Assembly (NCBI GenBank): GCA_001662655.1
Contig: KV460252.1
From: Pseudogymnoascus verrucosus
Lineage: Eukaryota
Strand: one strand, 5' to 3'
Length of the DNA stretch: 64,000 nt
Shown here: piece by piece, positions 1 to 64,000 of the stretch
Layout: each line of letters opens with the position of its first letter
Numbering within the stretch: position 1 is the stretch's first letter
Notes under the pieces: generated by a model
What the model was told of the DNA's origin: nothing
What the model saw: only the letters and a program-made list of their open reading frames with translations
The model's database searches: none
Made by a program: the position numbers and the translations under genes

Positions 1-1
1 G

Positions 2-274
2 GGCTCAACTCCACTGATGCTCGCCATTAAATTTTCTCGTGATTATGGCTGCAATCGAGTGTTCTGGGAAATATCACGAATGCTCCTCTTGACAGGGAAG
101 GTTGATATTGATCGTTATAATAGGCGCACTACACTTCATTCACTTGCTGAATATTATGGAACAGTCGAGCTGGTAAGATTAGTGGAATGCTTCTATCGAT
201 GTAGCGGAAGTCAAATGGACGAATTGAAGGACTTGGAGTGGGATGGCAAGGAAATGCCACAAACTCTGCAGTAG
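2..274 (+). CDS. 3' end of an ankyrin-repeat protein (truncated by the window start)
   Basis: Frame 2 reads GSTPLMLAIKF...EISRMLLLTGKVDID...TTLHSLAEYYGTVELVRL, which contains an ankyrin-type TPLxxA...LL motif. Stop codon at 272-274. Confidence 0.6.
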   Translation, partial: GSTPLMLAIKFSRDYGCNRVFWEISRMLLLTGKVDIDRYNRRTTLHSLAEYYGTVELVRLVECFYRCSGSQMDELKDLEWDGKEMPQTLQ

Positions 275-805
275 ACCACGGGAAACTCGAGGGATTCCAC
301 ACTTGTTATATCAATTCCGCTTGGTGGACCACAAACCCATCTTGGCCTGCCACCTAAGTCATTTCTGACGCTATCATGGTAAATACTAGGATCTGTGCAA
401 CACTCTGTGTACCATTTTAATCGTCACTAGCGAGAGATTTTACATCTGCGGATAGTTGAACAGTTTAAATGTGTCACAGTACCTAGCCAGCTCCAGCTGG
501 GTATAGTATGCGACGGCTGCCCCACCGCTAAAACAGTATGAGAATGAATCAAATATCTCAGCATTTCTCATACAAAAACTGGTGGCGTGTGCCAAAGCAC
601 AGACTTTAGTATTTCCCACCCGAACTGCCCATATTCTGTGATGCAGCCCTGAGGTCTAATAATTAAATATCTAATACTTGCATACAATCAGATCTAGACA
701 TGCAACAAAGACCGCCCGTGTCTTCGCCTATCGAGTTGAATATTGCTGAATCCTAATGGGGGGTATATTGTAGTGTTGGGACACGGATCCGTTCGGGGTG
801 TCGAT

Positions 806-2318
806 TCAAGCGAAATTTGTGATATTCGGTATAGACCCAGCCAGATTTATGGCTGTATCAGAGTCTGGGTGGACGAAGAATGCAATGGCAATAGTAACAT
901 AGCTGAGAACGAAATCATTATTAGGCTAGCCAAGGAAAGAAGAGGGTGGCGAGGTACTTACGTGCCGATCAAAAGCACACCTTCAAAGTAATTGGTCTGT
1001 CCGTCACGAACCAGGCAGTTCACTATGAGGACTGACATGGTGAGAGCAATGGTTTCGAAGGTGTCGAACTGCAATGTCATGTCTTTCCCAATGATCCAAC
1101 CTACTATCACCAAGAACGGGGTAACGAACAGTGATATCTGTAACGTACTCCCCACAATGACGGAAACTGCAAGGTTTATCTTACCAGTCCTGGACCATTT
1201 AACCGTGGCGACGTAGCATCCCGCATTCCCAACGATGGGCACGATGATGAGACCGATAAAGCTGCGACTGACACCTAACGCCTCGACGAAGCCGTCGACA
1301 CTGTCGATGAGATAATCGGAGCAGACCGCCACACCGACAGTCGCAAGAATAAGAACCGTGCTGCTAGACCAGGTGCTCAACTTGTCGCTTTGCTCGTCCT
1401 CTTCCTCTTCAGTGAAGAGATGACTGTGGGTATAAGACTGGAAGAATAAATACAGCAGGTAAAATATGAGGAGGATTATGGATGTGGTGCGGGATAAGTT
1501 CAAGATATAATCGTTTGGATTATGGTTGGAGTCATTAGACCCGGGATTGGCGATATAGAGAGCGGACGGAATGATGAGAGAGGAGCACGAAATGATCATC
1601 AACGACGTGAGAATGCCGGCAATGTCAATGTTGATGTCAACCGTTTGCTTTCCCACTCCGACACAAAAAAAAGATGTACCAAGAATCTAGAGACAGGTGT
1701 CAGCGCGGATTGGGAGTGACCAAAGCAGTGGAGGGAAGCCTTACAAGCAAGATGGATGATAGAATACTGCCGATCATACTCGACTGCACAATGCTTATTT
1801 CCCCCTCCTTGAGAGCACTTATGCCAACCTGAAGAGACAAAGTCAGCGACGAAGGAGTCATGGGTTTCTGGTGAAGGAGTCTGCGTAGGGGCAAGAAAGC
1901 ATACTATCATTTCCACGGCATTGCCAAACGTGGCATTGATCAATCCACCAATGACCGAGCCAAACTCGGCTGCCAGTTGCTCAGTCGAGAAGGTCAATAT
2001 GGAGGCGAGCGGGAACATGGCCAGGAAGTTGAGAGTAAACACGGCGGCGGGGCTCCAGCCGTGTTCAGCGGCATATATACCGAGAGGTACGCAGACGAGA
2101 AGGACATTTGAATAGCTGTACCGGATCGTAGCACTCAGCGCGTGCCATGCCTCACGAGAAACGCGCAAGGACACATGTTGTCGATTTCCCCCCGAAACTG
2201 GCTGCCACTGGCTGGTCTGGTCTTGATCTTGAGCGTGCCGCTGTCCATTGAGCAGAGGCATCGTGTCGGTCGGGGGCGACGGCGATTGCGCTTGGATGGG
2301 CGACGCGGGATTAGCCAT
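806..2318 (-). CDS. Ca2+/H+ exchanger, CAX/Vcx1 family (paralog A)
   Basis: Inferred exons 2318-1905, 1828-1745, 1686-962 and 902-806, with GT-AG introns in frame. Alpha-1 repeat GGLINATFGNAVE, GSILS, acidic loop TEEEEDE, alpha-2 region PIVGNAGC, GSTLQISLFVTP. Confidence 0.92.
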
Positions 2319-3315
2319 GGCACAAAATTGCAGTGATCAAGAGGTCTCAAAGCCCTTGGGAAGCAGTGCTGAGCAATTGCGATAGTTCACAACGCAGGAG
2401 GAGATCTGAGGTTGTTGTAAGGTTGATGTCAAAATGTCAAAAGCATAACTGCAAGGTAAAGCTAACGTCCTCAGCCTCGGGGGGGAGGGGGTCTTGCTGC
2501 CCCGCCGTTCTTCACCTAGCCTAGTGCCTTATGGAGGTACTGTGCCGGCAGGCACTCGTGCTGTGCTGTACTCCGTAGTCCTACTTTGTACTGCTCTACT
2601 ATCACCCCCTGTATGATTGTAACGACCTGGAAAAGTATTGCTAAAGCTTGGCAGGATCGCTCACTAGAACTGGACGTCATTCTGCCTAACTTGGGTGCGG
2701 TGGAGTAGTAAAAACAGTAGATCGTTACAATCATATAGGGAGGGAGGATAGGATTAGTAGTTGGTCCCGACGTGGCCTACTACAAAGGTCCCTGTCTTGA
2801 ATCCTAAGCAGTATTTAGGCTTGAAATAGCCCATAAATAAAATTCGGCCTAACAGAAGCAATCTATCCAATAGAATAGCGATGCAACGATCATCTCCACC
2901 TGTAAATGAAAACAATGACACTAACGGCTGGTACCGTTTAAAAAAAGTGGCACAAGCCGTTTCATACGGGGCTACGCGTACGTATACGGTAGAAGTCCCT
3001 ATACTACAGTCACTGCTAGAAAGAATAGCCAAGCGTAGGGTTATGAATGTCGGTCAATTATTGTGTAATATCTGAAGCTGACGGGAATCGGCACCTGTTG
3101 GCTGAATACTACATCGCTAGCGTGCTTGCGTTGTTACTCTACATGTACAGTTCAGTGTTCAGTACGTAATTACAGTACAGCTCGCGAAGTGAAGCGTTCT
3201 CAAGGACACAAATGCGAAGAGCCTCTATAGCCGCCACTACTACACATCCAACGTCAACATCGCATACAAACTTCCTATGACGAGGTAATACTGTCTGTGC
3301 AATAGCAGCTTTGCC

Positions 3316-4909
3316 ATGAACCCCGAGTCGTTGGCGACAACCCGACGCCGTAGCCACGCTCGTTCTTCAAGCCCAACAATGGACCCCGTTAATGGGGCTG
3401 AGGCTCCCATATCTCGCCCTGGCCCTCGCTCTTCTTCCAACTTGGAGCCGCAGGGTGGGTTGCTGCGCAGAATCAACTCCCTTCCGGTCGCTAGGATATC
3501 AAGGACCGCAACGGCGTCGCTATTTACGCGTACCGAGACCTGGGGCGATGCAGGTCCTTCGCTCAACCATAGTTATGGGCCGGCCAAGGGGCTTCTCGTC
3601 TTTGTCCCCATTGGTATCGCTGCTGGAGTCTGTGGCCTACCTGATGTGGCTATCCTCATCCTCAACTACCTGGCGTTGGCGTCCTTGGCTCCCTTCATCA
3701 CCTTCACCGTCCTGGGGCTCTCTAATGGCGTGGGAGTCTCGAGTGGCCTCCTAAGGGCTATCTTTGGAAATGCCACTGAACTAATTGTAAGTATGGCCTT
3801 GCCTCCTAGTCCACGCTCTACCTCGATGGCCATCTAACATGAAATTTCTCGACAAGATCAGCATTACTGCTATGTGCTATGGCCAGTTCCAGCTTGCCCA
3901 GGGGACATTGATAGGGAGTACCATATTATACTCCCTTTTTGTAAGGCCCATTCCTTCGTTCTGCCTTGCCCGCTCTAACTTTAGGAAACGCTAGGTCTTA
4001 GGTGGCAGTTTCTTGTGCGCCAGCTACGGCAAAGATCATCAAATGTTTAGCAAGACTCGAACGGGGGCCATGTCAGCTCTTGTCATGGTCGTGTCCATTT
4101 GCCTCACCATCCCGACCATCATGTCTATATCGAACAAGGAAAGCGTACCACAGGAGGGCCGTCAACGCAACATGCTAATACTATCTCACGGTACTTCCGT
4201 TGTCCTCTTCTTCCTCTCCATTTCGTACCTCGCATTCCGCTTCCAGACTCACCATAAACTGTTTAACCGCGACCATGGGCCCACGCGTTCATTGACCGTG
4301 CTTCTCATGCAGCCAGAGCACGTTACCACGAGCCCTCTCATCCTGGCTTTCGGCTTCCTAGGCGCCATGGTCTGCGCTGGGATCTGCACCAACTATGTGA
4401 TCCGCAACATTGACCTTACGGTTAAGATGTTGCACATAACTAAATCTTTCGCTGGCCTGGTTCTTCTGCCGCTGGCGGGTAACCTTGCGAAGTCCTTCAA
4501 CATCATTAGGAATGCGAGACAAGAGGGAAATATTTCGCCCAAAACGGCGAACAACTTGGACTGCGCTATACGATTAATCATGACAAATATCCTGGATACC
4601 CTGCTGTTTATCATGCCTCTCTTGGTTCTGTTAGGTTGGATCATTGACAAGCCTATGACGATGCAGTTTGGCCTTTTTGAGACCGTCGTCTTCCTCCAGT
4701 CCATAGTCATCATGACATACTTGGTACAACATGGCAAGACTACTTATTTCGAGGGTTTTATGCTCATTGGAACGTAAGCATATTTTAGATTTTTCTACCA
4801 GCTAAGACGCCCTTTTCATTAACATGTAACCCCTAGATATGTCTCTATCGCTGCCGCTTTCTATGTCCGCCCTGACGTAGCTGAAGGCGGCACCAACTCA
4901 TGGAAATGA
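3316..4909 (+). CDS. Divergent CAX/Vcx1-family exchanger (paralog B)
   Basis: Inferred exons 3316-3786, 3857-3940, 3995-4773 and 4837-4909. Motifs GLLRAIFGNATE, LPLAGNLAK and TYFEGFMLIGTY. Its three intron positions match paralogs A and C. The start could instead be ATG 3379. Confidence 0.88.
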
Positions 4910-4941
4910 TGGGTATAAATAAAAGTAAGGGAAGACAAAAG

Positions 4942-6405
4942 TCAATTATATGGCTCAATAAAAATAGCCAGCGCGATAACCGTGTACCTAAGATAATAAA
5001 GTTAGCAAATGGCATGCAGATTTTATCTTCAAAACCACATGAATGACTGCCTTACATTGACAAGAGCATGATGCCATGGAAATATGTGTACTTTCCATCC
5101 TGCAGCACCTGGTTCACGCTCAAGACAGCCAGGAGGAGGATGTAGGTCTGTGACGTCTCGAAGTAAAGGTCCATGGCGCGGCCCATGTACCAGCCGATGA
5201 CCACGAGAAAGGGGAGGACAAAGAGGGCAATCTGTAGAATGCTCCCTATAATGACCCCAATGGCGAAGTTGATCTTCCGCTGCTTTGAGGCCGCAACCAC
5301 CTGCGACAGCTCAGGGGCATTGCTAGCCAAGGGGATGAGAAATATAGCGATAAACGTCTTAGTGATATGCAAGGATTTGGCAGTCTCGTCGAGGCTCGTA
5401 ATAAAATATTGCGTGCACTTTGTAATCAATGCCGCCGAGATGATTAAGATGGCGACGGCTGAGTAGACCTCAGACACCGACGGCGTATCGTCTTCCTCCT
5501 GGCTTTTAATAGCTTCTCTGGTAGCCTCGTCAATCTGCTGTTGCTGGGGGTCCTCAATGCCATCTCCATGTGCCTCATGATGGACGTCGTCCTTTTCGTC
5601 GAGAAAAACAGACGGGTGAGTCCAGAGCTGGAAGTACAAGAAGATGACATAGATGAGCAGTAGCACAACGGCTGTTGCCCGCGAGAAGGACAGGATCTTG
5701 TCATTAATATCCTCGCCCCCCTTGGGGAGGGTCGAGTACAGTATTGTAGGCAGAATGAGCGCCACGGCGGCGACGAGCATCAGCGACGACAATGCGTCGA
5801 CTATAGCGGCGTTGACAGAGAGGATGCTGGTGCCGTGGGCTGCGGCAATGAAACAGCAACCTTGAACCTGCAAGAATAGAATTAGAGGGTGAAACTTGGC
5901 TGCGGCCAGATTGGAAGCGACTGACGAGGAGAATGTCTGAGAGGATGCTACCCAACATGGTCGACTGTGCAAGCCTTATTTCGTTCTGGTTAATGGCCAG
6001 GATGCCTACCTGCAATCCGAATTAGCAACTCTTAGGTGGCGTTTAGTTTAGGTAATAGCTAACAATTAACTCGACGGTATTGCCGAAGGTGGCATTGACT
6101 AGGCCGCCGAGCAGCGAGCCCCATCGATTCGCCAGAGTGTCTGAAGCATCTGAGATGAGAGCAGACAACGGTATGATGGCGAGGAAGTTGAACACCGATA
6201 CCAGTACCGCGTTCCAACCAAGGAATCCGGCAATAAAGCCCAGTGGCGCGAAGCCCAGAAGCACTTTGATTACGATGGGTTGCTCAGCGACCTGCCGCCC
6301 GGCATCGACAAGCAGCCGCCGCCATCCCAGCTCAACATCCTCTCGATGAGCACGACCGCCGCCTAGCTCGGCGGAGTCGTTGAGGAAGGGATCGGATTCC
6401 GACAT
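4942..6405 (-). CDS. Ca2+/H+ exchanger, CAX/Vcx1 family (paralog C)
   Basis: Inferred exons 6405-6064, 6009-5926, 5867-5056 and 4987-4942. Motifs GGLVNATFGNTVE, GSILSDILLV, PLASNAPE and GSILQIALFVLP, plus a long acidic His-containing loop. Confidence 0.92.
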
Positions 6406-7442
6406 GGTTCGATCCGTGTCGTAATTGATTAGAGGGAAGAAGAAATCAGTCTCTAAAAAAAAGTTCGTGTCGGTGGTGACACTATCTGAGTTGCTAGCAA
6501 GCTGTATCTGGCTGGAGTTGCAAGATCGATCACAAGGCTGAGACGGGTTGAGCCGCAACAACACCTCTAAACTTTAGTCAAATGCCATTTAGAAGCTAGG
6601 GAGCTGGAGCTGTCAAACGCGCCGGGGGACTGCTTATTGGAGAGTTCTGTCCCCTGGTTTGTGCCGCCAAAGCTACCTAAGAATAGTGCAGTGAATATTA
6701 ATGACATTTACCACTCCACCCGCCAAGTTAAGGACGCGTAATCCTAGGAGCTAAGCCAGTCAGAATAGTGGGGAGTACAGTATCCTAATGTAAATCTTGA
6801 ACGACGGGTCATTTCCACTGGACGGTACGGTACATGACACTTGCCGAGGACGAGGGGTTTTTCGTACAGCGCACAGTACAACGAAGAATCCTTCGTCCTT
6901 AGCTTTAGGGGAAAGGTGTTGCTTGTTCACAATTGGCTGAACATGAGGACGACGGGGGGATTTTCATTCCTACGGGTACTTACTTCAGAGACTGACTTCT
7001 TACCGGGTAGCTCCTCCTTACCTCACGGAAATATCCCTACGCTAATGCACGTGCTATGAACGGGGTAGGTAACCCCTACCTTAGTGAATACGGAGTAAGA
7101 TTATGGACGGATTTGTTTTGTATGGTCCATGGGAATGGATTCGTGAAGTTGCGAGACTTGGCTGAGGGAAAAAAAGGCGAAAAGGCTGAAATATAACTAC
7201 GAACAATTGGCCGACGAACAATACCTACCGATGAGCTGCTTCTCCGTATTCTAATTCTTAGCCTTCTGTCGTCCTTAGCATATTATCATAGCTGTTTGGC
7301 CTGGGCTATCTTCAACAACGACGACGTAGCACCAGAACAGCAGACTCTCCTTATTGCAGTCACCTGCACCCTGCACCCTGCACCCGACATCGAGACCTTG
7401 CTATGCTTTCGCCATCCACACAGTAGCAGCGTCAAGTGTTCG

Positions 7443-10400
7443 ATGGGGATCTCACCTGGCCATGACGTCGAGTCTAGGCTGGTATCCTTTGACACTCCTC
7501 GGAGACCAAAACCACCCACGATAACAGTCACTCCAGGTGTGAGTTTGCCCACATGCGCCTCTTGTCTCACTCCACCCTGTCTCACTGCATCTTGTCTCAC
7601 CCCGTCCTGTCTCACTCCATCCTGTCTCCCTCACCAGACCATCTTACAGGCCTCTCAGGATGACCGCGATAGCTCGTCGACGACGCGTCTAGCAACGGCC
7701 TACGATGCGCCCCAACGCGTTGTCGCCGCCGATAATGCCTCGCAGCCACTTTTGGGACCTGGCACAGGGCGCGGCCGAAGTTCTTCGTCGTCCTCTTTTG
7801 CGTCGTCGCTCCGGCCTGACGCACCACCCAGGCGCATCTTTCCTAACATTCCCATCGATGCGTCAGCGTCAGGCAGTCTAGAGCCTTACCCTCGCTCGCC
7901 TTCGTTACACGATGGGTCCTCGACCACCACCATGGCTCCAGTATTCTCTGTTGGAAGATCGCGTGCATCTTCGGGGATAACTGTGATCAGACACGGAGAC
8001 AACGACAACATTCTAGCGCCTGGTCCTGGTAAAAGAGTTTCTTCTCACACCGAGGATAACCCGTTTGCGTTCGGCCCTAATGTGATCGCCGAGATGATTG
8101 CTTCAAAAAGCCTCACGGAATTTCAAGCGTTAGGTGGACTCGCAAAGCTAGCACAAGGCCTGCGGACAGATCTTTTGACTGGCTTGAGCCTAGATGAGGC
8201 ATGGCTACACGGCACTGTCCGTAGCGGGTCAGCGTCGCTAGCTACGGCGGCGAGACATCAAGAGAGTTACCAGGTTTTGCAGGCTAGGAGGGCTGTGTAT
8301 GGGACGAATCGTCTCCCAGACCAGAAGACAAAGGGCATCTTCGAGCTCATGATTTTGGCACTTAGCGACAAGGTCTTAGTTCTTCTCTCCGTTGTCGCCA
8401 TCATCTCTCTGTCCCTAGGTCTGTATCAGGCTTTCGGGCAGCCTCATAAGCCGGGCCAGCCACGTGTCGAATGGGTGGAAGGCGTTACAATCATGGTTGC
8501 TGTTATCATCGTCGTCGTCACGGGGGCCTTGAACGACTATCAGAAGGAACGACAATTTGCTCAACTTAACAAGAGGGTGAGTTATTCTCTAATCTCATGA
8601 CCACTCTCACTCCGTGACTATATTACTGGTATAACTTAGAGTACTAACATTTGGATGTAGAAAGAAGATCGCATGGTCAAAGCAATCCGATCGGGGAGGT
8701 CGGTAGAGATTTCCATATATGATGTCCTCGCAGGTGATGTGCTGCACCTAGAGCCTGGAGATCTTGTCCCAGCAGACGGTATTCTAATTTCCGGTTATAC
8801 TGTTCGATGTGATGAATCTTCCATGACTGGAGAATCCGAACAGATACAAAAAGTCGCTGGGGACGAGGCCTTGGCTAGATTACATACGTCCGGAGATGTA
8901 GACAGCTTAGATCCCTTCATCATCGCTGGGAGCAAGGTTTTGGAAGGAATTGGCACCTACATTGTCACAGGCGTCGGTATCAACAGCACACACGGGCGAC
9001 TGATGATGAGTCTGACAGAGCGTACCGACGAAACACCATTACAAAAGAAGCTGAGCATAGTGGCGGACAAAATTGCCATAAGCGGAGTGGCCGCGGCCGT
9101 TACCTTGTTCGTTGTTCTCACAGCCAAGTTCCTGAGTCAACTTTCAGGAAGCCACGACTCTCCGTTTGAACAGGTCCAGGCGTTCCTGCGAATATTCATT
9201 GTCTCGATCGCCATTGTTGTTGTAGCTGTCCCAGAAGGACTACCTCTGGCTGTCACACTAGCACTAGCAATCGCTGTGACACGAATGCTGAAAGATAACA
9301 ACCTTGTGAGGATCTTGTCGGCTTGTGAAACGATGGGAAATGCGACTACTGTGTGCTGCGACAAAACGGGGACCCTCACCACGAACAGGATGACAGTTTG
9401 TGCGGGAACTGTAGGCGTTGCGGGTCGGTTCTTGGATGAGGGGAGTCAACCAGGCGGTAGCGAATCACGACGTGGTTCTGTTCGGCCTAACTCATACAAC
9501 ACCATGGAAGGAACAGCAGGGAGTTCCGCTTGGAAAGATGGGGCTGTTCCGACGGGGACGTTTTGTTCTCTGCTTGCCTCAGATGTCCGAGATATCATGG
9601 TGAAATCCATCGCCATAAACTCCACTGCCTTTGAAGGCGAGGAAGACGGCAAGCCGGCTTATATCGGTTCGAAGACCGAGGCTGCACTCTTGACATTCGC
9701 GAGAGACTGGCTGGGAATGCAACCGCTCGATGTGGAACGCGAAAACGCCGAGGTGGTCGAAATTTACCCATTCAACTCGACCAGAAAGTGCATGGCTGTT
9801 GTGACACAGCTGCCCAATGGCTTGTATCGAATATATCTAAAAGGAGCGCCTGAAATTGTCTTGGAGAAGAGCAGTCGAGTCATTTCTAAGACAACTTCCC
9901 AGCTGAGCGAGAACGTCAATTTGACAGAAGATAGACTTGAGGTGCTAACGGGAGCCATCAATGAATATGCTTCTCAGTCGTTACGGACTCTTGGCTTCGC
10001 ATACAGGGACTTACCATCATGGCCTCCCCTAGGGGATGGGGTGGGCGAGGTGCCTTTCGACGACATATTTGCCGACATGACGTTCGTAGGCGTCCTGGGA
10101 CTCCAGGATCCACTCAGACCTGGAGTTGAGGCCGCTGTTGAACTGTGCCAGCATGCAGGAGTATTTGTAAGAATGGTGACCGGCGACAGCGTCAGAACTG
10201 CTCAGGCGGTAGCAAGAAAATGTGGCATTCTCACGGAATCTGGTGTTATTATGGAAGGCCCAGATTTCAGAAAATTGTCCGTTCCCGAGATGGATAGCAT
10301 ACTGCCGCATCTGCAGGTGCTCGCAAGATCTAGTCCAGAAGACAAAAGGATGCTTGTGAAGAGGCTGAAGGAGCTAGGAGAGACCGTAGCTGTCACAGGC

Positions 10401-11673
10401 GATGGCAGTAATGACGGCCCAGCTTTGAGAGCGGCAGATGTTGGGTTTTCGATGGGTATCTCTGGCACTGAAGTTGCCAAGGACGCATCGTCGATCATTT
10501 TGATGGATGACAACTTCTCGTCGATTGTTAAGGCAATTGAATGGGGTAGGACGGTCAACGATGTGATCAAGAAGTTCCTCCACGTTAGTTTACATATGAA
10601 AGAGTGGAGAAAATCTTGACTAACATCAATCACAGTTTCAACTTACGGTTAATGTCACCGCAGTCACGCTCACCTTCGTATCTGCGGTTGCAAGTAATAA
10701 GGAAGAATCCATACTTACCCCAGTTCAGCTGCTTTGGGTGAATCTCATTATGGACACCTTTGCCGCTCTCGCTCTCGCCACAGAGCCTGCGAACCCAACT
10801 GTTCTCGAGAGGGAGCCAGAGAGGAAAACAGCACCACTGATCTCGCCTACTGGCTGGAAAATGATCATAGGGCAAGCTATATACCAACTCATTGCCGTCA
10901 TGCTTTTATATTTTAAAGGAAACGAGATGCTCGGATATACGCAGCCGGAGGATATGGAAAGACTCCAGACACTGATCTTCAACGCTTTTGTCTGGATGCA
11001 AGTTTTTAATCTCACCAAGTAAGCTATTAAATGGGGATTTCCGAGACTCTTCCAAAGCTAACTATGCGCTAGCAACCGTCGACTCGACAACAAGCTCAAT
11101 GTATTCAGCGGCATCCTCCAGAACCCGTTCTTTATTGCAGTCAATATGGTCATCATTACAGGTCAAGTTCTCATCATATACTTTGGGGGCAGCGTGCTCG
11201 CTACGACACGGCTCTCTGCAAACGAGTGGGCCATATCTCTTCTCATAGGATTCGCGTCTCTTCCCGTTGGCATGTTACTTCGTCTCACTCCCGACGCATC
11301 ACTCCAACGAATCTTCACCTTCCGGGTGGGCACGCAGAGGTCAAGGGAGACTCGGGCATCGGAGGCTTCTGAGGGCGACCAGTGGCACCGCGCCATCGAG
11401 AATGTGCGTTTCAAGCTTGGTTCTAGAAGACAACCCCGCAGCTCGCGACTGGAACGTCTGCGACGTGGGATTTTACCCTTCGTCAAGGCAAAATTATTTG
11501 GAGTGGCCCAGGATGATGACGGAGAGGTAGACGAAATAAGCCCTTTACTTCCTTTTAATAGTAGGCAGGATCTCTCACGGACAGGTTCAATTTGTGCACC
11601 TGCTGCAGCAGTCATGGCAGGCATTGTCGCAGGGGGAGTGGCTGGTTGGCCACGTATACCAGATGAGACATGA
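7443..11673 (+). CDS. PMC1: PMC1/PMCA-type (P2B) Ca2+-transporting P-type ATPase
   Basis: Inferred exons 7443-8576, 8661-10583, 10636-11018 and 11073-11673. Motifs TGES, VPEGLPLAVTLALA, DKTGTLT, KGAPE, TGD, GDGSND and QLLWVNLIMDTFAALALATE. The start codon is uncertain, and this may be a paralog rather than the main ortholog. Confidence 0.93.
7561..7630 (+). repeat. 15-bp coding tandem repeat, (CLTxx) x5
   Basis: TGTCTC(AC/CC) units start at 7563, 7578, 7593, 7608 and 7623, encoding CLTPP CLTAS CLTPS CLTPS CLPH. Confidence 0.85.
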
Positions 11674-12205
11674 AATTTAGATCTGTACTCATAAAATTTT
11701 CTTTTGTTCTAGAATAGAATCATCTGCTTTCTCATATTCGGCGTATTTGCTCGAACGTTTCTACCATGTCCTTATATTTTTATACAAGTTTCTGATCGTG
11801 ATGATGTAGCCAAAGCTATATTTGCGGCTAAGATGCATGTGTGATTAGCTCAGCGGAGATCCGTGGCTAAGCATTTGCGATCGGCTTGGCGATCGGCTTG
11901 GCGCCCTGTCACATTTCCAGGGGTAGAAGGTTTCGAGATTGAGCACGCGTATACTCAAGGTTTCAGTGCGTGAAGGCCAACCGAAGGGGGAAGGCGACGA
12001 AGCGACCGATCGTTTCCTCTCGAATTCGGTGGCGAGACATTGTGAATTGAGGCAGGCTCTGGGTCTATATGAGAGCAACGGCGTGCATTTGGTGGACTCG
12101 ATGGACAATGATAGCTAATGGTACGAGTTAGTTGGGGAATCCGAGAGTGACGAAGATTCTCCGCGAGTTTTGGTCAGCCTTCGGTTTAGGGCGACAAAAA
12201 AAAGT

Positions 12206-12557
12206 CAGCCTCAGAGAAAAAAAAGTGGACGCATTATCAACTATCCGGGCCCCCATATGATTGTAAAAATCTATTGTTTTTACTGCCTCACTGCAACCAA
12301 GTTAGGCAGAATAGCGTTCGATTTTAGTGGACGATCATGCTAAGCTCTTGCAAAACTTTTGCGGGTCGTTATAATCACTACAGGGGGGAATAGCATATGC
12401 TCGACTAATACAACAAACACCTTATCTAGTCACAACCCGCCGCTGGCCGAGCCCGCGTGAGGCTGTGTCGCTCGTGGCATGTCACTATGAGGGATTTTTC
12501 GGAATTTTATTTTGAACCATACTAGAATAATGTGCCATTTTATATATAACCAGCCTC
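12206..12557. promoter_or_regulatory. Three Crz1/CDRE-like GAGGCTG sites upstream of FET4
   Basis: CAGCCTC at 12206-12212, GAGGCTG at 12459-12465 and CAGCCTC at 12551-12557. The motif is short and function is unproven. Confidence 0.35.
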
Positions 12558-13076
12558 CTCCAGCCATGATAGAGTTCATTTATTCCTCACTCACAGTCTT
12601 CCATCTACACACCGAGATTCGATTACAGAAATCGAATTCATTAAACACTGTGGGTTTTGCCAGGCTTAGTTGGATGCTACTTTTGGTGTATTTGATATGT
12701 AACTGACAATATGCAGAAAACGAGATTGAACAGGAGCAGAGACTCCTGCGAAACGCTGGCGACTATCATCTCTTCCCATGGGCTAACAGGCTTCATCAAG
12801 CCTGTTGGCGAGCTGCTAGAACCCACCCGACCACCATAGGATGAAGGTTAGCCTACTACCACCAGAAGATAGTCGAAAAGGGTCCCTCTACTAACTCATC
12901 TAAACCATAGGATAGATCTAATCTTCCAGTTTACTACTTCCTAACAACCATTTTCAGAATCGTTTACTAGACCATCGAGCTGGGCAACTCAACGAGCACC
13001 AAGGTCGGCTCTGCGACCATTACTCTCTCCTTCATAACCAAATCGCGGACCGGCACGTTTCTCTAACGCGCAAGCA

Positions 13077-14612
13077 ATGGAGCGGTTATTGAAAGCCCTT
13101 CGCTCTCCAGGCGGTAGACGCGCAGTTGAGTGCACGGCACCGACACAAATGACAGTGCATGTCGAGGATGAAGGAGACAAGGCGGGCGAGATTTCCGTTG
13201 AAAACGACAATACCTATAATCTCACAACGAAGGCTGGACGCTTGGATCGGTGGCTCGATAAGGTCGTGGAATTCTCGGGCTCGGAGCCCATGTTTCTCAC
13301 CATCATCATCGCCCTCCTCGCCTGGGCATTCTTGGGGATTCGATTTGGACAGTTGACACAGTGGAAAGTCGCTATCTCTGACGCCCAGGCCATCCTTAAT
13401 ATGGTATTTGACGCCTTCCTCATGCGCCAGCAGCTGAATTCGTACGACTCGCTCATCGAAGTCTCAGCTTGCCTCAGATCTCGCACTACTAGCAACAAGA
13501 GAATGCTGCGGAGCCTGATCGAGAGCGGGAAATATGAGAAGGTCAATCCGATGCAATTTCACGAGCTGGAGCAGACAGAATTCGCATCAGAGCTCCCTGT
13601 GGAGAGCTTGCTAGGCCGAATATCCACTGCCTTCTCCACCTTCCTAGGCCACATCGCTACAGTGGTCGCTTTCTGGGTGTGTATCTTCATCTGGATTGGA
13701 TTTGGCCAGTACTGTGGCTGGTCCGACACATGGCAGTTATACATCAACTCGGCCACATCAGCATTGATGGTGTTAATGTTGGCATTCTTGGCAAACATTC
13801 GTGAGCGGCACAGCAAATACACTACGAAATGTCTCGAATCCATCTACGAGGTTGATGCTGCTCTTGAGCTTAGACTCCGAACCGCCTCCGGCGACACGAT
13901 TGAAAACGCGCCCGTCCACATCCCAGTTCCCGAGAGGAGCAGAATCCAACGCGCAATCGACTACTACGCGGATCTGGTTGGCACTCTTCTCGGGATCGTA
14001 ATCCTGGTCTTTGCACTGATCGTTTGGGTCGCGATTGGCCCGGCACTGTCCTTCAATTCAAACTGGTGGCTCCTCATCGGCACGTATGCCGGGCTGATAG
14101 GCATGAACGATGGGTTCGTGCTGCGCAATGTGCACAACGTGCTACATGGCTACGAAGATGCCCAGTTTGTCCAGGTGACATACGACGACATGGACATGCT
14201 TGCTGTGATTGGCGTCACGCAGCTCAATGAAGAGCGCGTCGCGGCCGACTCACTCACCTACCGAATCTCGGTCAAGATGGGTGATTTCTGCTCGCACGAA
14301 CTCACGGTCGTGTTGGGCGCCATCGTGATTCTAGGCCTGGTCATTGGCGCCAGTGCAATGGAATGGAGTGTTACTGGACAGCTGCTCTGTAATGTCCCGC
14401 CTAGTATCATCGAATCATTCTTCACGATGATCCTGATCACTGGTCACAATATCGGAGATGCTAAGAGGCGTGTCGACCTTCACAACATCTACCTGCGAAG
14501 GCTGAAAAGTATCACATATGTCAATACGCTGGCCAAGCCTGAGAAGCAGGAGAGGTTGTTACGCCCGCACGATCACACGGAACTTATGGAGGTCAAGATT
14601 GATTCGCTTTAG
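13077..14612 (+). CDS. FET4: Low-affinity Fe(II)/Zn transporter, Fet4 family
   Basis: Intronless 511-aa ORF with repeated Fet4 permease units: WKVAISDAQAI, WQLYINSATSALM, WWLLIGTYAGLIG, GQLLCNVPPSIIESFF. Confidence 0.9.
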   Translation: MERLLKALRSPGGRRAVECTAPTQMTVHVEDEGDKAGEISVENDNTYNLTTKAGRLDRWLDKVVEFSGSEPMFLTIIIALLAWAFLGIRFGQLTQWKVAISDAQAILNMVFDAFLMRQQLNSYDSLIEVSACLRSRTTSNKRMLRSLIESGKYEKVNPMQFHELEQTEFASELPVESLLGRISTAFSTFLGHIATVVAFWVCIFIWIGFGQYCGWSDTWQLYINSATSALMVLMLAFLANIRERHSKYTTKCLESIYEVDAALELRLRTASGDTIENAPVHIPVPERSRIQRAIDYYADLVGTLLGIVILVFALIVWVAIGPALSFNSNWWLLIGTYAGLIGMNDGFVLRNVHNVLHGYEDAQFVQVTYDDMDMLAVIGVTQLNEERVAADSLTYRISVKMGDFCSHELTVVLGAIVILGLVIGASAMEWSVTGQLLCNVPPSIIESFFTMILITGHNIGDAKRRVDLHNIYLRRLKSITYVNTLAKPEKQERLLRPHDHTELMEVKIDSL

Positions 14613-15009
14613 GTGAGGAAGAGCCACGAGAAGAGTAGAAAAGCAAAATTGAGTTGGATAGGGAGAGGAGCTGAAAATATGACGCCTTTGTTCAACACAA
14701 TGGTCGATTTAGCTTCAGTAGCCTCTAAAAGTTTTGTTGAATTACCTGATTTTTCGCGTTGATTTAAGTATTAGAAATCATGATTTTAAGTAGTTATTTT
14801 CCTTTTACAATACTATCATACTTAACCAGTCCCCTACTTCTAATGTTGCTGTTGTTTCGTACTTTAGTGTTGTTAATCAACCCCTCGAAAAAAAAATTGG
14901 ACACATCCCCCACACAGCCACGCAAATAACATTCATATCCATCAACTGCCTTCAGAAAAATTATAATTACTGCATTACCCAAACACCTATACCCGCTATT
15001 AAACTGCAC

Positions 15010-15147
15010 CCACCCCGCTACCCAACCTAGGTACCATCGCCATCCATATGCTTTTTGAGACTCCTTATACCCAGCCATCCACCCCGCTACCCAACCCAGG
15101 TACCATCGCCATCCATATGCTTTTTGAGACTCCTTATACCCAACCAT
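15010..15147. repeat. 69-bp tandem duplication (2 copies)
   Basis: CACCCCGCTACCCAACC(T/C)AGGTACCATCGCCATCCATATGCTTTTTGAGACTCCTTATACCC starts at both 15011 and 15080. Confidence 0.9.
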
Positions 15148-15243
15148 CTACCAACCTATTATACGCCCAACCGTGAGGTCGCCCTATACCCCCCAACCCA
15201 AGAATTAGCCAGCAATTAAACCTATAACCTCGCCGCTTCAAAA

Positions 15244-18200
15244 CTACCCAACACCACCACCCCCAGCCACACTCTCCATACCCCCCATCCCACCACCCAT
15301 CCCTATCCCCCCTCCCCCTCCCAAGCCCCCACCAATCCCCATCCCCATCCCCATCCCCATCCCCATCCCCATCCCCCCCTCCCCTCCCCCACTTCCAATC
15401 CCCAACCCCCCCAACCCCACCCCTCTCCCCCCCTTCCCAACCTTCTTAGCCCACCTCAGTCCACACCCATTACACAAATCCCTCTTCCCACTCGGCCCCC
15501 TCCTCCACTCCGGCGTCGTCTTCGCCTGACAATTCGCACAATCCCTCTCCCCCCCACCCCCCTGCCCCTTCCTCCTCTTCCTCTTCTTACGGAGAGACAA
15601 CAAGGCCGAGAGTTCAGTGGTGAGGGAGGCATTATGGCGCGTCAGGGACGTGAGTTCCGACTGCCACGACGTACACCTCGCAGGCAACAATTCCGTAATC
15701 AGCGGCGACTCCGGACGCCCAGACGCGTCCACCGCCGCAGCAGAACCATCCACTTGATTAGGCGTCCTCATCCCCGGCTTCACCAACCTCGTCAACGCAA
15801 TCAAAAACCCACACTTCCCCTTATTACCCTCCCCCGCATCTCCCGCAAACAAACTAGTAACAGCCATAACCCCCACCCCCCTCTTATTCCTAACCTCATG
15901 CCTCCACCCCCTCCCCCTCCCCACCAGGCACTCCTCAAACCCCACCCTCTGGTCCCCAGGCAAGAGGGCTTGGAAACTCGTCCCTACCAGCGAAGAGGGT
16001 GAGCGATCGAGAAGCGTGCGCACGGAGGTGGAGATGTAGAGGATTAACCCGGAGGTGGAGAGTTTACTCCAGATGTCGGAGTCGGTTAGGGTGCCTGAGG
16101 CGGAGATGGTGGTGTGTGAGAGGGTGTAGACGGGGCGTTCGCGGCTTGTTAGGAGGAGCGTTTTCGAGGAACTGCTGGGGTTGGGAGGGGAGGGGCGGAG
16201 GCGGCCGTGGGTTTCAAACCAGATGTAACCGCGGGTTGCGTGGCGGATGCGGAAGATGGTTGTTATCCCCCCCCCGCTGGTTGTGGCATCCTTAAGATCC
16301 CGCATCACGGACACGATATCGCTAGGATGGCAAACAGACGATAGAGCCGTCCCTACCAGCTCCTCAGGCGCATACCCGAGGATCCGCTGGCTGGAGGGGG
16401 AGAGGTAGAGGAAGTGCCCTGTGGGGGAGAGGATTTGTATCACATCGGGGCTAATCTCCAACAGAAGCGCGTCCCGGAGACCAGTGCCGTCGTAGTTCAG
16501 CCCCGCTTGGTAGGAGGTTAATATCGTCGAAACTTCCCCCGGGCTAAGCGTTACGCTGGTGTCGAGATGCGATGGGGTGGGAAGAGGAGCGCGGGGCGTG
16601 TAGCGAGGGAGGTGGTGCTGGGAATAATTGACCGAATAGGTCCCCGTTGTGCTTTTTGAGATGATGGCGGAGGGGTTGTCAACGAGGTCGATTTGGAATC
16701 CGACGTAGTATTTCACCTCCTCCGTGTCCCAGGTTATCGGCACCATAGTGAGGAGGTTCGTGAACGGCTGCCCCCCTTTCCGATAATTAATCAAACTGCA
16801 CTGTACCTCCTTTCTCTTTAACACCCCCCGTTTTAAGGCGTACACAGCAGCATCATCGACGTATTTCCTCTTCTCCCCCTTTTTGGACTTCCCGTCGGGA
16901 GACTGAAGGAATCGACAGTTCTTCATCCACACCTCGTTCTTGTTGTAGCCGGTCAGCCGCGAGAAGATTTCCGAGGCGTAGATTACGGGGTTATCGGGCA
17001 TGGTGGCGTCGCAGACCACGAAGGCGCAGGACATGTCGACGGAGCCGAGGTCGGTCTCGGGGTTGGTTCGGGAGGTGACTTTCATTAGTATGCCTTCTAT
17101 ATTGAAGCCGCTGCTGGAATTATGGTTCGTAAATGTGGTGTTTGTAGAGGAGCTCACTGGTCCGTTGAACGCCTCTGCGGTCGTCGTTAGAAGTAGAGGG
17201 GAGTATGTCTCCATATTAGGCATTTCGGGTGGTATTGATGAAATCGTAGGAATCGTAGGAATAGAAGTCGTTGTGTATAATGCTGGGCTTTGGGTCATGC
17301 CGGTGCTAAATTCGACATGGCTGTTGCGTCTTGATATATGGCTATTACGCCGGGACGTATTGTGGGATTCGACAAGAGTTATTTCGCTGCGTGAGCTGTG
17401 GCCCAATACTACACTCGATGTTCCACTGTTGACCTGTGATGCTGCGCTGAGTGCGAAGTCCGACGAAATAGTGTCCATAGACGGGCCTGAGAACGGCTGT
17501 GTGAAGCTATTCGGGTTGAAGATGATCGCTGGCTGGGTGTCTTGCATTTCGGGAAATGACATCATATCGCCCATCATATTCGTTGGCATTATTTGAGGAG
17601 CGATGGCCTGATAGGCAGTAGGAGACTCGATGGCGACGGAGGTTTGGGCCATAAGTGAGAAATTTGTCGGGTTTCCGGCCATATCCATATTCGTTCCCAT
17701 GTCCCCGTATACTCTCGACACATCTAGCTCCTGTACTGAAGGCCTCCTGCTGTGGACACTGATATCTACGTATCCATTTGACACATCTAGTTCTTGAACT
17801 GAAGGCCTCCTGCTGTGGACACTGATATCTCCGTATCCTCCTGGCACTTCGAGTTCATGTACTGAAGGTCTCCTGCTCTGGACACCAATGTCTCCATACC
17901 CTCTTGGCACTTCGAGTTCATGTACTGAAGGTCTCCTGCTCTGGACACCAATGTCTCCATACCCTCTTGGCACCTCCAGCCCTTGCATCGAAGGCCTCCT
18001 GCTTTGTGCAAGAAGATTTGCGTTTGGCGCAGTAGTAGTAAACTGGAAGTTATTGAGAGCCGCCTGACCCGAGCCGAACTCCATCATAGATCCTCTCCGG
18101 TTCTGAATAGGCGTATATATATCGTCCATATCACCTCCAAACTGCTGCATAGGCAAGCTCTGTCGCCGCAGAAGCTCCTTGCTATTCTGCCGCACAATAT

Positions 18201-18438
18201 CATCAAGCGTATCCCCTCCCCCCATCATATCCGGCATATTCGTCATATCCATAGCCTCGTTTTCGGATACCGGGCCCAGCATGGCCATCCCCATGGCCTG
18301 GCTTCCAATATCATTTCGTGGGTATCGCCGTTGAGCAGGCGGCGGCTGCTGTTGCTGTTGCTGTTGCTGCTGATGTTGCTGCTGATGTTGCTGCGACCGA
18401 TCCTCGCGAGTATATTGCGGCCCGAAGAATTCTTGCAT
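15244..18438 (-). CDS. wc-1: White collar-1-like blue-light receptor and GATA transcription factor (LOV-PAS-PAS-ZnF)
   Basis: PolyQ N-terminus, LOV motif NCRFLQ and NYRKGGQPF, two further PAS domains, a basic NLS (RKKRKRRK) and a C-X2-C-X18-C-X2-C finger (CANC..TTPEWRRGPSG..CNGC). Confidence 0.9.
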   Translation of the reverse strand: MQEFFGPQYTREDRSQQHQQQHQQQQQQQQQPPPAQRRYPRNDIGSQAMGMAMLGPVSENEAMDMTNMPDMMGGGDTLDDIVRQNSKELLRRQSLPMQQFGGDMDDIYTPIQNRRGSMMEFGSGQAALNNFQFTTTAPNANLLAQSRRPSMQGLEVPRGYGDIGVQSRRPSVHELEVPRGYGDIGVQSRRPSVHELEVPGGYGDISVHSRRPSVQELDVSNGYVDISVHSRRPSVQELDVSRVYGDMGTNMDMAGNPTNFSLMAQTSVAIESPTAYQAIAPQIMPTNMMGDMMSFPEMQDTQPAIIFNPNSFTQPFSGPSMDTISSDFALSAASQVNSGTSSVVLGHSSRSEITLVESHNTSRRNSHISRRNSHVEFSTGMTQSPALYTTTSIPTIPTISSIPPEMPNMETYSPLLLTTTAEAFNGPVSSSTNTTFTNHNSSSGFNIEGILMKVTSRTNPETDLGSVDMSCAFVVCDATMPDNPVIYASEIFSRLTGYNKNEVWMKNCRFLQSPDGKSKKGEKRKYVDDAAVYALKRGVLKRKEVQCSLINYRKGGQPFTNLLTMVPITWDTEEVKYYVGFQIDLVDNPSAIISKSTTGTYSVNYSQHHLPRYTPRAPLPTPSHLDTSVTLSPGEVSTILTSYQAGLNYDGTGLRDALLLEISPDVIQILSPTGHFLYLSPSSQRILGYAPEELVGTALSSVCHPSDIVSVMRDLKDATTSGGGITTIFRIRHATRGYIWFETHGRLRPSPPNPSSSSKTLLLTSRERPVYTLSHTTISASGTLTDSDIWSKLSTSGLILYISTSVRTLLDRSPSSLVGTSFQALLPGDQRVGFEECLVGRGRGWRHEVRNKRGVGVMAVTSLFAGDAGEGNKGKCGFLIALTRLVKPGMRTPNQVDGSAAAVDASGRPESPLITELLPARCTSWQSELTSLTRHNASLTTELSALLSLRKKRKRRKGQGGGGERDCANCQAKTTPEWRRGPSGKRDLCNGCGLRWAKKVGKGGRGVGLGGLGIGSGGGEGGMGMGMGMGMGMGIGGGLGGGGGIGMGGGMGGMESVAGGGGVG
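17700..18003 (-). repeat. 63-bp coding tandem repeat (about 5 copies) inside wc-1
   Basis: SRRPSVHELEVPRGYGDIGVQ-like 21-aa units with nearly identical DNA. Confidence 0.9.
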
Positions 18439-20059
18439 GGCGCTGCCAGTTGCCTCATAAGCCGGTCGTCGTCCTCGATACCGTGCGTATAGGTATCATG
18501 GATGCTTGCTCCAGCACGCGGTGTCCACTATCCGGGAAGAAGTCGAGCAGCAGCCTATACCGACGGTGATGATCCCCCACACCGCACGAGAGGCGCTGGA
18601 GCCCGGCTATATACCGCGCAAGCTGCAATGGGGGCAGGCAATATGACTCCCTCGGGGAAAGCGAGAGTTCTTCCCGAATCGAGGGCGTCGAGGAGGCCGT
18701 AACTAGAATGCAAGGCTGGAATTCGGGCAGCGCGTCGGGGAGCGGCGGAGAAGAAGACACAAACATAGAGTCTCTGCGTGGTCCCAGCGCGTCAGATACA
18801 GGGCAATGCATAGACGTGAGGAGCGTGTGTGTGTGTGTGCGTGTAGTCTGTCTATAGCGGGATTTTTCAAAAGAGCGGCGTGTGGGAGGATGATTAGAGT
18901 TGGTTCCGCGTGGAAGGTCTGCATTTATTCCATCATCATCATACTGCCGTTATCATACTCCACGAGAGGGCGCATATGCAAGGCAGCGAGTGTCTTGTTT
19001 CAAGAGGGATTCTTTGCGTTCTTTTCCTTGAGGGGGGGTTTTGTGGATTTTGGTCACATATGATAGAACAACAAAAGAGATGGGGCTCTGGGGAGGGGGG
19101 ATGGGGGTAGAACAGTAGAACGGCAGATCTCTCTGTTGGAGAGTTCCTCTAGTGCCCACATCGCCCATCCGGATCTAAACCGTAGATGCCCCGGCATATG
19201 GACTAGGACTCTCGGTACTCATCTGACATGTATCAGTACATCGGTGAATGAAAGGGCGGGGAAGATTGGGTAGGAGATGGAGGAGAGGGGAGGAGATTTC
19301 CTGGGGGGGTGGGAAGACAAGAAAGGGAGACGAGAGGGGAAATGAGAGACAGCAAGGAGTGTTCTAGCCTACCACAGGGGGTGTGTGGCACTGGTATTCC
19401 CTGTAATCCTCCAGTAGATTCCTAGTAGATTCCCGGTAGATTTGCACTGGATTCCCACTGGATTCCCTGCTGGATCTCCCGCTGGTTTTTCCAAAGAGTT
19501 CTCGGCCCAGGAGTCTGTTGCTTGGAAGTACCAGTACCAGACGTTGTGCTTGGGCTGCATGTACATTCTTTGTATACCCCTTGCACTTGATGTCTTATAT
19601 CAGATATCGCGCTTGGCCTTGGAGTTGCAGCCAGTAGAAGAAGCCGGAGAGTATGGTCTAGTGTTACTATATGGCTATCCCATAATACGGGTGTACCATA
19701 TAGTAAGCTGTATAAGGAGTAGTGGACTCGTACAGCATAAAGGGCTGGATGAGTAAATTAGTTAAAAGGGGACTGTATAACGAGCACATGCGAAAGATAC
19801 TGAAATTACTGGAGTAACCTGTGGTCTGGGATATCATATAACGAGCTGTCGAATTTGTTATAAGGGGTACTCTCACTAGGAGTACTCTCAGTTTCGTGTA
19901 TAGGGGGCTGTTGTGTTGCTATGTTATGAGTTTGTTGTATGTTGTAGTTTACGACGTGTAGGGTAACTCAGTAACTAGGTTGCAATGTTGTGTCTTACTG
20001 TATGTATTGTTTTGCATGTCTATAGCGTGTATAGTGTGTTATTCCGTATACTCTACTAA

Positions 20060-20154
20060 TAATAACACCTAATCAGTACTAATAACATTGTTAAGTATGG
20101 GTATACTGTAGTAGTAATAACACCTAATTAGTACTAATAACACTGTTAAGTATG
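20060..20154. repeat. 40-bp direct repeat pair in an AT-rich, TpA-rich intergenic tract
   Basis: TAATAACACCTAAT(C/T)AGTACTAATAACA(T/C)TGTTAAGTATG at 20060 and 20115, followed by TAGGTGGTA x3. Confidence 0.75.
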
Positions 20155-20645
20155 TTACGTAGGTGGTAAGTAGGTGGTAGCTAGGTGGTAGATTAGAGTG
20201 AGTACCAGCAGACATTAGAGACAGCAGGTACCTACTATTGTGGTTTAGTAGGCAGACACAGTATAATAAACCACTACAGTGACTTGGTTACTCTAGTTTC
20301 CAGCAGTCACTCTGTTACTCCAGTTACTCTAGTTACCACTAATCTAATCTACCGTAGTTACTCTGCTACCACTACAGTTCACGCCTGGAACATCCCGCAT
20401 CCGCTAGCTACGGCGGCGGAAATATACCAAAGTAACGACAGTACAGTAAGCTTTATCGATTTACGCTTTACTGGGAAAGAACTGCCTAAGCTTCACGTCA
20501 CGACATAACCTCCGTGTTATCCTCTGCGCGCCTTCATCTTCCCCCAAGCTTCAACTACCTCACTGTCGTCCTCTCTGAACAATAACCACGCGTCATTTAC
20601 CTGTGAAAAGCCACACAAGTCACTGGCTACGCCGCCTCTCTCACC

Positions 20646-22415
20646 ATGGGCTTCTCAGAGCGCTTCCTCCGCACCGAACAGAACGTTCAATTGAGGTGTG
20701 CAACCTTCTTCCCAGCTTCGAGACACCATGACTAACCTGACTCCATCAACAGTTACGAGCTCTCCCACCGCATCTACACAGCCGCGCCCTACCCCACCCC
20801 CGCACCTAATGGCTCCTCAATCGTCATCTGCGGCCACGACCAGGGCGTGCGCATCCTCTGGCGGGGTGGCCGCACCTTCAAGCCCGCCGCGGCACCAAAG
20901 GCCAACGGAAACGGGGCCTCAAACAATGCAGTCATGATTATTGACTCGGACGATGAGGCGCCTGCCGATGCCGAGGAGGAGGCAGAGTTCGAGGACGAAG
21001 AAGCCGAGACAGACCCGTCGCGCCCGTTTCCTCCGGTGCTACAGTATATTGATCTCGTGTTTGGCACCAGTGCGACGCACCTGGCGGTCTGTGCGGCCGT
21101 GCAAGATAGGATTGTCTTTGCTGCCACCTGTGGGGATAGCTCGGTTCGGCTTGTGTCGCTCCCGATAACGCCGCCGTCGCCCGAGAGGAAGGCAAAGAAC
21201 AAATCGAGGAAATGGGGCGAGACTGTCGTTGCTCTATCCGGATTCTCGACCCCTGCTGATGGGGTTGCTATGACATTCGTTAGAGAACAGGACGAAAAGG
21301 CCAAGTCGAGCGGTTATCTGCTTGTAGCCTCTCATTCGAGGGAAGTGACGGGCTTGCTGTTACTCCACAAAGTGCCAGTCTTGTCTGCGCAAAAAGGAGG
21401 GAAGACGACGGAGAAGCTGTCACTAGACCACACCGCACCGTTCCAGACGCAGTACCTGTCAACTCCAGCCTCAAGCCTCGACTTCAGCCACTCCTCAAAC
21501 AGCCTACTTCTCGCAGACAAGACAGGAGCAATCAGAATCTACTCCCCCTCCGTCTCCGACGGATCCTGGCTCCTAACCCTCCACACCGACTTCATCAAGT
21601 CCGACACCGCAAAATTCTCCTCCCGCAAAGCCATCCTCGACACCAAATGGGTCCTAGGCGGCAAAGCCGTCATGGTCCTCCTCTCCGACGGCGAATGGGG
21701 CGTATGGGACCTCGAAGGCTCCGCCCCCGGCGCATCCAGAGGAATCCTCGGCAGCCAGGGCATTAAGGGTGGCGCCCTAACCCCCTTCTCCATCTCCGGC
21801 TACATCGACGGACCCTCCATCAAATCAACATCCCGCCCCACAGCCTCAACTTCCAAATTCGCCCCCATGACCCCCGCTACCCGCCGCACCGTCGAGCCAG
21901 CCCTTCTAGGCGCACACAACCAATCCGCCACCGCGGGACTCATCTCCGCTCTACCTCTCCCGAAAACAACTACCACCAGCCCGGCAGATGAGCGTATCGC
22001 GTTCTGGATCGAGGAAGCGTACGCTGTCATCCCCTCCCTCCGCTCTTTCTGGGAAGCCCAGCATCGCCGTGGCGCGAACCTCTTCAGTGGCGCTTCGGGA
22101 ACCAAGATGCTCCGCATTGATGGCGTCAACCTCCGCGGCGAACGCTGCACCGGCCTCACGCAGAGCATAGTCGATGGCGCCACACCCGAGCTCATCATCG
22201 CAGCCGAGCACCGCCTCGTCATCGTAGCAGATCTCCCCGAGTCCGGCGGTGCACAAAGGCCCAGAGTACCAGCGCTAGAGAGCGGTGCAGGGCAGTTACA
22301 GATCGCAGCCGCGGGAAGGGATCTGGATATCACGGGCATTGATCAGATGCTGGATCGTATGGATGAAGATGCTGGATCGCCGCTGTATGCGAAGAGGAAG
22401 TCGATTCAGACTTGA
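20646..22415 (+). CDS. NUP37: Nucleoporin Nup37-like beta-propeller protein
   Basis: ATG 20646, intron 20696-20752. Reads YELSHRIY..PAPNGSSIVICGHDQGVRILWRGG and ILDTKWVLGGKAVMVLLSDGEWGVWD, resembling filamentous-fungal Nup37 as I recall it. Confidence 0.7.
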
Positions 22416-22919
22416 TACCTCCCCATCCGATTTGCGCAAGAAAAGTTAACGGTCGAGATTTGTTTTAGATACCCAATACAGCGATTTCCTGGACCCCCCT
22501 CGCCGTGACAACCCCATGCTACTCTTTCTTTCCCCTTCTCACTTCTCATTTCGGCCCCTCACAGCCCACCCACCCCTCCCTCCACCCACCACCTACCCCA
22601 TCCCCCCTCCCAATCACCCAACCCGCAAGGCAAGGTGGAGTACAAGGCAAGACCCATCCTTGAAACTCTGTATTCCATGCGGGACATCAACCTCGTGCAT
22701 TTCATGCACAAACGAGTAGCCAGCGCGCTGGAACCTATGTCCTCTACCTACGGTATGACGTGTGGAGGCGCGCTGTTGTCTAGGCAATTCTTCTATTCCC
22801 GCGAGGCAGGTGCAGGACGTTGGGCGTTTCTGTGAGCTGGGCGGGTTATAACGGTTGCTACATTTTTTGGGGATTATTTTGCGTGTCTATGAATTAATAA
22901 GATTTGTCTTGATTTTTAA

Positions 22920-23085
22920 TTTTATGAAGGTGGTTCATTTATATTTTGACTTGACTTTAATGAATGGTGTTCATTTATATCTTAACTTTAATCTAATGAA
23001 TGGTGTTCGTTTATATCTTGACTGTTCACTTATATCTTGACTTTACCTCAATGAAGGATGTTTATTTATATCTTGACAAGGATGT
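22920..23085. repeat. Degenerate AT-rich minisatellite, about 39-bp unit
   Basis: ATGAA(T/G)G..GTTCATTTATATCTT(G/A)AC recurs 4-5 times. Confidence 0.7.
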
Positions 23086-23585
23086 TATCATTTGAATCTC
23101 ACATCTTAGCTGACTCAACTAGCATACCTATCATAACAGACCATACTGCCTCTAATGAAATATACCACATCCACTTTCATCCCATCCATCACTGCCATTA
23201 ACGCATAGATCCACTTAACTCACTAGATAAGTACCGACTGACTGTAGTTGCAGCGCTACACCTACAAAGCACAGCACAGCAAGCAGAACAAAAACAGACT
23301 GACTGACAGACATTGAAACTGACAATATAAATCAAACAAAGACGCCAAAAGTGTGCGTCCGGTAGACAAGCAACAACCTTTCTTTTCCCAATTTCCCTTT
23401 CCAACCCCGGTAACCAGCCGCCAAAATTTCCAGTTTCCATTTCCAAAAAAAAGCAAATCCAAAGCAACACCATCCAGAATAAAAACAACAACACACATAG
23501 CGCATCGTATCGTATCGTACACCAAACCCGCGAGCAAGGCAGGCAGGAGAAGTAAAGTCAAAAAGTCACCGAGAAAACCAAGCAA

Positions 23586-25915
23586 CTAATCAACCCACAC
23601 CCCCGCCCCCTCCCCAAACAACTCATCCACATCCCCCACCCCCCCTCCAAACCCCTCAAACTCCTTCCCCCCCACAAAACTCAACAGCGAATCCCCCTCC
23701 TGCGCACCCACCATCGGCAATCCCTCCCCAAACGCCTCGAGGAACATCTCATCCGCATCCTGCTGCCCCTGTCCACCAGGCATATCATAAAACGACAAAC
23801 TCGCGCTCGGCGACGACGCCTCAAACGTCGACGCGCACAGGTCAGGCGGCGAGCGCGCACTCAGCGTCGGGCTGGTAGCTGCGGCGGTGTGGTGGGAGTG
23901 ATGGGAGTAAGCCGGGCTTGCGGCATTCTGGATTGCTTGCGGGGAAATACACTGCGTTTCCGCCACCGCAGTGACGGGCTGCATCGCGTATTCCAACTCC
24001 AACTCAGCGTCCACACCAGCACCAATGAATGGATCAGCAGACGCATACGGACTATGCGCGTACTCAGCGAACGGAGGGGCATCGAGGACGTCGTAGTCCC
24101 CCTGCGGCGCGGGCGACAGGCCATACGAGCTCTCCGAGTACTCCGACGCCGAAGACGGCACATCGGATGACGGGTTACTCGCCGGAGCTGCCGCCGCGGC
24201 GTTCTTGTTCTTCGTCCGCGTGCGCTGCGCCTTGTCGACGCGCTCGTCGTGCTCGGGGCGGTGCTTGCGGGGTCGTCCGCGCTTAACAACTTTCTTGACT
24301 ACGCCCTCGAAGGCGCCAACGCACATCCCGCGCTGGCGATGGCGGGTCAGCGCATCGTGGCGCGCGAAGCTGTTTCCGCACGCGCAGGGGTACGGCTTGA
24401 CGCCGCTGTGGATCTTGGCGTGGCGCTTGAGGTCGTGCTGGCGAACGAAGCACTTGCGGCAGTGGGGGCACTGGAATTGGCGGTCCCCGAGATGGGTCTG
24501 CACGTGGGACTTGATGTTTTCCTTGCGTCCGAAGCGCTTGTTGCACGAGGGGAAGAGGCAGAGGTATTTCTGGTCGGTGGGGGAGGGGCCGGAGATGTAG
24601 CACGCGATGTCGTCGGTGGTGATGCCGGTTTCGGCGTGGGCTTCGTCGGCGTGGGCGCTGTCTTCGGAGAAGGAGCGGTGGTGGAGGGAGGAGGGCATGG
24701 GGGAGTTGGCTTGGCTGGAGAATTCCTCGAGTTCGGGGTATGAGCCATTGGGGGCATCGAGGTGTGGCTTGTTGTCGAAGGGGTCACGGTAGAGTGACCT
24801 TTGGGATAGTTCTGGTGATGAGGATTGGGAGTGGAAGTTCTGGGGAGGGTATTTCGAGTGGGTTGGTGATTGATAGGGTGACTCGTAACTCCTGGGCTCG
24901 GCCTTGACGTATGATGGCATGCCAATGAACGACGAGTTTGGCATTGGGCTGCTGCTAGGAGGGGACGGAGGGTCGTCCATCTCCGCTTGGATACGCATGT
25001 ATTGGAAATTCGAAATTGATTGGCGATTCCTGTGGTGGGTTGGCTTAATGGTGGCCTCCATGGAAGTGTCATGGTTGCCGGAGTATGCTTGTGGCATGTG
25101 TTCTACCTTTGCATGGCGAGCAAATGGTGTATGTGCTGGAGTGAGAGGAATGTAGTCTGCCACGCTGTTAGTAATGGAATACAAGATATGTGAATCAACA
25201 TACTCGGAGAATCATGATTAGGAGGCGTGATTGGCCTTGAAGATGACTGCCTAGCAGCTAAATCTTCATATTGTGCCACTCTATCGGCAATGCTGCCACT
25301 GATCCGACGGCCATGCGAAGACCTGTTGGGTCTGATAGTTGCGTTCCAACTTTCTTGCGCCTGCGAGCCGTCGAATGCCATTGAAAAGTCAACATATGCT
25401 GAAGGAGTGGTCTCCTCATCCTGGTAGAGTAGAGAGTCATTGCCGGCGAACTGGCCATTCCTGGCGTGCGCGTTCTCGTTGACTGTATTTATCGAATTGA
25501 TCGGTTCGGGGTATGCTGAATATGAAGCGCGTTTTCCTGAGACTCCATACGCATCGATACACCCGATATCAAAGCTTTTCCTTTGCGGTGTGACAAGAGG
25601 CGATATTAAGTAGTTCTCATCGTTTGTCGGGTTGAAAAAGCGTGTCGGTTGTTGGCCCTGGCGTGCCAGTCTGTGCTGCTGCGTTTCTTGCAATATATGC
25701 TGTTGGTTGTCGTATAATCCTTGGTTAGTGATACTTACTGTGTCCTGCGTTGGTGATTGGCGTCGTCGTTGATCCAGGCTCATGCCTCGTCGATGTGAGG
25801 CATTCTTCTGGTTTGTTGGCAGGGTTGGGACCTTCGGGGCGTCGTAAGCCGTTGGTGTCGATTGTTGTCGTCGGTGTTGTCGGTGTCGATGAAGGTTTTT
25901 TGGATTGGACAGCAT
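23586..25915 (-). CDS. ACE2: Ace2/Swi5-like C2H2 zinc-finger transcription factor
   Basis: Exons 25915-25204 and 25156-23586. Fingers CLFPSCNKRFGRKENIKSHVQTH, CPHCRKCFVRQHDLKRHAKIH and CACGNSFARHDALTRHRQRGMC. Confidence 0.88.
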
Positions 25916-26601
25916 TTGGAATGCAGTATGAGGTCGGAATAAATTGTGTCGTTGAAAGTATAGCAGTTAAGCTAACCTATGGTTCCGAGGACTGTTCCAT
26001 TTGTTAGATATGAGCATACTAATCAAACAGTTCACAGTTCATATATACCTCCGCAGCGCAAGCCGTAAGGCCAGGCGTGTTAAGATTGAAGATCTATCAG
26101 CTCTTGTCGGACTCTGGATGAGCCTTTGGTAGTTTGGGTGGCCTTGTTGGCCCTAGGATGGAGGAGGAGAGGTTTGAGAGATGAGGTTTTGCGCAGATGA
26201 GGATTGAAGCTTTTGTATGGATTCAATTGGATGTGAAGTAAAGATGTATTGTAGATGTGTAGAGGTATAGAGGATCCTTTGAAGGGATTTTAGTAGAATG
26301 ATCTTCTCAGGTTGTGGTTTCTTGGGATCTCCAAGGCAGATGACGCTATGTGATAGCTCGCATAAACAGAGATGGTCGTTGCCGGGCAACGGATAATCCT
26401 AAATTCGGAATGACCAGGGTTGGTTGGCCAAGCTTCCGAGTTTGGACTAATCGATTAATCGGGATCGGAATCAACACCAACAGAAACCCTTACACCAGTC
26501 ATCGCAGGCCACACATTTATTCTCAGCGCGTAAAAGGTTGATTAAGTTGAACCCTTGCTTGCATATTCACGCGTCGCTGCAGAACCTCATTCATACCGAG
26601 T

Positions 26602-28740
26602 ATGTCGTCTACCACTGGTACGATGCGGGGGACTCCCTCGAGGAGTGGAGCTGCTCGAGGAGCCATGCCTCAGTTTACAAACAGTCCTTCCTCCGGAATC
26701 CCGAGACCCCTAGAGAACCATGGCAGCTCAACCCTTCAGAGCGAGGCTGGAGGCTCTTCAGTGAGCACCAGCAGGCAGAAGCAGTCGAAGAGAGATGAGG
26801 TTTGTTTACTCTCCGTCCTTATCGCAGCCGCTGCCAGAACCCCCCTTTAACGTTTGATTAGGCTATCCGAAGAAAAATCGAGACCGACCTCAGCAAGAAG
26901 ACGAAGACCACCGGCCGTGCGAGACAATCGAAGAGAGCTCCCCCGGGAACTGTCATGGCCCTGAGGCCCAGCCAGGCCCTTCAAATCAAGCCAAATACAA
27001 CTGTTGCCGAGGCTGCTCAATTGATGGCGGCAAAGAGAGAGGACTGCGTACTGGTCACCGATGATGATGACCGCATTGCCGGTATCTTCACTGCAAAGGA
27101 TCTTGCATACAGGGTTGTTGCAGCTGGTATCAAAGCCAACAACATCACAATCGCTGAGATCATGACCAAGAACCCGCTCTGTGCCCGCACCGACACAAGC
27201 GCAACCGACGCCCTCGACCTCATGGTCCGCAAGGGATTCCGCCACTTGCCAGTTATGGATGAGAACCAGGACATCTCTGGTATCTTGGATATCACCAAGT
27301 GCTTCTACGATGCTATGGAGAAATTGGAGAGGGCATATAGCTCTTCCCGCAAGCTTTACGACGCTTTGGAAGGTGTTCAATCTGAGCTTGGGTCCAGCCA
27401 GCCGCAACAAATCATACAATACGTTGAGGCTCTACGCTTGAAGATGTCTGGGCCGACCCTAGAGTCTGTCCTGGATGGCCGCCCTCCGACTACCGTCTCC
27501 GTCCGCACTTCCGTGAAGGAGGCGGCCATGTTGATGAAGGAGAACCATACCACAGCCGTCTTGGTCCAGGACCAGGGTGCCATCACCGGTATCTTCACAA
27601 GCAAGGATGTCGTCCTTCGTGTCATTGCTCCTGGAATGGACCCCGCCAACTGCAGCGTCGTCAGAGTGATGACTCCTCACCCGGATTTCGCTCCGATGGA
27701 GATGACCATCCAAGCTGCATTGAGGAAGATGCATGGTATGTACGATCCAGGTGTAAACTGATAGTTGCTAATAGACGATAGATGGTCACTACTTGAACCT
27801 GCCAGTCATGAACGATGGCGGCGAAATCGTTGGAATGGTTGACGTCTTGAAGCTTACATACGCCACATTGGAGCAGATCAACACCATCTCTACAGGAGAC
27901 AGCGAAGGCCCTGCCTGGAACAAGTTCTGGTTATCGTTGGATAATGATACGGAATCTATGATGTCAGGAGAGGGCAGCCATCACCAGGTTGCTAGCAGGT
28001 CTCTCATGTCCCCGGACCACTCGAAGCACGGTGGAATGATGGATACCAGCGTTGCCCCTGGCGATTCTGCATCCCACACCGGAGCCGAGTCTCCTGTTAG
28101 GCACCTGGAGGAGCCTGCAATTCCGGTCGAGGATATTCCATTCCCGTTCAAGTTCAAGGCACCAAGTGGCCGTGTCCACAGGCTTCACATCACTGCGTCC
28201 AACGGCTTGGCAGAGCTGATCGCCCTGGTCACAGCTAAACTGGGTGCTGAGGTTGAGGCTGTTGGAGGAGCAGCGACTTTTGAGGATGACAAATTGGGGG
28301 CTTCTGGCTTTGCACTGAGCTACCTTGACGATGAGGGAGACACTGTTTCCATCACCACTGACCACGATCTCAAGGAGGCCATTGTCATCGCCAGACAAGG
28401 CGGACGCGACAAGGTTGACTTGTTTGTTCACGATCCCGAGAAGCCAGCCATCACGGTTACTGTCGAACCAGTCCCTGTCATCGCTGAACTACCCACACCA
28501 CCAATGTCAACTGTCCGCAGGAGACGCGAGCGCGTCATCTCGGAAGAAGACGAGGAGGAGAGCGACGAAGAGGACCATCACCGCCTTCACTCGCGCAGCC
28601 GGAGACAACAACCGGTTATGCAGGAGGCCCCTCAGATCATCGCCGGTGTACCGAATGATCTGTTGCTGCCGGGTGCGATTGTTACTCTTGCAGTTGCCAT
28701 CATTGGTGTTTTCGCGATCACCAAGGCGACCAGCAGGTAA
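26602..28740 (+). CDS. Protein with four CBS domains, a PB1 domain and a C-terminal TM anchor (S. pombe Mug70-like)
   Basis: Introns 26800-26861 and 27736-27781. GIFTAKD/GIFTSKD CBS pairs, PB1 acidic motif LSYLDDEGDTVSITTDHDL, hydrophobic tail. Confidence 0.88.
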
Positions 28741-29068
28741 TAGTAAGGAGAGATGTTTAGATTTCAGCGGTATTTTTACGCCTTCATGATGTACCTAGCG
28801 TTAGCAGTAATGATGCGGGCTTTGTAGTGGCCCAATCCATAATTTTTTCGGAGCTTCAATAAATAGATTGTACCAAATAATTTGAATAGTTCGCGCTGTT
28901 GTGGTGTTGTATGCTCCTGTTGTCGGTCGTATACTCGTATACCGTGGTCACGGATCAAGCTTCGTGCGCTAAACCGCTTCAAGACTAGCCTAATATTGCA
29001 TCCTCGAAATCTCAAAAGTCGCTCCGACGACGACAACCAAACTCCCCAGAACCATCAAGCCCACCACA

Positions 29069-30197
29069 ATGATAATACGGAATGTAGTCTCACGGCATGG
29101 TACGCACCACCCCCCCTCACCCCCCTCCCACTCAATTGACCGTCCTAACCCCCCTCCCTCCAGGCCGCCGCGCCCTCACCACCTCTCTTCGCACCCTCAC
29201 CACCACCACCGCACCACCCCCTCAAACCAACCTCACCCCCGACTCCGTGAACCCAACCGCCGGCGCAGACTTCAAGGCCATGAACCACATCAAGCGCGCT
29301 ACCGGCTCCCTCGGCTCAGACATCGCACCCTTCTACCAGCCCCACCGCGCCATCACCGCCCCCCTCGGCCCTAACGACATCACCCTCCCCCTACTCCTCG
29401 CATCGCAGTCCCACATGGGCCACGCGACCGCGCTGTGGCATCCAGGGAACCAGATGTACATCCACGGTATCCGCGCGGGGATCCACATCATCTCCCTCGA
29501 AGCCACGGCGGTCCACCTCCGCCGCGCAGCAAAGGTAGTAGAAGGCGTAGCCTACCACGGCGGCACGATCCTGTTCGTCGGCACGCGCAAGGGCCAGCAG
29601 CGCGCTGTTGTCGGCGCGGCTAAGCTCGCGGGCGGATGCCATGTCTTCGATCGCTGGATTCCGGGGAGCTTGACGAATGGGGATCAGATCCTGGGGAGGG
29701 CGGGGATTAAGGTCGTCGATGAGAGGGATCAGGTTATTGATAATGCGACGGTTCGGAAGCAGTTGGAGGATCATAGGGCGGTGAAGCCGGATCTGGTGGT
29801 GGTGCTGAATCCGTTGGAGAATTATATCTGTTTGCATGAGTGTGGGCTCGCGGGGGTGCCGACTATTGGGATCGTTGATACGGATGTTAACCCGACTTGG
29901 GTTACGTATCCTATCCCGGCGAATGATGACTCGTGAGTTCCCCCCTGGTCCCCCATTTGATCTACCGTCATGGTGTAGAGATAGATTTGCTAACTTAATC
30001 CATCCAGACTCCGCTGCACGCACCTCATCGCCGGTGTCCTCGGACGCGCCGGCCAGATGGGACAGAAGAAGCGCGCTGAGGACGCGAAGAACGGGAAGGT
30101 GCCCTGGGAGACTGCGGAGTACCTGTCGGACTGGATGGCGGAGGAGGCGGAGGCTCAGGCTGAGGCGAAGAAGGGTCCTGTTGAGAAGCAAGAGTAG
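29069..30197 (+). CDS. MRP4: Mitochondrial ribosomal protein uS2m
   Basis: Introns 29100-29163 and 29933-30007. S2 motifs SHMGH..WHP, ILFVGTR, RWIPGSLTN and PTIGIVDTD...YPIPANDDS. Confidence 0.9.
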
Positions 30198-30605
30198 GGG
30201 CTGGGGGGAGGGAAGGGGGGAGGGGGATAGTGTATTGTAAGATTTGTATGAATTAAGTGTTGGCATAGCATAGCATATAGGGCTGGAAGGCGTGGTATCT
30301 ATCTACTGTATAACTCAGCATCCGTTTAAAGCCCAGTGATCCGTAAGCCACACCCTACACAGAAGTGCCTTTCAAGACCATCTGTGGCCAAGTCGACCTA
30401 CGAGCCCACACCACAAACCACCCATCGTCACAACCTCATAAAAGCACACAGATTCCATAAAATTAGTAAATTTACTACCACATCTGGCTCGCCGCTATGC
30501 TTAAACCCATATAAACCACCCTTCCCCCTCCCCGGCGACAACCCGCACCAGCATCTCCATTCATGGTATCAACCTCCCCTCCACGCGTAAATCTTTACTA
30601 CCCAA

Positions 30606-33600
30606 CTAGCTAAACGCCGACCTGGCAATCAACTGCGCCTCCGGTGCCAATTGCGCTGTCAACACATTCAAATCCTGCCCCGTGATCTGGAGCAGGTTCT
30701 TCGTCGACGTCACGACCTTGACTGCGATTTGGCCTTGCAGGGTCTTAGCCTCGAGGGCGAGAACGACGGCTGCGAAGACCTTCTGGGGTTGCGTGAGGAC
30801 AGCGGGGTGTTGTCTGTTGGTATGGTTAGCTGGTGCTCCTTCCATCCTGGCCAAAATGGGCAAATGTTATAATGGAGGAGTGTACTCACCGATCAATAAG
30901 CTCCGACAAATACAAATACGCATACGGCGCCGCCTCCTCATCATTAACCACCGGCAGCGTATCCACCCACCTCCTGCTCGTCTCATCCGGCTCCCTCACC
31001 TGCGTCGCGTTATAATGCAAAATCTTCGCAATAGCCGCACACGCATTCTCAGTCACGAACACGTTATCCTCATCCCTCGCATCCGGCACCGCACACAACG
31101 CAAACAGCGTATCCACCGCCGCGCCAAGGAAGCCCGCCCACACAACCCCGCCCTTATGCGCCGCCATCCCGACACCATACGCAGCAGCCTGGCGATTCGC
31201 GGGCGCAGCGTCGCGGCACCCGGTGATGAGAGGCTCGATGATGAAGGCGTTGTACTCCCAGCTCCTCTCGCCGCAGAATTCCAGCACGTCATCCATGATG
31301 CACAGCCCCCACTGTCGCTGCGTCGGGTCGCCGTTCTTGAGGAAGGCGTCGTAGGTGGCGCTGAGGCGGCCCCAGGCGGGCAGGAAATCAACACCGTGGT
31401 TCTTGAAGATGCAGTGGAAGGCCTTGTTCATCTCGGCGAGCAGGGCCTGGTCGTCCTCGATGGCGTAGAGGATGTCGTCGTCCTCCTCCTCGCCCTCCTC
31501 GCGGTTGTTCTCCTCGGCTTCCTCGGCGCGCTCCTTGACGCGCTCTTTGTAGTCCTCGAGCGCGGACTGGGCCGCGGAGATGAAGGCGTCCATTTGCTTA
31601 CCAGAGAGGCAGTTCTTGCCCATCACCTCGACGGATTCGTAGAAGGAGTGGTACATCTCGGCGAGGGTCTCGATGGCGGGCTCAGCGGTGAGGACCTCGA
31701 GGATCTTCTCGAGCGTGGGCTCCCAGAGGCTGATCAGCTCGTTGGAAGGGATTCCGTAAGCCTTCTTGTACGAGTTGATCAGCTGCGGCACGAGCTTGGC
31801 GGAGATGACGCGGACGGGGTCGTGGAAGAAGAATGCAAGGCCTGGGACGGCGATGTTCTGCATGATATCCGGAACGTATGGTGCAAAGTCGGCCTCCAGG
31901 ACTTGCGCGTAGACAACAAGTAGCTCAATAGCAATGTTCTTCTCGTCCAGAGTGCTCGTCTTGATACCGATGATCTTGCCCTTGAGAGGCACCAACTCCC
32001 ATCCCTCCTCTTGCTGGATAGCCTCGGCCTGCTCCTCGTCGTCCAAGAGCTGGATATCAGCCTTGGCCTTAGCAATCTCGAGAAGCGGTGGCATGACGCT
32101 TGGTAGGAAAGGAATGAAATCCTTCTCCAGCACTCGGCACATGCGTCCCCAGCAGTGCATGAGGTATTGTGCTTGCGGGTCGTCGGCATCAGTGATGCTT
32201 CCCTGGATCGAAGCGAGGAGCTGCACCAGAGTCATGGCATCATCGCGGAGACGCTCCTTTCCAACAGCCAAAGCAATCAGAGTAGCGCACTCCATAGCCT
32301 TAGCACGCAGCAGGCGGAGCTCCTTGGTGTTCTCTTGTCGCAGAACAGTAAACAGCAATGGCATAAGGGTATCATAGTACTTGGAGAAGGCAGCCTCAGC
32401 CGAATCGGCAACTGTCGCAATAGTTGATAGAGCTTGTTCCTGGACGTATCGCTTTGGGCTTTGGAGGATCTGGAAAAGGAGGCTCAAGAGACCATCTAGA
32501 TATGGCTCCAATACCTCCTTTTGAGCGGCTTCGCAGAAGTTAACCAGGGCCGCGGCAGCGTGGGCCTGGACGCGGGGTTCAGCAGACTCGAGAACCGGAA
32601 TGATGGCTGGAAGCACGATCTGGTGGTAGTTCTCCTGCATGGTGCCGGCGAAATCAGTGCTCATCTGGCCGAGGGCGTTGCAACCTGCCCATCGTACACG
32701 TGGGTGAGGATCGCGCAGCGCCGGGACGACCAATTCGAGGACCTTGTCCAGCTCTCCGACCATCAGATCACGGCAGCCTTCTGAGATGGCTGAGATGGCC
32801 ATCAGAGCGGCGTGCCTGTCTCTCCATGCGTTGGAGGTCATCATGCGTGGTAGCCAGCCGAATGTGGGTGCCAGAATAGTCTGTCCGCCAAGTCTGTTCG
32901 CCAATCTATCCATACAGTGTTCACCGGCAACATGGTTCATGTCGCTCTCCTCAGGCTCCATATCCTCGGAGTCGTTCCACTCAGCTGCATCGTCATCGTC
33001 GACGCCAATGTCAGTCATCAGACTCAAACATTGGGTAATCATATCAGCAGTGAACGAAGGATCCTTTCGGCACATCCCAGGCGCGTAGTCGGCGAATGTG
33101 GCCATGAGCTCCAGAGAGTTTTGCCTCGCCTGGTCGCTGAGCTCCTTGTCCTGAATGACTGATATGCTGAAAGCGACGAGGTTGCGGAAGAGCGGCTTGA
33201 ACATTTTCGGGGCAACCTCTGCAAGGTCGATGAGCGCAGTCAGGGCCCTTGTCAGGTCCTCGGAATCCTGCGACTCCTTGATCGGTGGGAGGATGTTCAG
33301 GACCTCTGGGATCAGTGCGTAGTACTTGACTTGCGCCTTCTTGCTAATTGTGCGGAAAAACGAGGCGAAAGCCTCCATGGCCGATAATCGGACATTGACG
33401 TTGACATCCTTGAAGCCCTTTGCAAAAGCCGACAGCACGGTGTCCTCATGCTGCTTCTCAATTATACCGGGGGTGGTCGCGAAGATCCTGTAGGCATTTT
33501 CCCTTTGTCCTTCGTCTTTGGAGTTGCTAAGCGTAAACAACACACCGAGTAATTCGGGCCATTGTTGACCTGTATTGTCAGGGCCACTATCAGTAAAAAC

Positions 33601-34096
33601 CAAGGGGTGCGCTCGTACCGTTATCTGAGTATTCTCTCGCCAACTCCGCGACAGCATCGCCGACCTTGTTCCGCACAGTGTTGACGGTCTCGTTGGCGAG
33701 CGCCTCGAGCAGCTTCTCGCGGATCGCATAAGCCTGCTCTTGTGATATAGATAGGAACAGCTCGATCTGGTCTCCGCTCGCGGCCTTGCGAGTCTTTGAA
33801 GCTATGCGACGGAAGATAACTGAAGCAAATGAGCGCGTCTAAAATCCCCAACATTAGCCAACTGTAAGCGCCGACGGAGATCACCATCCCACGGGGTCCT
33901 GCATGCATACCGTGGTGTCGGTGGAGCCATGGATCTGCTCCACCAGGCCCATCAAAAGGACCTCTGGCTGGGTGTTTGTCCAGTTGTTGGCAAGGTGTTC
34001 TTCGGCCTGGGAGCGGATGTTGTTGTCGCCTGACTGCAGGGCCAGCAGCAGCTGCGAGAGCTCGGTATGAACCTGAGGTGACAGGACCGACGACAT
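30606..34096 (-). CDS. KAP121: Importin beta-3 / karyopherin Kap121 (Pse1)
   Basis: Exons 34096-33911, 33838-33619, 33569-30890 and 30813-30606. HEAT repeats with WRDRHAALMAISAISEGC, HPRVRWAGCNALGQMSTDF and RLLRAKAMECATLIALAVGK. Confidence 0.92.
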
Positions 34097-35445
34097 TCTC
34101 GCGGGTCTCTTTTGTTCTCCTCTCTACCAGTAATGGCTGCACCGGATGGTTTGGATGGACCCTGATCGATCGCCTTTCTCTCTTTCTTGTTTGTTGAGGG
34201 TTGTTGGAGGGGCTAAGAGCGCGAAAGTGTCAATGGCGCGTATAACCAAGGGGGACTGTACGGCCTTTTTGTTCGTACTGGGGGTGAACCCACGGTGACA
34301 GTGACCAAAGAAAGGACGTATGTAGTTGTTTGTTTGTTTCCAAGGAGGTCAAGAGAACCTAGAGGAATAAAAGATATAGTATGTATATGGCGACACAGGT
34401 ATGACAGTGATTTTATAGAACAGGAGAAGAGACAAATAGAAGGAGAATGGTGGTGATGGTCGTCGTCATGTCGACCTTTTGTGGTAGTGGGGTTGTTGCA
34501 CACAACAGATACAAAAGTTGCCATACAAATTTTGGGAGGGAGCGGGGAGGGATGACAGGCCAATCAGAGGGCGTTATCGGGTTGGATATTCTTCAATATT
34601 CTGTATTTCTCTGGCAAAGTACGACATTTCGGTGCAGCCAGGCACGGCGACGCTGCCCGAATGCATGAAATGCGACGGTACAAGGGGAGATTTTATTTAT
34701 TTTAATTTATTTTAATGGGCTGAATGGACGGATGGTAGTTGAGATGTCTGTGTCTAGAGGAGTTCTAGAGCCGGTGACTAGATATGGCGGGTTAACTGTG
34801 TAAACTGTGTATAAACGGTGAATATATGTAAATAATCTAGGCTCTCAGTAGCATCTTATCCCATCTTACAAGCTTGTATTTATTTATTCAAATATTCACA
34901 TAAATCATCACATGAAATATAATTAAAATACAAAATTCACCAAATAAATACAATAAAATACTTAATTTAATTGAATTTTGTACAGTTACAGTACAATGCA
35001 AGTTGCTGTGTTACCCCTCAACTGGCGGCCTGACGGCCTTATTGCCTGGTTAAATGGGCATCAACACATACCCGAGAGAGGGTTCCTGCCGCGGAACGGA
35101 GAAAGGCACGGGCCACCCGCCTATACAGTATAAAGCCCTCCTCTTCCTCATTTGATAGACATGAATCGTTAAACCGACTCTGTTGACTCTGCATGAATGT
35201 TCTATGCACGTCTAGATATTGAATTTCTACGTCTTGAATGTCTAGTCGTGAATTTCTAGAGCTTGTATGTCTAGACATTGCATATATAGATCTTTGTCGT
35301 CAGCCACCAGTAATGGAACATGGCCGCAATCGAAACCAGGTATAGTATCTAATTACACAGCTAAGTCCATCTCTCAGAACACTATCATCGTATCCTTTCC
35401 TCTCCTCTCCTCTCTTCCTCGACAAGCTACTCCAATCTACTCAAC

Positions 35446-36416
35446 CTACTTCAACCACCTCGCCAACTCCTTCTCAGTCCACTCCCACAGCCTCCCCGCC
35501 ATTTCAGGGTCCTTGCTACTCGCGTTCTCATATGTCGACAGCTTGCCAACTGGCTCATAGAAAGCACCAGCCTTGATCGATTCCCGCGGCACACTCAACG
35601 CCCACAAATGGCAGTAACTACCCTGCTCCGGCGTCCTGATCCTCCCAAGCTGCGTCACATACACAAACGCCCTATCGAACAAACTTAGATCCGTCACCAG
35701 CGTCGTCCCCACAACCCCCGGTGACAAACTAAAGCACAACAGCTTCGGATACCGCTTAGCCAGCTCCCGCGCATACAACATATTTGCCAGCTTAGTATCA
35801 CAGTATCTCTGCCAGCGACCCATCACAGGCCGTGTATCCTTTATCGTCTTCAGCGGTTCAAACTCCATTACTCCACCATGCCACCCCGTACTCGATGTGA
35901 TAATCACCCTCACATCCGCCCCTGGCAGTTCCGCCGTCTTCTCGAGAAGCGGCAGCAATCGCCGCGTCATCAGCGCGTGCCCGACATGGTTCGTTGCGAA
36001 CTGCACCTCGTATCCATCCTCGGACAGTCCCGGCGGCTGTGCCATGATCCCGGCATTGGCGAGGAAGACGTCCAGACGCGGACAGGTCGCGATGATCTTG
36101 TCAGCGGCGGCATTGACGGAAGTGAGGCTTGCAAGATCGCACGGAATGAAGGTTATGTTGGCGCGTGGAGAGAGTTCCTTGGCACGCTTTATGGTGGTAG
36201 CGGCAGATGTGGCGTTGCGGCCGGTGAAGATGATGTGGCCTGGGTTGTGCTTGGCTAGTTCGACGACGATTTCAACTCCGATGCCGCCAGTTCCTATGCG
36301 TAGCGTGTTAATGATTGTGTGAATGGTATAGAGAAGGAGAGCAACGTACCTCCTGTCAAGAGGATGACCCGGCCAGCGAGGTCTGGGATAGTGCTCTTGT
36401 CAAAGTCGTTGAACAT
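35446..36416 (-). CDS. Short-chain dehydrogenase/reductase (retinol-DH/WWOX-like)
   Basis: Intron at about 36349-36293. TGGTGGIG, NAGIM, FATNHVGH and catalytic YCDTK. Confidence 0.88.
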
Positions 36417-36928
36417 GATTGCTACTGCGACCTTTGTCTTTGTTTGGGGGTGTATGGTCTTATACTTCCACGGGAAAGACAAGGTTTTATAGACTTTGGA
36501 TCTTCTGTCTGTTAGGCTCCTGTGCTCCTGTGCTCCTGTGCTCATCGCCAGCTTAATAGGACTTCTTAACTCCGCGATTCTAGTATCATTATGAGATATC
36601 TGGAGGAATCGACCTGACCAATGATCGTTCGTGGTTTAAGAGCAGACCAATGATATCGCTCATCACACACGCTAGCTAGGATTAGTATTGGGGCTGATCT
36701 GGCAGATGGCCGATGACGCTAGTCCCCGGGCGAGAAGCTTAGACAACATTGATATTTCGAGGATGCCACTCTTAAAATACTCTACCCACTAACAATGCAG
36801 AGTTTACGAGCGAGCAAATCCTCGCATCGATGCTCATCACCATCTCCTCCCCTGCTTCCGCCTTATAACTGCATCTAACTCCCTGCTATCACCAATATCT
36901 CCTATCTCCATCCCTTCCTCCCGCAGTT

Positions 36929-38736
36929 ATGATCGGAGATAAGCCAGCACCACCAGTCAAAAAAACCAGAGCCCGCAGACCAAAAGTCAAGACTGGCTGC
37001 AAAACATGCAAGTCCGTATTACCAATCAATCCCTGCGGCAATCTAACCGCTGACCACCCACCAGGCTCCGCGGCGTCAAATGCGACGAAGCAAAGCCCAT
37101 ATGCCGCCGCTGCATCTCCACGGGCCGTACCTGTGACGGCTATGGCATCTGGGGCGGAGGGGGTAACGCCTACGGCAGCGTCTCTCGCATTACCAACTCC
37201 TCCCGTTCCCCTAGCTCCCTGCCCTTAACCACTATCACCACAACCACTATCACCACTAGCACCTGCACCCCCGGGCCCCTAACAAGCACCCGCACCCTCC
37301 CCCCCTTGCTCGGCGCAACAACCCAACACGAACACCGCGCATTCGAGTACTTCTTCCACCGCACCTCTCGCAAGCTCCCCGGCATCTTCGACTCCCCCTT
37401 CTGGTCCACCCTCGTCTTCCAAGCCAGCGCCTGCGACCCCGCCGTCCTCCATGCGCTCATCGCCCTCGGCGCCGTGGATCTGGGGAAAGCGACGCGCGAG
37501 CTGGCGTGCGCGGCGGAGAGGGTGAGGGGGTATGAGAGGGTGGCGCTGGTGCAGTATAATAAGGCTATTGTGAGTTTGGGGGTCCATTTTAGAAGGGGGG
37601 GTGGGGATGCGAGGAGGGTGGCGCTGATCACTTGTATGTTGTTTATTTGTATTGAGTTGCTGAGGGAGAGGTTTAAGACGGCGAAAACGCATCTTGGAAA
37701 TGGTCTTAAGTTGCTCGGTGAGATGAGGCGGGGAGAGGGGGGGAGGAAAAGGGGGGGTGAGCTGGTGGTTAATACGGAATTGGAGTCGGTGGATGATTAC
37801 CTCGTTGAGGCGTTTACGAGGTTTAATATCCATTCCTCCCTCTTTGGTCAGGATAACATCCTCCTCTACACCATCGCTCCGCACCCCTCATGCGCCGACC
37901 ACGCCATCCCGCGCGCCTTCACCACTTTCCGCATAGCGCGCCTCTACCTCGACACTCTCATAAACGCCATCTACAACCTCGCTCACCAAGTCGCTTCTCT
38001 CTCCCCCGCCTCCCCAATCCCAAAACACTACACAAACACCCAATCGCACCTTCGCTCATCCCTCGATCAGTGGCTAAAGGCATTCCAAACAAGCCTCCCC
38101 ACACTCACAACCCACCACCCCCTTATCGCCCCCCTCGTCACCCCGCTCCTCCACACATACTACACCATGTCCACCATCACCCTGTCCACCTCCCTCTCTC
38201 CCCGAGACGAACTAATCTACGACTCCCACACCGCGGCGTTTGAATCCATGATCAGCCTCATGCGCGGCGTGTTTGAGACGATTTTATCAGCACACGCGCC
38301 GCTGGGGGATGAGATACCGGACCCGCCTGGGTTCACGGCGGATATGGGGTTCATACCGCCTCTGTTTTTTGTGGTGCTTAAATGCCGTGACAGGGTCGTG
38401 AGGAGGGAGGCACTAGAGCTGCTTGATGGGGCGCCGCATAGAGAGGGGTTGTGGGATGGGATTATGGCGGGGGGAGTGGGGAGGAGGGTTGTGGAGATTG
38501 AGGAGGGCGGGAGTTGGGGGGATGAGAAGGGGCAAGGGGAGGTGGTGGTGCCAGGGTGGGCGAGAGTGTATGATGTTAGGGTTGTGTTGAGGGATGGGTG
38601 GGAGGGGAAGGCGGAGTTGAGGTTTAGACGCTGTGGGGAGGGGGGGGGGGAGAGGGTGGAGAGCGCGGAGGTGGAGGTGGAGTTTGGGAGTATTTCGTCG
38701 GGGAGGTTGGGTAAGTGTATGTTTACGGGGAGGTAG
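36929..38736 (+). CDS. Zn(II)2Cys6 transcription factor
   Basis: Intron 37012-37064 joins KTGCKTCK to LRGVKCDEAKPICRRCISTGRTCDGY, in frame with the 37306 ORF (fungal TF domain, CRD..VRREALELL..PHREGLWD). Confidence 0.9.
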
Positions 38737-39331
38737 GGGTAGATGATAGGGGGTTGGAGTTGGATTGGTTCGAGATATATGTGAACATTTTGAGGGTTGG
38801 AAGTTATTTATGAGAATATCGAGAGATATTTGGATTTTTATGTATTAATTTACGATTATATTCTATTATTTTTAAGACTTGGCAAAGATAATGAATTCTT
38901 CTTATAAGTTATGTATTGTATCCAAACATTGAATATTCTTATAAACATTCTACTATAAATAAATTAATAAAACTGATATTAATTGACTATTCCGGCTATG
39001 AGTTGTAAAATGGCGGGGGACGATTCTCGCGGGCGCCATTACGGGGCGGGGCGGGAAACCAAATATCGAGATGGTGGGGTGTGACCAATGGTGGGGCTGG
39101 GATTTGCCATTGCAGCTCCCAACTGCATCATCCATTCTTTCCCCGCCCACCAACTGTCCCCAAAGCTTCGAAAACTCACGAATTGAAGAAACACCACCGC
39201 GATTCCGCTCACCTACGAAACTACATACAAACTCGCATGATCGGAGCTACAATCCACACATCCTCGAACACCAACACACCCCATCCCACCCCGCAGACCC
39301 CTCATCCCAATCCCCCCACATATCCCTCAAA

Positions 39332-40923
39332 ATGACGCCTCCAACCTCCGACCCTACAAACTTCACCTCCACGCCCCCCCTCCTCACGCCTCAAGACAGC
39401 TCCCAAAGCACACAAGCTGACCGCAACCCCGTCCCCCCAGCCTCACCGCACTCCGGCTCCCTCAGCCACCGCTCCAGCTTCGCCGACGGCATGCGGCCTC
39501 ACCCTCCGTCGCCGCGGAACCAGCGCCACCCCTCCCTCTCGCAAGCCGCCGTGCAAGAGCTCCTCAACAACCCGACGCCGCTGAATAAGCCGGATGCGAG
39601 GTTCACGGGGAGAGACTGGCGCTCGATTGAGATTGGGGAGTTGGTTACGGCGGAGGATGTGAGGTTCGTGGAGACGAATACTAGTGTGGAGGAGGCGACG
39701 AATGTAAGTCCCCCATGTGAGCGATAAAGGGGGTTGAGATGCTGACGCTGGGAGATTTTGATTACATCCGGTTCGCCGCGTGTGGTGCTTATCCGTGAGG
39801 ATGCGGAGTCTTCTACGGCTTGTGGGACTTTTGATTATGGCGACTTGAACGCTTATTTGCTCGTTGTGCTTGGTCTCGGAAGCCCGGACCCGGAGATGAT
39901 AGAAACATATACTGAAATTGCGAGGAAGGGACGCGAGGGTGTGGAAATCCCGCTTGGAGACGTGGTGTCCTTGGCGAAGAAGGCACCGCTCGTTACGCTT
40001 GAGGAATCGGAGAGCTTGTCGGCGGCGCTGGAGTTCTTTGCGGGTGGTGTGCACCGGATTATTGTTGTAAAGGACGGCACACAGGATGTTGTGGGCGTGC
40101 TGAGTCAGTTCAAGCTGTTGAACTTTTTGTGGGAGAATGGCAATTGCTTCCCTGTTATTGAGAGGCTGTACCCGAAGATCCTGAGGGATTTGCAGATCGG
40201 GACTCACCAGATCATTGCTATCAAGTAAGTGTCCTCATTATACATCCATGAGTATGAATGAGTGCTAATACAGCCAGCGGCGACAAACCCCTCACCGAAG
40301 CCCTCCTCCTCATGAGCACCGAAGGCCTCTCCTCCCTCGCCGTCGTCGACAACGGCCTCAACGTCATCGGCAACATCTCCACAACCGATGTCAAGCACCT
40401 CACCAAGACCAGCTCCCTCCCCCTCCTCAAATCCTCCTGCACCCACTTCATCTCCGTCATCCTCATGGAGCGCGGCACAGACAACGGCAAAGACTCCGTT
40501 CCGGTCTTCCACGTCCACCCTTCCTCAACCCTCGCTCACACCGTTGCTAAACTCGTAGCTACTACCTCTCAGCGCATGTGGGTCACCGAGTCCCCTTCCC
40601 CGGCTCCAACCCCAACTCCACAAGCCGTACCATCTGTCCTCGCAGCAGCCCAGCCGCATGGGACGAACCCCTCCGCCTCACCGCCTCTGTCGCCCGCCTA
40701 CCCATCCATCTCCGCTGCGTCATACCCAGGCGTCCGCTCCGGCCGCCTCACGGGCGTCATATCACTCACTGATGTTCTAAACCTCTTCGCCCGCCAATCA
40801 GGACTGCAGACACAAGACCCCAATGAGGAGCGCCAGCATAGGAGGAGGAGCTCGAGTATCTCATCGATGCCGAGACCGAGTATGGATTCCACGAGGGGAT
40901 CGAGCGTGGATATTCGCCGGTGA
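39332..40923 (+). CDS. SDS23: Sds23/Sds24-family CBS-domain protein
   Basis: Introns 39704-39754 and 40225-40277. Motifs [51 protein letters not shown] and [14 protein letters not shown]. Confidence 0.85.
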
Positions 40924-41400
40924 TGGACCTGGTGGTAGTCATTGGTGATTGATAGTGGTTGGGGGGGTTTAGGGGGTGCAGAAAACATGAAATCTACGAA
41001 TTATGGAGCTTTTGGCGCTGGGAGGTGTTTAAATGGAGGGGAATGAATGCTTGGTTTATCATCTCAACTCTCGTGGCGTTTGGGGATTAGATTGACCAAT
41101 ATGTTTGGGCGAGGGCAAAGAGAAATGGGCATGGTTGATAGTTAAATGAAATATGATAAATCTTATCTTGTGTGTGTATTTGCTACTTTTATATTCATAT
41201 TCCATTGCATTGGTGATGGATGGGAGTTAACATTGATATGAGAACCCCTGTAGCGCTAGGCGGGAAAACCGTTGACCCGACGAGGCCGTAGATCCAAACC
41301 CCAAGGCTGACAACTCCAACCCCAATCCTACCAAAACTTTACGTCTCTGTACCTTCCTACCAACCTCCATACCTCACCGCACACCCCCAACCCCAACAAA

Positions 41401-42546
41401 ATGCCCGACTCCTCTCCGCGCCCAGAAAGCAAAAGAGAGCGCAAACGCTCCCCAACCCCCAACTCCGAAGACGAGCGCCGCCGTCGACACCGCCGCCGCG
41501 AGCGCGAGGATCGAGATGGCGAGTCCAGAGACGCCACCGACAGCACGCGAAAAAGACACCACCACCGCGACGACGATAAAACTCGCAGTTCCCACAGATC
41601 AGACGAAGAGGGCGTATCAGCTACTAAACGCCGCCGCTCTAGGAGTCCGAGGGATGGAGAGTCCTCCCGCCGACACCGTCAAGGACGAGAGCACGGGAGA
41701 GAGAATAGACACCGCGACCGGTCCCGCGACAAAGATTCGAAACCCAGATCCCCACGCCGTGACCGCGATCGCGACTCTAAACACCGATCCCCGCGCCCGA
41801 GAAGCCGCGACCGAAACCGCGATGTAGACCGCGATACGAGACCTCTTTCCAACGCGCCACCCTCGCCGATGCGGAAGAGCAACGCGCCCCTCCCGAGTCA
41901 GCAGGATAGTTTCTCCATGATCCGCGGTGGCGGGCACGGCGGTGGTGGACGTGGTGGATTCGGTGGCAGTCGCGGAGGTCGCGGCGGCGGACATGGCGGA
42001 GGAGGACGAGGCGACGACGACAACGCCCTAGTCCCCCACGACGGGGCTCCCCCGCCAGAGAAAAAACAACCCAACTTCGCCCCCACCGGCCTCCTCGCCG
42101 CCGAAACCAAAACCGTTACCACCTCCACCGGCGCCGCCATCGTGCTAAAATACCACGAGCCGCCCGAAGCGCGCAAGCCCCCCCCCCGCGACGCCTGGAA
42201 GCTCTTCGTCTTCAAGAACAGGGACATAGTCGATACGATCGACCTGGGCAGCCGGAGCTGCTGGCTCATCGGGCGGGACGCCTCGATTGCGGATTTACCA
42301 GCTGAGCATCCGAGTATCAGTAAGCAGCATGCAGTTATACAGTTTAGGTTCGTGGAGAAGGTGGATGAGTATGGGGAGAGGAAGGGGGGGGTGAAGCCGT
42401 ATTTACTGGATTTGGAGAGTGCGAATGGGACGAAGCTTAATGGGGGAGTGGTGGAGGGGGCGAGGTTTGTGGAGGTTAGGGGGGGAGATTTGTTGGCGTT
42501 TGGGGAGAGTACGAGGGAGTATGTTGTTATGCTGCCGAAGGACTAG
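41401..42546 (+). CDS. PML1: FHA-domain splicing factor SNIP1/Pml1 (RES complex)
   Basis: RS/RD-rich N-terminus, PNFAPTGLLAAE, LKYHEPPEARKP and FHA motifs GR..HPSISKQHAVIQFR..DLESANGT. Confidence 0.88.
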   Translation: MPDSSPRPESKRERKRSPTPNSEDERRRRHRRREREDRDGESRDATDSTRKRHHHRDDDKTRSSHRSDEEGVSATKRRRSRSPRDGESSRRHRQGREHGRENRHRDRSRDKDSKPRSPRRDRDRDSKHRSPRPRSRDRNRDVDRDTRPLSNAPPSPMRKSNAPLPSQQDSFSMIRGGGHGGGGRGGFGGSRGGRGGGHGGGGRGDDDNALVPHDGAPPPEKKQPNFAPTGLLAAETKTVTTSTGAAIVLKYHEPPEARKPPPRDAWKLFVFKNRDIVDTIDLGSRSCWLIGRDASIADLPAEHPSISKQHAVIQFRFVEKVDEYGERKGGVKPYLLDLESANGTKLNGGVVEGARFVEVRGGDLLAFGESTREYVVMLPKD

Positions 42547-44098
42547 AGGGGGGCGGTAAAGGATTGGGTGTCGCTGTTGTTGTCGGTACCGGTGGTCTGG
42601 GTAGGGTTTGCTTGGGCGAGGGAAGGGATCGTGGAGGGGAGATGCGGAATACCGGAGTGAAGAAAATCGAAATATCGCTATTGAAGAAGCAGAGCTCACG
42701 TGGCCATACCCGGTGAGTATAATCGACGACACCGACAACGCCGGCCGCCCATGCGCCAACTGCCATCCCAACCGCGGAACTTCTTCCATCCCACTCCCTC
42801 CTCCCCGCCGGCGCTTTCCGCATCGCCGTCCGCAGATTCCCATGCCAATACCGACAGTACCCTCCTCCAATACCACCTCACCTCACGCGGCGCCGACATG
42901 ACAGCGGAATCCACACCAGAATCATCTGAAGTATATATATATGCAGGTGCGCGAACCGCTCACGCGGCGGCCAGAAAGCCGTTTTAGGGACCGACCGACC
43001 GCTGCCTGTCAACGGCGGATGTGGCTGCCTCATGGAACGTGTGTGTGAGCAGGAGCAGGTGCAGGGACTGACGATCTGCTCATCTAGGGTGCTAGATCTG
43101 ATCTTGCATGAGACGGGCCGCGGAGATGATCTCCGATCTGGATCTGACTGGCTGTCAGATTCCTCACTATACTGTTGCTTTGCTTTGTATCGTAGTTGTA
43201 CATGTATCACACCGTTGTAAGATACCGCCGGACTGGGTGTAGATAGAAAAACCCCTGCTAGTCGATCGCGACAGGGGGAGATCTTAAACATGAAATGCCA
43301 TCCCAAGTCCGGATGAAATGAAATGACCCTCGTGCAACGTCCGCCGATCGGGGGACTGGTGACACCTACGTACCGGTGGCTGACCTACCCGCGCGCTGCT
43401 GCAGTGTACCCTTGTGGCGGAAGCTTGTCTGAGCCTGCGGTTGTGCGTAACAGCGATATTGCTGCCTTGTGACACTCATCCCGTATACTGTCATACGCTC
43501 TCCTGCCTATGTGCCAGCACACGTCATTCGCCCATTCGACCCCCACTCATCCTGTCTCTTATGCAGCTGTCAAACCAACTCGCCACGCAACGGCGCAGAT
43601 CGCTACCCTCCCTGCGTCCGAAGCTGCAGCAGAGAGACATGGTGGAGTTGGTGATGCGTGGTGAGGGGGAGACTTGGCGGCTGTGGCGTTTCTGGAAGGC
43701 GGGGGGAGGGGAATTGTGCATGAAGGGGGCTGGGAAGGTGGTTGTGCATGAGGGGGGCTAGGGTTGAAGGGACTGTGCATGAAGGGAGTGGGGGGATATA
43801 AGACGGGGGAGTATATAAGACGGAGGATAGGATGGGGGATTTGGGATGGAGAGGAGATGCGAGATCTCGAGGGGACATGGGATTGTCTGCCTGCCTGCCG
43901 TGGGTGGGGATATAGGCAGCGGCCCTTGGTGATCCTGGTACCATGGCGTCGGGGCGTGAGTGACGAGTGAGTGAGTAAGTGAGTGCCGGACTCTGCCACG
44001 ATGAGGCTGGATATGCCGTGTTGTGTTTGGAAAGGCAGACCGGGGGCGAAGGAGAATGTGAGAATGCCAGCCAGCCAGTGGGTATGATACCCAACCAG

Positions 44099-44305
44099 TA
44101 TGACTCCTTCTTCCCGAGCCTCTCTGACATTTCTCTGGCCGGTCTATGACCCTCTTCCCGAGCCTCACTAACCTTCCTCTGGCAAGTCTATGACCTTTCT
44201 CTGCCGTGTCAAGAGTTGGTATTCACCACTAAGCACTCGCGACTCACCGCATCTCTGGCCGGTCTATAACCTCTCTCTGCCGTGTCAAGAGTTAATATTC
44301 ACCAC
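44099..44305. repeat. Degenerate intergenic direct repeats, about 45-bp unit
   Basis: Recurring blocks CTCTGGCCGGTCTAT(G/A)ACC, CTTCCCGAGCCTC and TCTCTGCCGTGTCAAGAGTT..TATTCACCACT. Confidence 0.65.
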
Positions 44306-45791
44306 TCCCCACTCATCACTCACCGCATCTCTCACATCCCACAACGCCCGCGCAAGACAGACTCGGTGTGCTATCCCGTCCGTGGTTCTCCTCCCACCCC
44401 GTGATAGCAAAAATGCGTATGAATAGCCCACAGTAGCCCACAGCAGCCCATCAGAAGCCAATAAATAGTGCCCCCCAGGCTGTCTCACGCCCTCAGCGTC
44501 ACCCAGCCACCACCTGTGTGCGTATGCGTGAGTGAGCCAGTACGCCCGCCCAGCCGCCGCTGTCGGCATATGGTACTAGGCACCACCGCCACGCACGACG
44601 TGTTGGCCGCCGGTATAATGGCCGCCTGGGCTGGCCGCTGTCCCGTATAACTGGTCGCTGGGAATGGCTCACCGGGTGGCCGCCTGCCGCCTGCCGCTTG
44701 TCGCCTGTCTTTCCCGATGGTATGGGATGGTGGTGGTGGATGGCCCTGTAACGGCAGTGGTCGGTAGGTGGGCAGTAGGTCGTTGACTTGTACCTTCTGT
44801 ACGTAAAGTACACGCTGGGGTGTGGGTGGTTGACTGGTACAATTTAGCGTATTTTGGTTGTAATTTAGTGCATTTTGGGTGTTAATTTAGTGTATTTTGG
44901 ATGTAATTTAGCGTATTTATTAGAGGGGTGACTGGTATACGGCAGACGCTTGGTACCTCCCTCACCCTCTCCCGCCCTCCCAAACGGTCCCCCGTACTCC
45001 CCCGCCACGCCCCGATCCCCCGAGACACCCGCACATGACACTGGCAAATCAGCTGCCCATGTTGATTTTGGCGCCAGCAACCATGGGAGATACTTCCAGC
45101 CACCGCTATTTATGGCTGGCTACGCTTGTACCTCCTATGCCCCTCGACATGGATGAAGCATGGATGACAGGGCAGGCGGCGTTCATGGAGAGCCCCTCTA
45201 CTCTCCACTCTCTCTCTCTTTCCTCTCTCTGGCTGAAATGTAGGTAGGTATAAAGTCCACTCTATGTACCCCGCACTCTACTGACACCAATGAATAACAG
45301 GCTTCTCTGCCCCTTCTCTGCCCTATTTATTCACATCCATTCACGCCGAGTACCTGTCCTCTACCTGCCATCTACTTCTTATTCCTCCCAAGAGAAGGCT
45401 GCGAGGGGGGTGGAAGAGGCTGTGAGCCGGTGGTCGTCTGTCGGTGTGCTCGCTGTGGACGCCGCTCTCTCCATTAATATGCACTCCTTCCTGGCTGAGC
45501 CCTACTTTGACCCACGCTCCCCATGATTCAGTGTGATTAGAGGGATCGATCCCCTTTCCGTCTAGACAAGAGAAACAGCGTCTGCATGGCTTTCTGCGCC
45601 CTCCACGTGAACTCTGTTATTCGGCGTGGCAGCCCTCTCAACAGACTAAGCCCGGCGGACGATTAAAGAGTATATATAGCTCTGTCCCCCGACCACCCCC
45701 TGCTGTTCGGGCTCCTACGCAGATATACTACATACACATATATACGCATACCTATCGTTTGGCTTGTTCTGGCCACAAATCAACCTGCAGA

Positions 45792-48700
45792 ATGGTGAGT
45801 TCTCCCACTTTTCACTTTCCACTTTCCACTCCACATTTCCCTGGACCAGTACTGGGCCAGAGACCAGAGACCTTAGAGAGCACCAGCTAACTTCTTCTCC
45901 CACAGGGCACAACTACGCCCCTCGACCAGATCAAGCGCTTCGAGGTCACCGAAGTCTATGCCCACCCCGAAGCCACTGTCGACATCGTCCTCGTCCACGG
46001 CCTCAACGGCCACCCACAGAACACATGGACCGCAAAGAACGGCGTCTTCTGGCCCAGCCAGCTGCTGCCTCTGACATTACGGCAGGCCAAGGCGAGGGTC
46101 CTAGTCTATGGCTACAACGCAGACGTATATACTTTTGGCAGCGATAAGGGCGCAAGCTCTGATATGATACACCAGCATGCACAGAGCTTGCTGACGGGAC
46201 TGAGCATGGAGAGAATGAGCGAGGAGAAGGAGGAGAATGCGATCATCTGGGTCGCGCATAGCTTAGGTGGGATACTGGTAAAGAGGGTGAGTGTCCCCGG
46301 AGGCTCGCAGGAGGCGTGCTTAAGACAGTGACTAAAGCTAACGTATCTAGGCACTGGAACTCTCAAACGACCTCACGAGTAAGAGCGCCGACCCAAGCCG
46401 CTCCATCTACGTCTCCACCTACGGCATTATCTTCCTAGGCACGCCGCACCTAGGCGCTGACGGCGCAAAATGGGGACAGGTCCTGCACTCACTCGTGCGG
46501 ACCGTCATGCCCAAGAAGATCGTCGAGACGGAGGACCAGCTGCTCAAGACGCTGCAGAACAACAACGAGACCCTTCAGAACATCAACCTGCACTTCCTCG
46601 ACATCTACCAGCGCTTCGAGATCGACATGGTGCACGAGGCTATGAGAACCGATCTCAAGGGCACTAAGATCTTCGTCGTCGACCAGGCCTCTGCCTCCCC
46701 GCCGTTACCAGGCGTCCGATACTACGGCATCGAGGGCACGCACTCGTCCATGTGCAAGTTCGAGAGCAAGAACGCCCCAGGCTATCTGAATGTCAGCACG
46801 GCGATCAAGGGGTGGGCGAATGACTGCACGCCGAAGATCCAGGCGAGGTGGGCTGCGGAGAGGAAGGCAAGGAGGCAGGCCAAGGAGAATGAGGCTAAGG
46901 AGCTACTGGGCATCTTCGTAACGGATAAGGATGATACTGTGAGTTAGCCTTAGACGAGCCGTAGCGAAATATACATTCTGACTTTTGAATAGTTGAGTGC
47001 CCCAGTGGCACAGCCGCGGCCACAGGAGGCGTCGGGAACTTCAAACAGTACGTCGGCACCTACTTCCCACCAAGCACCGGCGACGAGCCAGCCGCGGGCT
47101 GCACTCGAGGCAGCGTCGCGCCAGGCTGCGTCGCCGTTCCAGTACCAGTACACAACGGAGGAGGTTGAGGAGAGAGAAGCGGAACTGGTGGAGCGTTGAT
47201 TCTGTCGTTCTGCGAGTTTTCTCTTTTTGATTTTCGTCGGGGTTGTGTTTTTTTCTTACACTCTATATCATGTCACTCTACTCTACTTCTTCTATCCTTA
47301 TAAAAATGAACAGGGCTGATTTCTCTCGTGCCTATGTAGACTCGTCGCTCGCCGTATCAAACGCAAATATCGCCCAGCCTGCTGCCAGACCCGCTGATCC
47401 CGCTACTACTGCAGCCCCTACCGCGTACTTCATCAAGCCCCAGGGGTTTCGTCCTAACTCCCTTTTTGTCGGCCGCGAAGAGGAACTCGAGAAAATGCAT
47501 CGCATGCTTTTCGACCGCAAGCGCCGCGCCGAGGGCGTCGCTGCTGTTCTCATCCAGTGCATCCCTGGCGGTGGAAAGACTCATCTTGCGCGCGAATATG
47601 TCTACAAGCACCTCCAGGACTTCCCCGGCGGCGTCTTCTGGGTCACTGCCAAGTCGCCTGAGCAACTGGAGGCTGGCTTCTGGCATATCGCTGCTACCGT
47701 CGCGTTACCGCCCGCGAATGGCAGCGTGGCGGCGAAGCAGACGGAGGATTTCGTCAGATGCGTTATTGACTGGTTCACGACCCACCACGACTGGCTGCTT
47801 GTCCTTGATGGAATCCACTTCGACCACAACGAGACTCTCAGTCGGTTTATCCCCGATAGCACGAATAGCAGCCTTCTCTACACATCCACCGAGCACAGTG
47901 TCGGTGGCGACCACCACTTCATGAACCCGGAGGTTATCAGAGTACCTCTGCTATCAGCGCGCGAAGCGCAGGAACTTTTCCTTCAGGAACTGGGCCGAAA
48001 GAACCCGACAACAGACGACCTTGCCGAGGCGATGAAGCTGGTGCAGCGAATGGGATTTCTGCCAGAGGTAATTCATGTGGCGGCGAAGAGGCTGAAATCG
48101 ACGCAGGAACCGTTGGCCAAGTTTGCGAGAGCCTATGCGTCAGGGCCGAAGTTGAGGGCACTGGACACTTATGTAGCTGTTGTGGAGCAGCTGCGGAACT
48201 CAGGGGCGGATGAGGCATTAAATCTGATCAGTATACTGGCATTCTTCAGCAGTAGTATCCCAGTGGAGATGATTTCGTTAGGTAAGTTCCCACTCTCTCT
48301 GTGTCTATCAAGCTGAACTAACATCCACAGGCCTCAAATCAGTCGACATCCCCGTCAAAACCTACGAAATGGCCACCGGGCGCTCCCTAAACAACACCTT
48401 CAAAATCCTCAACAGCTACGCCCTAATCAGCCGCTCCGAACACGACCTCAGCCCCCACGCCTCCACCTCCTCCAAGTCCTCCTCCCACCTCCTCGCCGAC
48501 GACCTCGACATAATCCGCATCCACTCCGTCGTCCAAGACTTCTTCATCGACTCCCTCCGCGCCGCCGGCACCCGCGCCGTCTGGCTCTCCCGCGCAATGG
48601 TCCTATTCACCAAATCCTACGACCAGGCTTCCCAGCGCATCCAAGCAAAGACCAATGCGGGTCTCGTCGGCGACTTCCGCTCCTACGAGATACACGCCCG

Positions 48701-50507
48701 CTGTCTCCTAGCCCATCTCGCGCGCTTAGAGCGTAAGGGACCACAGCTCCCCGCTATCCGCGAGCCGCTTGAAGCGTCGCTCCGAGACATCATGGCGGAG
48801 ATTGTGCGGCGGACTCGCGAGTCGTCGCTGGATATCGCTAAAGGCGGCAGCGATGAAGCGTTTATGTTGTCGATTTTCGATCGCACTAGCTCCTCGTCTG
48901 ATACTGGTCCGGAGACGCCCGGTCCTGCAGACTCATATCCGCCAGGTGCTCATCTCTGGGGTATAGAGGTTTCGCAACTGGAAAGCCCAGTTAGCGTGAA
49001 TGATTTCCCACTGAAGTTCCCTGCCATGCCGGAGGTTGATGATGGGTATGACTCAGACTGGTCATCCAACGCCTCCGCCTCCGTCATAATGCGCGGCTCC
49101 CACTACTCCATCGGCCCCGGCATCGCTACTCCCACTAACCCCACAAACACAAACACCATCACCTCCCCGACGCTCCAACTCGACTCCCCCACACCCACAA
49201 AAGAAGAATGGACCGTCGTCCCCCCCCGCCACCCCCGCACCACCCTCCCCCGCGCAGACCTCCACCGCACCACCCGCGCCCTCGAAGCATCCCGCTACCA
49301 CGACACCACAGGCGCCTTCCGCGCCGCCGCCGACCCCCGCGTCTCCCTCTCCCACGAGACCGCCATGGGCGTCCTCGAGCGGCGCGGCCGGGGCGGTAAC
49401 CGCGGCGAGGGGGTAATGGGCATACCCATCCCCGGCGCGAAGGGGAATCTGCCTAGTGGGCTCAGCGCGGCGGAGGTGGCGTTGGGGGAGATTAGTAAGA
49501 GTTCCCCGCCGCCGAGTAGGGGAGGGGGACATATTCAGGATAGGGGGAGGAGAACGAGTAGTCAGAGGAGACCGAGTGAGATGCTGGGGGGGAAGAGTGC
49601 GGGGTGGCAGGGTGAGGCGGTCGCGGGGGATACGATTTTTGAAGCTGTTGGGAGTCCACTTTCGACTTCGACGTCCGGGTCAGGCACTGGATCGGGACAG
49701 AAGAGATCGAGGAGTAAACCCTCCCCGCGCCCGAGGCCAGCTACCCCGGCCGTGACGGCGCTAAGGGGTATCCCCTACGAACCCCGCCGTCCCACATCTT
49801 CCTCTTCCTCCTCCTCCGCCACCACAGGCGCCCCACCCCGACGAGAAGAAAACAACCTCTCCCCCCGCCCGCCAATACGCATGTACACCCAACCCTACCC
49901 CATCTCCACACCTGACTTCTCCGCCCCCCTCCCCCCCGCCAAATACCCCCGCCAAACAGGGCCTTTACCAATCGAATACGCACCCGCCCTCTCCACCGCC
50001 CCCGTCCTCAAAACCCCCGACGTCCGTCCACACGTCGCTAGCACCGTCAGCGCACCAACGCCGTACTTGTATCCCCACGCCCCAGCCCCCGCGATGGGCG
50101 GATCTCAACAAGGCGGCTCGGGATCGAGCTCAGGACAAGGACAGGGACGTGCGTATTTTCCCCTCCTCCCCACGAACCCGCAACGACCCCGCCGCGTGGG
50201 CGGATACAGTTCTCAACCTATGTCGCGCAACGTCTCAGGCTACAGTTCCGCGCCTATGAGTCGCGATGCCTCAGCGGGGTTGTCAGCGCAGTCGGGGAGC
50301 GGGAGTGGAGGGTCGAGAAGCGGTGGGTCTAGGAGGAGTGGGGGAAGTGATGGGGGGATGCCGATGGGGATGGCGAGGGGGAGGGGGGAGATGAGGAGAA
50401 GACCGAGTTTGGCGGAGACGGAACCGCCGCCTGAGTTGCCGAGGTTTAGTCCTGAGACGAGGGAGGGGGTTGATATGGGGTTTGGGGGGATGGGGAGGTT
50501 TAATTGA
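45792..50507 (+). CDS. Alpha/beta-hydrolase (SesB/PGAP1-like lipase) fused to NB-ARC, with a disordered C-terminus (NLR-like)
   Basis: Inferred exons 45792-45794, 45906-46286, 46351-46938, 46993-47047, 47340-48281 and 48331-50507 (about 1381 aa). Motifs DIVLVHGLNG, AHSLGG, FLGTPH, FVGREEEL, P-loop PGGGKT and Walker B WLLVLDG. Confidence 0.85.
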
Positions 50508-51084
50508 GCGGTTGGTGGGGGGATGAAGGTGAGTGGGTGATAGAGGGTGAGTGTCGAGGGTAGGCTGTCGAAGATGGATGAAGGACGAAGGACGACGGAG
50601 TATGGAAAAAGAGGAGGAAGAAATAGGAAAAAGAAAGAGGAGGAATTAATTTTGATTCGAAGTTGCATTTTGGACAGCATGGACAAAAAGATAAGGCGCG
50701 ATCTTGGGATTTGTATTTTTTTATGTCATCGGCATGGATATATATGTGTGTATGGGATCTGCATTTGGCGTTTTTCATGGGATTGGGATCTGGATGGGAT
50801 ATGATAAGGGGAGTGGGCATTGTTATGGTATCTTTAGAAAGGGAAAAATCTTGGATACGGCATGATAATGGCGTCTAAAGGTGATGGTGAGGAGGAGGAG
50901 GGGGTGTGAATAGTGGTGTAGATTAGACTGCTTGGCTGTGTAATCAGTATCAGTATAGATTATATCAATTAGATTGAAAACTTATGACGGAGAAAGTGGT
51001 GATGCCTTGTATGTAGCTTGATTCGTAGAATAAAATGTAAATGTTCTGCATAGCAGGACCTCCTACTCCACATCTTAGAGACAC

Positions 51085-53676
51085 CAGTGTTCGGCAGATC
51101 GTGATCCGGATCTGATCCGTAGCCCTCACGGGTCAGATCATGATCCGTCTAATATCTGACGGATATATCCGGATCAGATCCGGATCTCTTAAAAATGAGG
51201 CTTAAAAAGTGAGGCTTAAAATAGAATAGTATAATAATAGATCTAATTACTCCTCCCTTTCGTCATTAGCGTCTTCGGCTTCGCTCTCGTCAGTATCTAC
51301 TATATGACCCTAGTCTCGTAAGCAGAGTAAATATCGTAGTGTTTTAGGAGAGAGCCTATTCCTCTTCTTCGTTAGAATATTAGCTCCATTACTAAAGACC
51401 CGCTCTAACGGCGCTAATGTTACGGGAATTGCTAAGTAGTCTCGAGTAATTGTAGCAATAATTAGATACTAATACTGTTTTGCTGCCTAATATTTGAGAA
51501 TATCTGTTACTAGACCTAGCTAGGGCTTAACAAGCTAGCGCTTCCATTCTAGTTCTTAGTAGATACTATAAGAAATATATAAATCGTCGTTAGAGTTAGG
51601 TTCTATAGGTAATTGTAGTAAATTGGCTTTAGCATCCCTCTGCTCTTCTTTAAGGAAGTATTAGCAGTCTCTATACTAAATAAAAACGTCATGGAACTAC
51701 TGCTTTACTCTATTCCGTTTAACTTCTTTAGTATTACTTAGCTAAAGACTATTGAATACGTTAAGATTCATGCGCGGATTACAAATTGTAGCTACCCCTA
51801 AATGACTCTATTAATGATTTGTAGCAAGCGTATAATACTCATTAAGCTTCTTAAAAGCAGCGATATAAGCTAGACTAATTGTTAATGATATACTAACCTC
51901 ATTCTATAGAGCCTTAAGCTTCTTTATCATCTTTAGATACTAAGGAATTGTAAAGTTAAGCGTTAAGTATACACTTGCTTAAAGCTTCTACGACGGCTTA
52001 ACGAATATGTAGAAGAAGTTCTAAAGAGCGTAAAGTGTTATCTAATCCTCTAGTATAAGAGTAATATTTCTTATACTTAGATCCATTTGCTAAGTAGCAC
52101 AGATTGCTATAATTAGGGTCTATAGCTTAATAACAGCTAAAACCATTTCGTACGTTAAGTTCTACTAGACTAGCATATTAAGTGATAATTATAGCTTCTT
52201 TAGACTAGCAGTAATAGTCTACTTTTAAAGAGCATCTTTCTATTACCTTCAATTCCTAAATACATAGATATGCCTTTATAGCTTACTAAGGGTATTCTTA
52301 ACTTTGATATTGCTTTTAGACGAGCTTGTTAGAATCTACGTAGCTCCTTACTCATACTAATAACTTTTAGCTTGCTTAGTAGGAGCAGCTTTTAAAGTCT
52401 TAAGAGCATCTTAAATAGTAATATTAATGATATAGGCTATACATTATACGTCTCCTTCCTTAACTTTAAACGTCTATGGCTGTTATGTCATCACTTCCTA
52501 GTCTTTAGCTATTTTCTCGTATTCCGTAAGCATAACAGTATTAGCTAAAGCGTTGTCTCTTATATAGGTAAAGATAGCTCCTATAATACCTATATCATCT
52601 ATTACAAGTGCTAATTATTAAGCTAGATATTCGCTACTATAGATAGGCTCTTAAAGATGTATAACGTTAAGTACTTTAGACTTCTGTTGCCATTTATCGT
52701 TAATCTAGTGTGCTGTAATAGTAGCGTAGTCTATATAATTCCGTATAGACTATGCATCTATTGTTATTAATATCTAGCCTCCTCTCCTAATATAAGAATT
52801 AAGCTCGAGTTATAGCTAGCCTTAGTAGTATGAGAACTAACGCTAAAGTTCTTAGTGTAGCGTACGAGCTGATATTAATATAGTTGTTAGGCTTAAGAAT
52901 TAAACTAATTTATAGAATAAATGGCTTTTAATAAGGCGTATCAATAGATTATTTAACACAATGAACTATAGTAATAACTCCTTATATTTCGAAGGATTAC
53001 TAGACTGCTTTGATATAGCTAATAGGTGTAGGCTAAAGAACGATGATGTACTGCTTAACGTACTAGACGACTGTCTATTCTCATTTTTAAGGGCGTATGA
53101 TACTGCTAGATGCTTTAAAGAGTAATGCCTCTATAAATTACCTGTTGACGACTGCTTTAGCCCTTGTAGCGCTATTGAAAATCTGCAGTCTAGCTATAGG
53201 CATACCATCTTTATAGTTAGCGGCTGAGTATTAAGTGGTTCCCGACGATATAAGCCCTTTGTAAATAGCTTTAAAGTCGTTAGTGGTAATATAACCCTTA
53301 GACCTTAAAGTATATTACTTAGTGATCCATTAACTACTTCGACTAATGGCAGAATAGGGGTAGATTGAGGTATAAGATGTGGTAACGACAGCTCTTCTAT
53401 TTGAGAATAGCTCTCATGATCTAACGGTAAATCTAATAACTTAGAGTCGCTCATTATTACAGCGGTAATCGTCACAATATAGTAATTAGACTGCTATTAT
53501 AGATTCAATTATACTACGTCTACTGTGGCCTTAGCATCCTTAGCATCCTTGGCAATATCCGTATGATCCGGATCATGATCCGGATCTCACGGATATGCCA
53601 AAATTATGACGGATAGGATAGATCCGGATCATGATCCGGATCGGGTCGGGTCATCTACGATCTGTGCCGAACACTG
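51085..53676 (-). mobile_element. Full-length, RIP-inactivated hAT DNA transposon
   Basis: TIRs CAGTGTTCGGCA...TGCCGAACACTG. 8-bp TSD AGAGACAC at 51077-51084 and 53677-53684. Subterminal GATCCG arrays. Minus-strand hAT dimerization remnant YLAIPVTLAPLERVFSNGANILTKKRNRLSP, with many TAA/TAG stops. Confidence 0.95.
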
Positions 53677-54797
53677 AGAGACACAGTGCCATTGTGTTTC
53701 AGGTTCATTTGTTGATTGTTTGATAAGCCTCTGCGACATTTAGAAGACAGCCTCAAAATATATAGCAAAAGAATGAGCTTTCCCACAAGACCGGGTTATT
53801 ACGTCTGATCATAGAGCAGAAATGCTCACTCATCAAACATAGAGGCCGGCATGTCGCGTCGAGACACCAGTCTGCGACGGGTGGCTAGCTGTGGTGACAG
53901 AGATAAAGAAGATTCTCTGTGCTCAGAAGTCGATGGACCACCAAGTAACGGCGTGGATTTTTCCGCTTCTGGGGCTGTTGAACTTCTAGACCAGGTTGAG
54001 GACAATCCACTTGATGGTTCATTGTCGAAAGTGCCATCTTCTGCGACTTTGGCGAAGTCGCACTGTGGATTGTTCATTCTCTGGCACCTTTGACACCAAC
54101 CGCGTACAGCCATAAAGGTGAACCATGGTGACTGATGATCAAATCCAGGTCGACGGATGCATGCATGTAGAGTGATAAAGAGATTAAAGAGGAGAAATGT
54201 AGACGAAATTGAGGCCTACCTCAGGCGCACCTTGGGCACACTTGAGACTTACTGTCAGAAGACATAGACGCGTTAAGATCTGGCCAAAAGAAATAGTTGT
54301 AGTCGGTGGATAATGCTAGGAATGCGAGCTCGCTAATGTGAAATGCGTGCCAGAGCAGGCGGAACGCGCTGGTATTTCCAGATGCGTGTTCTCCAGTGCT
54401 CACCTATATGCGCTCACATTCTTATGTAACCCGAGGGGAACTGAAATGACCAAGTCAGGATGATCTCAGGAGGGCAGCACAGATTTCTGAGTTTTATTGA
54501 TTAATGAAGCTGATAATTATGCTGAAGTTGATCCAGAAGGTTAAATTGGACCCTGCCAAGTGCGGACCATGCCGATCGATTGATCGAACTAACCCGCAAG
54601 TTCAACTGAGTCCGCTACCCCTCTCCAACCTTAATTCGACGATTCTCCACTACATAGCCCACAATAACTGTCAGTTCTGACCCTTAGGTCTAACAAGTCT
54701 TTCGCCGGGATTCCAGAGTCCAGAGAACCTCGAACAACCCCATGACAGAAGGGAGAGTTGAGTTGTCATAGATCAGCGAATGAAGGGGGAGTGGTGC

Positions 54798-55035
54798 TGT
54801 AAAGGATCTACAATAAACAGGGCAGTATGAAGTCACGTTCTTAGTTATACGCGTATAGTATAGATCCTATACACTACGAAGACTAAACGCTGTCCCTCCT
54901 CTAGAGGTCTACGTTCCTACTATATACTCTACGCTAGGGCTTTAGAAGGAAGTTCCTTGTTACAGCCCTTAGGGAAACTATAGACCGTGTAGGGTTCCGG
55001 TATTAGTACAGGGGTTGTAGAAACCTGCCGTAACA
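54798..55035. mobile_element. Possible RIPed solo LTR
   Basis: TGT...ACA ends enclosing about 240 bp of TpA-rich sequence. No matching TSD was found. Confidence 0.3.
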
Positions 55036-55231
55036 CTCACTTGCTTGTGAAATACGTTAATCACTTTGTTAATTTAGTAAGTTAGACCTTTTATCTATTA
55101 AAAGATGTACGTTAAAGACAGTAAGAATATAAACCCGCTAACGGCTGGCCGAGCTAAAACTCTAGCAGAGAACTCCATACAACAACCGAAAGCTCTCGTC
55201 GCCGTCCTGCCCTCTTCGCATCGTTACCCTA

Positions 55232-55798
55232 TCAACAGTGGTGCTGGGGAGAATTTTCAGCATTGCCACAGAAATTAAGGCCGTTGTACCAGTTCATGTA
55301 CCCATAATCCATATCCTTAAACCCATCGACACGCCAGGTTCCGGCAATGTAATAACCGCAGGCCGCCGTAACCTGCCGAGCGCCGATAACAACACTGCCC
55401 GAGAACACTTGTGCTGGAAATGAATCTCGATTGCACAAAAAGGCAACGGAACTGCCCACAACAGAATAGAAGGCCACCCCGCCATTGATAATTGGCCCAT
55501 TGTTAAGATGTTTGGAAAGAGCGTTATTTGCCGCATCACAGCTTCCGTGGTCCATTCCAAAACCACATCCACACCAAGCTTGGCCGCGCTTTGCAAGCCA
55601 AGTTCCCTCAGAAAGAGCATCGTGCGGCATAGGTTCCCTAGGCGAGATGTCTATGGCGCCAGCTGGAATCAGCTCGTGGACTTCATTGCCAGATTCGTTA
55701 ATGTAAGCACGGTAGACTCCGTCTGTCGCTCCCTGCGGGATTTCGAATGAGGAGGCAATGGCCATCAGGCCGAGGATGAGGAGAGGTTTTGCAAGCAT
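55232..55798 (-). CDS. Small secreted Cys-rich protein with propeptide (effector/toxin candidate)
   Basis: 188 aa, intronless. Signal peptide MLAKPLLILGLMAIASS, Kex2-type LAKR site, and 7 Cys all after KR. Confidence 0.8.
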   Translation of the reverse strand: MLAKPLLILGLMAIASSFEIPQGATDGVYRAYINESGNEVHELIPAGAIDISPREPMPHDALSEGTWLAKRGQAWCGCGFGMDHGSCDAANNALSKHLNNGPIINGGVAFYSVVGSSVAFLCNRDSFPAQVFSGSVVIGARQVTAACGYYIAGTWRVDGFKDMDYGYMNWYNGLNFCGNAENSPQHHC

Positions 55799-57332
55799 TT
55801 TAGGAAGTGTACAGAAATTTCCGGCTTAATAAGATGATTAGACTCAGTAATGAAGAGTGATGAAGTGTTAATAGCAAGAGGGCCAAGAGGAGGTGGAGAG
55901 GAGGCTTATATACTTAAGCAGAATGAAAAGCTGGTCTAAAACATACACGATTTCTCCTCGGGTATCTATCTATAGAATGAGGGAAGCACCTGAGTCCTAC
56001 CTCTTAGTAGTTATCATTATGTAAATCCTATAGGACTTAGAGTATAACTGGTTCTTGCCTTAGAATTATACAAGGTCTATTGCTATAACTAGAGGGTTAT
56101 TAGTACAATTTAGAACTTACATTTACACGATACCATTTCTGGAGTGCTGACGGTTGCAACCGATATAGTAGCTGCATAGTGGCATTTAACCGCATCATCA
56201 ACCTCGTATAGGGAGCTAAGTTCTAATATGTCACTTATATTATTAAACTCGTATAGACACCTAGCTCATATGAAAGCTGTCTCTCTAACATAATAGATTT
56301 GTATTATACCTTGCATCTGCATATTAGATTCGGATAGACATTTGCGTTCTGGTATGACAAATTCCTGAGGTTATACGTCACCTATATTATCAGACTTGTA
56401 TGGAAACTTGAGTGGAATCGTTATGGGTGGGCATTGCCGGAGGATCACCGAGAGCGGGTCAGACCATGTCGCTGGTAATTAATTAGATGGCTCGTGCAAA
56501 CGTACTCTCTGCAAATCGGCTGAATGATTAGCAGTAAAAGAGACAACTTGGTTGGCTAAGCTCAGTTGCCCTAGGGGTTCAATTCATGACAACAGCCCTT
56601 AGGTGCTTTTCGCACGAGATCTGGTCCGTAACTAGGATTCTCGTAAGATATAGATAGGCCTTCAGACGATTATAACAGTCTTTAGAAAATTCTAGTGCGA
56701 GTTTGTAGGTACAGAGATGATGAAAACTTAAATGTAGCCTTTGCAACTTAATTATCTGTCTGAATTTTTAGGAATGGGGGGTCGAATCAGAACATGCCTT
56801 TAAAAATACTAGAAGGCTGCTAGAAGGAACTTGTAATTAGCGGGACGTCCCGAAACGCTGGCCTAATCGGGAAGTTAGCAGATCTTGAGTGTCCGGTTAA
56901 TCGGCAAGGTGTTCTAGAGCGGCGGTAGAGGGTATAATCCGTTTCATCCCGTTACTTTGCTAAAATGTTCATGGATTGCAAGGATAAGTCTAGGAGAAGG
57001 TGGGTTTAGCAAACACTTAGTAGACATCTGGTGAGGGATAATCGTGACTATCTAGTAGACTATCTGTAGGGGATAATCGGGACCATCTAATGGACCATCC
57101 GGTGGATCATCTGGTGAGGGGATGATCGCGACCATCCCTATAGGTAATAGCTAAAGTGCTCCACTTTTTAAGGGATAGGGACCACCTAGGAAGGGCAACC
57201 TTCTTTTGAATTATAACTACGAGTGAATGACGCTGAGCAGCTTTCATTGCTGTACCATTTTTACCACTTTGCTTACTCTACTCAGTCCGTTCTATATTTG
57301 CACTAGCTCTCTACCTATTAATTAAAGCAGCA

Positions 57333-57725
57333 TTAAACGCCTATCTCTATAACCTCCATTTGCCACTCATTCAAAGTTTTAAGGAAAGACTGTGTGTTAG
57401 GATGATAACGGCTAAGGACGGGTTCTCGCAGCTGAAACCATGTCTCTATTAGTGAGATAGCCTCCTTATTGCGACTTTAGGACTTTAGCGTTAACGCAAG
57501 GTTACCCATGGCCATCAGCGTGTCTAGTGTTTATGTCTAAGCACTCTCTGTCTCGTCTCCATTACTCGCACTTCCATATCCTCAGCCTCCTTCCACTGCC
57601 CTTAACTCCATAAAGTGGAGGCCAGGCTGGCCATGCTAGTGAGCGTGTTGGGGTGCGCTACCCCAAGCATCTTCTCTATTGCTTCTAGAGCTCGCTGGTG
57701 TATTGCTTCCGCCTCTTTGTACAAT
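57333..57725 (-). pseudogene. Remnant of kinesin-light-chain-type TPR repeats (probable NLR C-terminus)
   Basis: Reads YKEAEAIHQRALEAIEKMLGVAHPNTLTSMASLASTLWS*GQWKEAEDMEVRVMETRQRVL..DTLMAMGNLALTLKS*...HPNTQSFLKTLNEW, with in-frame TAA stops and a frameshift. Confidence 0.85.
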
Positions 57726-57754
57726 AAAAGACTTTAACCCCCAGTATTCATCTT

Positions 57755-57853
57755 ATCCTTCGATCCTTCGATCCTTCGATCCTTCGATCCTTTGATCCTT
57801 CGATCCTTTGATCCGTCGATCCTTTGATCCGTCGATCCGTCGATCCTTCGATC
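57755..57853. repeat. 8-bp tandem repeat (GATCCTTC)n, about 12 copies
   Basis: Directly visible, with variants GATCCTTT and GATCCGTC. Confidence 0.92.
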
Positions 57854-58099
57854 GTTTGCGACTTGGTTAATCGAATAAATCCCTCATAACAAAGTAGCTA
57901 GCATCTGTGCCGCGGAATTACATATCAAGAGGTTTAGGTGGAGACTAAGCCGTCTAATTGCCGGCGCGGCTGATATTATAGTATGAATGCACTATCAGCT
58001 ATTACTATAAAAGACAGATCATCCCCCCTAGAAGATAGGGTTACTCATCTTGTCTTCCCTCTCTTTTATTTAAACTCTATTTTCTACCAACGAAATATA

Positions 58100-58990
58100 C
58101 GTTACTAGTTCAACTAGGCTTGCCTTCAGTATTTTGGCTGCAACGCTTCCTACTACGACACATTTCTTCTGTGAACATCTGTGCATTAGAGCATCTCTAA
58201 TCGGTATGCCGTCCATTTGGTAAATCGGAAGAGGAAATGGTCTACTGTCTCTCTCGTCTGCCCGCACGCATATCGGTCCGATTCTACCACGCCACTACGG
58301 TGGAGATACCCATTAAGCCGTGCCATGCCTGTTTAGAGCTGGGCTAATACGCCGGCTACTTTCCGTGTCAGTCGATCGTACAGTTGTCGAGTGTGTTTAC
58401 CTGGGGGTGCTGTGTTAACTCTTTTAGAGTGTCTTTCGATGTTCTCTAGTAGTGCCGTGGTTGTTTCTCATTTAGCTCTTGCAATCCTGAGGGTTGTTGA
58501 CCACATATAAGGTAGTTGCATCTGTGGCGTCGCTCATTGTCGGGTTACTGCCTTTGCTCTCTCTTTGGCTAGCTTCAGGAGTCCGCTCTCCTCACATGAT
58601 GGGAGCCACACGACTCTCATTGTGTTTCCTTCTCGCCGCAGCGCTCTAATGGTCTCGTAGAAACGACGGACCTGCTCTTGGTCAGATTGTTGCTAGGGCT
58701 GTCTAATTGTGAGCGCGGCTGACTTGCTCCTCGTCAGCAATACGATGTTGTTGTATCTGAGCCTCGGTAGCCGACTCAAGGCAGTCGCCATTGCTAACAG
58801 CTCTCCCGAGTACGGGTTCTGGTCAGTCCTTGTGCCAAGTGTAGAGGAGGAGGTCTCTGCAGGTAGGACGCTTTTTAGAGACGCCTGGATCTCAATTGCT
58901 CCGCCTATTCCGACTACTCCATTCTGTGCTGAACTAATACTGACCGCGATGCGGACACTTGCACCTCCGTGGGCTAGTTCTCCTCACGGC
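58100..58990 (-). mobile_element. 5'-truncated Tad1-like LINE remnant (RNase H-like and C-terminal Zn-binding region of ORF2)
   Basis: Reads VRIAVSISSAQNGVVGIGGAI...TLGTRTDQNPYSGELLAMA...RVVWLPS...PGKHTRQLYDRL...VLAQL*TGMARLNGYL...ACGQTRETVDHFLFR, with several stops. Confidence 0.85.
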
Positions 58991-60518
58991 TGCTGAACGA
59001 TGAGTCGCCTGAACGTAGCCGAAAGATCAACCTTGTGTCAGAGTATCATCAGGTTCTAAACCCCAATGCCAGGCTACATTAGCAGGGCCATCCTATTATT
59101 TTTGATGCCGTTTGAATATAGTAATGAGTCATCGCCCAGCCGCTGTGGGCTATGCAATATTTCAAGAACTAAATACCTAGCCGGTCAGAAGAATAAGTGA
59201 TGTATACGGGCTTCCCCACGTTTTCGTAGGTGTGATAACCTGTCAGCTGGAATTATAAACCGAAATATCATATCCTAGCAATTTCTGTCGATCCTGTCAG
59301 CACGGAACAATAGAGTGCGACTTCGTCGTTGATCCCAGGCAGCATGTGACATGCTTGAGTGTCCTATCCTTGAATTATCCGTCTTAAACCAGTGATTTCC
59401 AGGCATTGTGCGGGGATGCCAAGCTGCGCCACGCCAAGCCATTGATCGACGCCAGTGAAACCATAATAGGATATTAGGTTTGACCTGCGATAATCCCTGG
59501 TCTGTGCGGCTGGATATCAACGTCATGCGAAACTGCTATTTTACCAAAAATAGTACTATTTGGACCTGAGAGAAGCCATATGACGGGGAAGCCTAGCTAC
59601 TCGCTTTTTATACTAGGCTCTCTTGAAATGGGACCCTTGTTAGTGGCTGCGGGGCATCTACCCGTGCTGACAGTGTATTGTTAAGGTGCCGTTAATGAGG
59701 GGTTCGGGACTGTACTCATGGGTTTACTGCTTGAGAGTGAGTCGGCTGCTAGTGGCGCTTATCAAGTCCAGCATTGCAACAAGAATCACCTTACCAGAAA
59801 GCTAATTATAAGTGAGCGAAGTTTTCTATATCTACGTTGTAGCTGTTTCATAATTGCCAGTGCGTTAAGAGTCTCTGTTATCATTCCGTCTTTGCCGTTT
59901 TTAGTCATATACAATGCTTCTAATGATACGGTGCACAGCCAGCTTAATTTACTTTTCTGTGCATTCTCATCCAATATGCTTCTCTCATTCTTCCGTTCCT
60001 GAGGTGGGGCTGACCTGCCAAGGTCATTTTCGTTGATCAACTTATAGTTTGAGGTACGAGATCAACATTAGTGACAACTTCATGTTCCAGCTCGTCGATC
60101 ACTTCCATAATTATGACGCCTCTAAGGCATATTTTCTATATGTTACTTCGAATCTGCCTCGGACCAGACTACAATGCTGGAATAGCTTCATGGGGCTGTG
60201 GTATCTCTCGAGAATGAGGACTCTCTGGCCTATCGAACTAATCTTTCTGTTGTCATGATGCCTTCATAGCTGGCTTTGAGGCAGTGACGCCCTCGCAAAT
60301 AGGTACCTAATGGGCTCGAGGTATCCGAGATGTGAGACTCTCGAGGACGTTAAAGGGGCATCAAAGGGGGCTCAAAAGTCTATAAGAAGGGCGGCTTTTC
60401 CCTCCCAAGATCATCATCGCAACGACACAGCATCCAAAGCATCACTGCCTACAAAGACCAACAAAATCCAATTTATACACTTTCCGAGTCTACTTAATCT
60501 ACTCCTATATCAATCAAC

Positions 60519-60973
60519 ATGAAGTTCTCTACTATTCCCGTTCTCCTCGCCCTCGTCTTCGCCGTCCAGGCTGAGGTCAACTCTTGGTACGTCAGCTCCA
60601 AGGACATCACTTGCACCGGCGACGCAACCGGCCAAATCAACTGTATCCCCGGCCACACCGAGGGCGTCGAAGAGGTAACTTCCCCTTCTCACCAAAAACC
60701 AAACAGACCATCTAACCTACTCATTAGGTCCACCTTGACCACCCTACCACTCGCAACGTCGCCATCCGCGGCCGCGAAGTCGAAGTGCCAGGCCTGCAGA
60801 AGCGTGTCACTTGCAACATCGACGGTGTGACCCAGGGCCTTGCGTGCTTCACACACTGCTTCGCCATCGGCTACTGCAACTCCCACTGTGACTCTAACAA
60901 CATCTGCCGCTGCACGTGCAAGGACGAGACTCAATGGTGGAACCCAATTGTCTGCAGCAAGACCAGCTGCTAA
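60519..60973 (+). CDS. Secreted CS-alpha-beta defensin-like prepropeptide (133 aa)
   Basis: Intron 60675-60727. Signal peptide, then propeptide ending LQKR, then mature VTCNIDGVTQGLACFTHCFAIGYCNSHCDSNNICRCTCKDETQWWNPIVCSKTSC with CxxxC and CxC motifs. Confidence 0.85.
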
Positions 60974-61494
60974 ATTAGCGGCGATGATGATGATGGTGAT
61001 AGTCCGGAGCTGGTGAAGTATGTAGAGGATAAAGAGGTGGAGAGGAAGGTCCAAAACTTTCCTACGGGAGGTATTAGTAGAGGAACTTGATTTTGTATCT
61101 GTAATGCATGCACACTTAAAAAATTGAACTTTGTTCAGCCCATTTTGTTGATGAGCGGTATTTCAAATGGTGATATGATCTGTTTGCAATCACTACTAGT
61201 ACTATGTTGCCGCAGAAGCCCCAATAATAAACAGCCAGCAAATATATGGCGTTTATAACATGGTTGATTCGCTTAGTCCCATTAGATCGGAGTTACGGAA
61301 ATGGTGCGATTGATTGCAGGGTATTGTCTGTGCTTGGGTACCAAAATAATTTCTTCTGCATATTCTAGAAGTTTTCCATTGCCAACGAGGCTTGATGGTG
61401 TACGGCGTGCTCGAACTTAAACCACATGCCACCCGCACACTCCCCTCGTTCCACTTGTAACATCACCCCTTCCCCACCCCCTGAATACCCAAGT

Positions 61495-62673
61495 CTACCT
61501 CTTCTTCGGTGCTCCGATAACTGTCCGCGAATAGCTCACACTTGCAAGCGGCACATCCTCTCTCCTCGCTCTCTGCTTCGCCTCGATCCCCGTCCGGTCC
61601 GTAACAACTGTCGCATCGATAATGCTGTCAAACTCGTCATCATCGCCATCGGATCCATTATCTGAATCCGCCTGTACATCAGGTTCGGCGACCGGCCCGG
61701 GACACGGAATATGCGCTGGAGAAGGTTTGGAAGTTGAGACGGGGTTGGAGAAAGGTTTCGAGGCGAGGACTTGTCGGCGCAGTTCAGCCATTTCCGCTTC
61801 GTCATCGGAGTCGTCGGAGAGATCGAAGGGGTCGCGGTCGTTTTGGGGGATGGAGGAAGATGGGTCCGAGGAGTTTTTCGGGGGTTTGGAGCCGAGGTAT
61901 ATTCCGTCTATGCTACCCTCATCGTCGTCGTCTTCCCCATCCTCATCATCATCTTCATCTTCGTCGGAACTCACGGCGGCTCTGTGGTTGGTGTTCCCGC
62001 TCTTCCAAATATCATCCGCTGCCCCTTCCTCCCTACTGTCCGTATATTCCTTCTCTAATCTCTCCATCCACGCCTCCTGTGCCTTCTTCACGCCCGCTTC
62101 ATCCTCACACGCAGCGTAGCGCTTCAGAATACTGCTATTAATTTCCAAGAACGCGCTACCATAGCTAAATGGCGCCAATATCTCCTCTGCCCACTCAGGA
62201 TGTCCACAGATATAAAACGCTGCCGCTAGGGCCTCCACGCAGTTTAGGCGCCATGGCTTTCCGTAGTTCACCGAGTTCGCCGCCACAAGATATGGTAGCA
62301 GACGCTCGCACTTCCCGCCGATGCGCGCCCACGGCACTTCACTCGTGCGCGCCCATGAGCACTCTACCACCGCTGCGCCGTAGGCCTCCATTATCTCGCG
62401 GTCTGCGGGGGAGACGGTCGCCTTGCCGTTGGGGGTGATGATGACGCCGGAATGCTTCTGGCCGATCGCGAGCTCGCGCATCAGGCCTTGCTTCATAAGT
62501 TTGCGGCCAGAGCAGCGCTTCGGATCGCAGTGACCGAGATCCCAACATGCGGCGCGGAAAGAGGGGCGGGCGTGGGGGACTTCGGAATCGTCATCTCTGG
62601 GGCCGCGTTGGCGGGGGGCGTTGGCGTATTTCTTGCCTTTGGGGCCGAAGCCGTCCTTCTTGTGGCGAACCAT
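61495..62673 (-). CDS. TSR3: 18S rRNA aminocarboxypropyltransferase
   Basis: WDLGHCDPKRCSGRKL, VECSWAR and RLLPYLVAANSVNYGKPWRLNCVEALAA, with an acidic tail. Confidence 0.95.
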   Translation of the reverse strand: MVRHKKDGFGPKGKKYANAPRQRGPRDDDSEVPHARPSFRAACWDLGHCDPKRCSGRKLMKQGLMRELAIGQKHSGVIITPNGKATVSPADREIMEAYGAAVVECSWARTSEVPWARIGGKCERLLPYLVAANSVNYGKPWRLNCVEALAAAFYICGHPEWAEEILAPFSYGSAFLEINSSILKRYAACEDEAGVKKAQEAWMERLEKEYTDSREEGAADDIWKSGNTNHRAAVSSDEDEDDDEDGEDDDDEGSIDGIYLGSKPPKNSSDPSSSIPQNDRDPFDLSDDSDDEAEMAELRRQVLASKPFSNPVSTSKPSPAHIPCPGPVAEPDVQADSDNGSDGDDDEFDSIIDATVVTDRTGIEAKQRARREDVPLASVSYSRTVIGAPKKR

Positions 62674-63029
62674 AGCCGGAGAAATAAATTAGGTATTTGT
62701 AGTATTTGATTTCTGAGATCGTTGCGGGATATAAAGCGTAAATGTGGCCTGCTTCGTCTTTTGTGAGTCGTATGTGTGGTTTGGGGGAGGTTGATATGCT
62801 GCCCCGCCAAATTCTACAATCACGATAATAACATTGTGCCGCTCCACACCGCCCAGTGCCTTCCCCCCGACCCTCCGACATGGCCGCGCAGTGCCAAGCT
62901 ATATCTAGGTGGAGTATCGACATCACCACACCACATCATAGCTCCAGCTTCCTTCTATTGCCCAATTTCTTTGCATGCCCTCTCCCCGAACTAGCTCACA
63001 CCGGGCTTCATAACCACCCAAACCCGCCC

Positions 63030-64000
63030 ATGGAAGCTGCCTCAGCGCGTATGGCTGCGCGCGACCGCTTCTCACAAGCCGGCGACTCGGGTCCCACCCC
63101 GCTCCAGCGCTTCATCCAGCAAGCCTGCTCGCCCGAGTACTTTGAGCCGAACCTGTCGCTCAATCTCGAGATCGCGGACCTCATAAACTCCAAGAAGGGT
63201 AATGCGCCGCGCGAGGCCGCCGTTGCGATCGTCAACTATATCAACCACCGGAACCCCAACGTGGCCTTGCTGGCGCTCAGCCTCCTCGACATCTGCGTGA
63301 AGAACTGCGGATACCCGTTCCAGCTGCAGGTCGGCACGAAGGAATTTCTCAATGAGCTTGTTAGGAGGTTCCCGGAGAGGCCGCCGGTGAGGGCCACGAG
63401 GGTCCAGTTGAGGATTTTGGAGGCGATTGAGGAGTGGAAGAGCACTATTTGCCAGACAAGTCGGTATAAAGAGGACTTGGGGTTCATACGGGATATGCAT
63501 AGGCTGCTCAGTTATAAGGGCTATACGTTTCCGCAGGTTAGGAGGGAGGATGCCGCCGTATTGAATCCGAGTGATGTAAGTGCTTTGGTTCCTTGTTGTT
63601 TAGTTCCCAACAGCTGGCGGAAACTGACACGTAATAGAACCTCAAGTCGGCAGAGGAGATGGAGGAGGAAGAGAGGTCTGCGCAATCGGCAAAGCTGCAG
63701 GAGCTGATCCGGAGAAGTGGGCCGGAAGATTTGCAGGAGGCGAATCGGTTGATGAAGATAATGGCTGGATATGATACCCGATCGAAAACTGATTATAGAG
63801 CGAAGGCAGCTGAGGAGGTGGGCAAAATTCAACAAAAGGCGAGGCTGCTAGAGGAGCGGCTTGAGGCTTTCCAACCCGGAGAGACAATGACCGAAGGTGA
63901 TGTGTACGAGGAGCTTGCCGCATCACTGCAAAGTGCCCACCCCAAAATACAGAAGATGTGCGAGGAAGAGTCGGATGACCATGAAGCCGTGGCGAAACTC
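63030..64000 (+). CDS. GGA2: GGA clathrin adaptor (VHS-GAT), truncated by the window end
   Basis: VHS motifs LLDICVKNCGYPFQLQ and DMHRLLSYKGY. Intron 63576-63637. GAT start AQSAKLQELIRRSGPEDLQEANRLMKIMAGYD. Confidence 0.92.

Follow-up and report, generated by a model that had tools for sequence, protein, structure and literature searches.

The stretch analysed here (64,000 nt, hereafter the window) carries a conserved four-gene cluster made up of three members of the CAX family (CAX-A, CAX-B and CAX-C) and a PMC1-like P2B Ca2+-ATPase, followed by a FET4-like metal permease that is a neighbour of the cluster. On balance, we consider it fairly probable that the four genes form a Ca2+ clearance module gained from a Sordariomycete, with FET4 having another history. 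No published description of this cluster was found in literature searches.

The Transporter Locus

An initial annotation had described five consecutive cation-transporter genes at 806-14612, and Pfam searches and splice models bear out this run, including the orientations (Table 1). CAX-A and CAX-B are divergent, CAX-B and CAX-C convergent, and CAX-C and the pump gene, PMC1, again divergent, with FET4 coming last. Gene models were built with GT..AG splicing, and Pfam was run on pieces of open reading frame (ORF). The models of PMC1, CAX-B and FET4 are letter-identical to the recorded proteins P0285 (VE01_08331), P0292 (VE01_08329) and P0295, two of the three carrying the name Pseudogymnoascus verrucosus.

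RNA-derived contigs from three runs of a related strain contain the exact joints of eight of the 12 predicted introns: all three of CAX-A, introns 1 and 3 of CAX-B, intron 3 of CAX-C, and introns 2 and 3 of the pump, where a loose end also fits intron 1. Splicing at the unusual AAG acceptor of CAX-B, before exon 3857-3940, is among those confirmed. A poly(A) loose end lies at 11733, 3' of the pump gene. Given the joints, this poly(A) end and the identity with recorded proteins, the five genes are real and transcribed, and all are intact. Contigs for all five occur in the same runs, although contig depth cannot rank their expression.

Table 1. Features of the transporter locus, with positions in the window
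Feature	Position	Strand	Description
CAX-A	806..2318	-	439 aa; exons 2318-1905, 1828-1745, 1686-962, 902-806 (Pfam, splice model)
CAX-A/CAX-B divergent intergenic region	2319..3315	.	997 nt, common to both genes
MITE-like element, copy 1	~2602-2745	.	27-nt terminal inverted repeats; in A/B intergenic region
CAX-B	3316..4909	+	468 aa; exons 3316-3786, 3857-3940, 3995-4773, 4837-4909 (Pfam, splice model)
CAX-B/CAX-C gap	4910..4941	.	32 nt between convergent stop codons
CAX-C	4942..6405	-	427 aa; exons 6405-6064, 6009-5926, 5867-5056, 4987-4942 (Pfam, splice model)
CAX-C/pump divergent intergenic region	6406..7442	.	1037 nt, common to both genes
PMC1-like P2B (PMCA-type) Ca2+-ATPase	7443..11673	+	1346 aa; exons 7443-8576, 8661-10583, 10636-11018, 11073-11673
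MITE-like element, copy 2	12251..12393	.	inverted, 80% identity; in PMC1-FET4 intergenic region
FET4-like low-affinity iron/metal permease	13077..14612	+	511 aa, single exon; PF04120

The CAX Paralogues and the Pump

PF01699 (Na_Ca_ex) is found in CAX-A (1.2e-23), CAX-B (1.5e-11) and CAX-C (1.3e-24); in the ORF pieces searched, A and C match it in each half and B in the second half only. The best solved relative of all three exon-3 translations is yeast Vcx1 (4k1c; E 1e-30 to 1e-52, with 1.1e-52 for A), and the alpha-1 motifs (GNAVEM in A, GNATEL in B, GNTVEL in C) sit at the end of exon 1. Taken together, the domain, the Vcx1 alignment and these motifs give each protein the two repeats of a CAX.

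The alpha-2 glutamate of Vcx1 is said, in the paper on its structure, to bind Ca2+. An acidic residue in alpha-2 is found only in CAX-C (SNAPEL), which retains a glutamate in both repeats; CAX-B has a lysine in its place (GNLAKS) and CAX-A a cysteine (GNAGCY, aligned to GNAAEH of Vcx1). The canonical GNAAEH is absent from all three window proteins. Among the first 60 of 150 listed representatives, plus four C-type loci, alpha-2 reads GNAAEH in canonical proteins, GNAGE[FY] in A-types and SNA[PST]E in C-types.

Among the sequences compared, the A-type change from glutamate to cysteine occurs only in the window protein and in that of Metarhizium robertsii (P0343), which is 63% identical to it. 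The B-type lysine is invariant in 33 of 33 sequences in alignment A1 and in 15 of 15 in alignment A2. CAX-B is further marked by a 9-aa insertion and by MTNILD in place of GSxLQ, and the Tolypocladium B-type, at 53-55% identity, retains the lysine, the insertion and MTN[IV]LD. C-type E94, S305, N306 and E309 are invariant in all 13 sequences of alignment A3; the Metarhizium C-type P0319 is 59% identical to CAX-C.

A, B and C are 30-38% identical to one another, have three intron positions in common and form three clades, with support of 96-98 (A), 99-100 (C) and 96 (B). At this divergence they are old paralogues, and the duplications behind them are very old. Since the alpha-2 glutamate is replaced in A and B, these two, although CAX-fold paralogues, should not be classed as standard Ca2+/H+ exchangers. 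The earlier designation of three CAX exchangers claims more about their activity than the evidence allows.

The pump combines the Pfam domains PF00690, PF00122, PF13246, PF00702 and PF00689 with the catalytic motifs of a P-type ATPase (TGES, DKTGTLT, GDGxNDxP) and the transmembrane Ca2+-site motifs PEGL and NLIMD, at residues 434, 569, 612, 958 and 1055. The full series reads TGES, PEGLP, DKTGTLT, KGAPE, TGDS, GDGSNDGP and NLIMD, with a hinge of TGDS where TGDN is usual. The N-terminus consists of ~270 aa of low complexity. The best solved relatives are ACA8 (8qmp, 5.2e-125), PMCA2 (9gsd, 2e-124) and PMCA1 (6a69, 1.2e-122), which places the pump nearer to PMCA/ACA than to SERCA (~1e-71) or SPCA (~1e-67).

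Linkage in Other Fungi

Synteny across fungi holds for four of the genes. The three CAX types and the pump occur as linked genes in genera of the Leotiomycetes, Sordariomycetes and Eurotiomycetes, adjacency in named genomes being read from consecutive accessions, locus tags and merged gene models, with metagenome contigs besides. The pump is linked to CAX genes in Pseudogymnoascus, Metarhizium, Conoideocrella, Tolypocladium, Aspergillus and metagenome contig L004; in Chaetomium, Gaeumannomyces, Penicillium and contigs L001-L003 the linkage is of B with C or of C with A. In three Metarhizium genomes the accessions of B, C and PMC run consecutively (KID82860-62, EFY95252-54, KAF5139002-04), and M. 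robertsii has PMC, C and A at EXU96193, EXU96194 and EXU96196. Conoideocrella has PMC and B (KAK2612614, KAK2612616), and Chaetomium olivicolor C and B (KAL2127382, KAL2127383). Merged gene models join ATPase+B+PMC1 in Tolypocladium, C+A in Gaeumannomyces and Penicillium macrosclerotiorum, and A+PMC in Aspergillus pseudonomiae and A. nomiae, the A. pseudonomiae C-type lying two accessions from the merged model.

B and C are convergent in L001-L003, and in L001 and L003 they stand tail to tail with ~40-55 nt between aligned ends; L004 has two pumps and three CAX genes within 14 kb. Gene order and orientation vary by lineage (L004, Tolypocladium, Aspergillus). On the basis of accession order and merged models, two non-homologous families, pump and CAX, are linked across distant taxa, and since this linkage recurs from genus to genus, the arrangement exceeds chance. 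Such a core, linked in three classes of fungi, is to be expected of a module under selection.

FET4 was initially counted as a member of the cluster, a claim that is not supported. Its PF04120 match (1.3e-34) falls in three stretches, and against 120 relatives listed, many of them named low-affinity Fe(2+) transport protein, identity is 56-95% over at least 87% of the length (V501_10309 95%, P. destructans 72%, V499_00026 69%, Tolypocladium capitatum 56%). Among the matches listed, the named sequences nearest to it come mostly from Leotiomycetes (70-72%), with one Sordariomycete, Coniochaeta, at 70%, and in the FET4 tree the window copy stands apart from the only Hypocreales sequence sampled. 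A second paralogue exists in the genus, in a clade of P. destructans and V499_00026 (support 100). Only within Pseudogymnoascus is FET4 next to the cluster: the tags of FET4, PMC1 and B are V501_10309/_10310/_10312, VE04_06744/_06745/_06747 and VF21_05931/_05932/_05934 in three strains, and those of FET4 and PMC1 are VE02_04274 and _04275 in a fourth. No FET4 match was found in any of the five metagenome loci (L001-L005), and in T. capitatum FET4 and PMC1 are on separate contigs of 46,339 and 59,425 nt. Because its linkage is limited to the genus and its phylogenetic affinity differs from that of the other genes, the conserved unit is four genes and FET4 a neighbour.

Intergenic Regions and Mobile Elements

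The short gap between the stop codons of CAX-B and CAX-C means that their 3' UTRs must overlap, and one run contig (X2, record 7) carries the 3' end of each gene in spliced form. GNGGCKCA and related CDRE-like patterns, motifs of the calcineurin-Crz1 type, showed no enrichment across the three promoter regions scanned; the CAX-C/pump region has one GNGGCKCA match.

The MITE-like element has only two copies within the window. At copy 1 the DNA contigs of the related strain break and word depth is 38 vs 17; the breaks and the doubled depth make it a dispersed repeat. The two copies flank B, C and PMC1, leaving A outside.

A Pfam scan of 30 ORFs found no captain (DUF3435), recombinase or transposase; 29 of these ORFs lie right of the cluster, and the window begins only 805 nt left of CAX-A, so that the scan covers almost solely the right flank. 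The families found were of housekeeping, regulatory and NLR-like kinds, and 16 ORFs matched none.

History of the Cluster

In the pump tree, Pseudogymnoascus is nested within the Sordariomycetes (SH-aLRT 96-98), and a tree that keeps the Sordariomycetes monophyletic to its exclusion is rejected (dlnL 49.8, p-AU 4.1e-5). Taxon groups for the AU tests were chosen after the first tree had been seen, and the Leotiomycetes sampled came from word-limited lists or the best 120 matches. The C-type agrees weakly with the pump (p=0.024). Vertical descent is not rejected for the A-type (p=0.087), which groups with Metarhizium (support 99 and 89 in two trees), nor is Sordariomycete monophyly for the B-type (p=0.20), where the tree is an unresolved three-way split. 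Conflict with the species tree is therefore present for the pump, weak for C and not decisive for A and B.

Among the matches listed, the closest named relatives of the four core genes outside the genus are Hypocreales, and, as identity to the nearest reaches only 53-66% (72% over pump exon 2), any transfer would be old or its donor unsampled. No other named Leotiomycete occurs among the 42 B-type matches listed or in the 18-row cluster-type pump clade, other Leotiomycete pumps being listed at ~58%. Eurotiomycete sequences fall into separate clades of their own in the trees of A and C. Transfer of the cluster between classes is plausible, and the initial suggestion of a possibly mobile module draws some support from the nesting of the pump; no transposase or Starship captain was seen among the ORFs scanned in the window. 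The results suggest that the four-gene unit was inherited together and perhaps passed between species.

Proposed Function and Alternatives

The reading we favour is that three anciently diverged, non-canonical CAX paralogues and one PMCA/PMC1-type P2B Ca2+-ATPase may act as an accessory module for clearing cytosolic Ca2+, perhaps Mn2+ too. A high-affinity, ATP-driven pump would be paired with a high-capacity, proton-driven exchanger, presumably the C-type, in which both site glutamates are intact; this would follow the logic of yeast Pmc1 and Vcx1, but as one heritable unit. The cation site would be remodelled in B (lysine) and A (here cysteine), and these two would most likely be partners of altered specificity or regulatory function rather than standard Ca2+/H+ exchangers. 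The cluster may be older than the split between Eurotiomycetes and Sordariomycetes, and Pseudogymnoascus probably gained it from a Hypocreales-like Sordariomycete.

A bolder and decidedly speculative proposal, to which we give little credence, is that A, B and C assemble into a single hetero-oligomeric exchanger, working with the co-inherited pump as one horizontally transferable Ca2+ unit. The C-type would give the complete cation site, B (invariant lysine) and A (glutamate or cysteine) would be non-canonical protomers that set gating or specificity, and the tail-to-tail B/C arrangement, with its 3' UTR overlap, would ensure that the partners are inherited together and stay in balance.

Gain by transfer competes with vertical inheritance and massive loss, by which a cluster present in the ancestor of Leotiomycetes and Sordariomycetes was simply kept in Pseudogymnoascus. 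This would predict the separate Eurotiomycete clades in the A and C trees and agrees with the AU results for A and B; the pump test rejects it and the C-type test does so weakly, and both the lack of other named Leotiomycetes in the B-type matches listed and the cluster-type pump clade and the confinement of the A-type cysteine to the window and M. robertsii, among the sequences compared, count against it. We regard it as rather doubtful. Still less probable is a metal-tolerance island of all five genes, with FET4 in the same co-regulated, mobile unit. The consecutive FET4 and PMC1 tags in four strains, the RNA-derived contigs of all five genes in the same runs and the status of the window FET4 as an extra copy would fit, but the metagenome loci, the separate T. 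capitatum contigs and the Leotiomycete affinity of FET4 (against 56% for the one Hypocreales sequence), unlike that of the other four genes, make it quite improbable.

The linkage could also be unselected, the CAX genes being old tandem duplicates that never separated and the pump adjoining them by accident. Common intron positions are what tandem duplication predicts, order and orientation differ by lineage, and no promoter motif was found in common; however, an unrelated pump family is linked to CAX in five genera and L004, identities of 30-38% make the duplications very old, and the tight B/C pair recurs in L001 and L003, so this passive origin seems unlikely. That A and B are merely decaying, non-functional copies, with only CAX-C and the pump mattering, is barely credible: both lack the alpha-2 glutamate and B has its odd acceptor, but their frames are open, their introns, AAG acceptor included, are spliced, the B-type marks persist in Tolypocladium with the lysine invariant throughout both alignments, and the A-type cysteine recurs in M. 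robertsii.

Comparison with Known Systems

Fungal Ca2+ pumps and exchangers are usually treated as scattered, independently regulated genes, and, to our knowledge, fungal gene clusters have been described chiefly from secondary metabolism and from a small number of nutrient pathways. An ion-transporter cluster across three classes, with a hint of inter-class transfer, would be a new type of cargo for cluster selection. Yeast Vcx1 (PDB 4K1C) and Pmc1, which sequester Ca2+ in the vacuole, belong to the same two protein families as the window cluster, and here too cytosolic Ca2+ would be cleared by a pump and an exchanger acting as a pair. The two genes are not known to be linked in yeast, whereas the window families are clustered, and GNAAEH there contrasts with the alpha-2 sequences of C, B and A here. 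The window FET4 resembles the yeast low-affinity Fe2+/metal permease Fet4 in its PF04120 match and in the naming of its relatives; it differs in being an additional paralogue, the genus having another copy besides, and lies outside the conserved cluster.

Starships are described as vectors of horizontal transfer. With transferred fungal clusters and Starship cargo the four genes have in common a patchy distribution, linkage across classes and conflict between gene tree and species tree; unlike Starship cargo, they have no captain or other transposition gene among the ORFs scanned in the window.

Filamentous ascomycetes are reported to possess multiple CAX and PMC paralogues whose roles differ in part: VCX1A-E and PmcA-C in Beauveria bassiana, seven VCX1 and three PMC1 in Trichoderma reesei, and four Vcx1 in Magnaporthe oryzae (PMC6997533, PMC11677643, PMC5431182). 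The main text of these papers yielded no statement on genomic linkage of the Vcx1/Pmc genes, and their accessible parts no mention of the A/B/C signatures or the lost glutamate. The cluster offers a concrete handle on why filamentous fungi have so many Vcx1-like genes, and its presence in Metarhizium and the Aspergillus flavus group makes a role in Ca2+ tolerance testable in tractable species. The invariant B-type lysine at the position of the family's site glutamate would serve as a natural experiment in how CAX transport works.

For a heteromer of CAX paralogues there is a precedent in Arabidopsis, where CAX1 and CAX3 are reported to form one with altered properties (PMC5853972). Both Arabidopsis proteins are exchangers of the standard kind, and that source does not report their genes as neighbours, whereas the candidate partners in the window are encoded tail to tail, with their cation site remodelled.

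Gene models and transcription

Five consecutive cation-transporter genes were recognized by ORF listing and Pfam scans between positions 806 and 14612: three CAX exchanger paralogues (CAX-A, CAX-B and CAX-C), a PMC1-like Ca2+ pump and a FET4-like permease. Splice models were built by hand on six-frame translations, and they reproduced exactly the coordinates and orientations that the initial annotation had assigned. Three of the models are letter-identical to protein records: the pump to P0285 (VE01_08331), CAX-B to P0292 (VE01_08329) and FET4 to P0295. The first two records bear the name Pseudogymnoascus verrucosus, which places the window in this species or in a strain that cannot be distinguished from it.

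Exon models of the five cation-transporter genes
Gene	Exons	Strand	Protein length
CAX-A	2318-1905, 1828-1745, 1686-962, 902-806	-	439 aa
CAX-B	3316-3786, 3857-3940, 3995-4773, 4837-4909	+	468 aa
CAX-C	6405-6064, 6009-5926, 5867-5056, 4987-4942	-	427 aa
PMC1-like pump	7443-8576, 8661-10583, 10636-11018, 11073-11673	+	1346 aa
FET4-like permease	13077-14612 (single exon)	+	511 aa

Transcription was assessed by comparing positions 1-19000 with contigs of three sequencing runs that belong to a single study on a related strain. The run contigs are spliced and polyadenylated and contain exact joints for 8 of the 12 predicted introns (A 3/3, B 2/3, C 1/3 and pump 2/3), including the one that uses the unusual AAG acceptor of CAX-B. 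One loose contig end fits intron 1 of the pump, another carries poly(A) at 11733, and FET4 is covered by contig pieces. From the joints, the poly(A) end and the FET4 coverage, all five genes are transcribed; the contigs speak to transcription only, their depth being no measure of expression level or condition. Upstream of FET4, contigs of two of the runs (X1 and X2) cease to match at 12620 and 12763, with the stretch between 12638 and 12716 replaced, which may reflect a strain difference or an untranslated FET4 exon.

The pump and FET4

The pump has the P-type domains in Pfam and the motifs TGES, PEGLP, DKTGTLT, GDGSNDGP and NLIMD. Among solved structures it is closest to ACA8 of plants and to human PMCA2 and PMCA1 (about 1e-123 to 1e-125), with SERCA at about 1e-71, and by its sequence it is classed as a P2B Ca2+-ATPase. 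Residues 1 to about 270 are of low complexity and lack a Pfam match; in this N-terminal extension, four tandem 15-nt units (7557-7631) encode a repeated Cys-Leu-Thr-Pro-rich peptide. FET4 matches PF04120, and proteins named low-affinity Fe(2+) transporter are related to it over the full length.

Three CAX lineages with distinct alpha-2 signatures

Pairwise identity among the three CAX proteins is only 30-38%, yet their genes have all three intron positions in common. They are ancient paralogues, and a recent tandem duplication is ruled out by the low identity. The best solved relative of each is yeast Vcx1 (4k1c), at 1.1e-52 for A, 2.5e-41 for C and 1e-30 for B. The alpha-1 GNxxE motif is kept in all three, and none of them has the canonical alpha-2 motif GNAAEH of Vcx1, the Glu of which is a Ca2+ ligand in the Vcx1 structure. 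Aligned with GNAAEH, CAX-C carries SNAPEL, CAX-B GNLAKS and CAX-A GNAGCY.

Each of these motifs recurs among relatives. All 33 sequences of one B-type alignment and all 15 of another have the B-type Lys, and a 9-residue insertion and an MTN[IV]LD motif are conserved in Tolypocladium at 53-55% identity. In more distant B-like genes on two metagenome contigs (L002 and L004), the Lys is replaced by Arg or Gln. C-type proteins have SNA[PST]E in all four metagenome C-type loci and in most representatives with a printed motif, and E94, S305, N306 and E309 are invariant in the 13 sequences of the C-type alignment. The A-type motif is GNAGE[FY], with GNAGC as the exception in CAX-A of the window and in P0343 of Metarhizium robertsii (63% identity). 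In trees, the A clade is supported at 96-98, C at 99-100 and B at 96, with the Lys-bearing B core at 100. The alpha-2 substitutions thus read as clade signatures rather than decay. Among the first 60 of 150 listed representatives, those with GNAAEH share 31-48% identity with A and C, and none of the three window genes is the canonical Vcx1 orthologue. P0342, an 892-aa representative, consists of two CAX units in tandem, each with GNSAAY as its alpha-2 motif and no Glu, and it represents a further CAX lineage with a remodelled site.

Linkage within and beyond Pseudogymnoascus

Evidence of linkage was drawn from metagenome DNA, from locus tags and the order of accessions, and from gene models merged in annotation. 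Between 2685 and 15051, a DNA contig of the related strain runs colinear with the window, and the locus tags of four other Pseudogymnoascus strains are closely spaced.

Locus tags of cluster genes in other Pseudogymnoascus strains
Strain	FET4	PMC1	CAX-B
VKM F-4519	V501_10309	V501_10310	V501_10312
24MN13	VE04_06744	VE04_06745	VE04_06747
05NY08	VF21_05931	VF21_05932	VF21_05934
03VT05	VE02_04274	VE02_04275	not seen

Outside the genus, B, C and the pump are three consecutive accessions in Metarhizium guizhouense (KID82860-62), M. robertsii ARSEF 23 (EFY95252-54) and M. anisopliae (KAF5139002-04). In another M. robertsii record, the pump is EXU96193, C is EXU96194 and A is EXU96196, a spacing that fits the window order pump-C-B-A, and C and the pump are consecutive in four more Metarhizium records. 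The pump and B are two accessions apart in Conoideocrella, and C and B are consecutive in Chaetomium olivicolor. Merged annotation models, which imply neighbours on one strand, join a second ATPase, B and the PMC1 orthologue in Tolypocladium ophioglossoides and T. paradoxum, C and A in Gaeumannomyces tritici and Penicillium macrosclerotiorum, and A and the pump in Aspergillus pseudonomiae and A. nomiae; in A. pseudonomiae, a C-type gene lies two accessions from the merged model.

When metagenomes were scanned with the B-type alignment, five loci matched, one of which (L005) duplicates part of another (L004). In L001, L002 and L003, B (+) is convergent with C (-), and the gap between aligned ends is about 40-55 nt in L001 and L003, compared with 32 nt in the window. 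L004 holds a pump, a B-like gene, C, a second pump and A within 14 kb.

The linkage of CAX and pump genes thus extends to other taxa. The five-gene unit described in the initial annotation loses a member. No FET4 relative was seen in the five metagenome loci, and in T. capitatum FET4 and the pump are on separate contigs. The conserved unit is therefore A, B, C and one or more pumps, with FET4 a neighbour at the level of the genus only.

A second P2B ATPase clade, 47-48% identical to the window pump and absent from the window, is found in P0121 and P0122 (Tolypocladium) and at 12267-15486 of L004. It travels with the cluster in both, and the two group together in FastTree with support of 100.

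Intergenic regions

The divergent A/B and C/pump intergenic regions are 997 and 1037 nt long. The B and C stop codons are on opposite strands only 32 nt apart (4910-4941), so that the two mRNAs overlap at their 3' ends. One RNA-derived run contig joins the spliced 3' ends of B and C, although a contig spanning two genes does not amount to a single transcript. Crz1/CDRE-like motifs, in the consensus forms GNGGCKCA, GDGGCK, GGCTC, GAGGCTG, GTGGCTC, CACAGCC and GGGGCT, were not consistently enriched across the three promoter regions, and a 7-mer screen gave no convincing motif.

Gene trees and the origin of the cluster

The pump FastTree comprised 122 sequences (the window pump with its 120 best hits, plus pieces taken from L004 and the merged models), leaving out the multi-copy or plant proteins P0125, P0131 and P0147. 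Among these best hits, the window pump falls in a clade otherwise made up of Sordariomycetes only, and other Leotiomycete pumps are placed elsewhere. A 31-row IQ-TREE agrees: the Pseudogymnoascus pump groups with Hypocreales and Sporothrix (SH-aLRT 98), with Sordariales outside (96) and Rasamsonia further out. CAX-A and CAX-C of the window both group with Metarhizium, A with support of 99 in one tree and 89 in another, C with 95 and 89. The CAX-B tree is a three-way split that gives no resolution. FET4 falls in a clade (95) with named members from Leotiomycetes only, apart from a second paralogue of the genus (P. destructans and V499_00026, 100); the single Hypocreales sequence in that tree is on a long branch elsewhere. 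Eurotiomycete versions of the cluster form their own clades, which leads us to regard the cluster as ancient.

On balance, we consider that Pseudogymnoascus probably acquired the cluster from a Hypocreales-like lineage, with a preference that is modest. The main alternative is vertical descent with wide loss of the cluster. Sordariomycete monophyly to the exclusion of Pseudogymnoascus was tested gene by gene with the AU test, in groups set by taxonomy yet tested after the first tree was known, and with all trees from quick searches. Monophyly is contradicted by the pump (dlnL 49.8, p-AU 4.1e-5) and, weakly, by CAX-C (14.6, 0.024), while it is not rejected by CAX-A (7.9, 0.087) or CAX-B (1.5, 0.20).

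The suggestion that the module is possibly mobile holds in part: the pump and C tests favour a probable gain, but no recombinase or transposase was among the genes identified in the rest of the window. These encode a WC-1-like PAS/GATA protein, zinc-finger factors, CBS/PB1 proteins, mitochondrial ribosomal protein S2, an importin, a short-chain dehydrogenase, and FHA, NB-ARC, Tsr3-like and VHS proteins. A 144-nt MITE-like element with 27-nt terminal inverted repeats lies at 2602-2745, and a second, inverted copy lies 9.5 kb away at 12251-12393, these being the only two in the window. The first copy coincides with a break in the assembly of the related strain and with a doubling of word depth, from which the element belongs to a dispersed repeat family. 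B, C and the pump lie between the two copies, which were considered as a composite transposon. However, A lies outside them though it shares the Metarhizium affinity, so the element is unlikely to be the vehicle and the bracketing is treated as coincidence.

Directly to the right of FET4 is a large single-ORF gene (15244-18438, minus strand) that resembles the White Collar-1 blue-light regulator in its three PAS-type domains and GATA zinc finger. Within it are an internal repeat with a 63-nt period (17696-18023) and, at 15298-15921, a low-complexity stretch rich in C. Between it and FET4 are two tandem 69-nt copies, 96% identical (15007-15144), and the contig of the related strain omits 244 nt at 14999-15244. 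Further along, an NB-ARC (NLR-like) gene (47231-50504) adjoins on its right the AT-rich stretch 50001-58000 (GC 0.37-0.47 versus 0.50-0.61 around it), which is almost devoid of long ORFs and is possibly degraded repeat DNA.

Proposed function and relation to known systems

Beyond the observed families, motifs, transcription and linkage, a function can be proposed for the cluster as an accessory system alongside the canonical genes. The pump, with high affinity, and the C-type exchanger, with its complete site, would clear the cytosol of Ca2+, and perhaps also of Mn2+, either into an internal store or to the cell exterior. From their motifs, Ca2+/H+ exchange cannot be assumed for B and A; in B, the Lys beside the alpha-1 Glu would neutralize or occupy the site. 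B and A may be transporters of altered specificity or partners of C, for which the CAX heteromers known in plants (PMC5853972) provide a precedent.

Multi-copy Vcx1 and Pmc families are already known (PMC6997533, PMC11677643 and PMC5431182). Searches of the open literature, these three papers included, yielded no report of a CAX-pump cluster, of linkage or of the A/B/C signatures. What appears new by comparison is a conserved, possibly transferred gene cluster that has ion transporters as its cargo.

Follow-up and report, generated by a model that had tools for sequence, protein, structure and literature searches.

The canonical fungal vacuolar Ca2+/H+ exchanger is Vcx1 of Saccharomyces cerevisiae (PDB 4K1C), whose own site comprises the alpha-2 motif GNAAEH, Asn133, Ser325, Gln328 and an acidic helix. 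Among the plant members, CAX1 and CAX3 of Arabidopsis are both ordinary CAX proteins. The CaCA superfamily also has non-Ca2+ members such as AtCCX3 and AtMHX, and yeast Vnx1 is another; they differ in family from the proteins described here (CCX, MHX and type 2 CAX, respectively), and to our knowledge none of them has a Lys at the alpha-2 carboxylate position. AtCCX3 and AtMHX have kept the fold, but their alpha-repeat residues differ and they have ceased to transport Ca2+ (excerpt of PMC3355786).

The bacterial exchanger YfkE of Bacillus subtilis (PDB 4KJR/4KJS), a homotrimer in which both glutamates are present, shares the fold and the site layout of the family. Its site is lined by N99, Q281 and H256, and the alpha-2 mutant E255Q neither binds nor transports Ca2+; the same excerpt describes no natural Lys or Cys variant (excerpt of PMC10227063). 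A mixed complex of two CAX paralogs with different properties has a precedent in the Arabidopsis CAX1/CAX3 heteromer (excerpt of PMC4982074). The two genes are not known to be conserved neighbours and, unlike gene B below, have no charge-reversed site. In filamentous fungi, five Vcx1 homologs are reported in Beauveria bassiana and four in Magnaporthe oryzae (excerpt of PMC6997533), and fungal CAX proteins fall into several phylogenetic groups, types 1D-1F of Shigaki et al. 2006 (excerpt of PMC3355786). Neither of these two excerpts mentions residue-level differences, a Lys clade or a gene cluster.

The window analysed here is a fungal DNA stretch of 64,000 nucleotides from Pseudogymnoascus, a cold-soil fungus. 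The locus was composed as follows:

806..2318, minus strand: gene A, A-type CAX of 439 aa, with exons 2318-1905, 1828-1745, 1686-962 and 902-806 (gene model)
2319..3315: A-B intergenic region of 997 bp between divergent genes (gene models)
About 2599-2740: MITE-like repeat inside the A-B intergenic region
3316..4909, plus strand: gene B, B-type (Lys-type) CAX-like protein of 468 aa, with exons 3316-3786, 3857-3940, 3995-4773 and 4837-4909 (gene model)
4910..4941: B-C gap of 32 bp between the stop codons of convergent genes (gene models)
4942..6405, minus strand: gene C, C-type CAX of 427 aa, with exons 6405-6064, 6009-5926, 5867-5056 and 4987-4942 (gene model)
7296..11673, plus strand, limits approximate: PMCA/Pmc1-type P-type Ca2+-ATPase gene, divergent from C (Pfam on ORFs)

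The genes thus form the divergent pairs A/B and C/pump, with B and C tail to tail. The A-B intergenic region probably contains a promoter shared by both genes. The 3' ends of B and C must overlap or abut, since their stop codons are only 32 bp apart. The pump was recognised by Pfam matches (Cation_ATPase_N, E1-E2_ATPase, Cation_ATPase, Hydrolase and Cation_ATPase_C) on the open reading frames 7296-8600, 8673-10619 and 11146-11673. A gene for a Fet4-like metal permease adjoins it. Each CAX gene has three introns, all GT..AG and at the same positions in A, B and C, and the intact reading frames claimed in the original prediction were borne out by full-length CAX proteins. The C model matched P0121, an annotated 427-aa protein of Pseudogymnoascus, at 100% identity, the top homolog of A was a Pseudogymnoascus protein with 97% identity and the B ortholog P0384 was 98% identical to B. 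In RNA run X13 of a close relative, spliced contigs skipped exactly 903-961 (intron 3 of A) and 3787-3856 (intron 1 of B), and a contig spanning 6152-6427 covered exon 1 of C. A, B and C are intact, transcribed CAX genes.

All three proteins have in common with Vcx1 the two Na_Ca_ex repeats and the alpha-1 GNxxE. The site residues were mapped onto the intron-containing gene models:

1911-1925, minus strand: A alpha-1 motif GNAVE, Glu kept (gene model, motif mapping)
1216-1230, minus strand: A alpha-2 motif GNAGC (motif mapping, VCX1 alignment)
1216-1218, minus strand: A Cys codon TGC, at the VCX1 Glu302 position (motif mapping)
3766-3780, plus strand: B alpha-1 motif GNATE, Glu kept (gene model, motif mapping)
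4478-4492, plus strand: B alpha-2 motif GNLAK (motif mapping)
4490-4492, plus strand: B Lys codon AAG, at the VCX1 Glu302 position (motif mapping)
4595-4597, plus strand: B TM8 Asp in TNILD, at the VCX1 Gln328 / YfkE Gln281 position (alignment)
6070-6084, minus strand: C alpha-1 motif GNTVE, Glu kept (gene model, motif mapping)
5310-5324, minus strand: C alpha-2 motif SNAPE, Glu kept, Gly changed to Ser (motif mapping)
5935-5937, minus strand: C TM3 Asp in GSILSD, at the VCX1 Asn133 / YfkE Asn99 position (alignment)

With the introns read, these coordinates confirm what had been predicted for both repeats, an intact alpha-1 motif in all three proteins and the alpha-2 readings GNAGC, GNLAK and SNAPE; the predicted span, 1195-5330, runs from the alpha-2 repeat of A through that of C. 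The top sequence match to exon 3 of A was VCX1 (4k1c; E 1.1e-52, HMMER), and GNAGCY matched GNAAEH column for column, such that Cys-Tyr replaces Glu302-His303. B has Lys-Ser at these two positions, Tyr on TM3 at position 133, Asn at 325 and Asp at 328. The claim that B lacks the acidic loop also held: behind the TH..LF motif, B has 2 Asp/Glu in 20 residues, compared to 7 in 10 in A and 15 in 42 in C. The median net charge of this loop was +0.5 in 20 Lys-type rows, whereas the other clades had values of -6 to -12.

C departs from the canonical site as well: it reads SNAPE followed by Leu in place of His, and it has an extra Asp on TM3. The pattern S-N-x-x-E was found in 119 of 120 matches, and the TM3 Asp was invariant (29/29 C-type sequences). 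Beauveria proteins were among the C-type matches. This Asp of TM3 adds a further carboxylate next to the ion site.

To place the three proteins, a FastTree phylogeny of 127 rows was computed; many rows of the B and C types in the analysis stem from incomplete metagenome gene calls. The tree contained a C-type clade (42 rows, support 100), a B-type clade (21 rows, 20 with Lys and 1 with Arg, support 99), a canonical clade (29 rows, support 100) and an A-type clade (35 rows, support 99), with a Cys clade of 6 rows nested inside the A-type (support 100). IQ-TREE with a mixture model and 54 rows returned the same four clades at 98, 100, 99 and 100, and the support of the Cys clade was again 100; over both trees, the Lys clade of B had a support of 98-99. 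A, B and C all fell outside the canonical Vcx1 clade and are members of three old, separate Pezizomycotina CAX clades. They had been described as paralogs, but they are not recent copies of one another. A and B came to their altered states independently and at widely separate times.

In the A-type clade the alpha-2 residues are Glu-Phe/Tyr, and Cys, a younger change, is fixed in a small subclade of Pseudogymnoascus and some Hypocreales. By the genetic code, a Glu codon and TGC differ at all three bases. Compared with one relative (X3), with differences listed up to position 3459, A showed 14 synonymous and 2 non-synonymous differences (pN/pS about 0.045) and its introns 11 differences in 193 bases, which points to strong purifying selection in this single comparison. 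The original prediction had named homologs that keep Glu, together with relaxed selection, as evidence against it. For A, the wider clade does keep Glu, but selection on A is strong; for B, this refutation does not hold, the Lys being invariant in all 30 aligned B-type sequences.

The B-type clade, found in Eurotio-, Sordario-, Leotio- and Dothideomycetes, has Lys or rarely Arg at alpha-2, and Lys was present in 28 of the 59 best matches of an exhaustive search. The alpha-1 Asn and Glu were invariant in 16/16 full-length B-type sequences, and the Glu was kept in 24 of the 26 Lys/Arg rows that cover the N-terminal half. In the 30-sequence alignment the TM8 Asp was at least 90% conserved. In a larger set it was present in 45 of the 71 Lys rows and in 3 rows with alpha-2 Asn, but in none of the 88 Glu rows; the other Lys rows included Gln (12), Arg (8) and Asn (3). 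Since the TM8 residue is not uniform, one mechanism for all members of the clade is doubtful. The Lys/Asp covariation for the most part reflects the history of a single clade and not many independent events. The structure predicted for P0384 (pLDDT 77.7) had VCX1 4k1c as its top structural match (target TM-score 0.88, E 4e-22). B was the most divergent of the three in exon 3 (43.6 bits against Pfam Na_Ca_ex), and its ortholog scored 191 bits with the cax equivalog model, under the curated cut-off of 211.

The gene order was then compared in other fungi. Among the nine metagenome loci with examinable sequence beyond the 3' end of B, eight had a C-type gene within 3.5 kb, and in seven (L001, L003, L005, L006, L007, L008 and L009) B and C were tail to tail. 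In L004 the C-type gene was 3.3 kb from B on the same strand, and in L012 no C-type gene was found in the 3.6 kb downstream of B. Locus L005 has the order of the window, A(-) B(+) C(-) pump(+), with the pump in the same position, L008 is its mirror image, and pumps lie inside the clusters of L008 and L009. The arrangement is thereby shared with contigs from distant fungi. In four named genomes the locus tags of B and C were neighbours, and in one those of A and B were; 20 of 42 B-type matches were on contigs equal in size to the contig of a C-type match, and an A-type CAX was joined to a pump in seven Aspergillus protein clusters. The conserved core of the cluster is the tail-to-tail B/C pair. 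This adjacency agrees with B working together with C, although the 32-bp gap alone may make the pair hard to separate.

We consider it fairly probable that three CAX genes from ancient clades and a PMCA/Pmc1-type pump here make up a calcium-transport cluster conserved in fungi, in which A and B are non-canonical and not decaying paralogs. C, with both site glutamates and the extra TM3 Asp, would be the member able to bind Ca2+ or a comparable divalent ion and exchange it against H+. Because loss of the alpha-2 Glu abolishes Ca2+ binding in YfkE, A and B are probably not ordinary Ca2+/H+ exchangers. In A, the change of Glu to Cys under continued purifying selection would exclude canonical Ca2+ binding, and the Cys would perhaps favour softer metal ions. 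In the subclade of B, the new TM8 Asp lies one helix away from the alpha-2 Lys; Tyr replaces the TM3 Asn, and neither the His nor the acidic loop, which is cytosolic, has been kept. The buried Lys would most likely pair with the kept alpha-1 Glu as a tethered positive charge, so B would not run the usual cycle of 1 Ca2+ to 2 H+. The full CAX fold and the strictly conserved core residues suggest that B may still move or sense a small ion, for example H+ or a monovalent ion. Its function would be tied to its constant neighbour C.

A tentative alternative, to which we give some weight, is that A and B are independent transporters that are clustered from co-regulation alone, together with the pump in one ion-stress response. 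B would then be an anion-linked or monovalent-cation/H+ carrier, and A would transport softer metals, for example Zn2+ or Cd2+, via Glu plus Cys. The strictly conserved polar residues in the ion pathway of B-type proteins agree with this, as does the existence of CaCA members such as AtCCX3 and AtMHX that do not transport Ca2+ (excerpt of PMC3355786). The YfkE site binds phosphate near His256 and Gln281, positions that are altered in A and B (excerpt of PMC10227063), the B-type of Aspergillus section Flavi has Arg at both positions, and a metal permease lies beside the pump. However, it is left unexplained why B/C, over any other pair, is the conserved core, and the variable TM8 residue speaks against one common new substrate.

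It is also possible, with slightly less weight, that B and perhaps A are non-catalytic or modulatory protomers in a mixed CAX dimer or trimer with a Ca2+-competent C, where B would tune the activity, targeting or regulation of C. In crystals, CAX proteins form dimers (VCX1, AfCAX) or trimers (YfkE), and plant CAXs are reported as heteromers with altered properties (excerpt of PMC4982074). The B/C adjacency is kept across fungal classes, and B has retained the fold without the alpha-2 Glu and the acidic loop, which are both Ca2+-related. In a purely structural subunit, however, the invariant alpha-1 Asn and Glu and the buried Lys would be needless. The convergent B and C have no common promoter, the upstream region of B being common with A and that of C with the pump, so equal co-expression is not built into the layout.

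We regard it as improbable that B still exchanges Ca2+ for H+, at another stoichiometry or with a changed pH dependence, with its TM8 Asp standing in for the alpha-2 Glu and its Lys acting in gating or in tuning of the pKa. The Asp could re-create a Ca2+ site in the subclade of B, as it occurs with Lys or Asn and never among the Glu rows, and the equivalent YfkE residue Q281 lines the site (excerpt of PMC10227063). Yet the acidic loop is gone across the whole B clade, deeper B-type members carry Gln, Arg or Asn in place of the Asp, and the equivalog score is below its cut-off. Decay of A and B as redundant copies drifting after duplication is very improbable: each is without a residue essential in canonical CAX and B is the most divergent, but this is contradicted by intact frames and conserved intron positions, and further opposed by the spliced transcripts of a relative, the Lys invariant across four classes, the few non-synonymous differences in A and the confidently predicted fold of the B ortholog.

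No published description of these altered exchangers was found. The earlier interpretation of the A and B substitutions is partly supported overall, and the comparisons support functional specialisations instead of damage. For the conserved calcium-transport cluster, the replacement of the alpha-2 glutamate in A and B points to an unstudied kind of ion transporter and not to broken genes.

The window is eukaryotic and fungal, and the stretch from 806 to 6405 contains three CAX genes, here called A, B and C, once introns are considered. The spliced models are as follows:

Gene A: minus strand, exons 2318-1905, 1828-1745, 1686-962 and 902-806; CAX protein of 439 amino acids
Gene B: plus strand, exons 3316-3786, 3857-3940, 3995-4773 and 4837-4909; CAX protein of 468 amino acids
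Gene C: minus strand, exons 6405-6064, 6009-5926, 5867-5056 and 4987-4942; CAX protein of 427 amino acids

All nine introns are of the GT..AG type and 54-76 nt long, and their three positions are shared by A, B and C. The C model is 100% identical to P0121, an annotated 427-residue protein of Pseudogymnoascus sp. VKM F-103, and the closest homologues of A and B are Pseudogymnoascus proteins with 97-98% identity. Splicing was examined in X13, a sequence run from a close relative that we took to be RNA by guess and whose contigs are devoid of two predicted introns. A intron 3 (903-961) and B intron 1 (3787-3856) were exactly skipped, which indicates that spliced transcripts of A and B exist. C exon 1 was covered by one X13 contig.

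Membership in the CAX family was assessed with profile models. Two stretches matching Na_Ca_ex (PF01699) were present in each of the A orthologue P0001 (137 bits), the B orthologue P0384 (76 bits) and C (P0121, 135 bits), and the exon-3 translations of the window matched the same model. With the NCBIfam equivalog model TIGR00378 'cax', which has a curated cut-off of 211.15 bits, the A orthologue (342.3) and C (275.6) scored above and the B orthologue (191.1) below. Structure prediction was applied to B alone, through P0384, and returned the CAX fold with the MR helix and ten TM helices (pLDDT 77.7, pTM 0.77); the top structural matches were VCX1 (target TM-score 0.88), AtCAX1 and YfkE.

The ion-site repeats were read from the spliced models. 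The alpha-1 glutamate (VCX1 E106) is kept in all three genes as GNAVE in A, GNATE in B and GNTVE in C, so that the intact GNxxE of the original prediction was recovered. The alpha-2 glutamate (VCX1 E302, YfkE E255) is gone in A and B and retained in C, and the three variants that had been predicted were located by codon:

1216-1218, minus strand: Cys codon of the alpha-2 repeat GNAGC in gene A
4490-4492, plus strand: Lys codon of the alpha-2 repeat GNLAK in gene B
5310-5324, minus strand: alpha-2 repeat SNAPE in gene C, with its Glu

In a HMMER alignment, GNAAEH of yeast VCX1 (PDB 4k1c) was matched to GNAGCY of A with an E-value of 1.1e-52. Since the 4k1c chain is numbered native +5, the VCX1 positions aligned with the Cys-Tyr of A are Glu302 and His303. 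The acidic cytosolic loop between TM5 and TM6 has Asp or Glu at 7 of 10 residues in A and 15 of 42 in C but only 2 of 20 in B, which bears out the earlier claim that B is without it.

Homologues were collected with the third exon of each gene. Exon 3 of A gave 849 matches at E <= 1e-10 (120 listed), and among the first 60 there were 5 with GN[AL]GC, 38 with GNAGE[F/Y/M] and 17 with GNAAEH. For C, 197 matches were obtained and 120 listed; S-N-x-x-E was found in 119 of those listed, 93 of them reading SNAPE, and one row fell outside the pattern. The exhaustive HMMER search with exon 3 of B returned 2093 matches at E <= 0.001 (150 listed), and in the first 59 the column of the alpha-2 Glu held Lys 28 times, Glu 24 times and another residue 7 times.

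For the FastTree analysis, 127 rows were taken from 203 (200 proteins of 360-500 amino acids plus A, B and C) by removing rows gapped at either Glu column and retaining every fourth canonical row. Four clades were resolved: the C-type with 42 rows (support 100), the B-type with 21 rows, 20 with Lys and 1 with Arg (support 99), the canonical GNAAEH clade with 29 rows (support 100) and the A-type GNAGE[F/Y] clade with 35 rows (support 99). Nested within the A-type, the 6 rows with Cys formed a clade of their own (support 100). An unrooted IQ-TREE tree of 54 hand-picked rows under a site-mixture model recovered the four clades with support of 98, 100, 99 and 100; for the Cys clade the support was again 100. 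None of A, B and C lies in the canonical (Vcx1) clade of these trees; each belongs to another clade, with support of 98-100. Recent tandem duplication as the origin of A, B and C is rejected, because three deep clades hold them in both trees.

The trees also showed that A, B and C of Pseudogymnoascus each cluster with Hypocreales (Tolypocladium, Hirsutella, Metarhizium, Trichoderma), and that other Leotiomycetes (Cudoniella, Acephala, Venustampulla) do not group with them. A Tolypocladium paradoxum protein is 76% identical to A. This affinity suggests either a horizontal transfer of the entire cluster or the differential loss of old paralogues. The canonical clade contains a second, independent Glu to Lys change in which the His is kept (GNVAKH and GNATKH; P0289, P0306), carried by the Colletotrichum acutatum group (a protein cluster with 7 members) and Fusarium proliferatum.

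The A-type clade as a whole is without the His and reads Glu-Phe/Tyr; the Cys occurs only in a subclade of Pseudogymnoascus, Tolypocladium paradoxum, Purpureocillium, Hirsutella and Metarhizium robertsii. Selection on A was estimated against a single relative, X3, with a difference table that spans the window up to position 3459 (40 of 362 rows). Gene A had 14 synonymous and 2 non-synonymous differences, corresponding to a pN/pS of about 0.045, and its introns had 11 differences in 193 bases. On conservation, splicing and selection, the reading of A and B as decaying paralogues is rejected. The C-type retains both Glu residues, Ser325 and Gln328, and has an extra Asp at the position of Asn133 that was invariant in 29 of 29 sequences.

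The B-type site is altered at several positions. Lys at alpha-2 was invariant in 30 of 30 B-type exon-3 sequences, and Asp occupied the position of VCX1 Gln328 in at least 90%. In a larger alignment of 183 rows, 73 had Lys or Arg at alpha-2, and the alpha-1 Glu was kept in 24 of the 26 Lys/Arg rows that cover the N-terminal half. Of the 71 Lys rows there, 45 had Asp at the Gln328 position, 12 had Gln, 8 Arg and 3 Asn; among 88 Glu rows the same position held Gln in 85 and Asp in none. The Asn133 position is mostly Tyr in the B-type and the His303 position mostly Ser or Ala. The acidic loop is missing clade-wide, the median net loop charge being +0.5 (20 rows) compared with -6 to -12 in the other clades. 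Judged from these alignments, the ion site of B is changed as a package that comprises the Lys, the Asp, the Tyr, the loss of the His and the loss of the acidic loop.

Named B-type carriers were found in Eurotiomycetes (Aspergillus felis, wentii and tanneri, Penicillium nalgiovense, Talaromyces), Sordariomycetes (Trichoderma, Metarhizium, Ustilaginoidea, Chaetomium, Gaeumannomyces), Leotiomycetes (Venustampulla, Pseudogymnoascus) and Dothideomycetes (Glonium). A B-type protein cluster of section Flavi (43 members, A. oryzae RIB40 among them) has Arg at both the alpha-2 and the Gln328 positions.

A and B are transcribed away from each other in the window, with 997 bp separating their starts, and B and C are convergent with their stops 32 bp apart. 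A PMCA/Pmc1-type Ca2+-ATPase gene, here called the pump, follows at about 7296-11673 and is divergent from C. The conservation of this layout was followed in thirteen metagenome loci encoding B-type relatives. In locus L005, A (minus, GNAGEY), B (plus, GNIGK), C (minus, SNAPE) and the pump (plus) match the window in order and strands; this locus has a further pump as well, downstream of A. The arrangement is mirrored in L008, and L009 contains a pump, a B-like gene, C, a pump and A. A C-type gene was present at most 3.5 kb past the 3' end of B in 8 of the 9 loci with examinable sequence there, and the two genes are tail-to-tail in 7 of these 8 (L001, L003, L005, L006, L007, L008 and L009). In L004, C is on the strand of B at a distance of 3.3 kb, and in L012 no gene was found in the 3.6 kb beyond the 3' end of B. 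The B-like gene of L009 (7550-8900) and L010 (583-1933) adjoins C between two pumps. A pattern scan of its alpha-2 region recognised no G-N-x-x-K, and this gene may be degenerate or a member that has diverged further.

Locus tags of named genomes gave a similar picture. B and C are adjacent in Ustilaginoidea virens, Chaetomium olivicolor, Cordyceps sp. RAO-2017 and Venustampulla echinocandica, A and B are adjacent in Gaeumannomyces avenae, and A and C are two tags apart in Cudoniella and Rasamsonia. By the proxy of equal contig size, 20 of 42 B-type matches are on the same contig as a C-type match. Seven protein clusters from Aspergillus contain a complete A-type CAX joined to the pump. These annotations (P0014, P0015, P0017, P0018, P0019, P0022 and P0028; 1396-1496 amino acids; sections Flavi and Nigri) run from the A-type CAX including its last helix into the PMCA N-terminus, with a linker that varies by species. 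An 11-helix CAX is expected to end on the non-cytosolic side, and the joined proteins are therefore probably merged calls of neighbouring genes, not true fusions.

Further features were noted around the cluster. Between A and B (2599-2740) there is a MITE-like element, about 143 bp long and with terminal inverted repeats of its own, and an inverted copy with 80% identity lies past the pump (12251-12393), so that the two copies flank B, C and the pump. In the relatives X3 and X8, contigs covered this stretch about 3 times as deeply as the surrounding sequence and had many loose ends there, which indicates that the element is multi-copy. Just downstream of the Ca2+-ATPase, 13077-14612 (plus) encodes a low-affinity iron permease domain (PF04120, Fet4-like, E 1.3e-34), a further metal transporter beside the cluster. 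The motif GNGGCKCA, which we take to be Crz1/CDRE-like with the consensus of yeast, was found 11 times across the window against 19 expected and is thus not enriched; three of the matches (6549, 7554 and 7706) fall within or close to the stretch that separates C from the divergent pump gene, a weak lead. A long ORF at 15244-18438 (minus) combines PAS_9, PAS_3 and GATA zinc finger domains, as do light-sensing transcription factors of the White Collar-1 type. At 47243-48316 (plus), an ORF that contains NB-ARC and AAA_16 resembles a fungal NLR-type gene and is followed by an ORF of 712 amino acids without Pfam matches. Between 50001 and 60000 the G+C content is 0.37-0.47 compared with 0.49-0.61 elsewhere and long ORFs are nearly absent; this region may be repeat-rich or RIP-affected.

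The roles of the three proteins were considered with the Bacillus subtilis exchanger YfkE as the benchmark. For YfkE it is reported (PMC10227063) that E255, the alpha-2 Glu, is required for Ca2+ binding, E255Q showing neither binding nor transport, and that E72, the alpha-1 Glu, is required for transport and not for binding. The site is lined by N99, Q281 and H256, and Q281A and H256A shift the Km for co-transported phosphate (PMC10227063). By offset, these three residues correspond to Asn133, Gln328 and His303 of VCX1, positions that are altered in A, B and C. From the mutant data and the altered positions we infer that C would be a Ca2+-competent exchanger and that neither A nor B would run the canonical cycle. 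In B, the buried Lys would act as a tethered charge, paired with the Glu that remains. The core residues of B are strictly conserved, which suggests that it continues to handle a small ion and does not serve purely as a scaffold.

The constant position of B beside C ties its role to that of C, at the level of genetic linkage, and the two might form a mixed oligomer or only share a pathway. Dimers or trimers are seen in CAX crystals, and heteromers of plant CAX proteins have been reported (PMC4982074). A broader reading, which we put forward tentatively and consider rather unlikely to be right, is that the B-type would be a Pezizomycotina-wide, CAX-derived class with a charge-reversed site (Lys or Arg paired with the remaining Glu) and no acidic loop that does not carry Ca2+. 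Its substrate would be H+ or a monovalent cation or, for the Arg/Arg forms, an anion, for instance phosphate. The B-type would be the obligate linked companion of a C-type exchanger, and with the Pmc1-type pump the two would make up a module for calcium handling that is complete in itself and possibly mobile by horizontal transfer.

According to reviews (PMC6997533, PMC3355786), several Vcx1 homologues occur in filamentous fungi, and the fungal CAX proteins include groups 1D-1F. In the open-access literature searched, neither a CAX clade with Lys or Cys at alpha-2 nor a cluster of CAX genes with a pump was found to be described. The two alpha-repeat carboxylates are regarded as defining and essential for the entire Ca2+/cation antiporter superfamily. 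In the B-type, a fungal clade both large and old, one carboxylate has given way to a positive charge, apparently with selection maintained, and the clade is a natural experiment on how the CAX fold sets ion choice and stoichiometry. Tethered-Lys sites are known in other transporter families, and the B-type site is comparable to these. The cluster was found in the Aspergillus flavus/oryzae group, Metarhizium, Trichoderma and Pseudogymnoascus, and in such fungi stress tolerance and virulence are governed by calcium and calcineurin signalling. That the pump is conserved alongside the three exchangers suggests that filamentous fungi possess a module for handling calcium or metals that has so far gone unrecognised.

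Follow-up and report, generated by a model that had tools for sequence, protein, structure and literature searches.

A single-copy gene on the + strand of the window (a 64,000-nucleotide stretch of Pseudogymnoascus verrucosus contig KV460252.1, assembly GCA_001662655.1) probably makes two conserved, selected products by intron retention: a free protein with a hydrolase fold and a fusion of the same hydrolase to NB-ARC. RNA-like contigs of a close relative contain both RNA forms, and Leotiomycete-like and Sordariales-like loci alike keep the position and phase of the intron, its read-through tail and its 3' splice signal. The event is real and conserved and has been modelled in one curated annotation, yet it is apparently undescribed.

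Gene structure and protein domains

The gene comprises six exons, which provide two alternative open frames. The coding part of exon 1 is the start codon ATG only (45792-45794), and the joint across intron 1 (45795-45905, 111 nt, with a CTAAC branch) is found in contigs of runs X1, X7 and X18. Exons 2 (45906-46286) and 3 (46351-46938), on either side of intron 2 (46287-46350, 64 nt), encode the N- and C-terminal halves of a SesB/SERAC1-like alpha/beta hydrolase. Intron 3 (46939-46992, 54 nt) precedes exon 4, whose segment 46993-47047 is common to both forms and which extends to 47199 if unspliced. The NB-ARC domain is encoded by exon 5 (47340-48281), with its P-loop CIPGGGKT at 47558-47581 and a Walker B WLLVLDG. 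Beyond intron 5 (48282-48330, 49 nt), exon 6 (48331-50507) encodes the end of the winged helix, three helices and about 545 aa rich in Ser, Pro and Gly, with no repeat domain (fold taken from orthologue P0204). Introns 1, 2, 3 and 5 are supported by both the gene model and RNA-like contigs.

The two frames part at intron 4 (47048-47339, 292 nt, phase 1), whose donor is aca/GTACGT at 47048 and whose acceptor, TATGTAG, has its last base at 47339. Its removal yields an open frame of 1381 aa, and its retention a frame of 392 aa, the last 50 residues of which are coded by the intron before a TGA at 47197-47199. This tail of 50 codons plus stop, specific to the short form (47047-47199), has the C-terminal end TTEEVEEREAELVER and includes a conserved acidic motif, FQYQYTTEEVEEREAELVER (47137-47196). 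It is followed by a spacer between stop and branch site that is T-rich in base composition (47200-47314), and then by a conserved, atypical 3' splice signal (47315-47339) consisting of GCTGAT (47315-47320), a pyrimidine run and TGTAG. The preliminary description had placed the start of exon 4 at 46993, the donor at 47048 and the acceptor TAG up to 47339, and all three are borne out by the re-derived model and the contigs. Both frames, of about 392 and 1381 aa, are open as it claimed, with the 50 extra codons and the stop at 47199, and the 292-nt intron is indeed far longer than the other four. The T-rich tract after the stop was also correctly noted (52% T at 47200-47300), although its suggested role as a 3' end was not confirmed.

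Contigs start at 45246 in X7, 45572 in X1 and 45657 in X18, pointing to a long 5' leader region within 45246-45791, which contains five upstream ATGs, including uORFs of 78 and 26 codons; part of it has been wrongly added as N-terminus in public models P0001 and P0002. The upstream neighbour (41311-42546) is an intronless, Arg-rich gene with a Pfam FHA domain, which we take to resemble the splicing factor SNIP1/Pml1. Downstream, at about 51100-53500, lies an AT-rich (31-37% GC), decayed and probably RIP-mutated hAT transposon remnant, with a Dimer_Tnp_hAT match on the minus strand at 51310-51465.

Within Pezizomycotina the gene belongs to the single-copy 'LipA and NB-ARC' orthologues: these are present in Leotiomycetes, Sordariomycetes and Eurotiomycetes, and the next matches in the same genome are at most 38% identical. 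Among named homologues the nearest belong to Pseudogymnoascus (94-100% in exon 3), and one public protein, P0121 (KFY74755.1), is the 392-aa form letter for letter. Two other hydrolase/NB-ARC loci of the genome (G000:C17:222102-223457 and G000:C10:312245-313834) are probably ordinary SesB-NB-ARC NLRs.

The short form is modelled by AlphaFold as a whole alpha/beta hydrolase fold with a disordered tail. We take Ser120 (the nucleophile, 46260-46262, in AHSLGG), Asp239 (46681-46683) and His259 (46741-46743) to be a putative catalytic triad, their roles being assigned from motif position and conservation: in alignment A3 each of the three either never varies or is conserved to at least 90%, and the Ser, Asp and His motifs occur in 119, 116 and 119 of the best 120 of 234 homologues, respectively. 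The best fold matches are thioesterases and esterases at 10-16% identity, and no relative of solved structure was found by sequence. 'Lipase' is a family label here, and lipase or esterase activity is putative. The NB-ARC domain (PF00931) scores above cut-off, with HD1 and a winged helix present. Orthologue P0204, 35% identical to a congeneric long form, was folded in place of the long form, and its model comprises the hydrolase, a disordered linker, an NB-ARC matching the folds of NRC2, Apaf-1 and CED-4, three helices and a disordered end.

Two of the three canonical parts of a fungal NLR are thus present, namely an N-terminal hydrolase and a central NB domain. However, no Pfam repeat family of the TPR/ANK/WD40/HEAT sensor type was found in any of 17 long forms. 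Compared with the canonical GxxxxGK[ST], the P-loop retains GGK[TS] (the hhhhD of Walker B being also kept), but 102 of 103 long forms have S, C or A in place of its first Gly. The long form therefore resembles a STAND switch but not a canonical NLR. The gene is also single-copy and conserved across classes, unlike the patchy, expanded and fast-evolving genes of NLR repertoires. On these grounds, the labels 'receptor' and 'effector' previously given to the two products are putative, as is a 'receptor plus effector' pairing, the long form having no sensor repeats.

RNA forms at intron 4

RNA-like data were taken from Logan contigs of four runs (X1, X7, X18 and X20) among 24 listed, whose RNA status was guessed. 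These runs derive from relatives of this strain; X7 and X18 represent one organism (organism C, mostly 90-95% alike) in two studies, and X1 a closer relative. Such contigs phase no whole molecules and give no RNA ends. Unbroken single contigs of X7 and X18 span introns 1, 2, 3 and 5, all spliced, with zero depth at 45000-45206. The joints of introns 1-4 are matched exactly and that of intron 5 approximately. Run X20, in which no spliced joint is found, was used as a DNA-like control.

The hydrolase contig stops exactly at 47047 in both X7 and X18, 55 letters past the joint of intron 3. The joint 47047>47340 (GT..AG), which the preliminary description had proposed to look for, is found in X7 (depth 160) and in X18 (depth 58), that is, in RNA-like contigs from two studies. 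Unspliced contigs pass through intron 4 into exon 5 in the same runs (47089-47368, depth 169, in X7; 47107-47368, depth 97, in X18). As spliced and unspliced contigs both lead on from 47047, the two RNA forms coexist and some retained molecules pass the acceptor. In X1, a contig with introns 1-3 spliced continues 88 nt past the donor, to 47135, without a joint of intron 4. Contig depth, which cannot rank the parts of a gene, is 658 over the hydrolase exons versus 293 over NB-ARC in X7, and 212 versus 45 in X18.

Several other outcomes were considered and rejected. A late, weak, in-frame donor at 47195 (agc/GTTGAT) would give a 1430-aa protein with both tail and NB-ARC, as in public models P0004, P0122, P0124, P0128 and P0136; it is absent among the joints listed and is not conserved. 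Exon 4 skipping and intron 3 retention each run into an early stop. Translational read-through of the stop into NB-ARC is ruled out since the length of the intron modulo 3 varies between loci. No unusual RNA structure was found in intron 4 (z -0.72).

Conservation of intron 4 and of the read-through tail

Eighty loci were retrieved, from which 15 distant paralogues (L076-L090) were set aside. Among the 65 loci kept, the acceptor signature was present in 28 and absent in 11, while 16 had no anchor motif (two of which proved positive on re-inspection) and 10 were too short. After removal of duplicates, the modelled set consisted of 25 loci plus the window, hence 26 phylogenetically related, non-independent loci, 13 Leotiomycete-like and 13 Sordariales-like according to best hit.

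A phase-1 intron at the same place, 54-294 nt long, fits all 26 loci. The branch is CTGAT in 25 of them and the acceptor TGTAG in 19, versus 3 and 0 of 31 other introns in 18 of the same genes, although these counts are partly circular because the signature pattern itself served to locate the acceptors. Independent support for the acceptor comes from RNA for the window and from protein pairs for the Cadophora and Botrytis types. The median distance from branch to AG is 18 nt in intron 4 versus 10 nt in the 31 control introns. The pattern is found twice in 128 kb of window strands and is absent from all nine paralogous hydrolase loci of the same genome; the C17 locus lacks it. A search of the whole genome gives no support for a wider class of introns sharing this acceptor: six matches were obtained versus six for a control pattern, and the pattern used in that search did not fit the window's own site.

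The stop of the short form is TGA in 25 of the 26 loci (17 of the 18 in which it is distinct from the branch site). In eight of the 13 Sordariales-like loci, stop and branch site share one and the same TGA, which leaves 18-26 nt to the acceptor. Elsewhere this TGA often stands in a branch-like context (for example CGCTGA[TG]TT), possibly as a decoy for the branch site or a duplicate of it. Exceptions are L016, in which the frame is continuous, L064, which lacks the signature, and L013, which has no NB-ARC behind the hydrolase: at 5900-7223 its orthologue-like hydrolase gives way to degraded sequence, and neither a tail nor NB-ARC lies within 1.3 kb. A distant hydrolase paralogue (41%) in L055, at about 6030-6240, shows a phase-1 a/GTACGT donor with an early stop, and its acceptor, GGGGCTGAC...TGTAG, precedes a frame that resembles, by eye, a PNP_UDP domain.

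The preliminary description had also suggested checking the short acidic tail in orthologues, where it proved to be conserved. Read-through of the intron gives a tail of at least 30 aa in 22 of the 26 modelled loci, but tail length alone is weak evidence because the next reading frame, taken as a control, is also open for at least 30 codons in 12 of them. The tail is EVEE-like in 18 of the 26 loci, and where EVEE is exact, in 12 loci, all differences between its codons are third-position ones. C-termini of the short form read F.[FY]E..EVEE.D.E in Leotiomycetes or FPFEIEE in Xylariales-like sequences. Four loci have lost the tail or have one that is not acidic: L022 (6 aa), L033 (11 aa), L049 (2 aa) and L026 (21 aa, counted from the donor given by protein pairs, 18 nt after the modelled one). 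In the two AlphaFold models (short form and P0204), the tail is undocked and of low confidence.

Orthologous proteins fall into two groups. Of 234 homologues of exon 3, the best 120 comprise 31 of less than 600 aa and 89 of more than 900 aa, with none in between. The acidic motif is present in 22 of 30 forms without NB-ARC in this set (one being unclassified), and in the linker of 11 of the 89 forms with NB-ARC. Most of these 11 are models that read the tail and then splice late, and P0040 looks like a false positive of the pattern. A YE[VI]EE motif is also found within the linker of outgroup fusions from Chaetothyriales, Cirrosporium and two further clusters (P0204, P0208, P0211 and P0220), and Vezdaea has a short form carrying it. 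These outgroup linkers suggest that the motif existed before it became restricted to the short isoform.

Pairs of short and long proteins tell the same story. Gene BCIN_02g09140 of Botrytis cinerea B05.10 has two annotated products, ATZ47657.1 (381 aa) and ATZ47658.1 (1560 aa), which do not differ up to residue 337 and continue as G-MYHG versus D-LSNS, as expected from a phase-1 intron; the Monilinia and Cadophora pairs part at the same place. The Botrytis annotation was curated by hand with RNA-seq, and splice variants were sought (10.64898/2026.10.20.760327). The two-isoform model is therefore already public in this one curated annotation, as 'hypothetical protein'. Annotators differ between strains on the gene model, and a two-product gene explains why proteins of about 380, 1400 or 1440-1630 aa have been predicted.

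Mechanism, competing readings and related systems

Under intron retention, intron 4 would be intron and coding sequence at once, and the switch would be a conserved, weak 3' splice site, with its GCTGAT branch, long pyrimidine run and TGTAG, that is not always used. Retention would end translation at the intronic TGA and release a free serine hydrolase, and splicing would produce the hydrolase-NB-ARC fusion. The acidic tail may act as a disordered short linear motif, giving the free enzyme a partner or an address that the fusion lacks. As to function, we see about an even chance that the free form is a constitutive lipid- or ester-remodelling enzyme and the fusion its nucleotide-switched, oligomerising version, splicing setting the ratio between them.

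A retained transcript that reaches the distal end has a very long 3' UTR and may be subject to nonsense-mediated decay. It has to be asked, then, whether retention is an unproductive means of tuning the level of the long protein, with the short protein as a by-product. The weak, conserved 3' splice site, the TGA stop in 25 of 26 loci (overlapping the branch site in eight) and the four loci without a proper tail are in keeping with such a role. However, a motif is maintained at the protein level inside the intron with synonymous variation, which makes a purely unproductive role less likely. A related YE[VI]EE motif stands in the linker of the four outgroup fusions, and the short form contains the whole hydrolase fold. 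We thus consider this explanation improbable. Far more improbable still is that hydrolase and NB-ARC are two independent adjacent genes, or that the fusion is an annotation artefact. NB-ARC-frame ATGs do lie inside the window's intron 4, and gene models do vary between strains; yet the 47047/47340 joint seen in two runs contradicts a two-gene reading, an in-frame intronic Met is found in only nine of 26 loci, and outgroups such as P0211 and P0220 have continuous fusions.

A more serious alternative, though one we hold to be less probable than not by a clear distance, is that the short form arises mainly because cleavage and polyadenylation, either within intron 4 or shortly beyond it in exon 5, compete with splicing. 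The T-rich spacer of the window has ATAAA/AATGAA just upstream of the branch site, some short homologues stand on contigs of only 1.3-2 kb (P0008, 381 aa on 1281 nt), and in plant RPS4 retention is coupled to a proximal poly(A) site in the next exon (PMC8116057). Against this, the unspliced contigs extend to 47368, with no poly(A) loose end among the contig ends listed for X7 and X18, and A-rich words are present in just three of the 18 loci with a spacer, with no conserved signal. Moreover, as stop and branch site coincide in eight loci, an intronic poly(A) site would have hardly any room in the 18-26 nt that are left. Proximal termination in exon 5, by analogy with RPS4, could still be compatible with retention. 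Of the earlier proposal that one locus yields two products by alternative splicing or polyadenylation, the two RNA forms stand, given the contigs of X7 and X18 and the annotated Botrytis pair, while alternative polyadenylation does not find support in the contigs or in these eight orthologues.

The long form might also be a true immune NLR that triggers cell death, the free hydrolase being its effector or a dominant-negative damper, like plant TIR-only isoforms. SesB-like hydrolases are indeed common as N-terminal domains of fungal NLRs (PMC4986451), and the NB-ARC fold is similar to those of NRC2, Apaf-1 and CED-4. On the other hand, the 17 long forms contain no Pfam sensor repeats, 102 of 103 long forms have lost the first Gly of the P-loop, and the gene is single-copy and conserved across classes, while most NLR orthogroups are described as patchy (PMC12258605). 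We infer that a constitutive hydrolase with a switchable fusion is to be favoured over immune cell death, which we rate as rather unlikely.

Among the closest known systems are fungal SesB-like/NB-ARC NLRs, which share an N-terminal alpha/beta hydrolase (DUF676/Abhydrolase_6), an NB-ARC with winged helix (PMC4986451; bioRxiv 2022.03.16.484565) and the database name 'LipA and NB-ARC domain protein' with the window gene. The latter differs in having no TPR/ANK/WD40 array, a single conserved orthologue and an altered P-loop, and its free hydrolase comes from the same gene, whereas in the SesB-like NLR systems described a gene of its own encodes it, the link being an amyloid motif. In the plant TIR-NLRs N, RPS4 and RPP4, retention or proximal termination likewise gives a product with the N-terminal domain only beside the full receptor (PMC8116057). 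Those cases, as presented there, are gene-specific, whereas the present intron is conserved across two fungal classes; here the short form also gains a conserved motif of its own, and the domain is a hydrolase and not a TIR. SKI7/HBS1 and PTC7 are ancient fungal cases of alternative splicing in which one gene gives two proteins, each with parts of its own (PMC3597508); the proteins are unrelated, and the window gene differs in having coding sequence inside the retained intron and a stop that may coincide with the branch site. Alternative splicing of an NLR-type gene is also known from the NACHT-ANK micro-exons of Tuber melanosporum (PMC4986451, PMC13449251); according to these sources, it makes sensor repeats more diverse within a single lineage, with no release of the N-terminal enzyme. 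The Botrytis BCIN_02g09140 entry has the same two-isoform model, without a note of conservation or function.

No published description of the two-product event was found in the literature, although listings of gene identifiers or bioRxiv supplements may hold one. The supplements of PMC9597501, PMC8942408 and PMC8475275 gave no match by domain name, such tables listing gene identifiers. The phrase 'LipA and NB-ARC' gave one text match, in a Colletotrichum transcriptome study that mentions it in passing (bioRxiv 2021.01.22.427748).

In fungi, alternative splicing that is both conserved and productive is regarded as rare (PMC3597508), and the case cited for fungal NLR-type genes in the sources consulted only diversifies repeats. 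The shared TGA of stop and branch site puts one triplet under both coding and splicing constraint. SesB-like domains are among the commonest N-termini of NLRs, with little biochemistry, and this precise, editable switch is a tool with which to compare a free SesB-like hydrolase with its STAND-fused version. More speculatively, and on balance we think it unlikely, the acidic motif, as an in-cis linker element of an ancestral hydrolase-NB-ARC fusion, may have been captured by the intron in the Leotiomycete/Sordariomycete ancestor and now be present on the free enzyme only; regulated retention, its stop codon forming part of the branch site, would in that case determine how much sensor-less STAND switch is made relative to a pool of trans-acting enzyme that the switch recruits or that buffers it. 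If such a cis-to-trans capture proved true, the gene would represent a conserved, splicing-controlled, NLR-like signalling module in fungi.
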